This document shows, one piece after another, positions 1-64,000 of a DNA stretch of 64,000 bases. Position numbers and translations under genes: made by a program. The notes under the pieces are model-generated. The model had not been told where the DNA came from. It saw only the letters and a program-made list of their open reading frames with translations, and searched no databases. Numbering within the stretch: the stretch's first letter is position 1; every line of letters starts with the position of its first letter. Origin of the DNA: an uncultured Bacilli bacterium (GTDB lineage Bacteria > Bacillota_I > Bacilli_A > RF39 > UBA660); assembly GCA_934168205.1 (NCBI GenBank), contig CAKPMX010000003.1, positions 66,753-130,752 of the forward strand, written 5' to 3'.

Positions 1-617
1 ATTTTTCCATTGTGTTTAAGAGTATATGGTAGACGACAGCTTCCGGCACATTCACCAAGATTTCCAGAACGATGACCAATTTGACTACTCATAAGACAAC
101 ATCCTGAATAACAAATACATAGTGCTCCATGAACAAAAACTTCTTTTTCGATTGGAACGTCAATAGAATTAATTTCTTCTAAAGACATCTCTCTAGAGAA
201 AACAACACGTTTTACTCCTAATTTGTAAAATAGTTCGGCAGTTTCTTTTGATGATGTATTTGCTTGAGTTGAAGCATGTACTTCTAGATTAGGATACTTT
301 TCTAAAACAAGGCATAGCATACCAAAGTCTTGAATTAAAATAGCATCAATTCCATTTTTATGTAGAAACTCAACTTGATTAAGAAATGAGTCTACTTCAT
401 CATTTTTAACTAATGTATTCATAGTAGCATATATTTTTACACCGTATAGATGACATAGTTTTATCGCTTCTATTATTTCATCATTTGTAAAGTTACTTGC
501 AAATTTTCTGGCACCAAATTTTTTACAGCCAACATAGACAGCGTCTGCACCAGAGAATATAGCTTGTTTTAGACACTCCATATTTCCTGCTGGAGCAAGA
601 AGTTCATGTTTAATCAT
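1..617 (-). CDS. Peptidase U32 family protein (N-terminal part; gene runs off the window)
   Basis: Hand translation from the ATG at 617 gives MIKHELLAPAGNMECLKQAIFSGADAVYVGCKKFGARKF...VHGALCICYSGCCLMSS. It shares the N-terminal motif with the U32 ORF at 45661..46845 (ELLSPAGDLERLK..GADAVYIGG). The ORF is open to the window edge. Confidence 0.8.
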   Translation of the reverse strand, partial: MIKHELLAPAGNMECLKQAIFSGADAVYVGCKKFGARKFASNFTNDEIIEAIKLCHLYGVKIYATMNTLVKNDEVDSFLNQVEFLHKNGIDAILIQDFGMLCLVLEKYPNLEVHASTQANTSSKETAELFYKLGVKRVVFSREMSLEEINSIDVPIEKEVFVHGALCICYSGCCLMSSQIGHRSGNLGECAGSCRLPYTLKHNGK

Positions 618-695
618 GGTAACACCTCAATTTCTTAGTAAATTATATCACAAACTATAAATATATTAAATTGTTTATTGTGCATATATTTTATT

Positions 696-1055
696 ATGAA
701 TGATAACAAGAAAAAAATAGAAAGATTAACTATTGAAAATTATATTTGGGCTGTTTATATAGTAATTGCTTTTCTGAATATTTATGGTGATGAACTGGTT
801 AAGAAACATTTACGTTCTAATGATGAGGTTGCGAATAAAAAGGCTATAAATCTATTTAGAAAAATTGTAATTGCGAATATTGTTATATATTTATATTTTT
901 TAAGTAGAAATTATAGTGAATGGAAGGAGAATAATTATGATAAAAAATATCTTATTAGATTCATTGGCAGTATCTTGGTATTTGTTGGAACTTTGTGTTT
1001 TTTCTATTTTCAAAGTTCTATTAGTACAGAAGATGACTCTTTGTCAAATATTTGA
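696..1055 (+). CDS. Small polytopic membrane protein, paralog A
   Basis: The ORF track starts at 678 (GTG); the first ATG is at 696. It is hydrophobic and shares ...IENYIW..Y.VI.FL... with ORF 1377..1751. No clear SD. Confidence 0.45.
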   Translation: MNDNKKKIERLTIENYIWAVYIVIAFLNIYGDELVKKHLRSNDEVANKKAINLFRKIVIANIVIYLYFLSRNYSEWKENNYDKKYLIRFIGSILVFVGTLCFFYFQSSISTEDDSLSNI

Positions 1056-1325
1056 TTTTAAATTATTCAGTTCTTTTTCCAGAGCGTTTAAAAGTTGCTG
1101 GAGCATATCTATTTCTTGTTTTTCTTTAGATTTTTCTGGTGCTATATTTCTTTCTTGTTGAACTTGTTTATAATAGGCATTGGTGCATAAGACTTGAGCT
1201 GTTAGCATAAGCCAGTTACCTAGAGCGTTTTGTTCGTTGGCTGTTAAATCATCTATAAGTAAATAGCCGACAATTATGGCACTGGCAGAAAAAGTTTTTG
1301 GTGATATATTGGGTATTAAATTCAT
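1044..1325 (-). CDS. Hypothetical small protein (hydrophobic N-terminal half, coiled-coil C-terminal half)
   Basis: ORF 1044..1334 starts with GTG. The ATG at 1325 is preceded by an AGGTGAG SD. Its 3' end overlaps the convergent ORF 696..1055 by 12 nt. Confidence 0.45.
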   Translation of the reverse strand: MNLIPNISPKTFSASAIIVGYLLIDDLTANEQNALGNWLMLTAQVLCTNAYYKQVQQERNIAPEKSKEKQEIDMLQQLLNALEKELNNLKSNI

Positions 1326-1376
1326 TTTACTCACCTATAAAATTATATTATTATTTTTAAAAGAATATATTTTAAT

Positions 1377-1751
1377 ATGAAAAATAAAGAAGAAATACTT
1401 AGAACAATAGAAATAGAAAATTATATTTGGATTATATATTTAGTTATAATATTTCTTTCTTTTATGGCAAATAAAGAAGAAGTTAATTACTTTATAAATA
1501 ATGATATGCAATCTAAAAGTAATTATAGAAAACTGATAATTATAATTTTTTCTATTGTTCTTGGTATCTATTATTATTTTTTTGTATCTGGATATAAAAC
1601 ATATAAAAGTTTGTCTCCTTATGATACGGAAAGTAAGAAATTTTTCGAAACGATTAATTTTATTGCTAATATTTTGATTTTGATATCTGGTGTTATTTTC
1701 TTATTTATTGCAATTTTTGACAAAGAGTTAGAAACAGAAATTGTTTTTTAA
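1377..1751 (+). CDS. Small polytopic membrane protein, paralog B
   Basis: 124-aa ORF. The N-terminus LRTIEIENYIWIIYLVIIFLS parallels paralog A. Confidence 0.45.
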   Translation: MKNKEEILRTIEIENYIWIIYLVIIFLSFMANKEEVNYFINNDMQSKSNYRKLIIIIFSIVLGIYYYFFVSGYKTYKSLSPYDTESKKFFETINFIANILILISGVIFLFIAIFDKELETEIVF

Positions 1752-1759
1752 GAAAAAAA

Positions 1760-1786
1760 CAGATTCAACTAAGTGAATCTGCTTTT
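1760..1786. terminator. Bidirectional intrinsic terminator between paralog B and rbr
   Basis: 8-bp stem cAGATTCA / TGAATCTg with loop actaag. An A-run lies upstream and a T-run downstream. Confidence 0.6.
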
Positions 1787-1792
1787 CGTATT

Positions 1793-2335
1793 CTACTTAT
1801 AATTATCTGCTTTTACTTCCATAAAGCTCTTTGGATGAGCACATACTGGACATACTTCTAATGCATTTTTGCCAGTGTAAACATAGCCACAGTTTCTACA
1901 TACCCAAATTTTATCGCCGTCTTTTTTAAATACTCTATCATCCTTGATATTTTTTAATAGTGTTAGGTATCTTTCTTCATGTTCTTTTTCGATTTCGCCA
2001 ACTTTTTCAAATAGATTTGCTATACGAGTAAATCCTTCTTCTTTAGCTACAGCGGCAAATTCTTTATACATTTCAGTCCATTCATAATTTTCGCCAGCTG
2101 CGGCATCTTCAAGATTTTCAATTGTTGATGGAACTTGTCCATTATGTAATTCTTTGAACCATAATTTAGCGTGTTCTTTCTCATTGTTTGCTGTTTCTTC
2201 AAATATTGCTGCTAATTGCTCATAACCGTCTTTTTTAGCCTTACTTGCATAAAATGTATATTTGTTTCTAGCCTGACTTTCACCAGAGAATGCTTTTAAT
2301 AGATTTTGTTCTGTTTTACTACCTTTTAATTCCAT
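1793..2335 (-). CDS. rbr: Rubrerythrin
   Basis: Diiron ExxH motifs ([16 protein letters not shown]) plus a C-terminal rubredoxin CRNCGY...CPVCAHP. The start is set at MELKGSK (ATG 2335) after an AGAGGT SD. Confidence 0.9.
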
Positions 2336-2360
2336 TGTAATACCTCTTTTCCAAATAATT

Positions 2361-2756
2361 TTATTTTTTTGATAATAATTCTTTACATGTAGAGCATAGA
2401 CCAAGACAAGTTATTTTTACATCAGTAATCATGAATTCATTATTACTAGCGACAGTTGAAATAATTGAACTATAGTTTTCATCGAATATGTCAAATATTT
2501 TCTGGCAATTTGTACATAATAAATGGTAGTGTTTATTTTCATTTCCATCAAAATGAAACTGGCCAGATAAGTCTGTTATTTTTTCTACTTCATTAGATTC
2601 TACTAGTTCATTTATGTTTCTGTATACTGTTGCTTGACCTATCTTTTTGTTTTTATTTTGGACTTTTTTATAGATATCAGCCATTGTTGGATGACTTCGA
2701 TCTTTTCTTATGGTTTCCAAAATTATCTGTTTTTGTTTTGTAACTCTTTTTTTCAT
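2361..2756 (-). CDS. Fur-family transcriptional regulator (PerR-like), upstream of rbr
   Basis: HTH segment [13 protein letters not shown]. CxxC pairs CTNCQ and CSTC. It lies 25 nt upstream of rbr. The start is set at [10 protein letters not shown]. Confidence 0.8.
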
Positions 2757-2882
2757 ACTACTCTTCCTATTGATAATTATTATCATTTATATTGTAACAA
2801 TATGCCAGTTTTTTGTCAATTGTTTTTAGGCAAATGTGAACTATTTTTTTCTTTTTTCATAGACTACTATAGGTGAAGAGTA

Positions 2883-3095
2883 ATGAAAAGTAAACATCCA
2901 TTCTTTTGTAATTGTAATTCTTGCAAGCAAAAAAGAAAGAGTAATATATTCTATCTTATTGGTATTATTGTTGTATTTATTATTTTATTTTATCAAATGT
3001 TACTATTACTTTTTATAACTACTAGGCTTAATGTTGTTATATTGTTGTTTGAATTTATAATGTTATGTTTCTTGGTCTTCTTGGTCTTCTTTTGA
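2883..3095 (+). CDS. Hypothetical small membrane protein
   Basis: 70-aa ORF with an AGGTGA SD, an N-terminal CNCNSC motif and then two hydrophobic helices. It overlaps the 3' end of a convergent gene. Confidence 0.3.
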   Translation: MKSKHPFFCNCNSCKQKRKSNIFYLIGIIVVFIILFYQMLLLLFITTRLNVVILLFEFIMLCFLVFLVFF

Positions 3096-3962
3096 CGCTA
3101 TAGTGCTTCCCTTAACGATGTAATCTAGAAGTTTTTGAACTTGTAATGTATTATTGTAATGATTCTTAGTAAATTCTAGTTTCCATGGTTTTGATAATAT
3201 GGTGAAAAATAATAGTTCCTCTTCTTCAGTAAAACGATATTTACTTTGATATATGTTATAAAGACTCTTTAGTTCTAATTCTTCATAGTCATTTTTAAAG
3301 AATGTTAGCAAATCATATAATGGTACTCCGAGAGATGAATTATCCCAGTTTATAAAGTAATGGTGTTCTGGTGTCATGATAAAGTTTTTTAGCGATGGAT
3401 TGCGATGTAAGAAGACTTGACGTTCTTTTTTCATGGCTATTTTTTTGTCGTACCAGGCTTTTAAATTTTCCTTTGAAAAAATAATGGCATTATATATTAG
3501 AGTTATATTTCTAATTAGTAAGTATTCTTCTGGTGACATGTACACTTTATTTTCAATATAATCTTGTAAGTCATGATAATAGTCATCAAGGTTGTTTAAT
3601 TCAAGGCTTGTTTTTTCGTACAAGGCTTTTATTTTATCTAAATTCACTTCTTCATATACTGTTGTTTTAGTATGAAGAAGACTTAAATGGTAAACAAGAC
3701 TTACAGCTTTATCGCTACTATTTGACATACTTTCACTTTCTATGTAAGGATATATTTCGTATGGATCATCAATGGTAGTCAATGGTGATAAGAAGTTGCT
3801 GAAGGCATGACTCCTAAGATAGTTATAAATGTCTTTATTATTTCTTCGAACTTTTATGGTGTATTTTCCGTCTTCAGTTGTAATGATTTTAGAATTATTT
3901 TTATAACATATATTCAATGGTTCTATTTGACACTTTTTTAAAAATTCTCTTTCTTTAATCAT
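3063..3962 (-). CDS. CotS-family spore coat kinase-like protein (YsxE-like)
   Basis: 299 aa with a phosphotransferase-like fold pattern (FLHRNPSLKNF..., WDNSSLGVPLYDL). An ATGA start/stop overlap couples it to the upstream SpoVID-like gene, as in the Bacillus spoVID-ysxE pair. Confidence 0.6.
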   Translation of the reverse strand: MIKEREFLKKCQIEPLNICYKNNSKIITTEDGKYTIKVRRNNKDIYNYLRSHAFSNFLSPLTTIDDPYEIYPYIESESMSNSSDKAVSLVYHLSLLHTKTTVYEEVNLDKIKALYEKTSLELNNLDDYYHDLQDYIENKVYMSPEEYLLIRNITLIYNAIIFSKENLKAWYDKKIAMKKERQVFLHRNPSLKNFIMTPEHHYFINWDNSSLGVPLYDLLTFFKNDYEELELKSLYNIYQSKYRFTEEEELLFFTILSKPWKLEFTKNHYNNTLQVQKLLDYIVKGSTIASKEDQEDQET

Positions 3963-4735
3963 TTTTCAGTATTCGGAATTATAATTTTAGTTCCTACGGA
4001 TAAATTTGATAAGTCGTTATAATTCTCTAGTTCTTCTTTGCTAATATGATATTTTTCTATTATTGATTGAACAGTTTCTTCTTGTCTTAAAATGTATACT
4101 GAATATGTTGAAAATGTTTCTTCGCTACTATCTAATGATGTAAATAATGAACCGGCTTTTTCTGATAGATCATTGTCATTGTTAGTATTTATGATGTTCT
4201 CGATATTTTCATTGTTTGTACTCGCTACTGTTTCATCCGGAGTAATTTCAACTTTTTCTTCACTTGTTTCTTCCATAATTTTATCACCATCACATTCCCT
4301 TTCATTTTTAGTCTCTTCTTCTACACATCTTGTTTCTTGTTCTTCCTTTGGTGGACTTGGTATAGCTGGCTCTATAGTTTTCTTTTCTTCTTTTTCTTCT
4401 AACTCTTCGATTATTTCTACACCTTCTATTTTTACATCTATATAACATATCATAGTAACATCTGAATCTATCTCATAATAAAAGTCAGCAATAGATATCT
4501 TGGTTGTTTCTAAATCAAGTTTTTCTGGTAAAACTATTTCTGTTGGTATTGTGTAATCAAAATTTTCTTCTAATCTAGATGCTTCTGTCAACTTATAACT
4601 ACCGGTTACTCTAAAGTCTCCAGCAATGTTACTTTCATCGATAAATTTTAAAGTATGGTCTAGGGAAATGGCAGTAACTTCGCCTATCATTGAAGGAAAC
4701 TCTATATTTTTTTTAAAAGATATTATTTTTTTCAT
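3959..4735 (-). CDS. spoVID: LysM-domain sporulation protein, SpoVID-like
   Basis: C-terminal LysM (YSVYILRQEETVQSIIEKYHISKEELENYNDLSNLSVGTKIIIP). Acidic central region. The N-terminus KKNIEFPSMIGEVTAISLDHTLKF is typical of SpoVID. It is followed by a ysxE-like gene. Confidence 0.55.
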   Translation of the reverse strand: MKKIISFKKNIEFPSMIGEVTAISLDHTLKFIDESNIAGDFRVTGSYKLTEASRLEENFDYTIPTEIVLPEKLDLETTKISIADFYYEIDSDVTMICYIDVKIEGVEIIEELEEKEEKKTIEPAIPSPPKEEQETRCVEEETKNERECDGDKIMEETSEEKVEITPDETVASTNNENIENIINTNNDNDLSEKAGSLFTSLDSSEETFSTYSVYILRQEETVQSIIEKYHISKEELENYNDLSNLSVGTKIIIPNTEK

Positions 4736-4793
4736 ATTGACCTCCTAAATCATACTATGAAAAAAGAAGAATTAATATTCTTCTTTCAGTTAT

Positions 4794-7097
4794 CTATTTA
4801 AATACTTTATCATATATTTCACTGTAATTATTTACAAAATGGAATTTAATATCTTTCTTTATGTCTACTGGAATATCTTCTAAATCTTTTTCATTTTCAG
4901 AAGGTATAAAAATCTTTCTAATACCGGCTCTATGTGCACCAATGACTTTTTCTTTTAAGCCACCTATTCCCAAAACACGACCATGTAAAGTTATTTCACC
5001 AGTCATGGAAATTGTATAGCTAATTGGTTTATTTATGAAAAGACTGATTAAGGCTGTAGTAATGGCAATTCCAGCTGATGGGCCATCTTTTGAAACTGCT
5101 CCTTCTGGAAAATGAATATGAATGTTGTTTTTTTCTAGTAGATTTGGGTCTATAGAAAATTTATCAGTATTTGCTTTGATATAACTTAGAGCAATTTGAC
5201 ATGACTCTTGCATTACTTCTCCAAGTGAGCCAGTTAGTATTAAGTCACCTTTTCCTTTAAACATATTGGCTTCAATTGGTAATATGTCACCGCCAAAGAC
5301 TGTATAGGCCATTCCGTTTGCAACACCGACTTCGTTTTTCTTTATATTTTCAGTATATAAATACTTTTTCTTACCTAAATATTTTTCAATATTTTTTTCA
5401 TCTATCATATAAAACATATTAGATTTTTCAAGAAGAATTTCTTTTACTATTTTTCTAAATAGTGTGGCAATTACTCTTTCAAGTTCACGAACACCGGCTT
5501 CTTTAGTATAATTTCTAATCATTGTCATAATTACGTCATCAGAAATTTGAACTTGTAAGGGTGTTAGGCCATGTTCTTCTAATTCTTTAGGAATTAAATG
5601 TCTTTTAGCAATATCTAATTTTTCATATTCTGTGTAACTTGATAGATTTATTATTTCTAAACGATCTCTTAATTCATAAGGGATTTGTTCAATGTAGTTA
5701 GCTGTTGCGATGAAGAATACTTTTGATAAGTCAAATTCTTCTTCGATATAATGATCTGAAAATTTACTGTTTTGTTCTGGATCTAGAACTTCCAAAAGAC
5801 TGCTGGCTGGATCACCTTTTATGTCTTTTGTCATTTTATCTATTTCGTCAATTATGAATACCGGATTAGATGTTCCAGCTCTTCTTATACCTTGAATTAT
5901 ACGTCCTGGGTTTGCGCCAATGTAGGTTCTTCTATGTCCAATGATTTCAGCTTCATCATTTATTCCACCAACACTAATTTTAGCAACTTTCCTATTTAAA
6001 CTGTTGGCAATACTTATGGCTAGAGAAGTTTTACCTACTCCTGGTGGACCGACAAGACAGATGATAGGACTACGTGAATTGTTAGTGTTTTGTTTTACCG
6101 CTAAGTATTCTAATATTCTAGTTTTTACCTCATCTAAAGCATAGTGTGAGTTATCCAGTATTTCTTTTACTCTTACTAAGTCTTGATTGTCTTTTGTGTA
6201 GGTGTTCCAGGGTAGATTTATCATCCATTCAAGATACTCTCTTATTATTCCTAATTCTGGAGAATTACTGTTAATTGCTTCATACCTAGCAAGTTCACGA
6301 TTTATTTTTTCTTTTACTTTGCTGTTACATTTTAGTTTTGATACTTTTTTCTTTAAGCGGACAACTTCGTCATCTTTACTATTTGCTTCTCCTAGTTCTT
6401 TTTGCATGGCTTTGATTTTTTCACGTAAAAAGTATTCTTTTTGAGTTTCATTTAACTCTTTTTCAACTTGGGCTTCTATTTTTTGTTCTAACTCAGCAAA
6501 TTGTAGATCAATGTTGATGTCTTCTATTAATAATTTGCATCTTTCAACAGGATCAACTATTGTTACATATTTTTTCTTTCTATCATAATCTATTGTTAAG
6601 AAACTGGCTACAAGATCACATAATTCATCTAGACTTCTTACGTTATTTATTTGGCCCATGATGGCGTTACCTATATATGGTACTCTATCAATATAATGTT
6701 CAATAGATTTTATTAATATATTTATATAATTATTTTCGTCTTCTACTTCAATATTTTCAATTATATTGTAGTTAGCGAAATAATTTTTATTATCAAAAGT
6801 ATAATTATTTATTTCAACTCTTTCAAGACCTTCTATTACGACTCTTGTTTTTCCGTTTGGAACATTTAGTTTTAATTTTATTTTACCTAATACACCAACG
6901 TTTGGTAAGGACATAATATCTATTTTTTCACCGTCATCTATAGGATTAACGATTAGTATTAATTCATCATCACAGTCAAATGTTTCATTCATTTGTTTAT
7001 CAAGATTTTTATCATATTCTATTCTTACTTCATTATTTGGAAAAATAACCATGTCGTTTATTATTAATACACGCAACTTATCTTTGTTTGTTATCAT
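4794..7097 (-). CDS. lon: ATP-dependent Lon protease
   Basis: 767 aa. Walker A GPPGVGKTSLA. Catalytic Ser motif KDGPSAGIA. GGAGGTG SD. Confidence 0.95.
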   Translation of the reverse strand: MITNKDKLRVLIINDMVIFPNNEVRIEYDKNLDKQMNETFDCDDELILIVNPIDDGEKIDIMSLPNVGVLGKIKLKLNVPNGKTRVVIEGLERVEINNYTFDNKNYFANYNIIENIEVEDENNYINILIKSIEHYIDRVPYIGNAIMGQINNVRSLDELCDLVASFLTIDYDRKKKYVTIVDPVERCKLLIEDINIDLQFAELEQKIEAQVEKELNETQKEYFLREKIKAMQKELGEANSKDDEVVRLKKKVSKLKCNSKVKEKINRELARYEAINSNSPELGIIREYLEWMINLPWNTYTKDNQDLVRVKEILDNSHYALDEVKTRILEYLAVKQNTNNSRSPIICLVGPPGVGKTSLAISIANSLNRKVAKISVGGINDEAEIIGHRRTYIGANPGRIIQGIRRAGTSNPVFIIDEIDKMTKDIKGDPASSLLEVLDPEQNSKFSDHYIEEEFDLSKVFFIATANYIEQIPYELRDRLEIINLSSYTEYEKLDIAKRHLIPKELEEHGLTPLQVQISDDVIMTMIRNYTKEAGVRELERVIATLFRKIVKEILLEKSNMFYMIDEKNIEKYLGKKKYLYTENIKKNEVGVANGMAYTVFGGDILPIEANMFKGKGDLILTGSLGEVMQESCQIALSYIKANTDKFSIDPNLLEKNNIHIHFPEGAVSKDGPSAGIAITTALISLFINKPISYTISMTGEITLHGRVLGIGGLKEKVIGAHRAGIRKIFIPSENEKDLEDIPVDIKKDIKFHFVNNYSEIYDKVFK

Positions 7098-7203
7098 GGG
7101 ATATTCACCTCCAAATTTTTGTACTGTTTTTTATTATATATGAATTTTCTTTTTTTTGAAAGAATTTTGTAAAAAAAAAGTGATTTTACTCACCTTTTTC
7201 TTA

Positions 7204-8502
7204 TTACTTATTTAATTCTTTTAATAATTCGATAGCTTTACGCATTTCTAAATCATATTGAATCATTTCGATACCACCAAATTGAGCTAAGAATTCATCT
7301 TTTTCCATTTGATATTTTTTAGCTAATTCTTCTGCTTCTTTTTCAGCTTCTTCAGAACTTACTTCAATTTTTTCTAGATTCATGATTTCTTCAAGCATTA
7401 AGCGATATAAAACATTTGAGTATGCTTCTTTTTCCATTTGGCTCTTTAAAGCTTCTTCATTGCTGTTAGTAAATTGATAATATAAGTCTAGAGAAATTCC
7501 TTGCATTTTCATTTGTTCTTCGAATCTCTTTAATAGACGATTAACTTCTTCATCTACCATTGGTTCTGGAATATCTACTTCTACATTTTTTGAAACTTCT
7601 TCTAATATTTTATCAATGTAGTTATTTTCAGCTTCAGCTTCTTTTTGAGCTTCTATAGATTTCTTAATTTCTTCTTTCAAAGTTTCTTCTGAATTAACGC
7701 CTTCCATTCCTAAATCTTCAAAAAATTCCTCATCTAATTCTCTTTTTTCTTTAGTTTTGATTTCATTTACTTTAACTTTGAATACTACTTTAGCACCAGC
7801 AAGATCTTTTGCTCCATAATCTTCTGGGAAAGTGATGTCTAAGTCTTTTTCTTCTCCAGATTTCATGCCAATGATTTGGTCTTCAAAACCAGGAATGAAT
7901 GTATTTGAACCTATTTCTAATGAATAGTTTTCGCCTTTTCCACCGTCGAATGCCACACCGTCTTTGAATCCTTCAAAGTCAATAACTGCAACATCGCCAG
8001 ATTCAACAGCACCGTCTTCTTTATTAACTAATTCAGTATATCTTTCTAATAAATGTCCAAGTTCATGATTTATTTCTTCATCAGTTATTTCTACTTTTTC
8101 AGGTTTAATGTTTAATCCTTTATATTTCTTAACATTAACTTCTGGTTTAGTAACAATAGTGAAAACAAATTCAACACCGTTTTCATCAATTCCTTTTAAG
8201 TCAACTGAAGGTTGTACTACTGGAACTAATTTTGAATCTTCCATAGCTTTTAAGTATGCTTCTTGTAATAATAAATCAGCAGCTTCCAAGAATAAAGATT
8301 CTTTTCCATAATGTTTTTCGTAAATGTCTCTTGGTACTTTTCCTGTACGGAAACCATCAACCTTAGCTGTTTTTTGCTTTTTAGCAAATGATTTATCTAA
8401 AGCTTTTGTCCATTGTTCACCTTCGATTTTTACAGGAACTTCATGAACATTTTTCTTAGTTTCTTCTTTCTTAATTTCTTTTGTTTTTGTTTCTTTTGCC
8501 AT
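7204..8502 (-). CDS. tig: Trigger factor
   Basis: 432 aa. Ribosome-binding motif GFRTGKVP. FKBP-like middle domain. GGAGGG SD. Confidence 0.95.
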   Translation of the reverse strand: MAKETKTKEIKKEETKKNVHEVPVKIEGEQWTKALDKSFAKKQKTAKVDGFRTGKVPRDIYEKHYGKESLFLEAADLLLQEAYLKAMEDSKLVPVVQPSVDLKGIDENGVEFVFTIVTKPEVNVKKYKGLNIKPEKVEITDEEINHELGHLLERYTELVNKEDGAVESGDVAVIDFEGFKDGVAFDGGKGENYSLEIGSNTFIPGFEDQIIGMKSGEEKDLDITFPEDYGAKDLAGAKVVFKVKVNEIKTKEKRELDEEFFEDLGMEGVNSEETLKEEIKKSIEAQKEAEAENNYIDKILEEVSKNVEVDIPEPMVDEEVNRLLKRFEEQMKMQGISLDLYYQFTNSNEEALKSQMEKEAYSNVLYRLMLEEIMNLEKIEVSSEEAEKEAEELAKKYQMEKDEFLAQFGGIEMIQYDLEMRKAIELLKELNK

Positions 8503-8591
8503 ATATATCCCTCCAACTTCTAATATTATAACTTATAATTGTTTTTTAGACAACCTTTTTGTTGAGCAATTGTGTTATTGTCATAGCCTGT

Positions 8592-8620
8592 TTGACTTTT
8601 TAAAACTGTTATGTTAATAT
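8592..8620 (+). promoter_or_regulatory. Sigma-A type promoter for the trpS leader
   Basis: TTGACT (8592-8597), 17-nt spacer, TGT-TAATAT (extended -10, 8615-8620). Confidence 0.55.
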
Positions 8621-8626
8621 TAATTT

Positions 8627-8872
8627 AGTTAAGAAAACTGTGATTTAGATTAGTAGATATTATTGAAGTTTATAGAGAGCAGTCGGTTGCTGGAAGACTG
8701 TGGCGGATCGATATTGAATGGACTAATGAGTGCCTTTTGGAAATTATAGTATAAAAGGCCGGGATATTCTTCCCGTTATAAATTGAACATATATGTTAGT
8801 ATATGAACTATGTTAGGTGGCACAAGACTCTTGTCCTAGTATTAGGATTTGGGTCTTTTATTTTTAGAGGTG
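8627..8872 (+). promoter_or_regulatory. T-box leader (tRNA-Trp specific) with terminator/antiterminator
   Basis: AGAGAG GA-motif at about 8674. Specifier GAA-UGG-A with UGG at 8719-8721. T-box core taGGTGGCAcaagac at about 8812-8829. Terminator stem aagactcttgtccta/taggatttgggtctt followed by TTTTATTTTT. Confidence 0.8.
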
Positions 8873-8950
8873 ATATTTTATGTTTATATTAAAAAGACGA
8901 TGGTGCTTTGATATTTAAAATTAAAATAATTAGAGAGTGAGGAGATTTTT

Positions 8951-9952
8951 ATGAAAACAATTTTAACAGGTCTTAGACCTACAGGAAACTTGCATTTAGG
9001 ACATTATTTTGGAGCTTGTCAAAACTGGGTAAAAATGCAAAATGACTATGATTTTTATTTAGAAATTGCTGATGTTCAAGCATTAACTGATAACTTTAAT
9101 AATCCAGATAAGGTTAGAACTAATGTATTTGAGATAACAAAAGATTTATTAGCTCTTGGACTAGATCCAAATAAGGTTAACTTTTTTATTCAATCAAAAA
9201 TACCTGAAATAGCAGAATTAACAATTTTTTATTCAAACTTGGTTACGGTTGCGAGACTTGAAAGAAACCCTACTGTTAAAACAGAAATTGCACAAAAGAA
9301 AAGTTTATTTGGGAATAATGGAGAATCAATAACTTATGGATTCTTAGGATACCCTGTTTCACAAGCTGCTGATATTACAGCGTTTGATGGAGAATGTGTT
9401 CCAGTTGGTGATGATCAAATTCCTTTAATTGAACAATGTCGGGAAATTGTAAGAAAGTTTAATTCTATCTATGGTGAAACTTTAAGAGAACCTGAACAAG
9501 TTTTAAGTAATAATCCTAGAATAAAAGGATTAGATGGCAATGAGAAAATGGGAAAAAGTCTTGGTAATGCAATTTATTTAATTGATAATGATGAAGTAGT
9601 TAAAGAAAAAATCATGGGTGCACTTACTGATACTACAAAAATAAAAAAAGATGATCCAGCAAATCCTGATGTTTGTATGGTTTACTATTATCATAAATTA
9701 GTTAATAGCCCTGAAAATGTAAAAAAAGTTTGTAGTGAATGTAAAAAAGGAGAACGTGGATGTGTTCAATGTAAAAAAGAATTAATTGTTGCGATGAATG
9801 AATTCTTAAAGCCAATAAGAGAAAAAAGAAAATATTATGATGAGCATCCTGAAGAAGTATCCAAAATTCTTAATAAAGGAACAGAAATCGCTAGAGAAAG
9901 AGCTAAGAAACAAATTATTAAAGTTAAAAAAGCAATGAAAATAGATTACTAA
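8951..9952 (+). CDS. trpS: Tryptophan--tRNA ligase
   Basis: 333 aa. HIGH motif as HLGH, KMSKS motif as KMGKS. GAGGAG SD. Carries a C-terminal Cys cluster (see findings). Confidence 0.95.
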   Translation: MKTILTGLRPTGNLHLGHYFGACQNWVKMQNDYDFYLEIADVQALTDNFNNPDKVRTNVFEITKDLLALGLDPNKVNFFIQSKIPEIAELTIFYSNLVTVARLERNPTVKTEIAQKKSLFGNNGESITYGFLGYPVSQAADITAFDGECVPVGDDQIPLIEQCREIVRKFNSIYGETLREPEQVLSNNPRIKGLDGNEKMGKSLGNAIYLIDNDEVVKEKIMGALTDTTKIKKDDPANPDVCMVYYYHKLVNSPENVKKVCSECKKGERGCVQCKKELIVAMNEFLKPIREKRKYYDEHPEEVSKILNKGTEIARERAKKQIIKVKKAMKIDY

Positions 9953-9963
9953 AAACCAGTAAT

Positions 9964-10608
9964 CTATTTTTTTATGTAAGTTAATCTTACTATTTCATAT
10001 AATTCACTTAATTTATTATTGTAGTTTTCATTTATTTCTTTTATAAGTTTGGCTATTTTTTCTTGGAATGTTAATTTATCTTGGGGAAATATTTCTTCAT
10101 ATAAATAATTTAATTTCTCATAATCTTTTTCTTTAGCTAAGTAATTTAATTCTTTTAATAAATATTTCTTTTTAAAGGATTCATCTCTTGTTAAAAAGTA
10201 TTCTATTTTATATTTTTCAAGTAGCTCATACCCTATTTTCTCTTCATCTAGTAAAGTTGTTTCATCTAAAACATCTTCCTCTTCGTCTAATAATAAATTA
10301 CTTCTACTTATTACTACTCCTTTACTATTAAATTCTAAAGCTAGAACTTTGTTTAAATCTGAAAAAAGGCAGCCAAACTTGATATCTTTTTTATTTTTGT
10401 AGGAAATCGTACTTCCTTTTATTGTTTCTAGTAGTTCACTATCAATTTTAATTTTATAATTGAATATTTCTTGCATTTGTTCAGAGCTGATTCTGATAAT
10501 AGGAATTCTTTTTATGTGTTCAAAGCAGTCATTATCTTTCCATTCATAAAATTCAAAGTATTCATCGGCATCATTAAAGTTAAGTAATATATCGTAAATA
10601 TAATTCAT
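9964..10608 (-). CDS. Hypothetical cytoplasmic protein
   Basis: The start is set at MNYIYDILLNF (ATG 10608), which forms an ATGA overlap with the stop of the upstream 70-aa ORF. Confidence 0.55.
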   Translation of the reverse strand: MNYIYDILLNFNDADEYFEFYEWKDNDCFEHIKRIPIIRISSEQMQEIFNYKIKIDSELLETIKGSTISYKNKKDIKFGCLFSDLNKVLALEFNSKGVVISRSNLLLDEEEDVLDETTLLDEEKIGYELLEKYKIEYFLTRDESFKKKYLLKELNYLAKEKDYEKLNYLYEEIFPQDKLTFQEKIAKLIKEINENYNNKLSELYEIVRLTYIKK

Positions 10609-10817
10609 GTTCTTTTTCCTTTCCAAGTATATATAATAATTATTTGAATTATGAGACCTATTATAAATAAATAACATTCTGGTTGTTTTAAAATATAGAA
10701 AACATATTCTTTTATAGTATAGCCAAAAGTAAATAAATTAATGTACATTATTATGTAAGTTATTCCCATGGTCATCATTAATAGTGAGATTAGCATTATT
10801 ATTATTTTGGTTATCAT
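10605..10817 (-). CDS. Small membrane protein (two hydrophobic helices)
   Basis: 70-aa ORF, translationally coupled (ATGA) to the downstream gene. Confidence 0.4.
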   Translation of the reverse strand: MITKIIIMLISLLMMTMGITYIIMYINLFTFGYTIKEYVFYILKQPECYLFIIGLIIQIIIIYTWKGKRT

Positions 10818-10872
10818 AGTTAATTTTATGTTTTAAAGTTTGTTTTTTTCCAAAAGAAAAGCACCTAAGTGC

Positions 10873-12432
10873 TTATTTGTAATAAATTGAATTTAAAATA
10901 CTTGTATTGTATTGTTCACAAGAAATTGTATTGGCATTTTTTTCTTCTCTAAACTCATACATATATACTTTTTTGTTACGAGATGTTAAGTATAAATTAA
11001 CGGTTCCATTGTTTTCATAAGAAATATGATACCAAGTTATACTATTTATTTGTAATTCTTCAGGGTTATCTTTAAGTTTATAGTAATTTTTCATTTGTTT
11101 AGCTAAGTTTTCAGCATCTGAAAAGTCTTTTAAGACATTAAAACTATAATGACAATTACTGAAGTTATCATTTGGATCTGTTTTGATTCCACCTATTATA
11201 CTTCCTTGATTAGAATTAGAATTTTTTATTTCATCGGGCATTACTATTTCATAATAATTATTGATGTTGACATTATTGTCATATGTCAAGTTACCTTTAA
11301 ACTCTGGATTTTTTCCTAATAAGACTAAAATATTTATGTCTTTGAATGGTCCAAATGAGAAACCATTGATATTAGCAATAACAAGGCAAACAAGACCAAT
11401 AATTATACTTGCAAAAACAGTAAGAATTGGATTAGACATTTTAGTTTGACCAGATGAGACAATTATATCTCTTAATTGATCATATGAAGCATTGGAATAT
11501 CTTCTTTCAGCATTTTTTATTTTTGCTTTAGCGTATGACAAGTATAATTTATTAAATGTGAAACATAAGATTACATTAATGACAAGAGAAAGATATGGAT
11601 TTACGTAAAATATTATAACAACTCTTAACAATAGTATAAATAAGCCTATTACTACCATTCTACGATATAATAAGTAGAACTCGCCAAATATTAAGGCAAA
11701 TAAATTGAATTTACTTTGGGATATTTTTTCATACTTGTATCCAACAAATCCCATTAGTAAATTTCTTCGATGAAAATCAGTTATATTTTGATTATATTGC
11801 ACAACGGTATTATTAGGTTGTATTTCTACTACTGGCTTTGTCTCATCTTCTGGTTCTGTTTTTTGATTGTCATTCATTTGGTTTATTGGAAGAATATTTA
11901 TTGAATTATTTAATAACTCACTATTAGTAGTATTAATACTTTTAAAAGTATTAGTCCCAGAATTATCTTGTATTATCTCATCAACTATTGATGAAAATGG
12001 TTTATTGTTTTGAGCAGATATTTGTTCACTATTTTGATTTTTAAACAAACTAGAAAAACTGTTATTTTTGTCACTGGTGTTTTCTTCATCACTAGGTGCA
12101 TTAAAATCAAAGCCAAATGAATTCGTATTATTTGATGGCGTAGTATTTTGATTATTTTGAACTAAATTTGTATTTGGACTAGGTATATTGAAATTCATTG
12201 ATGAAAAGTTATTGTTTTGACTTCCTGTTTGACTAACTGAATTATTTTGATTGAATTGACTTTGACTAAAACTTTGTCCAAATTGACTTTGAATATTATT
12301 TTGAGAAATATTCTGGTTATTTGTTTGAGGGATATTTTGATTGAATTGATTTTGTATATTATTATTTTGATTATTATCAGGTGTTGCTGGTGGCATACTC
12401 GTGACGAATTTATTACCTTGATTATTATTCAT
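10873..12432 (-). CDS. Membrane protein with an N/Q-rich low-complexity N-terminus
   Basis: 519 aa. The first ~215 aa are N/Q/S-rich. There is a central pair of TM helices (FNLFALIFGEFYLLYRRMVVIGLFILLL...) and a globular C-terminal domain. Confidence 0.6.
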   Translation of the reverse strand: MNNNQGNKFVTSMPPATPDNNQNNNIQNQFNQNIPQTNNQNISQNNIQSQFGQSFSQSQFNQNNSVSQTGSQNNNFSSMNFNIPSPNTNLVQNNQNTTPSNNTNSFGFDFNAPSDEENTSDKNNSFSSLFKNQNSEQISAQNNKPFSSIVDEIIQDNSGTNTFKSINTTNSELLNNSINILPINQMNDNQKTEPEDETKPVVEIQPNNTVVQYNQNITDFHRRNLLMGFVGYKYEKISQSKFNLFALIFGEFYLLYRRMVVIGLFILLLRVVIIFYVNPYLSLVINVILCFTFNKLYLSYAKAKIKNAERRYSNASYDQLRDIIVSSGQTKMSNPILTVFASIIIGLVCLVIANINGFSFGPFKDINILVLLGKNPEFKGNLTYDNNVNINNYYEIVMPDEIKNSNSNQGSIIGGIKTDPNDNFSNCHYSFNVLKDFSDAENLAKQMKNYYKLKDNPEELQINSITWYHISYENNGTVNLYLTSRNKKVYMYEFREEKNANTISCEQYNTSILNSIYYK

Positions 12433-12459
12433 ACTATCCCTCCTCTTTTTATATTTTAA

Positions 12460-13542
12460 CTATTCTTTTTCTTTATATTCTAACATAGAAACATCTACTT
12501 TGTTTATTGTTTCAAATTTCTTAGTGATTTTATCTGACGTAATAGAGACGTTTTCAATGTCTTTATTTACAGTTTGAATACTTCTAGCTAGCTTATCCCA
12601 ACGTTCTTTATAGCGAGCAAATTCTAAGCCGAGTTTGTTTAATTCGTCATGGATTATTGAAGTGTATTTGTCTCTTTCCATATTCTTTATAATCATTTCT
12701 ACTACTGTTAAAGTTGATATTAAAGTAGTAGGACTTGTAATCCAAACTTTCTTTTTATAAGCATAATCTATTATATCTTGATGATAAGCGTTTATTTCGG
12801 CGAATATTGCCTCTGCTGGTAAGAATAAAATTGCTTGATCAGCTGTTTCACCAGGAATTATATATTTACTGCTTATAGCGTCTATATGTTTTTTCATATC
12901 TTGTTTAAACATTTTTTCATAATTATCTCTTAATTCTTGAGATAGTTTTTTATCAACCATTAATTGATAGTGTTCTAATGGGAACTTTGAGTCGATTGCG
13001 ATTGTGCCAAGAGGTTCTGGAGCAAAGACTACAGAGTCAGCTATAACACCAGTTTTTAAAGTATACTGTAAACGAAATATATTATCATTTCTTTCACCAA
13101 AGACGCTAGTTAGAATGTGCTTTAAGTTTACTTCGCCAAAGATACCACGCGTCTTTTTATCGGTTAAAATACTTTGTAGACTAACTATATCAGTTGATAG
13201 TGTCTCTATTTTCTTCTGTGCTTCATCTATTTTTGATAATCTTTCAATAACGTTCATGAAGGTTTTATTAGTCTTTTCAAAGTTTTGATCTAGTCTTTCA
13301 TTTACTCTTTCATTGATAACAATTAGTCTTTTTTCTAATTGTTCATTTAAAGACGTAAAATCTTTATTTAAATTTCTACTTATGTCGGACTTGAAATCAC
13401 CTAGTTCTTTCATCATACTTACTTCTAGTTTTCCAAGTCTTTCTGTTATATTACTTTCATTAATGTTTTTAAATATTGATATTACACCAATGATTAAATT
13501 AATTACTAATAAAATTATAATTACATATTCCATATTTTTCAC
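12460..13542 (-). CDS. rmuC: DNA recombination protein RmuC
   Basis: 360 aa. N-terminal TM, long coiled coil, then a conserved nuclease-like C-terminal part (VVFAPEPLGTIAIDSKFPLEHY, ILFLPAEAIF). Confidence 0.8.
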   Translation of the reverse strand: MKNMEYVIIILLVINLIIGVISIFKNINESNITERLGKLEVSMMKELGDFKSDISRNLNKDFTSLNEQLEKRLIVINERVNERLDQNFEKTNKTFMNVIERLSKIDEAQKKIETLSTDIVSLQSILTDKKTRGIFGEVNLKHILTSVFGERNDNIFRLQYTLKTGVIADSVVFAPEPLGTIAIDSKFPLEHYQLMVDKKLSQELRDNYEKMFKQDMKKHIDAISSKYIIPGETADQAILFLPAEAIFAEINAYHQDIIDYAYKKKVWITSPTTLISTLTVVEMIIKNMERDKYTSIIHDELNKLGLEFARYKERWDKLARSIQTVNKDIENVSITSDKITKKFETINKVDVSMLEYKEKE

Positions 13543-14130
13543 CTACTCTATATTTGCATTTTTACCTATTAATTTTGATAGTGCATAGGCTATTATTATC
13601 ATTATTGACATCACTATTATTGCTGATATATCGGTCATACTTTCTACGAAACTTTTGCCAATGTAGCCCCAGAATGAAACCATAAATATTTTTCCAATAA
13701 GTAAAGCAACAATATACTTCTTTTTTGACATTCCAGAAACTCCGGCTAAAATATTTATTAGAAACGCTGGCGTAAATGGTAAAGTTATTATTACTGTTAG
13801 ATTAGCTAGAGAGATTTTTTGAAACTTATCTATGGCTTTATCTATTTTATCTCTTGTTTTTTTACTTAGATATTTATAGATTATGTTATTTGATACATAG
13901 TAAAATATTAAGTATGAAATATAGCAGCCAATACAAGTTGAAACCCATGACATTAGTATTCCTGGTAGTAGTCCAAATGTATGAGTATTTAAAGCGATGA
14001 ATACACTTAAAGGTAAGGCTGGTATAAATGACTCAATCATTATTAGTAACATACCAAATAAAATACCACCATTTGAAATAACTTCTGTACTGTATTCAAC
14101 TATTGTATTTATTAAGTCCAAGTTATTCAC
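13543..14130 (-). CDS. TVP38/TMEM64 (DedA-related) family membrane protein
   Basis: 195 aa, polytopic, with typical SNARE-associated/DedA-like hydrophobic pattern. Confidence 0.65.
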   Translation of the reverse strand: MNNLDLINTIVEYSTEVISNGGILFGMLLIMIESFIPALPLSVFIALNTHTFGLLPGILMSWVSTCIGCYISYLIFYYVSNNIIYKYLSKKTRDKIDKAIDKFQKISLANLTVIITLPFTPAFLINILAGVSGMSKKKYIVALLIGKIFMVSFWGYIGKSFVESMTDISAIIVMSIMIIIAYALSKLIGKNANIE

Positions 14131-14241
14131 CTTCCTATTTTATTATAATACAAAAATCGAAATGTCTCAAGAAAATAGTAGTTAGTTAATACTGGTTAAC
14201 AATTATAATGGACAAATATATTTATTTAAAAGTAAAAGATA

Positions 14242-14559
14242 TTAGAAAGAACTAATATCTTTTCCTATATTTAGGCGATAACTATTGTATCCTCCATTAA
14301 TACTTATTGTTTTATATCCTAGTGAATTTAGTTTTTTTGAAATACTTTTGCTTGTATACCCTGCTTGACAATATAAGTAATAAGTATCATTTTTGTTTAA
14401 ATACTTTGATGGACTCAGCAGTAAGTAATCATAAGGAACGTTTATTGAATTATTTATGTGACTCAGATCATATATGTATTTACTTCTAATATCAATTATA
14501 TTTAAGGTACTACTAGAATTATTTACAATAGTAAGAAAATCATTCATATCAATTGTCAT
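14242..14559 (-). CDS. Rhodanese-like domain protein
   Basis: 105 aa. Active-site loop YCQAGYTS (CxxGxxS). Confidence 0.75.
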   Translation of the reverse strand: MTIDMNDFLTIVNNSSSTLNIIDIRSKYIYDLSHINNSINVPYDYLLLSPSKYLNKNDTYYLYCQAGYTSKSISKKLNSLGYKTISINGGYNSYRLNIGKDISSF

Positions 14560-14583
14560 ATTTTCACCTCTATTGTATTAGAT

Positions 14584-14615
14584 GAAAAAAAAGAATCTGC
14601 AGTAATTACAGATTC
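14584..14615 (-). terminator. Intrinsic terminator closing the T4SS/Tad locus
   Basis: On the minus strand: GAATCTG-loop-CAGATTC (7-bp stem, 14593-14615) followed by a T-run (plus-strand A-run 14584-14592). It lies directly after the stop at 14623. Confidence 0.6.
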
Positions 14616-14622
14616 CTACTTA

Positions 14623-15879
14623 TTATTTAATTATATATGGATTTTTCTCAGTTCCATTTCCAGAACTGATCATGATTCTACTACTTAGTTTTACTACTGG
14701 TCTAATACGATTGTATGCATTACATTTTGTTTCGGTAACGCTTCCTTGTTCATCTACAATGAATACGGTTGAGCTACTATTAGCTACTGCTGTTGCGGTC
14801 CACCAACGATAATCAGCGGCTAGATAGTTGTAGTTTTGACAGGCTGGACTTTGTGGACTAGTACAATTTGGATCAATACTAGCATTAATATAGTCTGATA
14901 CTGTTAATAAACCAAGTTTTTGTCCAGCAACTGTACTTTTACATTCTAGTTCGTTAGTATTATTGGTACTGTCAAGAGTTCTTTTTCCGGTGCAAACTTC
15001 AAAGCTGGATAATTTTGTCTTATCAGTTTCACTTAAGAATACTAAGCCTTCTTTTGTCTCATTATACAACTCTTCAAGATATTCTTTTATTCTACTTGTG
15101 GAATAATTATTTATACCAATGTTATATTTTACTTCATTATTGTATCTATCATCCCAAGCAGCTGAATATCCAGCGTATTCTTCTTTAATTAAGTAAGCAT
15201 TGTTATTGCTGTCGATTTTAACTATACGCCAAAGTTCTTCATTTATTTTAACATAATTGTTAACCATTTCGCCACGGAAGACTAATCCATTGTTCATTTT
15301 GTATAAACCATAGCCAGAAGTAACTACTTTAGAATCTTCTTTAACTGCTGCAGCTATTGTTTTGTCACTATAAGCATCTCCACAGTTTAAAGATGGCGTA
15401 TATATATATTCTTCACCTGATTTAGATACACTTACTTTTCCAGTACAAGTAACACCTTTTTTTGTGTATTCACTTAAGTCTTTCATTTTTCCAGCCAAAG
15501 CTAGAGTTGATGCCTCTATTTCAACAATTTGAGTTTCCTTCTTTGGAAGACTTTCTGGATTATCTGCAAAGTATGATTTAGCGGCATTAGTCATAATCTC
15601 TTCAATTTTTTCATAAGAATAATTTCCCTTAGTGAAGGCTGTTGCTATACTTAAAACTATAAATAAAAGAACTATACCACCAATAACTATAAATGCTAGT
15701 TTTAGAATGAATTTTTTAAAGTCGTCTTGTCCTTTATTTTTAGAACTTTTGCTTTCTTCTTCATCTTCTTCATCATCGTCTTCTTCAACAGTTTCCTCTT
15801 CAATTTCTTCTTCAAATTCGTCAGCATCTATGTCGTTTACTTTTCCATTTTTTTTGCTTTGATTAAAATTAAGATTCAT
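14623..15879 (-). CDS. Membrane-anchored surface protein with acidic N-terminus and a C-terminal module shared with ORF 36937..38724
   Basis: 418 aa. D/E-rich cytoplasmic head, one TM (LAFIVIGGIVLLFIVLSIATAF). Extracellular part contains NNYVKINEELWRIVKID...RIRPVVKLS...GNGTEKNPYIIK. Confidence 0.6.
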   Translation of the reverse strand: MNLNFNQSKKNGKVNDIDADEFEEEIEEETVEEDDDEEDEEESKSSKNKGQDDFKKFILKLAFIVIGGIVLLFIVLSIATAFTKGNYSYEKIEEIMTNAAKSYFADNPESLPKKETQIVEIEASTLALAGKMKDLSEYTKKGVTCTGKVSVSKSGEEYIYTPSLNCGDAYSDKTIAAAVKEDSKVVTSGYGLYKMNNGLVFRGEMVNNYVKINEELWRIVKIDSNNNAYLIKEEYAGYSAAWDDRYNNEVKYNIGINNYSTSRIKEYLEELYNETKEGLVFLSETDKTKLSSFEVCTGKRTLDSTNNTNELECKSTVAGQKLGLLTVSDYINASIDPNCTSPQSPACQNYNYLAADYRWWTATAVANSSSTVFIVDEQGSVTETKCNAYNRIRPVVKLSSRIMISSGNGTEKNPYIIK

Positions 15880-15902
15880 ATTATTTAATTCCTTTCATTA
15901 TA

Positions 15903-18122
15903 TTAGTTATCAAAAAAGTCATCAAAGAAATCATCATCATTGTCATCATCGTCTTGTAATTCCAAATTATTATTAGGTACTGTTGTCATCATTGGTGTTG
16001 GTTCTTTAACAACATTATTTTCTACCTTGTTTATTGACGTTGGCATTACAGGACTTTTTTGTTCAACTACAGGCTTGTTTGGCTCTTGTTTTTCTTTGTT
16101 CTTTTTTTCTTCTTCTTCAAGTTCTGCAATTTTAGCATCTATTTTTTTGACTAACTCATCAACATCAAAATTGAAGTTATCATCAACTGGCTTTGTTTCC
16201 TTCTTTTCTGGCTTTGGTAATCCAACCTCTGTGTCTTTAAAGATAGGTATAGGCTTTTCTACTGATTCTTTCTTTTCTGGAACTCTAGGAGTAATAGGAC
16301 TTGGTGCAGGGCCAAATGGACTTTTTCTTGGTGCAAAGTCAAAAGCATCAGCTTTACTTTTTTCACTGTTGCCTGGTTTTGAATCCATTTCTGCGGCATT
16401 CATCATATCTAACAGTTTCTTTTTCTTTTGATTTTTTACAAATTCTTTTATATCAAAAGTATGAACTTCTCTTTTAGCTCTTGTTGGATACTTAGCTAAT
16501 GGATATTTTTTACCCCAGTCTATTTTAAAGTTTGGAGTTAATTTAGTCTTAAATGGTTGTTTACGTAAACGAAGAACTATAACTTCAAACATTTTCATTC
16601 TTTGTAGGTCAGATACTGTTACCAATGGCGTTGAAGCAGTTTTTTCATCTTTTTTAGATTTTACTTCACCACACATTTTAGATATTTCTTCAAGGGCTTT
16701 TAATTCCGTTGTTATTAAGTAAGCTATGTTTCCACAGTTACCACGAATTGTTTCAGCATCTTCTTTTCCATATACAGAATCCAATTGTGCAAAGTTCTGA
16801 ATAATCATTGTAAATCTTATTCTTCTTGAACGAGCAGCAGTAATCATTGTTGTTACATCTTTTAATGGTGGCATGTTAGCAAACTCGTCTAGTATGAAGT
16901 TTGTTCTTACTGGTAATTTTCCACCATGTTTTTGAGCTGTTGCTATTAAAGTTTCATATATTTGTTTTAATAAAATAGTAACTAATGAATGGTATGTTTT
17001 CTTTTCATCTTGAATAACTATGAATACAGCAGTAGGTTTTTCACCAATGCTTTCTAGGTCGACACTACTATATGATAACATTTCACTTAAGTTATCACGA
17101 GAAGCAAACAATTTTACTTTTTGTTTAAATACAGATAAGATACTACCTTTAGTTTCAGTTGGCGCCATTATAGTACTTGAAGCATTGATAGCGGCTGCAC
17201 TAGCAGGATCTTTTGCATTAAAGTATTCTTTAATATAAGTTGATCCTCCAAATTTTTCTTCACCAACGGTTGTTGCTAAAGAAATACTGTTAATATTAAT
17301 TTCATCTTCTTTGGCATCCTCAAATAATCCTAAAGCAATTCCTGAGAAATAATCGGCTGATGTTTTTTCCCAGAATGGATCGGCATTTTTATTACTATCA
17401 TCGTATAGAATGTTTAAAGCTAAGTCATCTAATAACTCGATAGCTTTGTCATGATTACCAGACTTCCACATTTTATATGGTAATGTCATTGGGTTCCAAG
17501 CACTACCCATTTGAGGATCACGGAAGTTAAGTAAGACAATTTGATAGCCTAATTCTCTAAGCATCATACTGTTCTTTTCGTATATTTCACCTTTTGGATC
17601 GGTAATAATCATTGATTCTCTAGCTTTTGCTAAACTATGTACTTGTGGATGAACAAATCCTTCAGTTTTACCTGAACCAGTGGCACCGATAATTAATGAG
17701 TGATATTCACCATTGTCTACCCACATTTCGTTTTCTTTTACAATTAAAGGAATTCCAGCGGCTTTTGCTCTTTTTTGTTTTACCTCAACACACTCTAATT
17801 CTTCTTTAATTTCTTTATCTTTTGCCCAACGAGAATAACCTTTATCTTTCTTTTCTGTTGTTAGACCTATACCTTTTTCTCTTTCAAAGAAGTATGAACT
17901 AACACTTACAAATAAGGCAAAAAGCGCTAATATGAAAAATGTTAAAGTTGTAACTATATATTTAGGACTAAAAGCTGGTAAAGGATTAAATCCTGATAAT
18001 GTTCCTTCTGCAGCAAATGTTGCTAGATTAACTATTACAATTGCTACTATATATAGTAAAAATAGAGAAAAGATTCCAAATATTAATAAATCATGAGAAT
18101 CTGCTCGAAACTTAAATTTCAT
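15903..18122 (-). CDS. Type IV coupling protein (VirD4/TraG family)
   Basis: 739 aa. Two N-terminal TM helices. Walker A IIGATGSGKTEG. FILDEFANMPPL Walker B region. About 175-aa P/E/K-rich tail ending DDDDNDDDFFDDFFDN. Confidence 0.85.
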   Translation of the reverse strand: MKFKFRADSHDLLIFGIFSLFLLYIVAIVIVNLATFAAEGTLSGFNPLPAFSPKYIVTTLTFFILALFALFVSVSSYFFEREKGIGLTTEKKDKGYSRWAKDKEIKEELECVEVKQKRAKAAGIPLIVKENEMWVDNGEYHSLIIGATGSGKTEGFVHPQVHSLAKARESMIITDPKGEIYEKNSMMLRELGYQIVLLNFRDPQMGSAWNPMTLPYKMWKSGNHDKAIELLDDLALNILYDDSNKNADPFWEKTSADYFSGIALGLFEDAKEDEININSISLATTVGEEKFGGSTYIKEYFNAKDPASAAAINASSTIMAPTETKGSILSVFKQKVKLFASRDNLSEMLSYSSVDLESIGEKPTAVFIVIQDEKKTYHSLVTILLKQIYETLIATAQKHGGKLPVRTNFILDEFANMPPLKDVTTMITAARSRRIRFTMIIQNFAQLDSVYGKEDAETIRGNCGNIAYLITTELKALEEISKMCGEVKSKKDEKTASTPLVTVSDLQRMKMFEVIVLRLRKQPFKTKLTPNFKIDWGKKYPLAKYPTRAKREVHTFDIKEFVKNQKKKKLLDMMNAAEMDSKPGNSEKSKADAFDFAPRKSPFGPAPSPITPRVPEKKESVEKPIPIFKDTEVGLPKPEKKETKPVDDNFNFDVDELVKKIDAKIAELEEEEKKNKEKQEPNKPVVEQKSPVMPTSINKVENNVVKEPTPMMTTVPNNNLELQDDDDNDDDFFDDFFDN

Positions 18123-18145
18123 GTTACTACTTCCTTTCTGCCTAT

Positions 18146-18174
18146 ATTATAACATCAACTATTTAAAACGTCAT
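18146..18174 (-). promoter_or_regulatory. Candidate internal promoter ahead of the coupling-protein gene
   Basis: Minus strand: ATGACG, 17 nt, TGT-TATAAT (extended -10). Confidence 0.3.
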
Positions 18175-18182
18175 TAAATATT

Positions 18183-18956
18183 TTATTGATTGCTAACTAT
18201 AATACTGAATTTATCATTATTGAATTTATATAGCATATCGATAGTTCCTTCAGTACTATACTTACTACAAGATAATACTATTTCATATTTATTATCATCA
18301 TTAACATCAATTATAGAATTTATATACGGTTTGCAACCATTAAAACTCCTGTTTTTTTCTACTGATTTATAAATTGGATATATTATATCATTTTTTTCCA
18401 TAAATACTACACTAAATATATAATCCGGGTCAGTTTCCCTAGGAAATACATTGCCTACCACATATATTTTTTCGTCTACTCCATCGTTATCTATATCAAC
18501 ACTAATTTGAGTATTACTTGTTAGTTCCTGACCTGTAGATATATTATTTTCTGATAATACTTTATTTACTTTAGTATAGTCTGATATTTTTTCTTGATTA
18601 AAGTTTTTTATTTTCATTTCATAATTAGCTGAGTATGCTATTAAACTGCCAGAGTAAGAAACCGGTTTTCTTTTATTATCAAATAAATACCATTTATCAT
18701 CATAAACTATTTTATAGTTACCTAGCTTTTCATTATCTACAAAAACAGTAAATTCTTGCCAATTTAAATTTTCCATGTCCTTGTTATTGACAATATTATA
18801 CCATTTTTTTTCATCTAATTGCCAGATTGTATTATCACCTATTATTAATGTTGTCTTTAGTTTCGAATATTTTAATTCGTCTCTTCCATATAACAAAAAG
18901 AAGACTGTAAAATAAACTATTACTATGATTAAAATTACAATATATCTTTTTTTCAT
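18183..18956 (-). CDS. Membrane-anchored hypothetical protein (FG-GAP-like Asp-rich loops)
   Basis: The start is set at MKKRYIVILIIV (AGGAG SD). One TM. Contains VDIDNDGVDEKIYV and IDVNDDNKYEIV motifs. Confidence 0.55.
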   Translation of the reverse strand: MKKRYIVILIIVIVYFTVFFLLYGRDELKYSKLKTTLIIGDNTIWQLDEKKWYNIVNNKDMENLNWQEFTVFVDNEKLGNYKIVYDDKWYLFDNKRKPVSYSGSLIAYSANYEMKIKNFNQEKISDYTKVNKVLSENNISTGQELTSNTQISVDIDNDGVDEKIYVVGNVFPRETDPDYIFSVVFMEKNDIIYPIYKSVEKNRSFNGCKPYINSIIDVNDDNKYEIVLSCSKYSTEGTIDMLYKFNNDKFSIIVSNQ

Positions 18957-18966
18957 TAATAATCTC

Positions 18967-21201
18967 CTATCCAATTGTATAGTAATTAAATTGACTAGTA
19001 TTTCTCCAATCATATTGTGCCCATAGGTCTGTTGCTGGACTACCTGGGTCCATCATTACGACACTACCATTTGATATACCATCTATTGCTACCCAGTGTT
19101 GACCTGTATTACCTTTTACTTCAGCAACTACATAGTTATTTTTATTACTAAGTAGTTCTTGTAATTTACTTAATTTTGCTTCTTTTGATAAACCTTCTAC
19201 TACTACTCTTCCCATGTATTTAAATGATGGTACTATACTTGTAACTGTTCCCCAGTTTAAAGAACCATTACCTGTAAATCCACCAAGTCTGTTTAAAGCT
19301 TGAACGAAAGTTCCTGGATTAAAGTCTCCAGTAATTGTAGTTGGTTGACCTGATTTTGCTACTAACATAGATATTGATGTTACTAAACAACCAATATTTT
19401 TAATTGTTTTTCCAGAAGAACCTATTTGAACACTTGTCCATTCACCTTCATATTGTTTCCAGTTTGCATATGGACCAGATGATAGTATAGAGCATGATGT
19501 ACTACCATTAATATTACAACTGTTTTCCTCTACTTTGTTGGCAGCAGCATAGTGTGATATTAATATTTGTTTGTAGTCAAGCCCTGATGCTGCATCACTT
19601 TTCCATTTGTTTTGGTTTACACTTGTATATCCAGAATTTATTAGGTAACCATTGTTATCTACTAATACTTGTCCCATTACTGAGCTTACGGCAGTTCGTA
19701 AATCTGAGTCTTCTGGCAACTTATCTTTTATTGTAACAGACTTGGTATGTGCTCCTGAGAATATAGTAGCACCGGATTTATCAGCACTTCCAGCTGACAC
19801 ACTTGTTGAACAACCTTGATCTGGATCACAATAAACTTGATCTTCAGTACAATTTCTGATTTGTAAAATAGTTTGTCCATTTTCTTCTTCTAGTTTTAAA
19901 CCAAAGGCACCATTCATTGCTTTTGGTCTAACTAAAGCGTAAGTTCTAGCGGCAATAGCTTGAACTTTATAGGCTTCAGAATTGTTTCCCGGACCCATTT
20001 CGGCATAAACAACTCCAGTAACATACTTCTCAAAATCAACTAGTTCTTCACCTGGAATTGGTTTCCCTCTTCCTAAATCACCACAGGTCATTAGTCTTAC
20101 CTTAATATTAGAAGCATTCGTTTCCTTTGCAATAGTACCTTTACCAGTGTTGAATCCTTTGATTTTATATGTACAAGTTCCTTGTGCAGCACAAGTTGAA
20201 CTTGGAGCATATTTATCAACCAGGCTCTCATAGTTTTTGGCATAATTTATTACTTCTTCAGCCAATATTTCTCTTTTTCTTTTACTATATTCTGGAAAAT
20301 AATCAACAAAAATGTCATTAACAAGATTATTTTTAAATGTCTCTTCGTTATAAGTATTTCCATCAAACATGCTTTCAGCAATTTCTTTGATTTTGCTTTT
20401 TGACATATCGTCATAATCTACTGAAGGATCATAATAATTAATTATATGATATACAGCAGCAACTCTAACTGCTTTTACTGTTTTTCCTTCTGATTGCATT
20501 TCTAATTTTACATCATTTATTCTTTCATAAAACTCTTTTGCTTCCTTGCTTGAAGCAGTGTAATCATTGCCATCTGTTTGTTCGCCAGCAGCATCACTGG
20601 CACCAAGAGCATCATCCATATCGCCTGCATATGTACCCGAAAACAATGTAGCCGTTAGTAATAGTAGAAAGAAAAAGGCAAAAATTGGTAACACAATTGG
20701 CAAAGCTTTTTTTAGTAAAACTTTACCATATGCAGAAAGTGCACCATCATTTTCGCTGGCATTATCTCCTTTGCCCTCTTTTTCCTTTTTATCACCAAGT
20801 ATTTTGGATTTTGGAAGTGATGTACCAGAACTCTTTTGTTGTTTGCCTGCAGTATCTGTACCAGCAGAAGTGGCATTACTAGCATCACCAGATGCTAATC
20901 TTGCTGCTTGACCGGCTTTATCTCCCATTCCAGATTCATTTACTTTATTAAGTTTTTTTTGTAGTTTTTTTCCATTAGGCATTTTGTTAATAGTATCTGT
21001 TAAACCTTTACCTAACATTTCACTACTCTTGCCACCAGTTAATTTATCGGCGGCTTTGACAGCTGCTCCAGCTGCCATTGCATATGGATTTTTACTGGCA
21101 ATAGCTATGTCAGCTGCATTTTTTACATTTTGAGCATTGTTTTTATCAGCACGTTCTGTGTCACTTGTACTTCCTTTTCTATTGGCTCTATAAGATGACA
21201 T
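18967..21201 (-). CDS. Bifunctional cell-wall hydrolase (SpoIID-like lytic domain plus C39-like cysteine peptidase domain); VirB1 analogue
   Basis: 744 aa. About 160 aa of G/A/K/S-rich N-terminus, then one TM. SpoIID/LytB signature VVYAEMGPGNNSEAYKVQAIAARTYAL. C-terminus NIGCLVTSISMLVA...GQHWVAIDG...VVMMDPGS. Confidence 0.65.
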   Translation of the reverse strand: MSSYRANRKGSTSDTERADKNNAQNVKNAADIAIASKNPYAMAAGAAVKAADKLTGGKSSEMLGKGLTDTINKMPNGKKLQKKLNKVNESGMGDKAGQAARLASGDASNATSAGTDTAGKQQKSSGTSLPKSKILGDKKEKEGKGDNASENDGALSAYGKVLLKKALPIVLPIFAFFFLLLLTATLFSGTYAGDMDDALGASDAAGEQTDGNDYTASSKEAKEFYERINDVKLEMQSEGKTVKAVRVAAVYHIINYYDPSVDYDDMSKSKIKEIAESMFDGNTYNEETFKNNLVNDIFVDYFPEYSKRKREILAEEVINYAKNYESLVDKYAPSSTCAAQGTCTYKIKGFNTGKGTIAKETNASNIKVRLMTCGDLGRGKPIPGEELVDFEKYVTGVVYAEMGPGNNSEAYKVQAIAARTYALVRPKAMNGAFGLKLEEENGQTILQIRNCTEDQVYCDPDQGCSTSVSAGSADKSGATIFSGAHTKSVTIKDKLPEDSDLRTAVSSVMGQVLVDNNGYLINSGYTSVNQNKWKSDAASGLDYKQILISHYAAANKVEENSCNINGSTSCSILSSGPYANWKQYEGEWTSVQIGSSGKTIKNIGCLVTSISMLVAKSGQPTTITGDFNPGTFVQALNRLGGFTGNGSLNWGTVTSIVPSFKYMGRVVVEGLSKEAKLSKLQELLSNKNNYVVAEVKGNTGQHWVAIDGISNGSVVMMDPGSPATDLWAQYDWRNTSQFNYYTIG

Positions 21202-21223
21202 GCTATCACCACCTAACTACTTA

Positions 21224-23014
21224 CTATAGTCCTCCTCCAGTACCGAAAGAGTCTAATTCTTCTTTTGTTACTGTAACATTTATTCGCATACGTCTATTTC
21301 CACAAACGAACAAAGCTTCTCCTTGTGAATATCGTTTTATACTTTCTTTTTCACTTTCATTTAAATCAATTAATAATGATAAGTCTTCTACTGCTTGTTT
21401 TCTTAGACCCATGACTAAGTAATATGATGAGTTATCAAATATTGCTTTTCCTTGTGTAATAACTGCAGGATCTGAGAAATCACTTGGTTGTTGAGTAATA
21501 ATTATTGTCCCTGTATTGTACTTACGTGCACGACGTTGTACTTGAGCAAGGAAATCTGCTCCTAATGTGTTCTTATCTCCTAATAATACGTGTGCTTCAT
21601 CAACCATTAGGACAGTATCAACATCGTAGTCTAAACATAGACCCCAGGCATATTTTAAAACGTTAAAGAATAAAGCATTTTTTACTGTTGTATCACTATT
21701 CATTAACTCTTTAATATTAAATACCATGAAGTCACTATCTTTACTTATTGTTGTGTGTCCATCAAAATAGAATTTTAACTCTTTTGTTATAGGTCTAACT
21801 TTTAATTCAAGACGTTCCATAATTTCACGCTCTTGAGTTTGTTCAGTCATTGACATTAATCTACCTTTTATCGTGGCATATACATCACTGAATGTTGGAT
21901 AATCAGCACTAGTATAATGTGAAAAGTCTGTATTAAAATCAATTCCAAAACGTTTATATGTATCTTGAACAACTTCACTAAACATTGTTAAGACATCTTC
22001 TTGAATTGATGGATCATAGTATTTCATAAATGCTTTTAAGAATTGTAAGGTTCTTGTTAAAACTGTATAACCAAGACCTTGTTTTATTTCTTCTTCGTCA
22101 GCATCTATTACTACTTCCAATGGATTTATTAAACCAAACTCTCCACCTTTACCAATGTCTACTGTGTCACCACCAAAGGCTTGAGTTATTTCTCTAAATT
22201 CATCTTCTGGATCGATTATAACAATTTGACAACCATTACGAATATGTCCTCTTAGTAATAGTTTTGCTGCTGTTGATTTACCTGAGCCAGATGTACCTAA
22301 CATAATCATGTTGGCATTATTTCTATTATTTTCTTTTCTTATTTTATATAAGAATTGATTGAATAAAATTACTCCACCAGAAAAATCTACTCCTAGTAAT
22401 GTTGATAATCCTGGATCTTTAATGCTATCAAAGATGAATGGATACATAGCCGCTATTGTTACTGAAGGTATTGGTGTACCAATACGTTGTTCTATATCTT
22501 GTGATGGGAATATTGGTAAAATTGATTTTAATACCTTTTCCTGTTCAAAACGTAATGATATAGCACGTAATTCCATAGCATCTAGATAGTTTTTAACATT
22601 AACTTTCTTTAGTTCCAATCCTTCTTTTGTAGGAGAAGTAATCATAATATGCATTTGAAAGTCGAAAATACGAGCTTGACTCGCAGCTAGCATAGAAACA
22701 AAGTATTCCAAACTTTCAGCATCTTGACGATATCTTTCGCGAACTGTTAAGTCACGTTCATTTTTATATTTTTCTTTTAAGTCAGCAACCTGTTTATTTA
22801 ACATTTTTGCCATTTGTTGAAATGGTACTGGAATGTGTTTAACTACGACTTTAATTCCAGGCATGTTAGTTAAAGATGATAAATAACCTGGCTGAATATA
22901 TTTTGGATATGATACAACTGTTAAAATTGTTGCATAGTTATCACTGATAACAAAGTCACTTGGATTAAAATGTAGTCCTTTTGGTGCTAATTGACTTTTG
23001 ATTCCGATACTCAT
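21224..23014 (-). CDS. VirB4-family T4SS ATPase (C-terminal/ATPase part of a split VirB4)
   Basis: 596 aa. Walker A MLGTSGSGKSTAAK. Walker B VLMVDEAHVLL. TAATG overlap with the preceding ORF. Confidence 0.85.
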   Translation of the reverse strand: MSIGIKSQLAPKGLHFNPSDFVISDNYATILTVVSYPKYIQPGYLSSLTNMPGIKVVVKHIPVPFQQMAKMLNKQVADLKEKYKNERDLTVRERYRQDAESLEYFVSMLAASQARIFDFQMHIMITSPTKEGLELKKVNVKNYLDAMELRAISLRFEQEKVLKSILPIFPSQDIEQRIGTPIPSVTIAAMYPFIFDSIKDPGLSTLLGVDFSGGVILFNQFLYKIRKENNRNNANMIMLGTSGSGKSTAAKLLLRGHIRNGCQIVIIDPEDEFREITQAFGGDTVDIGKGGEFGLINPLEVVIDADEEEIKQGLGYTVLTRTLQFLKAFMKYYDPSIQEDVLTMFSEVVQDTYKRFGIDFNTDFSHYTSADYPTFSDVYATIKGRLMSMTEQTQEREIMERLELKVRPITKELKFYFDGHTTISKDSDFMVFNIKELMNSDTTVKNALFFNVLKYAWGLCLDYDVDTVLMVDEAHVLLGDKNTLGADFLAQVQRRARKYNTGTIIITQQPSDFSDPAVITQGKAIFDNSSYYLVMGLRKQAVEDLSLLIDLNESEKESIKRYSQGEALFVCGNRRMRINVTVTKEELDSFGTGGGL

Positions 23015-23559
23015 TATGACATCACCGTCCCAAACTCAGTATTTTCTCCACCATTTAAGAAATTCTCTAAAATAATTCTTAAATCAGCATTGTTAACTTG
23101 AGAAGCATTTAGTCCACAACTAGCAAGTCCATTAATCATTGTTCTGACACGTTTTTGTAGTATATCTACATTTTTATCCTTAAATAATAAGTAGTATTCT
23201 GTATCAACAATATTATTATTAATAAACATGTTTCCTTTATTGATATCTTGTAGTATTAATTTTCTAATTGCTGGATTTGGAGCTTCATTATATAAAAGTT
23301 GAAGTTGTGCCATATAAACTGAAATATCAACCGGACGGTCAGCAACTACTAACCAGAATTCAAAGTCCAACATATTATAAAAGTTTTTTAGACTTATAAG
23401 GACATTGTCTTGGGCATTTTGATCAAGAATAAATATATTTCTAGGTGTAATTTTAACACCTGTTACTTTTTGATTATTTGAAGTTATAATAAATCCATTT
23501 TGAATTCCTTTCACTGGTAACCAGTCTTCTGTATAACCAGATGTTACTTTTTTAGCCAT
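23014..23559 (-). CDS. VirB4 N-terminal domain protein (split gene)
   Basis: 181 aa. YTEDWLPVKGIQNGFIITSNNQKVTGVKITPRNIFILD resembles the N-terminus of Gram-positive VirB4 proteins. 181 + 596 aa together match a full-length VirB4. Confidence 0.55.
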   Translation of the reverse strand: MAKKVTSGYTEDWLPVKGIQNGFIITSNNQKVTGVKITPRNIFILDQNAQDNVLISLKNFYNMLDFEFWLVVADRPVDISVYMAQLQLLYNEAPNPAIRKLILQDINKGNMFINNNIVDTEYYLLFKDKNVDILQKRVRTMINGLASCGLNASQVNNADLRIILENFLNGGENTEFGTVMS

Positions 23560-23855
23560 TCTTTATAGCACCAACCTTTCCATCTATAAGTTTGTCTTGA
23601 GGTTATATAATCATACAACTCAATAATAACATTTAAAACATTGTGATAATATGGTATTGGCATTACCAATAAGCCACAGATAATTCCTGGTGCCAAGGCA
23701 AGTATTGTCCCTGCTGTTGTTGTTATAGGGATAAAAGCAAGTATTGCTACTGTTGTTATGACACCAGAAATTAAAATTGCTAAATCACTTTTTCTGAACA
23801 TACCTAATATCAATTGTCCATTCTTTGTATTAGCCGGTATTAAATATTCATTCAC
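23544..23855 (-). CDS. VirB3/PrgI-like small T4SS membrane protein
   Basis: 103 aa, two TM helices, immediately upstream of VirB4 and overlapping it by 16 nt. Confidence 0.6.
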   Translation of the reverse strand: MNEYLIPANTKNGQLILGMFRKSDLAILISGVITTVAILAFIPITTTAGTILALAPGIICGLLVMPIPYYHNVLNVIIELYDYITSRQTYRWKGWCYKEWLKK

Positions 23856-23876
23856 TTATATCACACTCCTTTTTAT

Positions 23877-25766
23877 TTATAATCTATCTCCAATCGTTGG
23901 GTCAACTCCATTTCTTGTATTAAAATCATCAGCAGTGTTGTCATGATAATTTTCTCGAGCTCGTGGCACAGCTCTGTCTTGTCTTCTTGTTGAAGTGTAT
24001 GGATGTCTTCTTCCCTTTGCTTTTTCACGATATCCTAAAGTTTGACCAAAACGTTTTTGTTCACTAGCCATATCATTGTATGCAGATTCTGCTGCAGTGG
24101 CATAGGCTCTTTGTTCTGCAAGTTTTCGATCAAATTGATCTGCCCTAACTTGTTTACTTACAGTATGCCCATTGGCGTCTTGATAATATACTGTGTATGC
24201 ACCATTGGTTGCTCCAACTTTCTTGGCATCTTCCATTCCTTGCAATATACTTGACTGTAATTTCATATCTTTTTTGTAATCTTTTGCTATATTCGGCGTA
24301 ATTCCTTCTCTTGCAAGTATACTTCTACCACGTCTCATCTGGTTATATGTCATCTTGTCATCGCCAGTAATCATTTTTGCCGCCAGATCTCTTCCGGAAT
24401 TGTAAGAATCTGCCAACCCAGGAGCAGCTTTACCTGAATTATATGCATTAACGTTTGTATCGACAGTATCTCTTACTGCATTAAAGGCATCGCCAAAAGT
24501 TCCACCTGCTCTAAGTGTCCCAATGCCAGAAAGGCCCATTGCTAAACCAATGCTTCCACCCATGCCTTTTATTCCAAGGGAATTTTCAATAAATTTAGGT
24601 GCCATTCTGGCAAAGATAAATATACCAATAACAATAAATATAAATGAAAGCACGCCAACAAAACCAGTTCCTGTGTTGATAACAATACCATTTTTGACCA
24701 TATCGCTTACTAGGTATATAACAAAGTACATAATTGCTAATCGTATAAACAATTCTAAGTAAGTACTAGTTAAACTCCTAACCCAGCAACTGAAAGCGTC
24801 TTCACCCTTTCCTTCTTTAGCAGATATACTCATATGACTAATAATTGGTATTGGAGCTATTAAACGAAGTATTGCCAATTTTAGTGCCCTGATAGCAACA
24901 TCTATTGTATATAGTATTAAAATAACAGAAATAATTAAGGCTACAATTCCAGCTAATGGACTGTATGAATATCTGTAAAATTTTTCTTTTCCAACAAATG
25001 TTTCCAATAAATCTACAAATTTATCCCACAAATTGCTGTCAGCATCTATGTCACAAGTATCATTAACTGTAGCTAGCAATTCTAATGTAGATGCTGTTTT
25101 ATAAAATTTTTTTTGCTCTGAAGTGAATGAACAAAAGTAATAATCTTCATTAGTTTCTGGGTCCAAGCCTTCTTCTACATCGTACCCTCCGTCTGGTTCT
25201 GGTACAATATTTATTCTATAAAAGCTACGAAGTATTTGTCCAGCAAAGTCATCTGCCGACTCTGCCAAGGTTTTTCCTTGTTCATCTGCATCATCAGCTG
25301 CTTCTGTTGTTCCTAATACTAATTTACCAACGGTGTTATTTGACAAGATTCTTTCTTGTAACGAATATAAAGCACCAAATAATATACCATTGTTGTTTAC
25401 TTGTTGTTCCCATTTATTGCTAGGATTAGGAATATTTATTGGAGTAATTAAGGCAAGAATGACTAATGAAGTAATAATTCTAGAAATTATTTTTCCAGCA
25501 CCAGCCTTTTTATCTGTTACTCTTGCTGGATCCATTATTCCTTCTAGTATTGTCACGGATAATTTAAAAAGCATAAAAACGCCAATTATTAATTGACATC
25601 TATAATAAAAGTCTCTAATTAAAGCATTCGAAAACAATTCAGCTGTTGAAACATTGAAAAAAACTTGATAAACTCCCTGCAATAAAAGAAAGAAAAGTCT
25701 ATCAAAAAAAGTTAAAATTGTCCTTATGGCATCCGATACAATGCCAGGAGTCATGTAATCTGTCAT
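23877..25766 (-). CDS. VirB6/TrbL-like polytopic T4SS channel protein with a long hydrophilic C-terminus
   Basis: About 7 TM helices in the first ~400 aa, then ~230 hydrophilic aa. The start is set at ATG 25766 (ATGA overlap with the upstream stop; GGAGG 8 nt upstream). Confidence 0.6.
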   Translation of the reverse strand: MTDYMTPGIVSDAIRTILTFFDRLFFLLLQGVYQVFFNVSTAELFSNALIRDFYYRCQLIIGVFMLFKLSVTILEGIMDPARVTDKKAGAGKIISRIITSLVILALITPINIPNPSNKWEQQVNNNGILFGALYSLQERILSNNTVGKLVLGTTEAADDADEQGKTLAESADDFAGQILRSFYRINIVPEPDGGYDVEEGLDPETNEDYYFCSFTSEQKKFYKTASTLELLATVNDTCDIDADSNLWDKFVDLLETFVGKEKFYRYSYSPLAGIVALIISVILILYTIDVAIRALKLAILRLIAPIPIISHMSISAKEGKGEDAFSCWVRSLTSTYLELFIRLAIMYFVIYLVSDMVKNGIVINTGTGFVGVLSFIFIVIGIFIFARMAPKFIENSLGIKGMGGSIGLAMGLSGIGTLRAGGTFGDAFNAVRDTVDTNVNAYNSGKAAPGLADSYNSGRDLAAKMITGDDKMTYNQMRRGRSILAREGITPNIAKDYKKDMKLQSSILQGMEDAKKVGATNGAYTVYYQDANGHTVSKQVRADQFDRKLAEQRAYATAAESAYNDMASEQKRFGQTLGYREKAKGRRHPYTSTRRQDRAVPRARENYHDNTADDFNTRNGVDPTIGDRL

Positions 25767-26257
25767 TTTTGCATCCCTCCCCAATTAAAAATACATATAT
25801 CGCTAGATGTGAAACCAAATATGTCTAAAACAACTTCAATGAGTGTTGGCAAAACGAACAATAATGCAGCTAGAATTAATCTTGTGATCAAACTACTTTG
25901 AGCTTTCTTTAGACTCTCATCATCCGATGTTAAAATTGCTTTAGCAAAGTCCAAACTACTTAACACTAATACCATTAATGGTCCTAATAGTCTTAAGTAA
26001 TTTAATATTTTAACAAGAAACCAGGCTACAGAATCTGGATCTTTTTCAGGATCACCAAGTATTCCTTTACATTCCTTGTTATCCTTTAAACTACTAATTA
26101 CCGCTACTACTGAATTAGAGTTAATTGAATCACTAATTACGGCCATTTTCGAATCAAAAGTAATTGGATTAATAGTACTTTTTGCTGAAACATTGAATGA
26201 ACTAAAGCTTATTAGTCCAATAAATATAAGGAAAAGAATATTTATTCTTTTTTTCAT
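25763..26257 (-). CDS. VirB2/TrbC-like hairpin pilin-like protein, paralog 2 (with signal peptide)
   Basis: 164 aa. Signal peptide MKKRINILFLIFIGLISFSSFNVSA. The C-terminal two-helix hairpin shares D.(A/G)KA(I/V)..SD(D/E)...KKAQS.LI.R with ORF 26326..26667. Confidence 0.55.
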   Translation of the reverse strand: MKKRINILFLIFIGLISFSSFNVSAKSTINPITFDSKMAVISDSINSNSVVAVISSLKDNKECKGILGDPEKDPDSVAWFLVKILNYLRLLGPLMVLVLSSLDFAKAILTSDDESLKKAQSSLITRLILAALLFVLPTLIEVVLDIFGFTSSDICIFNWGGMQK

Positions 26258-26300
26258 AAGATCACTCCATATACATTATAACATAATAAGTATATCAAAA

Positions 26301-26330
26301 GAAAAAAAAAATAGCAATTTATTTGCTATT
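26301..26330 (-). terminator. Intrinsic terminator/attenuator after the first VirB2-like gene
   Basis: Minus strand AATAGCAA-ATAAA-TTGCTATT (8-bp stem, 26310-26330, overlapping the TAG stop) followed by a 9-nt T-run. Confidence 0.6.
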
Positions 26331-26667
26331 TATTTACTATATATATACTATTCCAGCAAGTTGCCCAAGTTCCAGTAGAACCATCAGTAATACCGATACT
26401 TACGATTCCCATAATTAATGAAACTAATTGTGGTACTAAGAATACTACAACTGCGTAGATAACTCTTTTTATTAATCTTGATTGAGCAGCTTTTACTTCT
26501 TTTTCATCACTTGCGATAACAGCTTTACCTAAATCAAATACTCCAAATAGTAGTAAAGCTATTGGAATCAAAATACATATATATTTTAAAATACCATTTT
26601 TAATAATTTTAATTACAGGTTCTAATCCTTCACAAGCTCCGCCTACATTTCCTACTTTATTACCCAT
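26326..26667 (-). CDS. VirB2/TrbC-like hairpin pilin-like protein, paralog 1
   Basis: 113 aa. Two hydrophobic helices joined by the loop DLGKAVIASDEKEVKAAQSRLIKR. AGGAGAGG SD. It has its own promoter and terminator. Confidence 0.55.
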   Translation of the reverse strand: MGNKVGNVGGACEGLEPVIKIIKNGILKYICILIPIALLLFGVFDLGKAVIASDEKEVKAAQSRLIKRVIYAVVVFLVPQLVSLIMGIVSIGITDGSTGTWATCWNSIYIVNK

Positions 26668-26693
26668 AATAATACCTCTCCTTTGCTACAAAT

Positions 26694-26722
26694 ATAATAT
26701 CCCATGTACATTTATTTGTCAA
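26694..26722 (-). promoter_or_regulatory. Sigma-A type promoter for the VirB2-like gene
   Basis: Minus strand TTGACA (26717-26722), 17 nt, TATTAT (26694-26699). Confidence 0.55.
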
Positions 26723-26725
26723 TTA

Positions 26726-27724
26726 TTATTTTCTGAATAAGCCAAATACCCTACCTGAATTAGCATCATTATTTGCTGTTTGACTTATTAATCCAGTTCT
26801 AACTAAGAAGTCATTAATAGCACCATTTCTTTGTCTTTCATCCAATGGTGGCATATTATAAGCAACTTGTATATTTGATTCCATTTCGAAATCAGATATA
26901 TCTTTACTTGATAATAGACTCTTATTTAGAATTACCTTTTTATTTCTTACTCTATTGAAAGCACTAGGCTCTCTTCTTATTAACTTATTTAATTTAATAA
27001 TACTAGGTTCAATTAAATAGAACACTTCATGACATACTTCATCATGTGGGTATGCATTTAAATCTATTAATATAACTGGAGCCTGACTGTTACTAGCAAT
27101 TAGATTTTTTAAATCATCTTTACTTACGGAAAGCATGTTTTTTTGATTAAAAAACATGAAATCACGTTTATCTACTTCAATTGCTAGAACTGATGTATTT
27201 AGTGCAGCTTCCAACTCTTTTTTAAGCATATAGATTAATGTTGTAGAACCGGCATTATCTGTTATACTTCTAAATCCTATTATCACTGAACTTTTATTTT
27301 CTGCAGTAGGAGTTGCTGTAGCAGCTACTTGTAAAGAACGTCCAGCCATTTCTTGGATGTGTTCAACATCTTTATATGTATTGGATTTTTGAAGTAAATA
27401 CTTTATACCATCTATATTATTGGTAAAATTGTATAAACCATATGTTATAATTCTAGCTAAAAAAGTAGCAGTACATAACTTAGAATTTTCTGGTATATAT
27501 AACACTACTTTTTCAGGATCTAATTGTTGTGCTAAAATTTGATAATTATCGGGATTATCATACCCTTTAATAGCAGTTACATCAAGAATCATTTTATTGA
27601 AGAAAAAGTTCTTAAACATTTCTACTATTTCTCTTGCTTCATAACTACCAGTAACTGTTTTAATAATGTCAATATCTAATGCTGACAGTGATTGTTGTTG
27701 TTCATTTGCTATTATAACGTTCAT
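26726..27724 (-). CDS. TadZ/CpaE-like protein (pseudo-receiver plus degenerate ParA/MinD-like domain)
   Basis: 332 aa. The N-terminal ~120 aa are receiver-like. The second half is ParA-like, but the Walker A position reads IIGFRSITDNAGSTTLIYML (no GKT/S). Confidence 0.45.
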   Translation of the reverse strand: MNVIIANEQQQSLSALDIDIIKTVTGSYEAREIVEMFKNFFFNKMILDVTAIKGYDNPDNYQILAQQLDPEKVVLYIPENSKLCTATFLARIITYGLYNFTNNIDGIKYLLQKSNTYKDVEHIQEMAGRSLQVAATATPTAENKSSVIIGFRSITDNAGSTTLIYMLKKELEAALNTSVLAIEVDKRDFMFFNQKNMLSVSKDDLKNLIASNSQAPVILIDLNAYPHDEVCHEVFYLIEPSIIKLNKLIRREPSAFNRVRNKKVILNKSLLSSKDISDFEMESNIQVAYNMPPLDERQRNGAINDFLVRTGLISQTANNDANSGRVFGLFRK

Positions 27725-27749
27725 CTATATCATCACCCGTTTTCTCAAA

Positions 27750-28199
27750 TTAATTACTTGACGGTACAAATGCTTTTGTTGTACCTGATACTTGGAACAT
27801 TTTTAGATTTGGCATTATTTTATTAATTATTGGAATATCTATAACTATGGCTGTTGTTACTTGATAGTAAACTTTTTTCTTTAAGTCAACATTTTCTGTA
27901 TCAGTTTCTGCTTCCATTCTTTTTATACAGTATGAATCATTGCATTCGTATCCTTCAATATTTAAGCTACCGGCGTTATATCCAACAGATTTCATGTAAT
28001 CTTTAATAACTTGATTACACTTGTTACTTGGGTTACCTGGCTCACAAGCACCTTCATATTGTTCTATTGTAGTGATTATTTTATTTTTTACACGAAATGC
28101 CTTTGTATAGTTGACATTGAATGCTAAATATCCTGATACTAATACCAAGAAAACAACAATAATTACCATGTTCATAAGTCCACCAAATGCATCACGCAT
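27750..28199 (-). CDS. TadE-like pseudopilin candidate
   Basis: 149 aa. Short leader MRDAFGG followed by the hydrophobic helix LMNMVIIVVFLVLVSGYLAF. Cys-containing globular part. It lies directly after the Flp-like gene. Confidence 0.45.
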   Translation of the reverse strand: MRDAFGGLMNMVIIVVFLVLVSGYLAFNVNYTKAFRVKNKIITTIEQYEGACEPGNPSNKCNQVIKDYMKSVGYNAGSLNIEGYECNDSYCIKRMEAETDTENVDLKKKVYYQVTTAIVIDIPIINKIMPNLKMFQVSGTTKAFVPSSN

Positions 28200-28219
28200 A
28201 ACTAATCACCTCTTTTTAT

Positions 28220-28393
28220 TTATCTTCTTTCTAATACGATCATACCATTAGGATCATTGTTAGAAATATTATCCCATTGGCTATTTATTGAATTTTTGAT
28301 ATTTGGCCACATAATCCAGAAAAAACCAATAACAGCTGCTATAGCAATTAAAGTAATTACTGTTAAGTTTAATTCTCCTGTTGCTGCTTTCAT
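28220..28393 (-). CDS. Flp-type/type IV-like minor-size pilin (57 aa), absent from the ORF track
   Basis: Hand translation: MKAATGELNLTVITLIAIAAVIGFFWIMWPNIKNSINSQWDNISNNDPNGMIVLERR. AAAGGAG SD. The position between tadC and the tadE-like gene matches tad loci. Confidence 0.6.
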   Translation of the reverse strand: MKAATGELNLTVITLIAIAAVIGFFWIMWPNIKNSINSQWDNISNNDPNGMIVLERR

Positions 28394-28426
28394 CTACGCA
28401 TCGCTCCTTTCTATTATTACAATTTT

Positions 28427-28455
28427 ATTATAGCAAAATGTATTATTTTTATCAA
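28427..28455 (-). promoter_or_regulatory. Near-consensus sigma-A promoter for the Flp-like pilin gene
   Basis: Minus strand TTGATA (28450-28455), 17 nt, TATAAT (28427-28432). Confidence 0.6.
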
Positions 28456-28463
28456 TATTTTTT

Positions 28464-29273
28464 CTACATATTAAACATCATCATCATAGAGATTAAAATT
28501 ATTAACATAACGCCAACACCAGTTACTACTAACATAACCATGGTTTGACTTTCCATATGACCAAGACGTTCTTTATACTTAGTTTCACGGGCTTTATTTT
28601 GAAGATTTGATACCGTTCTTGAAAACATCATTAATCTTTCTTGTTTCTTTTCTTGTGATCCTAAACCTAATCTATATAACAAACGCATCATACGCATAGA
28701 ATCACGTACAGGATAAGTATTTGCAAAATCCATATATGGATCAATACTTGCATCACCTGAATTTATTTTATTAATCAATTCTCTTAAACCTGGTTTGAAA
28801 ATTTCAGGAGCATCATCTATAGATTTACCTAATGCTACTGGTACAGTATAGTGTTGAATTAAGATTTCCAAACTTTTTAAGTAATATGGTAACATTATGT
28901 CTATTTCGTGTAGATGAGATTTATAAAAACTCTTAAGTTGCATGTATGGTATTTTAAACATAACTACTCCAACTACAACAGATAACACTAAGTTTAAAAA
29001 AAATTGGGAATTAAATAGAGATCCTGATGAGCCACCTGTTGCTGTTATTGCTAGTATTACTAGAAAAGCAACAATAGCATAAGTACATCTTTTCATATAT
29101 AACTGGTCTACATCTACTTCTTCTCCATATTTAGCAAAAACTAAGAATGTATAATCTTCTTCTCTAAAGGCTTGTAAATATTTTTCATTGTCAATCATAA
29201 ATTTCTTTTTATCAATGGTACCATTGTAAATAAATATTCCTATTATGATTGCTCCTACTATTAACGCTTCCAT
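28464..29273 (-). CDS. TadC-like type II secretion system F-family membrane protein
   Basis: 269 aa. TM, cytoplasmic helical domain, C-terminal TM pattern. TAATG coupling to tadB-like. Confidence 0.6.
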   Translation of the reverse strand: MEALIVGAIIIGIFIYNGTIDKKKFMIDNEKYLQAFREEDYTFLVFAKYGEEVDVDQLYMKRCTYAIVAFLVILAITATGGSSGSLFNSQFFLNLVLSVVVGVVMFKIPYMQLKSFYKSHLHEIDIMLPYYLKSLEILIQHYTVPVALGKSIDDAPEIFKPGLRELINKINSGDASIDPYMDFANTYPVRDSMRMMRLLYRLGLGSQEKKQERLMMFSRTVSNLQNKARETKYKERLGHMESQTMVMLVVTGVGVMLIILISMMMMFNM

Positions 29274-30175
29274 TATTCAGCACCTACATTCTCATTATAG
29301 TATTTTTCTCCTTTTAAAAGGAAATAAGTATTTATAATTAATACTCCATGAAGTAGGAATTTTATATACCATCTTTCTAGAAGAATGATATATGTTTCCC
29401 TACCAAGTAAGTATTGAACAAGCATAACCATTAGGTATAGCATTATACCGAATTGTAAGAATGATTTATGGAATGAGGCTCTTTCAATACGGTCTCTATA
29501 AACACTTTCTACTAACATATCTATGTCTAACTGCATGTTATCTAATGAATCAGCTGAATTTCTAGCACCTTCTTTTGTTATTTGTAAGAATAACTGGTGC
29601 ATGTTTTTTACAATGTAGTATGGATAAGTTCTGCTCATATAAGCAAGGGACTCATCAATACTACCATTTTTATAGGCTAATTCTATCATATAATCGACAT
29701 CACTTTTTACGGGATCTTCTAAAATACCAGAGTTTCTTACTCCTTCTAGAGATTTAACGAAACTTTGTGTTGTGGCAAATTCCATAATTACATTTGATGT
29801 ATATACTTGAATTTGTTCAAAGATAAATTCACTATATACTCTTTTACATCTTAAATATGATAGATATGGTACAAACATAATAACTATTAGTATATAAAAT
29901 ATACAAATAACTAAGTTATAGAAATATAGATATGTTACTGCACCAGCAAATACTGACATTCCAATTACTTGAAGAGCGTATTGCTTAGCAGTATACTCCT
30001 GACCTAACTCTTTTGTTTTCTCTCTTACTACTTTAAATGAGTAAGGAGCAAATCTATCATACATTTGTTGAACTTGGACAGTAATAAATTTTCCAACATT
30101 CTGCCCTTTATAGTTTCTATAAGCTAAAATAGCAAAGGCAATAACTATTAAAATTAATAATTCTTCTATATACAT
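29273..30175 (-). CDS. TadB-like type II secretion system F-family membrane protein
   Basis: 300 aa with the same architecture as the TadC-like protein. It follows the TadA-like ATPase. Confidence 0.6.
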   Translation of the reverse strand: MYIEELLILIVIAFAILAYRNYKGQNVGKFITVQVQQMYDRFAPYSFKVVREKTKELGQEYTAKQYALQVIGMSVFAGAVTYLYFYNLVICIFYILIVIMFVPYLSYLRCKRVYSEFIFEQIQVYTSNVIMEFATTQSFVKSLEGVRNSGILEDPVKSDVDYMIELAYKNGSIDESLAYMSRTYPYYIVKNMHQLFLQITKEGARNSADSLDNMQLDIDMLVESVYRDRIERASFHKSFLQFGIMLYLMVMLVQYLLGRETYIILLERWYIKFLLHGVLIINTYFLLKGEKYYNENVGAE

Positions 30176-30199
30176 ATTTATTACTCCCTTTTTATTTTA

Positions 30200-30826
30200 T
30201 TATTGTTGAACACCAGGATTACTATCTAATGTTGGTAATGGTTCTGGTATAACTGGTGATACACTTGGTATCACTTGTGCATTTGCATTTGGTATTACAA
30301 CAGTTTCTGGCTGTAATGGTACATTTGCTGGAGCTTCAGTTGCTGGTGTTAATGGTATAATTGGCTGAGGAACGCTAGGTTGTTGTGCTTCTTGAGTTAC
30401 TGTTGCTGGTTGCTCCGGTATTGGTTGAGTCATAACTGTTTGTAAGTTTGGTAATACTACTTCTGGTTGTAATGGTACATTTGTTGTTGATGCTGGTGTT
30501 GGTAATACTGGTGCTGTAGGTATTACTTGACTTGTACTAGGTTGTTCTGTTCCTGCAACTGTTGGTGTTGTTTGGTTTTCTGGTTGTACTTGCGTAGGTG
30601 TTGGTACTACTTCTTGATTTACAGGTGTTGCAGTTGGCAATACTGGCGCTGTTGCTGGAACAGGTTCTGAAGTTGGTATTACATTCTCAGTAGGTTTTTC
30701 ATTATTCGCAACAACAGCACTTGTCTCTAGTGTTGTACCTGCGTTTTCTTTAGACCCTTCAGTTTCTTTAGTCTTTGTTTCTGGACTAGCATTTTCTGCT
30801 GGTGCAGTAGTATCATCGTCTTTTTC
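30200..30826 (-). repeat. Degenerate in-frame coding repeats (PT-rich tail of the TadA-like ATPase)
   Basis: Recurrent DNA units such as ttctgg(c/t)tgtaatggtacatttg(c/t)tg. Peptide repeats NVPLQPE(V/T)V and APVLPT. Confidence 0.6.
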
Positions 30827-31903
30827 ATTATCAAAAGGAAGATCATCTACCATATGACTTGTAACTGAAGTGATATCAATATTTTGATTTTCTAGATATT
30901 CAATTAAATGTTTACTAGGTTTTCTAAGCATTGCTTCTTTTCCAAATACTTTTTGATATATAGTTCTACTCTTTGGCTGATTATTTTCATCAACATAAAA
31001 TTCTGTTACTTCATCCACTTCACGATGAAATTTACCTTTTTCCTTACTGTAATATGCTCTTATATGAACACCTAGTTGAATATATCTATAAATTGTTGAT
31101 AGGAACTGATTAACATCTAAGTCAGTTTCCATCAAACTATATAAACGGTATGGAATTGCTGATGCTTTATCGGCGTGAATTGTAGATAAGATATTGTGTC
31201 CTGATGATATAGAGTTACGTACAGCTGTAACTGCTTCAGCACTACGTACTTCTGATAGTAGAATCCATTTTGGATTCTGACGCATACAAGTAACTAATAC
31301 ATCAGTGTAACTAGCAACGTTATTTGTTTTCATTGCTACTATATCACGTTGTGGGAATATTTTATCTAAGTGCAATTCCAATGTATCTTCAATAGTAATA
31401 ATTTTTTCATTTGTTTTAGTATGACTGGCAAGGTATTTTACAAACTCTGTTTTACCTGAACCAGTTTCACCAGATACGATTATGTTACAATGTCCTTCTA
31501 CACATTTAATTAAAATATCATGAATATCTTGTGTGAAATAATCGTCTTTAAGTAATTTTTCTTTTTCTAGACGTATTTTAGCTGGTGTTTTACGTATAAC
31601 CATAGCAATACCATTTGTTGCTATTGAAGGATGTACAAAGTTAAGACGTAATTCACTTGATTCAGCATCTAGAAATGGCTTAGCATTATTGAAAGTTGTT
31701 CCCATGACGTTAGAACATTGAAATGCTAGTTTTTCTACAAACTCTGGTGTTGCTCCGTTAACTTCTACCCGAATAGAGCCTTGTGTTAGAGAACGAATCC
31801 ATATCTGCCCATTATTATCATAGGATATATCAGTAATGTCATCATCATCTAATAGGGATTTTAAAGGCCCAAAATCAAGTTTATCAAAAATATTTTCGTT
31901 CAT
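30200..31903 (-). CDS. TadA/CpaF-family secretion ATPase with a ~205-aa P/T/Q/V-rich C-terminal tail
   Basis: Walker A SGETGSGKTEFVKYL. Asp box IITIEDTLEL. Walker B ILLSEVRSAEA. His box LSTIHAD. The tail runs from about aa 360 to 567. Confidence 0.85.
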   Translation of the reverse strand: MNENIFDKLDFGPLKSLLDDDDITDISYDNNGQIWIRSLTQGSIRVEVNGATPEFVEKLAFQCSNVMGTTFNNAKPFLDAESSELRLNFVHPSIATNGIAMVIRKTPAKIRLEKEKLLKDDYFTQDIHDILIKCVEGHCNIIVSGETGSGKTEFVKYLASHTKTNEKIITIEDTLELHLDKIFPQRDIVAMKTNNVASYTDVLVTCMRQNPKWILLSEVRSAEAVTAVRNSISSGHNILSTIHADKASAIPYRLYSLMETDLDVNQFLSTIYRYIQLGVHIRAYYSKEKGKFHREVDEVTEFYVDENNQPKSRTIYQKVFGKEAMLRKPSKHLIEYLENQNIDITSVTSHMVDDLPFDNEKDDDTTAPAENASPETKTKETEGSKENAGTTLETSAVVANNEKPTENVIPTSEPVPATAPVLPTATPVNQEVVPTPTQVQPENQTTPTVAGTEQPSTSQVIPTAPVLPTPASTTNVPLQPEVVLPNLQTVMTQPIPEQPATVTQEAQQPSVPQPIIPLTPATEAPANVPLQPETVVIPNANAQVIPSVSPVIPEPLPTLDSNPGVQQ

Positions 31904-31932
31904 CTAACCAACCTCTTTCTTTTTCTTTATTC

Positions 31933-32736
31933 TTAACTTTCAGTCCATACTGTAACTTTATTAATCCAATTCTTTAAATCTTCACTTGATATTGTAATAT
32001 CTCCAGGCTTATCAGATAAGCTTTCATTTGTTGGAACTGGAATTAAAGTTGTATCATAATTTCTTAAATATTCTGCTTTTTTCAATAAGATGTACATATC
32101 TTCAGGTACAGCAAATATAATCATTGCTGGTGTTCTTTGCTCATCTAAATTAGCAAATACTGCTTGTCCTGAAGCATCTTTTACTGCTAGAACTTTAACG
32201 TTTTCAACAAGTTTTCCTAGCATGATCTTATCTGCATCTGCAGTTACTTCATTACCTGTTAATTTATTTACAGCTTTTAGGTAAATATCAATATAGTTTT
32301 CTGGATATATTGAGTTACCATATGTTGATTGTGTATTAACTGACATATTGTATAATACATATCCTTTTGGATATTTTAAAATTATACTCGCAGGTAATTG
32401 AGCTTCTTCTACTACAGCAGTTGAGTAGAATAAGCTACCTTCTGGAATAATACTATCAGGACGTGCATACTTATCAATTATTTGTGATTGTTGAGTAAGC
32501 ACGTTTCCTTTTAGCATTGAAGGTGGAACTTGAATTGTTCCAACCTTGTCTTGTGTTATTTGTGTTCCACCTTTGATAGTTTCTTTGGCATAAGGAACAG
32601 TTATTGGATTAACAGCACTTTTAACACGCATGTTATAACCAACGTATAATACTAAAACTGCAAGTACTACACCAATTACAGTTACAGTATTTTTGTTTTG
32701 TAAAAATTTCTTTAGTCCATTTGTAGTATTCCCCAT
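31933..32736 (-). CDS. CpaB/RcpC-like Flp pilus assembly protein (SAF-type domain)
   Basis: 267 aa. N-terminal TM, then ITVPYAKETIKGGTQITQDKVGTIQVP, typical of the CpaB SAF domain. It lies directly upstream of tadA. Confidence 0.6.
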   Translation of the reverse strand: MGNTTNGLKKFLQNKNTVTVIGVVLAVLVLYVGYNMRVKSAVNPITVPYAKETIKGGTQITQDKVGTIQVPPSMLKGNVLTQQSQIIDKYARPDSIIPEGSLFYSTAVVEEAQLPASIILKYPKGYVLYNMSVNTQSTYGNSIYPENYIDIYLKAVNKLTGNEVTADADKIMLGKLVENVKVLAVKDASGQAVFANLDEQRTPAMIIFAVPEDMYILLKKAEYLRNYDTTLIPVPTNESLSDKPGDITISSEDLKNWINKVTVWTES

Positions 32737-32758
32737 TTTATTTTCTCTCCTTCTTTAT

Positions 32759-33283
32759 TTAGTTACCAGTTTTATTTTTATTGGTACTATTTTCTTGCTT
32801 ATATCCTTTTTGAGGGTCAGTTGTTGTTATAGGCTGACCTAACTCATTTTCAGGATCTAAATAAGCATTCTTAAGATACATATCATTTGTTATGGTTGAT
32901 TCAACGATTCCATCAAAACTTGTAGACATTATTAAGTTTTGACTATCGAAACTAAGAACTGTTGCTGAATCAACTTTTACACTTACTTTTGGTGGAACTT
33001 CATTTAAATCATAAAATCCTATTTTGTAGTTTCTAGTATTATCTACGCTATCAGCAAAACGTCTTAGGAAGCTTTCTACAAATTTGTCTTTATCCATTCT
33101 AATGGCACCATTATCACGATAGTATTTAATATCAATTGCATCTTCAATTGCGGCTTCTGTTGTTTCTTTTACTAAGTAATAATCTAATTCATTACCAGTA
33201 GAATAATTAGAAATAACATTTATTAATAACAATCCCATTAACGCTAGAATAATTATACCAACTGTTAACATTCCTTTATTCAT
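32759..33283 (-). CDS. Pseudopilin-like protein
   Basis: 174 aa. Leader MNKG followed by MLTVGIIILALMGLLLINVI, then a globular domain. Confidence 0.4.
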   Translation of the reverse strand: MNKGMLTVGIIILALMGLLLINVISNYSTGNELDYYLVKETTEAAIEDAIDIKYYRDNGAIRMDKDKFVESFLRRFADSVDNTRNYKIGFYDLNEVPPKVSVKVDSATVLSFDSQNLIMSTSFDGIVESTITNDMYLKNAYLDPENELGQPITTTDPQKGYKQENSTNKNKTGN

Positions 33284-33286
33284 ATA

Positions 33287-36133
33287 CTAACCTCCTATTC
33301 CAGTTAAACTTGAATAGTTATTACAAGAGTCATTTTCTTGGTTGTTACATCCAAGTTTTCCTACTTTGTTTATATACTTACTGTCTAATGTACTTCCAAG
33401 TCCTCTAAATAGTGAACTATTATATACTGATACTCCGTTTACTATTTCAAATTTACCAGTAAAGTTTGTATAGTTTCCAGATGTAGTATGTTTTCTTATA
33501 GCTTTTAAGGCCTCTCTGTCGAGTACAAATTCATATTCTAGATTAGTGTCTGAATATGTTTCTCCGTTTCTTTCTTTTGTTTGAATATCTTCTAATAATG
33601 CAGTTGGAGCAATTATATAATCTTCGTTCTTTAAGTTTGTGGCATTAATTGTCCAGTTAAATCCTGGTGTTCTTCCTGTTTTCGTTGCATCAGTTGTATC
33701 ATTTCCTTCAGGTGATGGGAACAAATCTGCAGTATCTACCGTACGGATACGATATCTTTGTGCTGGATCTTTATCTTTTATATCATCACAGTTTTTATCA
33801 ATACATGTTTTGCTTGTATCACCTGGATCCTTTTTGCCTGCTGTATCGTATAATGCATAGAAACAGCTTACATCTATTTTCCAACTAAAATGTCCAAAAT
33901 CACTTGTAGAAGCTTTAATATTGTAATCTGTGACAGCTGCTTTTAGTTGTTCATCAGTCATTGTTTCTCCAGTTACAGCATTTTTCTTTTCATTCATAGC
34001 TCCGTAATACCACCAGCCAACGTTTACATCTGCTGAATTTAGACTCGTACAGAACTTATCCTTTTTCTTATGCCATGTTTTGTCTTCTTTTTCTTTATAG
34101 CTTATTTCACCTGTTTTATTATTAATCCAAGTACCAGGGAAACTCCATTCTGTCATGTATTTATTCTTGTTTATTGTTTCTCCATAACAGTCTGATCTAT
34201 TTAAAATTATATTTGAATTATCATGAATATCAACTGCTGAACCAGTATTTGTTAAAGTTGCAGCATCATAGTTAATCCAATTATCTTCATTAGGCTTATC
34301 CTTAGTTTTATTGTTGACTTTAATAGTGAATTCTGCTGTTTTTGTTGAACATGAAGCTTCAGCTGAACAACTGCTAATAAAGTCATTATACTCGTTTAAG
34401 TCTGCTTCATAGTCCCCTTCTACATCACTATTATTTAATGGCTCGCCGTTGTCACATCCTGTGTAATAGCACGTGCTATAACACCATCTTGCTTTATCAT
34501 TAATATAATTTCCAGCTCTTTCACCGGCATCAACTTTGAATCCGTCTGCGTCTGGTGCATATAATTGATATGCATTATCTTGTCTACGCCATGTACCAAT
34601 TTTTACGCAGTTGATATCATCATTATATGTTCTAGCTGCTATTGCATTATTAGCAAAATAGTATCTAGAATATTTTGTCCAATAATATTTTCCAGCTTTC
34701 CATTTTATTTTATTATTATCATTTTTATCTCGATAATAATACCCAAATTCCGATTTTGTTTCTTTTTTATCTCCAGCTAACATAGCCTGTGACAATTCTG
34801 TGGCTGTTTTAGCATTTCCAATCGTGCAACTTATTTCGTTGGCTATTTGTTTCATTTCATAGCTTAACTTTGCTTTTGTACCATCAGAATAGACCTTGTT
34901 ATAACATTTATTAATGCAACTTTGTGTATATTTTCCATTGTCACATGAATTTATACAACTATCAAACTCCTCATTTGGACCTGCTTGATTAAAGGTACCA
35001 AAACGCCCTGTACATTGTGGTGTTGGAGTACAAACATTATAGTCATTTGGAGACGGTGGCGTACCGGATGCCTTTGTTGTACATTCTACAGTACTTGTTA
35101 CTTTGACTTTATATTCAAAACACAATCCAGCAATTGACGCAACTGGCGGACCATATTCTACAACTAGAGTTTCACTACATGCTTTTTCACATTCGTATTG
35201 ATTGTTACCTATTGTTTTTGTTTTTTTATCTACCCTATATGCATAATAGGTACTTGAATTTAAATACTGATATTCGTTACCAGCTTTATACCCTTCTGGC
35301 AGTATTGCTGGACATGTTTCTTGTATTCCTTTTTCAAATTCATCTCTGCTCGATTTAGTTGATAAATCAAATTCTTTTTTTATTCCAGCTGGTTTTTGCA
35401 ATTGACTATTGCCAGATGCATTATTTGCCAATTTATATCTTGTTATTTCTGAGGAAATCATTTTAGCAATGGTAGTTGCTGAGTAGTTTGAACTGACGTA
35501 TTGACTATTGCAATATGCAAGACTTATGTTCCCTGCATATTTTAAATACTCCTCTTTGTTAATGTTACCATTCATAGCATCATAATTTTTCTTATCATCT
35601 ATACTAGGCCATGTTCCGTTTCTTAAATATGCACAAATGCCATAATAGTTATCATTATATACTTGGTCTCTTTTTGTAGAAACACCAACATAAACGATTT
35701 CACCTTTGACATAAAAACTAGCGTTTTTGTCTTCTTGTATACTTTTATAACTTTCACCTTTTCTAATCTTTTCCATTATTGCTTCATTATCTTTGTAGCA
35801 ACTGCTTCCGACATAAACTCTCGTTATTGTAATGTCTTGAATAATATTTGGATTATATAAGATTGTAATCGGTGCTGAACTATTTAAATCATACTCCTCT
35901 ACCCTAGATATGGGATTCCCATCACTGTCAACCATTTCTTGATCTCGCTGTCTTTCTACAAAAACCTTAAATTGTCCAGATTTAGTACTTAATGTTATCG
36001 TCCCATTTTTATCATTCACAAGTTTTTCACCATATGAATCTTGACATTTTTCGGCATTTACGTCTAGACATAAAAAGAAGCTAAGACATATAAATAAAAA
36101 TCCCTTTATTATGCTTTTATATTTCTTTTTCAT
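33287..36133 (-). CDS. Large Cys-rich secreted protein (candidate adhesin/tip protein)
   Basis: 948 aa. Signal peptide ...FLCLDVNA/EK. About 29 Cys in the mature part by my count, with a dense cluster around aa 315-415. No TM or sorting signal. Confidence 0.6.
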   Translation of the reverse strand: MKKKYKSIIKGFLFICLSFFLCLDVNAEKCQDSYGEKLVNDKNGTITLSTKSGQFKVFVERQRDQEMVDSDGNPISRVEEYDLNSSAPITILYNPNIIQDITITRVYVGSSCYKDNEAIMEKIRKGESYKSIQEDKNASFYVKGEIVYVGVSTKRDQVYNDNYYGICAYLRNGTWPSIDDKKNYDAMNGNINKEEYLKYAGNISLAYCNSQYVSSNYSATTIAKMISSEITRYKLANNASGNSQLQKPAGIKKEFDLSTKSSRDEFEKGIQETCPAILPEGYKAGNEYQYLNSSTYYAYRVDKKTKTIGNNQYECEKACSETLVVEYGPPVASIAGLCFEYKVKVTSTVECTTKASGTPPSPNDYNVCTPTPQCTGRFGTFNQAGPNEEFDSCINSCDNGKYTQSCINKCYNKVYSDGTKAKLSYEMKQIANEISCTIGNAKTATELSQAMLAGDKKETKSEFGYYYRDKNDNNKIKWKAGKYYWTKYSRYYFANNAIAARTYNDDINCVKIGTWRRQDNAYQLYAPDADGFKVDAGERAGNYINDKARWCYSTCYYTGCDNGEPLNNSDVEGDYEADLNEYNDFISSCSAEASCSTKTAEFTIKVNNKTKDKPNEDNWINYDAATLTNTGSAVDIHDNSNIILNRSDCYGETINKNKYMTEWSFPGTWINNKTGEISYKEKEDKTWHKKKDKFCTSLNSADVNVGWWYYGAMNEKKNAVTGETMTDEQLKAAVTDYNIKASTSDFGHFSWKIDVSCFYALYDTAGKKDPGDTSKTCIDKNCDDIKDKDPAQRYRIRTVDTADLFPSPEGNDTTDATKTGRTPGFNWTINATNLKNEDYIIAPTALLEDIQTKERNGETYSDTNLEYEFVLDREALKAIRKHTTSGNYTNFTGKFEIVNGVSVYNSSLFRGLGSTLDSKYINKVGKLGCNNQENDSCNNYSSLTGIGG

Positions 36134-36929
36134 TCTTTTCGCCGCCTTTCATTATTTTCTTTATTTCATCATATTTTTTATTTTCTTTGACTGAGTAGTT
36201 TTGGATTTTTTCATCGTCTCGAACCATTCTTGCGTCTATTTTATATGTATACATTGCTGTAGCACCATAAAATCTAGTACATGTTGCTAAAGTTATAATG
36301 TTATCATTTTCATCTACATCAACGTCAAAGTCATAAAAACTATCTTGTAATGAGTCATCTATATATGTTTTTAATTCTGTTTTAGAATAATTATCTGTAT
36401 TATATAGTAAGTGATCTTCTTCTACTATTGATACTGAAAATATTTTGTATAAATAATTTTTTCCGTTAATTGTATACTGAATATACTTATTTTCTTTAGC
36501 AAAGTCCAAATACATAAATGATGGTAATTGTTCAAATCTAGTATGATTTTTATCAGTAATTACAGGATTAGATGAAACATTACGAATGTTATGTCCAAGG
36601 ATATAGACATAATTCGTTATTTTATCAACGTTGTCTATTACCCAAGTGAAGTCATCCATTTTTGTTTGAAGTTCATCTTGACTTTTTGTATATATAACTG
36701 GGTAATCAACATTTGTTCCTTGAACCCTTATCCAGCCTATCGTTGTAGTATCTTTATTTTCTTTTGCATACTTTTTAATTTTTTCTGTTCTATCTTTTAT
36801 TTGATAGAATGGTTTAATATTTGAAATAATTCTTATTAGCCCAAATACTAGTAAAATAGCTATTGCTACTAATAAAAGAGTTGTTAATACAGTTGTATAT
36901 ATTAATCTTTTATTTTTGCTTTTTTTCAT
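36117..36929 (-). CDS. srtB: Class B sortase
   Basis: 270 aa. N-terminal TM. IGWIRVQGTNVDYPVIY. Catalytic His in ILGHN. TLATCT (TLxTC) Cys motif. Confidence 0.8.
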   Translation of the reverse strand: MKKSKNKRLIYTTVLTTLLLVAIAILLVFGLIRIISNIKPFYQIKDRTEKIKKYAKENKDTTTIGWIRVQGTNVDYPVIYTKSQDELQTKMDDFTWVIDNVDKITNYVYILGHNIRNVSSNPVITDKNHTRFEQLPSFMYLDFAKENKYIQYTINGKNYLYKIFSVSIVEEDHLLYNTDNYSKTELKTYIDDSLQDSFYDFDVDVDENDNIITLATCTRFYGATAMYTYKIDARMVRDDEKIQNYSVKENKKYDEIKKIMKGGEKNEKEI

Positions 36930-36936
36930 ACTATCC

Positions 36937-45660: not shown

Positions 45661-46845
45661 TTAATCCTCCTTTGTTATTAATCTAATCATGGAATATGCT
45701 GGTAGACTATGATCAAACTTTAGTTTTAAGACTTGTTCTGGATGTCTAGCCACTTCTAATTCATTCATGTCTTCATCATATATTTTGTCTACCGTATATT
45801 TATATACTTCACCTGCTGGTGTAAATATTTCTGTTTTATCACCCGGCTTAAAATAATTTCTTTCTACTAATACTATGCAATTATTTTCTTTATCATAAGA
45901 AGTTATTAAACCTAAGTAATCTTGATTTGATAGTTCTTGACGTCCTGAATAATACTGGTCGTCATAATCTGCTTCTTTTAAGAAAAAATGTGTCGATACT
46001 TCACGATTTGCTACTCTACTTAGACGATATTCTAACTCTTGCATTATTTCTTTAGTCAAAGTTTTATTGTAATATCTATCTATTATTTCACGATAGGTTC
46101 CAATTACTGTTGCCAGATAATATAATGATCTCATTCTTCCTTCTACTTTTAAGCTCTTAACACCAATATCAATAAGGTCAGTGATATAATCTGCCATGTT
46201 TAAGTCTTTTGTTGCCATGGTAAAATCTTTTTCTTCATCAGTTTTAAAGGCAAAACGACATACTTGGGCACAACCTCCACGGTTGGCATCTCTATTTGTT
46301 ACGTAATTAGATAAAGCACATCTTCCTGAAAAACAAGTACACATAGCACCATGAATAAACACTTCGATATCAACATGAGTCTTATCAATTATTTCTTTCA
46401 TGTCTTTTTTGCCTACTTCTCTTGCAAGAACAACTCTATCTATACCTTCATTTTTAAAGTATTCAACAGCTTTATAATTACTTGTTGAGTTTTGAGTAGA
46501 TAAATGAACTTCTACATTTTTATAATTATTTTTAATGTGTGAAATAATAAATGGATCAGATACAATAAAGGCATCTATACCAGCATCTACTACATTTTTT
46601 ATGTATTCTTCTACTTCACTCATATCTTCATTATGAAAAACGATATTTAAAGTTAGATATACTTTTTTGTTAAGTTTATGAGCAAAGTCACAACCTTCTT
46701 TTATTTCTTCTAATGAAAAGTTTGTAGCATTAGCTCTTAAACTATATTTTTGTCCACCAATGTATACGGCATCAGCACCATATAAAAGAGTTACTTTTAA
46801 TCTTTCTAAGTCTCCAGCTGGAGATAATAATTCTACTTTAGCCAT
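45661..46845 (-). CDS. Peptidase U32 family protein (YrrO-like)
   Basis: 394 aa. ELLSPAGDLERLK..., VFIHGAMCTCFSGRCALSNY. Follows the yrrN-like gene as in Bacillus. Confidence 0.85.
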   Translation of the reverse strand: MAKVELLSPAGDLERLKVTLLYGADAVYIGGQKYSLRANATNFSLEEIKEGCDFAHKLNKKVYLTLNIVFHNEDMSEVEEYIKNVVDAGIDAFIVSDPFIISHIKNNYKNVEVHLSTQNSTSNYKAVEYFKNEGIDRVVLAREVGKKDMKEIIDKTHVDIEVFIHGAMCTCFSGRCALSNYVTNRDANRGGCAQVCRFAFKTDEEKDFTMATKDLNMADYITDLIDIGVKSLKVEGRMRSLYYLATVIGTYREIIDRYYNKTLTKEIMQELEYRLSRVANREVSTHFFLKEADYDDQYYSGRQELSNQDYLGLITSYDKENNCIVLVERNYFKPGDKTEIFTPAGEVYKYTVDKIYDEDMNELEVARHPEQVLKLKFDHSLPAYSMIRLITKED

Positions 46846-47713
46846 TTTTCTTCACCTGATATATTGTCTTTTTAAAGAAGAAGTTTGTAAAGTCATTAAG
46901 GCTTTTATATTTATTAATGTACTCTTCATCTTGACATTTACCTTCTATATATTTTTGTGTATCGATTAATAACTCTTTAAATAGCTCATGGTCTATTCCA
47001 TATTCTCGTAATATTATATAGGGACAATTGCATGAATATAACTCTTTTATGATTGATGTTGCGTTAGTTATTTTATTTAAGAAGAAATTAGTACCAGTTT
47101 CATCTTCTAATACTTGATATTCTTCATTAGTTGCTTTTTCTGTTACTACCAAGTTTTTCTTAGCTTCTTTATTTAGATTATGATAATAATTAGTTAGTAA
47201 TTTTCTTTTTGAAAAAGCTACACTTGGCATACTTACTGTTTCAACTATTGCTTCTATTTTACTTTTTGTAATCATTTCTTTTATTTCTTCTAAGGTTATT
47301 TCTTTACTTAATAAAGCATATTTTACGCCTTTACTATGATAATAATTACAAGTCTTATAATTATTTACCATGTAAGTTTGACTCCAGATAAGATCTGTTT
47401 TTAAATTACATTCTTTTTTTAATTGAAGAATTGCTAGATCATAGAAAAATATTCCTTTTACATTTAATTTATCTATCTTTAGAAGTATTTCTTTTAAGGA
47501 TTCTATTTCGTCATTAAAAAAGTTTTTATTTAAATTGATAAATATTTCTTTATCAGGATTATCTTTTATTATTTGTTCTATTTCTTCAAATGTATATGTT
47601 AAGTAACTTTGAGAGGAATAGTTTTTTAATGATAGAATTAAGCCATCGGTATATTTACTTAGGTCAGTATTTTTGGTACTTTGTTCTATTAAAATTTTCA
47701 TTTGCCACCTCAT
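46838..47713 (-). CDS. Peptidase U32 family protein (YrrN-like)
   Basis: 291 aa. Overlaps the yrrO-like gene by 8 nt. Called from U32-like fold pattern and synteny. Confidence 0.7.
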   Translation of the reverse strand: MRWQMKILIEQSTKNTDLSKYTDGLILSLKNYSSQSYLTYTFEEIEQIIKDNPDKEIFINLNKNFFNDEIESLKEILLKIDKLNVKGIFFYDLAILQLKKECNLKTDLIWSQTYMVNNYKTCNYYHSKGVKYALLSKEITLEEIKEMITKSKIEAIVETVSMPSVAFSKRKLLTNYYHNLNKEAKKNLVVTEKATNEEYQVLEDETGTNFFLNKITNATSIIKELYSCNCPYIILREYGIDHELFKELLIDTQKYIEGKCQDEEYINKYKSLNDFTNFFFKKTIYQVKKNG

Positions 47714-47832
47714 TTCTATATGTTTTTTTGGGCATAGTAAACTGTGTTTAGTTATGATTATACCATAGTTTCGTGTTTTTTGAATAATTTTATTACAAAA
47801 GAAAAAGTTATTTTTGAAATAACTTTCTTATT

Positions 47833-48609
47833 TTAACTAGTTATTTGAAATTCGTATGTCTCATCTTCATAAAATTTTTCTTCTTTTAGAAGTGTTTTAG
47901 TTACGAATGGTTTATATACTATTAGTTGTCCTGATTTTATGTAGAAACTAATCTTATCTAAGTAGTTATCAACGTCAACACCGCGCCAACTTAGAAAACA
48001 TTCATAGTCACAGATGCTTTTATCTATATAGCCTTCTTTGACTTCTTGTTTGTAATAATCTTGAAATTTATTCTTTAAAATGGCTTCTACTTGATTATAA
48101 TTTATACCAAACATTTCTAGTACTTCATCGGCGTTAAGCAGTTTTATTTCTTCTAGGTTGATATTATATGTTTTGAAATCTACGATAGGATCACCACCGG
48201 TATTATTATTTACGGCTTTAAGAACTAAAGATAGTATTGACCCGTTTATTTCATACTCATAAGTTATGGCATTATTCTTTTTATTGGCGAAGCTTTGAGC
48301 ATAGGATAATATTTCATCATTAGTACCAAGGATTTCATTAGAATCTATATTTATAAATGGTACAACTATTGGATATTGTTCATTTTCATTATCATGTCTT
48401 GTAAAAATTAATGGTTGATCTTTATACATTTTTAGATAACTATAACTATCTCTTGACTGTTGATGTTGATAAAAGTAAATAATCCCTATTATTGCCAAAA
48501 CTGCGCATATTATAATGATTATTATAATGTTATTAGAGTCTGCTTGTATTCTTTTTCTGTTTTGTTTTTGCGTAGTAGTTGGCTTTTTTTGTTTATCATA
48601 TATTATCAT
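47833..48609 (-). CDS. Hypothetical membrane-anchored protein
   Basis: 258 aa. Basic N-terminus, one TM (IIIIIIICAVLAIIGIIYFY), extracellular domain. Confidence 0.55.
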   Translation of the reverse strand: MIIYDKQKKPTTTQKQNRKRIQADSNNIIIIIIICAVLAIIGIIYFYQHQQSRDSYSYLKMYKDQPLIFTRHDNENEQYPIVVPFINIDSNEILGTNDEILSYAQSFANKKNNAITYEYEINGSILSLVLKAVNNNTGGDPIVDFKTYNINLEEIKLLNADEVLEMFGINYNQVEAILKNKFQDYYKQEVKEGYIDKSICDYECFLSWRGVDVDNYLDKISFYIKSGQLIVYKPFVTKTLLKEEKFYEDETYEFQITS

Positions 48610-48641
48610 AATAGCCTCCCTAAAGATAACATTTCCTAATG

Positions 48642-49244
48642 TTATTTTTCTTCTATTCTTTTACTTACGGATATACCATCACCAAGTTCATAAAAGTCTG
48701 TTTTGTAATTGATATTTCCTTTTAAGAATGATATGTATTCTTTTATTTTTCTAACTAGTGCTCTTAAGTTGCGACTTTCTATTTCCTCTTCATCTTTGTC
48801 TACTAGTCCATGGAATTTTAAATTATCTGTTATTATTGTTCCAGATGGATTCAAATTCTTTTCAAATTTTTCGAAGAATTTTATACTTTGTGCCTTAGCT
48901 GCATCTATAAATATTAGGTCATATTTTTCAGTTAAATTAACATCAAGGGCATCATTAAATATTAAAGTAATTCGATCTTCTAATTTTAATTTCTTTATGT
49001 TTTTTAAAGCTTCTAGGTACCTTTTTTCATCACGTTCTATTGTTGTGATGGTAAGAGATGGATTTGATAAGGCCATCATTATTGATGAATACCCTATTGC
49101 TGTACCTATTTCTAATACGGACTGAATTTTATTTTTTGATATGTACTCTATTAAGAATTTAAGTCCATCATCCATCATTATTGGTACTTTTTCCTCTTTT
49201 GCATAGGTACGAATTTCATTTATTATTTCATAAACATTTTTCAC
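48642..49244 (-). CDS. SAM-dependent O-methyltransferase (YrrM/TrmR-like)
   Basis: 200 aa. SAM motif VLEIGTAIGYSS. Position between mltG and the U32 pair as in Bacillus. Confidence 0.8.
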   Translation of the reverse strand: MKNVYEIINEIRTYAKEEKVPIMMDDGLKFLIEYISKNKIQSVLEIGTAIGYSSIMMALSNPSLTITTIERDEKRYLEALKNIKKLKLEDRITLIFNDALDVNLTEKYDLIFIDAAKAQSIKFFEKFEKNLNPSGTIITDNLKFHGLVDKDEEEIESRNLRALVRKIKEYISFLKGNINYKTDFYELGDGISVSKRIEEK

Positions 49245-49259
49245 TACTTCTCACCTTTT

Positions 49260-50333
49260 TTATCTTTCCCATTTACCAGCAGCGATTAACTCATTCTTCT
49301 TGTCTGCATGTTCTTTAGCTGTTGCAAAGAAGTATGTTTTTCCTTCATTATCTGATATAAAATATAAATTATTTGTATCTTTTGGATTAATAGCTGCATC
49401 TATTGCATTTAAACTTGGCATAGATATTGGACCTACTGGTAATGCAGGAATTATATATGTATTATATGGATTTTTGCTATTCATCATTTCAGCTGTGGCA
49501 ATACCAACATCGGTAAATTCTAAGCCTAAGCCGTAATATGATGTAGCACAACTTTGTAATTTCATAGATATGTTTAAACGATTATGAAAAACTGAAGAAA
49601 CATCTTTAAAATCTCCTGTCTTTCCTTCTTTTTCTATAATAGACGCTAAAGTTAATATTTCATGTACTGTCATTTGACTATTATTTATTTTGTTTTTGTA
49701 ATCATTTAATTTATTTTTCATTTCATCTAACATTGTTTCAATTATTTTAGAAACTGTTACATCTTTATCATTAAAATAATATGTATCTGGAAATAAGTAT
49801 CCTTCTAACGGATAATAAATTTCGCTATTTAATATTTCATCTGTTAAAAACCAGTATTTTGTGATTAATTCATTTAAGTATGTTTTATCAGCAAATACTT
49901 TTTCTACTTCTTCTTTTGTATTATTAGTATTATCAGCAATTAACGCTATGTAATCCGTTACTCTTTTTCCTTCTTTAAAGGTTAATTTGATAGTATTTGG
50001 ATTATAGTTATTTCCTTCTACTAATATATTTATAATACTTGGTAATGACATACTCTTTTTTAAATCATATGTACTAGCTTTAAGATTTTTGATATTATGT
50101 ATTTTTACATAAATTTTAAAGTAAGTTTCACTTTTAATTAGGTTTCTATTTTTTAATATTTTAGCTATTGTAGAAATTCCTGAGCTAGCTGGTATTTCTA
50201 CTTGTATTATATTGTCATCTTTTGAGTCAACTGGTGACTTTAAGTAGGATATTGTACCAAGTGCAGCAATTACTACTACAACAAGTGCTATTAAAACAAA
50301 TAGTAATGGTTTTGGTCTCTTTCTTACTGCCAT
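49260..50333 (-). CDS. mltG: Endolytic murein transglycosylase MltG (YceG-like)
   Basis: The track start at 50348 is TTG. ATG at 50333 (MAVRKRPKP) follows an AAAGGGAGA SD. N-terminal TM and a YceG-like domain. Confidence 0.85.
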   Translation of the reverse strand: MAVRKRPKPLLFVLIALVVVVIAALGTISYLKSPVDSKDDNIIQVEIPASSGISTIAKILKNRNLIKSETYFKIYVKIHNIKNLKASTYDLKKSMSLPSIINILVEGNNYNPNTIKLTFKEGKRVTDYIALIADNTNNTKEEVEKVFADKTYLNELITKYWFLTDEILNSEIYYPLEGYLFPDTYYFNDKDVTVSKIIETMLDEMKNKLNDYKNKINNSQMTVHEILTLASIIEKEGKTGDFKDVSSVFHNRLNISMKLQSCATSYYGLGLEFTDVGIATAEMMNSKNPYNTYIIPALPVGPISMPSLNAIDAAINPKDTNNLYFISDNEGKTYFFATAKEHADKKNELIAAGKWER

Positions 50334-50360
50334 AATTCTCCCTTTCAATAAAAATAAGAG

Positions 50361-50654
50361 CTATTGCTCGTTATTTTCACCTTGAACTTTTTTTCTTACT
50401 TCTTCTTGTAATGTATCTAAAATAGTTTCAATTACTTTCCATTCTTTTTCAGTTTCAATTGGTTCTAATCTACTATTTGGATCCTCTGGATCGTAAATTG
50501 AAGCGTATACTTCTACGTTTCCAGTTTCATCTTTAGTATTATCGGTATATACAATATAATTTTTATTTGTCTCTTCACTTTCGAATGTAAAAAGAACATC
50601 ATATTCTCTTTCTTGACCTGATTCATCAATCATTGTAAATTTATTATCTTTCAT
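50361..50654 (-). CDS. DUF1292-type small acidic protein (YrzB-like)
   Basis: 97 aa. DESGQEREYDVLFTFESEETNKNYIVYTD pattern. Confidence 0.75.
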   Translation of the reverse strand: MKDNKFTMIDESGQEREYDVLFTFESEETNKNYIVYTDNTKDETGNVEVYASIYDPEDPNSRLEPIETEKEWKVIETILDTLQEEVRKKVQGENNEQ

Positions 50655-50655
50655 T

Positions 50656-51072
50656 TTATCTTCCTTTCTTGTCTAGATAAGTCTGAAGTATGATGGTAGC
50701 CGCTAGACTATCTACTACTTTTTTTCTTTTTTTTCGAGAAACGTTTCCCATAATTAAGGCATCAGTTGCACTCTTTGTTGTTAGTCTTTCATCCTGTAAG
50801 TAAACAGGAATATCAACAGTTTTTTCAAGTTGTTCTTTAAATGATAAACTAAGTTCACCTTTTGGTCCTATAGTATTATTCATATTTTTAGGAAATCCTA
50901 AGACAATAGCGTCTATTCTCAATTCTTCAACAATAGTTTTTACTTCGGATAGTAATCTTTCATATTCTTCATTGTGGCGAATTGTTTTATAACTAGTCGC
51001 AATTAGACCAGTGTTATCACTAATTGCCGTTCCTAAAGTACGGCTTCCTAAATCAAGGCCTAAATATTTCAT
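50656..51072 (-). CDS. ruvX: Putative pre-16S rRNA nuclease / Holliday junction resolvase-like YqgF
   Basis: 138 aa. N-terminus MKYLGLDLGSRTLGTAISD. Confidence 0.9.
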   Translation of the reverse strand: MKYLGLDLGSRTLGTAISDNTGLIATSYKTIRHNEEYERLLSEVKTIVEELRIDAIVLGFPKNMNNTIGPKGELSLSFKEQLEKTVDIPVYLQDERLTTKSATDALIMGNVSRKKRKKVVDSLAATIILQTYLDKKGR

Positions 51073-51323
51073 TATTTTTGTTTTTGAAACTCTGTTAATA
51101 GAATTTCCACAATCTTAGCTCTATCAATTTCTTGAATTTTGTTTCTAGCATCTTTATAGCTAGAAATATATCCCGGATCACCAGAAATTAAGTATCCAAC
51201 AATTTGATTAGTAGGATTGTAACCTCTTTCTTTTAACGCTTCATAAACTTCGTGTAAAATATCTCGAGTTAATTCAGTATCAATAGTTTTAACTTCAAAC
51301 AAACTTGTTTTATCTTGTGACAT
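51072..51323 (-). CDS. IreB-family regulatory phosphoprotein (YrzL-like, UPF0297)
   Basis: 83 aa. VYEALKERGYNPTNQIVGYLISGDPGYISS. Confidence 0.8.
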   Translation of the reverse strand: MSQDKTSLFEVKTIDTELTRDILHEVYEALKERGYNPTNQIVGYLISGDPGYISSYKDARNKIQEIDRAKIVEILLTEFQKQK

Positions 51324-51386
51324 CTAATCACCTCATCTTATTTATAATTTTATTTTACCATTTATTTTTTTCTATGACAATATTTT

Positions 51387-52538
51387 CTATACAGAATAAA
51401 CAAAGGCCATGTAGATTACAAATGCTAAGAACAATAGTGTTACTATTAGACCGTTTGCTTTTTCAAATGATGTAGTTTTATCTTTTACTCCTAAAGCAAT
51501 AGTTATTAGAGCACCGCCAATCAAGCCACCAATGTGGGCAGAATTATCAATACCTGGTGTTAAGAAACCAATTCCTAAGTTCATTAATATTAATGGAATA
51601 ATTTGACTTTTTACTACATTTCCTAAATAAACTCTGTAGTGATAGCCAAAGTAAACTAGTGAGCCCATAAGGCCAAAGATAGCACCTGATGCTCCAACCG
51701 AATAGTAATTACCAGCAAATGTTATTGAGAAAAGTGAGCCAATAACAGCCGAGAATAAATAAATTATTATATATTTTGTTTTTCCTAGAAAGCTTTCTAA
51801 TTGACTACCAATAATTGATAATGCATAGCAGTTGAATAGTAAATGGAATATACCAGCATGAAGAAATGTTCCTGTTATAAGTCGATAATATTCACCAGCT
51901 CTTATACTTGGTCCATAAATACTATACTTACTTATTAATTCCTTGTAATTTCCTAAAATCATAGGTATTACAAATAGTAAAACATTTATAGTAACTAAGG
52001 CGTAAGTTATTATTGGTTTTTTTATTTTAAAAACACTTTCTACTTTTCTAGCATCTTCTTGATTATGTTTATTTATATCATTAGTTATTCTCATAAATAA
52101 TTCCATTCCTTTTTCAGTAAATTTTAATTTTTTATTTAAATCTGGAAAAGCTTTGTTTAATACATCATTCTTATTAAAATCAGCCTCATCATCTATTTTT
52201 ACACATATAGCATTTGGATTTTCATTTAAATTTTCAGTAACATTTTCTCCTAGGTTTAGAAATATACTGAAAACATTCATACTAAGTGAAAGTGTTTTTT
52301 TACGTATTTTTTTTATTATTCTTTTTGTTTTAAATTTATCAAAATCAAATTGTGCATCATTATGAATATAACCAGATACTATACGAACTACTTTATAATC
52401 TTCATTTAAATTTTCTAGCCAGATTTCATTTTCTACGCCTTGAAGAATTATCGGGTTATAGTTCTTTTCTGTTATAAAATAATGAAGCAATTTCATGACC
52501 ATTATATTTTTATCATCTAGTTCTAATTCTGCTTCCAT
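51387..52538 (-). CDS. Rhomboid-family intramembrane serine protease with an N-terminal cytoplasmic domain
   Basis: 383 aa. Catalytic GASGAIFGLMG and AHIGGLIGG. Confidence 0.85.
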   Translation of the reverse strand: MEAELELDDKNIMVMKLLHYFITEKNYNPIILQGVENEIWLENLNEDYKVVRIVSGYIHNDAQFDFDKFKTKRIIKKIRKKTLSLSMNVFSIFLNLGENVTENLNENPNAICVKIDDEADFNKNDVLNKAFPDLNKKLKFTEKGMELFMRITNDINKHNQEDARKVESVFKIKKPIITYALVTINVLLFVIPMILGNYKELISKYSIYGPSIRAGEYYRLITGTFLHAGIFHLLFNCYALSIIGSQLESFLGKTKYIIIYLFSAVIGSLFSITFAGNYYSVGASGAIFGLMGSLVYFGYHYRVYLGNVVKSQIIPLILMNLGIGFLTPGIDNSAHIGGLIGGALITIALGVKDKTTSFEKANGLIVTLLFLAFVIYMAFVYSV

Positions 52539-52596
52539 GTTTTCCTCCTAAATAAGTTAATAATATTATATACTAAAACATAAAATAAAAAAAGAG

Positions 52597-53067
52597 GTGA
52601 TTATTTTGTTAAAGAAAATTCTTATTTTTGTATTATGCTTAGCTCCTTGGTTTCTTACTAATATAGTTCCTGTTGATTATAGTTGTTTTGATACTATAAA
52701 ATTACCATTTTTTTGTCCTCCTAAGGCTGCCTTTGGAATAATTTGGACAATTCTTTACATTTTTATTGCGATAAGTATTTATGGCATTGTAACTAATTAT
52801 AAATGGAAAGAAATTCCTAAGTCTTATAAGACTGCTCTACTTCTTAATTATATATTTAATCAGGCCTATACTTTAATATTTTTTGGCCTTAAAAACAACT
52901 TTTTAGCATTTGTTGATACTGTTGCGATATTTATATCCTGTTTATTCTTATATCATGAAACTAATAACTTAAGAGAAAAAAGTAGTAAGTTTTTGGATCC
53001 TTACGTACTCTTTTCATTATTTGCTTCTATTTTAGCTTTAACTATATATGTAATTAATACTTTATAG
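52597..53067 (+). CDS. TspO/MBR-family tryptophan-rich sensory protein
   Basis: About 155 aa, 5 TM helices, PPKAAFGIIWTILY motif. The start is ambiguous (GTG 52597 or TTG 52606 after AGAGGTG). Confidence 0.7.
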   Translation: MIILLKKILIFVLCLAPWFLTNIVPVDYSCFDTIKLPFFCPPKAAFGIIWTILYIFIAISIYGIVTNYKWKEIPKSYKTALLLNYIFNQAYTLIFFGLKNNFLAFVDTVAIFISCLFLYHETNNLREKSSKFLDPYVLFSLFASILALTIYVINTL

Positions 53068-53069
53068 TT

Positions 53070-53960
53070 TTATTCTTCGTTTTCTAATTCTTCTAATTTT
53101 TCTTTAAATTCTTTTGGTGGCTCAACTTCAAAATAAAGTTCCTTATTAGTTCTTGGATGATTAAATCTGATACTTTTAGAATGAAGCATTTGGCCAAATT
53201 CTGTGCAATTTTTTTCTTTTCCATATAGTGGATCATTTACGATAGGATAATTTATATAAGCTAAATGTACTCTTATTTGATGTGTTCTACCAGTTTCTAG
53301 AATACACTCAATTAAAGTATTAGCTTTATATCTTTTTAGGACTTTAAAATGAGTTATAGCCTCCTTGGCATTTACATCTGTAACTTGCATTTTAAGTCTA
53401 TTTCTTTGGTCTCTTCCAATTGGAGCATCAATTGTTCCTGTATCTGTTTTTATTACACCGGTTGTGATGGCTAAATAACGTCTTTCTACTTCTTTGTTCC
53501 CAATCATTTTTGATAGTTTTTCATGTGTTTCTTCATTTTTAGCAACTAACATAAGACCAGATGTATCTTTATCTAGTCGATGAACTATTCCAGGACGCAT
53601 CTTGTCACCCGATGTTATATTGAATCTATATAATAAAGCGTTAACTAGAGTGTTTGTGTAATGACCAGGTGCTGGATGAACTACCATACCAGAAGCCTTG
53701 TTTATGACTAAAAGGTCATCGTCTTCGTAAACTATATCTAATGGTATATTTTCCGGTTCAACGCTTATCTCATAATTAAGCTCATCATTTACTTGTATTT
53801 GATCATTTAATTTAACAAGGTAATTTGCACTTATCACTTTATCGTTTACTAGTACTTTTCCTTCTTTGATTAGTTTTTGAATTTTACTTCTAGAGATATC
53901 TAGTTTAGTAGCTAGATAAGAATCTATCCTTGTTTGTGTTTCTTCTTCTACGATAATCAT
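53070..53960 (-). CDS. rluD: RluA-family 23S rRNA pseudouridine synthase (RluD-like)
   Basis: 296 aa. N-terminal S4-like domain. Catalytic motif HRLDKDTSGLMLVA. Confidence 0.9.
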   Translation of the reverse strand: MIIVEEETQTRIDSYLATKLDISRSKIQKLIKEGKVLVNDKVISANYLVKLNDQIQVNDELNYEISVEPENIPLDIVYEDDDLLVINKASGMVVHPAPGHYTNTLVNALLYRFNITSGDKMRPGIVHRLDKDTSGLMLVAKNEETHEKLSKMIGNKEVERRYLAITTGVIKTDTGTIDAPIGRDQRNRLKMQVTDVNAKEAITHFKVLKRYKANTLIECILETGRTHQIRVHLAYINYPIVNDPLYGKEKNCTEFGQMLHSKSIRFNHPRTNKELYFEVEPPKEFKEKLEELENEE

Positions 53961-54005
53961 ACTTAACCTCCTCGTTGTAATATTTTAACATATAAGATAA
54001 TTTTA

Positions 54006-54881
54006 TTAAAGAATGTCTATTTTATTTTCTTTGGATATTTGTTCTAATAGTTCTAGTATTTTTGCACAATACTCTTTATTATTACTATTCATATTATAAA
54101 AATGGCAATAACAATTAATTAAGCACCAAAGATAATTATCAAAATTAAAACTTAATTCTTCCTTGTATCCAGATAAAAACATTTTTATATCATTAACGCT
54201 ATCCATGAACTTTTGTCCTGGTCTTAAAACTGTTGCCCAGGCAATGTCTTGTTCTTTAAATCCTTTACCTGAATATTCAAAGTCTAAAACTGTACTTACT
54301 TTTCCTTTATCCCAGAGAATGTTTCCATAGTGAAAATCACCATGTATAAAAGTATCTTTGTTTGCTTCTATGTAATTTTTACTTAGATATCTAACGTAAG
54401 GTTGTAATTCTTTTATTTCTGTTTTTACAATGCTATTTATATCTCTTTGATATGAATTTTTAAATAAATCCTTTGGTATTTTATGTATTATAGCTAGCTC
54501 TTTTCCATATTTATATAAATATTCTTCTTTTTTAGAATTATCTTTTTTAAAAATTTCTGATAATTTATTTCCTGTTCTTTTTTCTAGAAAAAGGCAGTTT
54601 TTATTTTTATGTTTTACTAAATCTAAAACTTTAGGAACTTTTTCGTAGTATTTATTTTTCTGTAATATGTTGATATTTTCTTTTTCTTGAACAAAGTCAC
54701 TAACTCTACTTCGTTCTATTTTTAGTACTACATTTCTTTTTTCATTATTATTTTCAATTACACATTCTATAACATCATTGCCAGCTGGATAGTAATTGAT
54801 TATTTTAGTTATTCTTCCTAGCTTAGTATTTATCTCTTTAGGATTTATTTCTAGATCACGCCATTTTTTGTATTTAGCCAT
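54006..54881 (-). CDS. Aminoglycoside/choline-kinase-like phosphotransferase family protein
   Basis: The start is set at MAKYKKW (AAAGGGAA SD). Catalytic loop HGDFHYGNILW and VLDFEYSG. Confidence 0.7.
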   Translation of the reverse strand: MAKYKKWRDLEINPKEINTKLGRITKIINYYPAGNDVIECVIENNNEKRNVVLKIERSRVSDFVQEKENINILQKNKYYEKVPKVLDLVKHKNKNCLFLEKRTGNKLSEIFKKDNSKKEEYLYKYGKELAIIHKIPKDLFKNSYQRDINSIVKTEIKELQPYVRYLSKNYIEANKDTFIHGDFHYGNILWDKGKVSTVLDFEYSGKGFKEQDIAWATVLRPGQKFMDSVNDIKMFLSGYKEELSFNFDNYLWCLINCYCHFYNMNSNNKEYCAKILELLEQISKENKIDIL

Positions 54882-54898
54882 AATACAATTCCCTTTCA

Positions 54899-55375
54899 TT
54901 ACTTTTTTATATCTCTTGATATGTAGATTATTATTAGTAATAATACACCAATTGTTATTCCAATATCGGCGATGTTGAAGACAGGAAAGTTATAATTAAA
55001 AATTTGAAATGAAAGAAAATCAATAACTCCTTGATAAACAATTCTGTCAATTAGATTACCAAGTATTCCACCTAGTACCAGTCCAAATGATAGATACAGG
55101 GCTGTTGTTAGGTTTTCTTCTTTTTTTAGGTAGTAAATTATTACACTTATACAGATAATACTTGTTATTGCAAGAAGTATTGTTTGATTTTCTAATATAG
55201 AAAAGGCAGCTCCTGTATTTTTTAAATATTGAATCGAAAAGAAATTTGGTATTATACTGATTTCTTCGTTTAAACTCATGTTAGTTTTAATTAACAATTT
55301 TACGATTTGATCTATTAGTAATACTATTACTGATGTTAAATAAACTTTATTTTTATTTTTTTGCATTTTCTTCAC
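54899..55375 (-). CDS. lspA: Lipoprotein signal peptidase II
   Basis: 158 aa. NTGAAFSIL and FNIADIGITIG motifs. Confidence 0.9.
   Translation of the reverse strand: MKKMQKNKNKVYLTSVIVLLIDQIVKLLIKTNMSLNEEISIIPNFFSIQYLKNTGAAFSILENQTILLAITSIICISVIIYYLKKEENLTTALYLSFGLVLGGILGNLIDRIVYQGVIDFLSFQIFNYNFPVFNIADIGITIGVLLLIIIYISRDIKK

Positions 55376-64000: not shown

Follow-up and report, generated by a model that had tools for sequence, protein, structure and literature searches.

A widespread pilin-like protein family with a Gly/Glu+1 signal in a T4SS-linked Tad-like module of uncultured gut bacteria

In this study, we describe a widespread and unnamed pilin-like protein family which carries a Gly/Glu+1 signal (the slash marks the proposed cleavage site) and is encoded in a T4SS-linked Tad-like module. 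The member examined is the product of a 57-codon gene in the window, that is, the whole 64-kb stretch of DNA from an uncultured Bacilli bacterium that was analysed here. The gene is real and strongly conserved. The small protein is best explained as the major subunit of a Tad-like (type IVc or archaeal Epd-like) filament, a reading to which we give a probability of about 0.6 because the protein has a Gly-ended leader followed by a hydrophobic stretch, Tad-like size and a variable tail, because the family includes tandem paralogues, and because the gene lies in an ATPase/membrane-gene context behind a conserved promoter. The main rival is that it is an unprocessed bitopic membrane subunit. The family supplies an annotation for a very widespread gene of abundant uncultured human and animal gut bacteria.

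Coding evidence and distribution of the small gene

The ATG at 28393 opened a 57-codon frame on the minus strand with its end at 28220, and the peptide was exactly the one quoted in an earlier reading of the letters alone (the sequence-only reading), which had placed it behind an AAAGGAG SD. That reading also called the gene unannotated. This holds for its own ORF track only, whereas gene callers do call the gene in public assemblies, as a 58-aa hypothetical protein. Between the two neighbouring genes (28199 to 28464) lie 264 nt: the upstream gene, for a 269-aa membrane protein, has its stop at 28464, 8 nt ahead of the -35 element, and the gene for a 149-aa protein (p149) starts at 28199, 20 nt past the small-gene stop codon and with its own SD (Table 1). 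In 83 distinct coding sequences, the mean entropy of codons 2-30 was 0.19, 0.06 and 0.89 at positions 1, 2 and 3, respectively. Variation is found at third positions, the first 30 residues being almost invariant, which indicates that the gene is translated, and the codon-position pattern demonstrates purifying selection on the protein. Furthermore, three related loci had a GTG start with the frame preserved.

A search of 5.8 billion proteins matched 1,114 cluster representatives (90% identity). Among these, the best had 72-98% identity, and many assemblies list them as proteins of 55-63 aa; any names given read 'hypothetical' or 'unknown [Mycoplasma sp. CAG:877]', and none of ten distant family members bears a name. 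A profile search of 1.84 billion 50%-identity representatives gave 506 matches at E<=1e-3 and 89 at E<=1e-10. With one genome taken per GTDB species, the small gene was present in 153 species, all of them gut MAGs labelled Bacilli, Tenericutes, Mycoplasmatota or similar, and Candidatus Faecimonas (Bacilli incertae sedis) was one of these. No match was obtained in PHROGs or, with the small protein, on plasmids, and a near-identity DNA search against plasmids gave none either. In the literature on DUF5411, on RF39 pili and on Tad together with Gram-positive conjugation, we found no description of the family.

Over 144 representatives, the N-terminus reads M1 K2 [E/A]3 A4 [T/S]5 G6 E7 L8 N9 [M/L]10 T11 V12 [I/V]13 T14. 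M1, A4, G6, E7 and T11 are each preserved in at least 143 of the 144, and Gly6 and Glu7 (the +1 residue) in 143. The hydrophobic stretch runs up to about residue 29 and is often followed by W-P. In the window protein, a 6-residue leader ending in Gly precedes 22 hydrophobic residues and a variable tail, giving a mature length of 51 aa if cut after Gly6; the family median is 52-54 aa counted from E7. Residues 1-30 are near-invariant and the tails hypervariable, some of them extending to 80-105 aa. At least two Cys occurred in the tail of 48 of the 144 representatives, and their number was even in all 48, which points to an extracytoplasmic C-terminal tail with disulfide bonds.

In one distant relative (L085-L087), there are two tandem paralogues of 94 and 82 aa, both starting MKEATGELNMTVV and both with Cys-rich tails. 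Genes for an Rce1-like (CPBP) intramembrane protease and for a thioredoxin/PedC-like protein adjoin this distant cluster on the opposite strand (525-1682); they could aid maturation or disulfide formation, or be there by coincidence.

Table 1. Window positions of the features of the small gene, the Tad-like module and the adjoining genes.
Feature	Position	Strand	Remarks
VirD4	15903-18122	-	
SpoIID/C39-like hydrolase	18967-21201	-	
VirB4	21224-23014	-	
TraC-like protein	23014-23559	-	
TrbL/VirB6-like protein	23877-25784	-	
p332, 332-aa soluble protein	26726..27724	-	TadZ/CpaE-like position; no Pfam match of the window protein
p149, 149-aa proposed minor pilin-like subunit	27750..28199	-	N-terminus MRDAFGG-LMNMVIIVVFLVLV
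Small gene CDS	28220..28393	-	57 aa (stop included in coordinates); MKAATG / ELNLTVITLIAIAAVIGFFWIMW / PNIKNSINSQWDNISNNDPNGMIVLERR = proposed leader / hydrophobic helix / variable polar tail
SD AAAGGAG	28404..28410	-	10 nt ahead of ATG; GAAAGGA(G/T) at the same place in related upstream regions
Sigma-70-type promoter TTGATA-17-TATAAT	28427..28455	-	Extended -10 (TGcTATAAT); score 11/12 plus TG
269-aa polytopic membrane protein	28464..29273	-	TadC position; always adjoins small gene
300-aa polytopic membrane protein	29273..30175	-	TadB position; T2SSF link transitive, via Priestia protein
567-aa secretion ATPase	30200..31903	-	TadA/CpaF-FlaI-VirB11 group; Pfam T2SSE 1.3e-28; VirB11, TadA-family and FlaI models
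267-aa CpaB/RcpC-like protein	31933..32736	-	SAF + RcpC domains; RcpC 6.5e-5, SAF 0.004, below curated cutoffs
174-aa DUF5411 protein	32759..33283	-	N-terminal membrane helix; PF17424 3e-49; place conserved in related loci
Sortase	36117-36929	-	

Promoter and transcription of the small gene

The near-consensus TTGATA-17-TATAAT promoter noticed earlier was found, with a TG extension: the -35 element TTGATA lies at 28455-28450, TG at 28435-28434 and the -10 element TATAAT at 28432-28427, on the minus strand and with a spacer of 17 nt. Transcription is predicted to start near 28420. When the best -35/-10 pair was taken in each of 83 distinct upstream regions, TG was present at -15/-14 in 81, TATAAT in 75 and the 17-nt spacer in 79, and the -35 element started with TTG in nearly all. 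Between the -10 element and the start codon there are 30 to 79 nt, depending on the locus, and the sequence around the promoter was not conserved. In the whole window, both strands included, there were four sites scoring at least 11/12 with a TG extension, versus 0.36 in composition-preserving shuffles. The conservation among upstream regions strongly argues that the internal promoter of the small gene is functional. A terminator-like site was looked for in 27500-29500 and none was found. Since there is none between the small gene and p149, which are 20 nt apart, the promoter should drive downstream genes as well, and the p149 gene is predicted to be co-transcribed with the small gene. The suggestion of the sequence-only reading that a major subunit is over-expressed relative to its machinery is therefore borne out as far as the conserved promoter of its own goes; however, this promoter is not specific to the pilin-like gene and would feed the genes downstream too. 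A second near-consensus promoter, TTGACA-17-TATTAT (11/12), was seen at 26694-26722 (minus strand), in the gap just upstream of a 113-aa T4SS_pilin-like gene (26326-26667), so this gene may likewise have its own promoter.

Genes of the Tad-like module

In each of the 84 related loci whose gene order was compared, the small gene had one fixed position, in the order 300-aa membrane protein, 269-aa membrane protein, small gene, p149 (sometimes duplicated) and p332. It had been described as sitting at the canonical position of a tad locus between tadC-like and tadE-like genes. This did not hold: the gene order differs, there is no TadV, the 'tadC-like' protein has no detectable T2SSF similarity and the 'tadE-like' protein p149 had no match to the TadE HMM. 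The p149 family has the logo M[RK]DAxGG..N.., and the leader M-[KR]-x-A-x-G is common to the p149 and small families. A comparison of the two families with hhalign did not support homology (E 0.26), though G-x-[LM]-N was aligned in both. The AF2 model of p149 (pLDDT 71) had a helix at residues 2-47 (46 residues) followed by a small alpha/beta head with a 4-stranded sheet. A Foldseek search of the PDB with this model gave nothing significant, the best E being 0.24 (LptE). The p149-like gene was in tandem duplicate in L020, L045, L047, L050, L054, L059, L061, L071, L076, L078 and L083. These copies lie about 150-1100 nt past the small gene and were of two types, MKDA[FY]GGI.. and MRD[AGS].G[GS]...; the distant locus L086 has duplicates of the small gene as well as of the p149-like gene.

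The 567-aa secretion ATPase belongs to the TadA/CpaF-FlaI-VirB11 group. Among solved structures, CpaF (1.6e-19) and FlaI (2.9e-19) came ahead of VirB11 (2e-13), and homologues of the ATPase were found on 617 plasmids, mostly of Bacillus, Listeria and Enterococcus. In its C-terminal third (30200-30850, minus strand), about 210 residues form a low-complexity tail that is rich in P, T, Q and V, which is unusual on a cytoplasmic secretion ATPase. The tail varies in length among relatives, the protein total being 520-567 aa here versus 430 aa in the distant L086.

With tblastn, the 300-aa protein hit a Priestia koreensis plasmid protein annotated as 'type II secretion system F family protein' at 5e-4. 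This Priestia protein matches PF00482 at 3.4e-5 with 24.2 bits, below the cutoff of 25.2, and in a Pfam scan of 37 homologues of the 300-aa protein a T2SSF match was obtained for the Priestia member only and for none of the other 36. For the 269-aa protein, neither a family or structure match nor a plasmid protein match was found, and tblastn linked it to a 279-aa protein adjoining the T2SSF-like gene of the Priestia plasmid. Its AF2 model, built from 23 homologues, had a pLDDT of 54.7 and was too poor for a fold search. Sequence searches of the PDB, made with both membrane proteins and with a profile, gave no match. The two proteins stand in the TadB and TadC positions and are at most candidate platform proteins.

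The 267-aa protein matched the pilus_cpaB model at 8.5e-9 (35 bits vs a cutoff of 71). The DUF5411 protein is possibly a further pilin-like subunit. Counterparts of p332 gave weak matches, the L086 relative to CbiA/ParA (0.0022) and the Priestia neighbour to AAA_31 (8.8e-4).

Relationship to known pilins

A Flp-like pilin had been proposed for the small gene. With PF04964 (Flp_Fap) no match was found at E<=1, the sole Pfam match at that level being a spurious one to GPI2 (0.084); no pilin model of NCBIfam was matched, and a profile of 26 homologues found no pilin, and thus no solved Tad pilin, among PDB chains. The Flp motif of Glu+5 and Tyr+6 is also absent: Gly6 is followed by E-L-N-L-T-V, so that +5 is Thr and +6 is Val, constant over the family, and an invariant Glu stands at +1 in place of Glu5. 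The atypical +1 Glu remarked on in the sequence-only reading is thus a feature of the whole family. Because neither the Flp_Fap HMM nor the motif was found, the small protein is not a member of the Flp family; it belongs to a new and unnamed pilin-like family and is not a true Flp pilin. A VirB2/TrbC-type T4SS pilin (PF18895) was likewise considered and rejected, the small protein having no match and a single hydrophobic segment rather than a two-helix hairpin. The T4SS_pilin match in this region (1.2e-4) was that of the neighbouring 113-aa protein.

The layout that had suggested a pilin, however, was confirmed. A class III signal peptide consists of a hydrophilic leader ending in Gly or Ala and 20-25 mainly hydrophobic residues, with Glu5 'often, but not always' present (Pelicic; PMC10191384). 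The small protein has this layout (IPR012902), with MKAATG followed by the 22 hydrophobic residues of ELNLTVITLIAIAAVIGFFWIMW. Furthermore, Tad pilins without a globular domain are reported to be 40-60 aa long (PMC10710030), and the mature small protein falls in this range and has no globular domain. We consider it probable that the protein works, and is placed, like a Tad major pilin.

Compared with the major pilins of Flp/Tad systems (Caulobacter PilA, PDB 8U1K; Aggregatibacter Flp1), the small protein is similar in having 40-60 mature residues, one helix and no globular head, and in a short hydrophilic Gly-ended leader before the hydrophobic stretch, without Pro22. Its gene, too, lies beside those for a CpaF/TadA-type ATPase, two tandem membrane proteins and a CpaB/RcpC-like protein. 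It is different in that PF04964 is not matched, the leader has only 6 residues and the 8-residue Glu5-Tyr6 motif is replaced by the invariant G/E-L-N-[LM]-T-V-[IV]-T. Moreover, the locus has no tadV and is joined with a T4SS cluster, its candidate platform genes precede the pilin-like gene, and its host is a monoderm. Imam et al. (2011; PMC3244431) have described tad-like loci of Gram-positive bacteria in which small putative 'Flp-like' pilins lack Tyr6 or no prepilin is recognisable, and their Firmicutes loci resemble the present one in having biosynthetic genes only distantly related to canonical tad. Those loci mostly retain tadV and are not fused to VirB4/VirD4, and the Gly/Glu+1 family was not seen among them in the text consulted (PMC3244431).

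The archaeal Epd (EppA-dependent) pilins of Methanococcus offer another comparison. In Methanococcus, Epd pilins need Gln at +1 for their dedicated peptidase EppA (PMC4371748), and Epd-like systems are the closest relatives (sister group) of Tad (PMC6668835). Like the small family, Epd systems combine a short major pilin with two platform genes in tandem (candidate ones here), and their pilins have an obligatory polar +1 residue (Gln in Epd, Glu here) and no requirement for Glu5 (PMC4371748; PMC6668835). The obligatory +1 Gln of Epd pilins is therefore a precedent for the +1 Glu. However, no sequence similarity was detected between the two, the -2 residue of the small family is Thr or Ser and not Lys or Arg, the host is bacterial, and no dedicated peptidase was found for the small family.

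Rival readings: unprocessed subunit, secreted peptide or chance ORF

The A24 prepilin peptidase (GxGD-type) motif was found in no ORF of the window and nowhere in 1.06 Mb of 89 related loci. Such a peptidase could still be encoded elsewhere in the genome. Two other candidates for processing the leader, the rhomboid (51387-52538) and the Rce1-like gene beside the distant locus, were set aside, nothing linking either of them to the cluster.

The missing peptidase motif speaks for the main rival, in which the small protein is an unprocessed single-pass membrane subunit, stoichiometric and structural or regulatory, of the ATPase/platform or the T4SS inner-membrane complex and does not polymerise. 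Small bitopic subunits are common in T4SS inner-membrane complexes. The family also lacks Glu5, and a 47-aa single-TM protein (gene 41) of the pLS20 family occupies an analogous place and has no SPIII-like motif (PMC8557374). Against this stand the invariant short Gly-ended leader, which is common to the small gene and p149, and the hypervariable, sometimes Cys-rich and longer tails and the tandem paralogues, which are typical of exposed fibre subunits and not of buried ones. The dedicated strong promoter also argues for a high copy number. We regard an unprocessed subunit as unlikely, though it deserves to be taken seriously.

A further, very improbable reading makes the small protein a bacteriocin, pheromone, exclusion factor or similar peptide, secreted or active on membranes, that is merely co-located with transfer genes. 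The small size, own promoter and variable C-terminus would suit such a peptide; however, no double-glycine or Sec-type cleavage site follows the hydrophobic segment, no immunity or transporter partner is present, the conserved part is the membrane helix and not the tail, and the place inside the ATPase/platform/p149 block is fixed in 84 of 84 loci and in distant relatives as well. Finally, although ORFs of at least 40 aa arise often by chance in the window and promoter-like hexamers at 9/12 are no commoner there than in shuffles, a chance ORF in AT-rich intergenic DNA or an RNA element is refuted by the conservation pattern, namely the codon-position entropy, the more than 1,100 homologous clusters and the frame kept in the three GTG-start loci, and no Rfam family was matched in the region.

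Proposed mechanism of the filament

If the small protein is the major subunit of a Tad-like filament, the prepilin would insert with its 6-residue leader in the cytoplasm and its tail outside the cell. The leader would be cut off after Gly6, and the helical subunit of about 51 residues, with the invariant Glu as its first residue, would be polymerised by the CpaF/FlaI-like ATPase together with the two membrane proteins. We infer that the new N-terminal Glu may provide the buried negative charge that is given by Glu5 elsewhere. p149, and perhaps the DUF5411 protein too, would be minor or tip subunits. The strong conserved internal promoter and the SD would meet a high demand for subunits and re-drive the downstream part of the cluster. 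The filament could cooperate with the VirB4/VirB6/VirD4 machine of the same operon, either as an adhesion/mating-contact pilus or as a wall-spanning pseudopilus, and it probably serves the co-transcribed T4SS and may be linked to DNA transfer.

A pilin-type signal of Gly/Glu+1 without Glu5 escapes current pilin predictors and HMMs. Conjugation systems of monoderms are usually said to lack a pilus (PMC4027160; PMC8557374). A conserved pilin-like subunit, predicted to be highly expressed and accompanied by its own assembly ATPase inside a VirB4/VirD4 cluster, together with the recognisably related block of the tractable plasmid pLS20, provides a testable filament candidate for such systems.

Comparison with the pLS20 family

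In the pLS20 family, genes 36-41 have been described as of unknown function, one of them a putative VirB11, and no pilus homologues were said to be encoded (PMC8557374). These genes resemble the module: a DUF5411-like protein comes with an ATPase of the CpaF/VirB11 family, two membrane proteins (about 250-300 aa), a protein of pilin size that has a TM at its N-terminus, and tandem small single-TM ORFs, and behind these come a T4SS_pilin-like protein, VirD4, VirB6 and VirB4. In the B. subtilis natto plasmid pNARUSE, a member of this family (L089, 8296-13115), genes 36-45 resemble the window block. They include a DUF5411-like protein (1.4e-5), the ATPase, two membrane proteins, a DUF4320-like 120-aa protein with an N-terminal TM, and a 76-aa protein matching T4SS_pilin at 1.3e-7; two identical 47-aa single-TM ORFs are annotated, with an apparent third, unannotated paralogue just upstream. 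In contrast to the small protein, the 47-aa protein of pLS20 has neither the M-K-x-A-x-G/E motif nor detectable similarity. Relative to the cluster described here, its small and mid-sized genes come in the opposite order. Furthermore, pLS20 is a plasmid with a relaxase, whereas the window cluster is chromosomal and has no relaxase or integrase among the ORFs scanned.

Possible but doubtful is a wider reading, in which the Gly/Glu+1 family is the fibre subunit of an unrecognised Tad/Epd-like filament class in Gram-positive-type T4SS clusters, the diverged pLS20-type genes 36-41 included, with a non-canonical class III signal and a distal or non-A24 protease. If this were true, at least some monoderm T4SSs would have a pilus or pseudopilus after all, and reduced-genome gut Bacilli would have domesticated the whole machine on their chromosomes, either to exchange or take up DNA or to attach to other cells.

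Chromosomal setting of the gene cluster

The small gene is part of a co-oriented cluster of about 14.6-40.3 kb (14600-40300, minus strand) in which a Gram-positive-type T4SS, the Tad-like module, and a sortase with large surface proteins are combined. Downstream of the module come two T4SS_pilin-like proteins, the TrbL/VirB6-like and TraC-like proteins, VirB4, the SpoIID/C39-like hydrolase and VirD4. Upstream of the small-gene block are the ATPase, the CpaB/RcpC-like and DUF5411 proteins, a 948-aa secreted Cys-rich protein, the sortase and an Ig-domain surface protein. The cluster is flanked by housekeeping genes, with Lon, trigger factor, a class I tRNA synthetase and RmuC on one side and GreA, U32 peptidases, YceG, DnaE and BipA on the other. 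A Pfam scan of the window ORFs, some of the smaller ones excepted, found neither a relaxase nor an integrase. The Tad-like core and the adjacent T4SS genes stand in constant order in related loci of many MAG species. Because of the housekeeping flanks, the lack of a relaxase or integrase among the scanned ORFs and the constant order in many species, the cluster has the appearance of a machine domesticated on the chromosome and not of an ICE.

The 948-aa protein (33287-36133, minus strand), encoded between the sortase and DUF5411 genes, is secreted, very Cys-rich and without a Pfam domain. It was the least conserved gene product of the block, with 25-81% identity across loci, as expected of an exposed adhesin or tip protein. 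A gene for a 562-aa protein with a C-terminal serpin domain (2.2e-46) directly adjoins the cluster (40422-42110, minus strand), and the rhomboid intramembrane protease gene, on the same strand, lies 11 kb beyond it.
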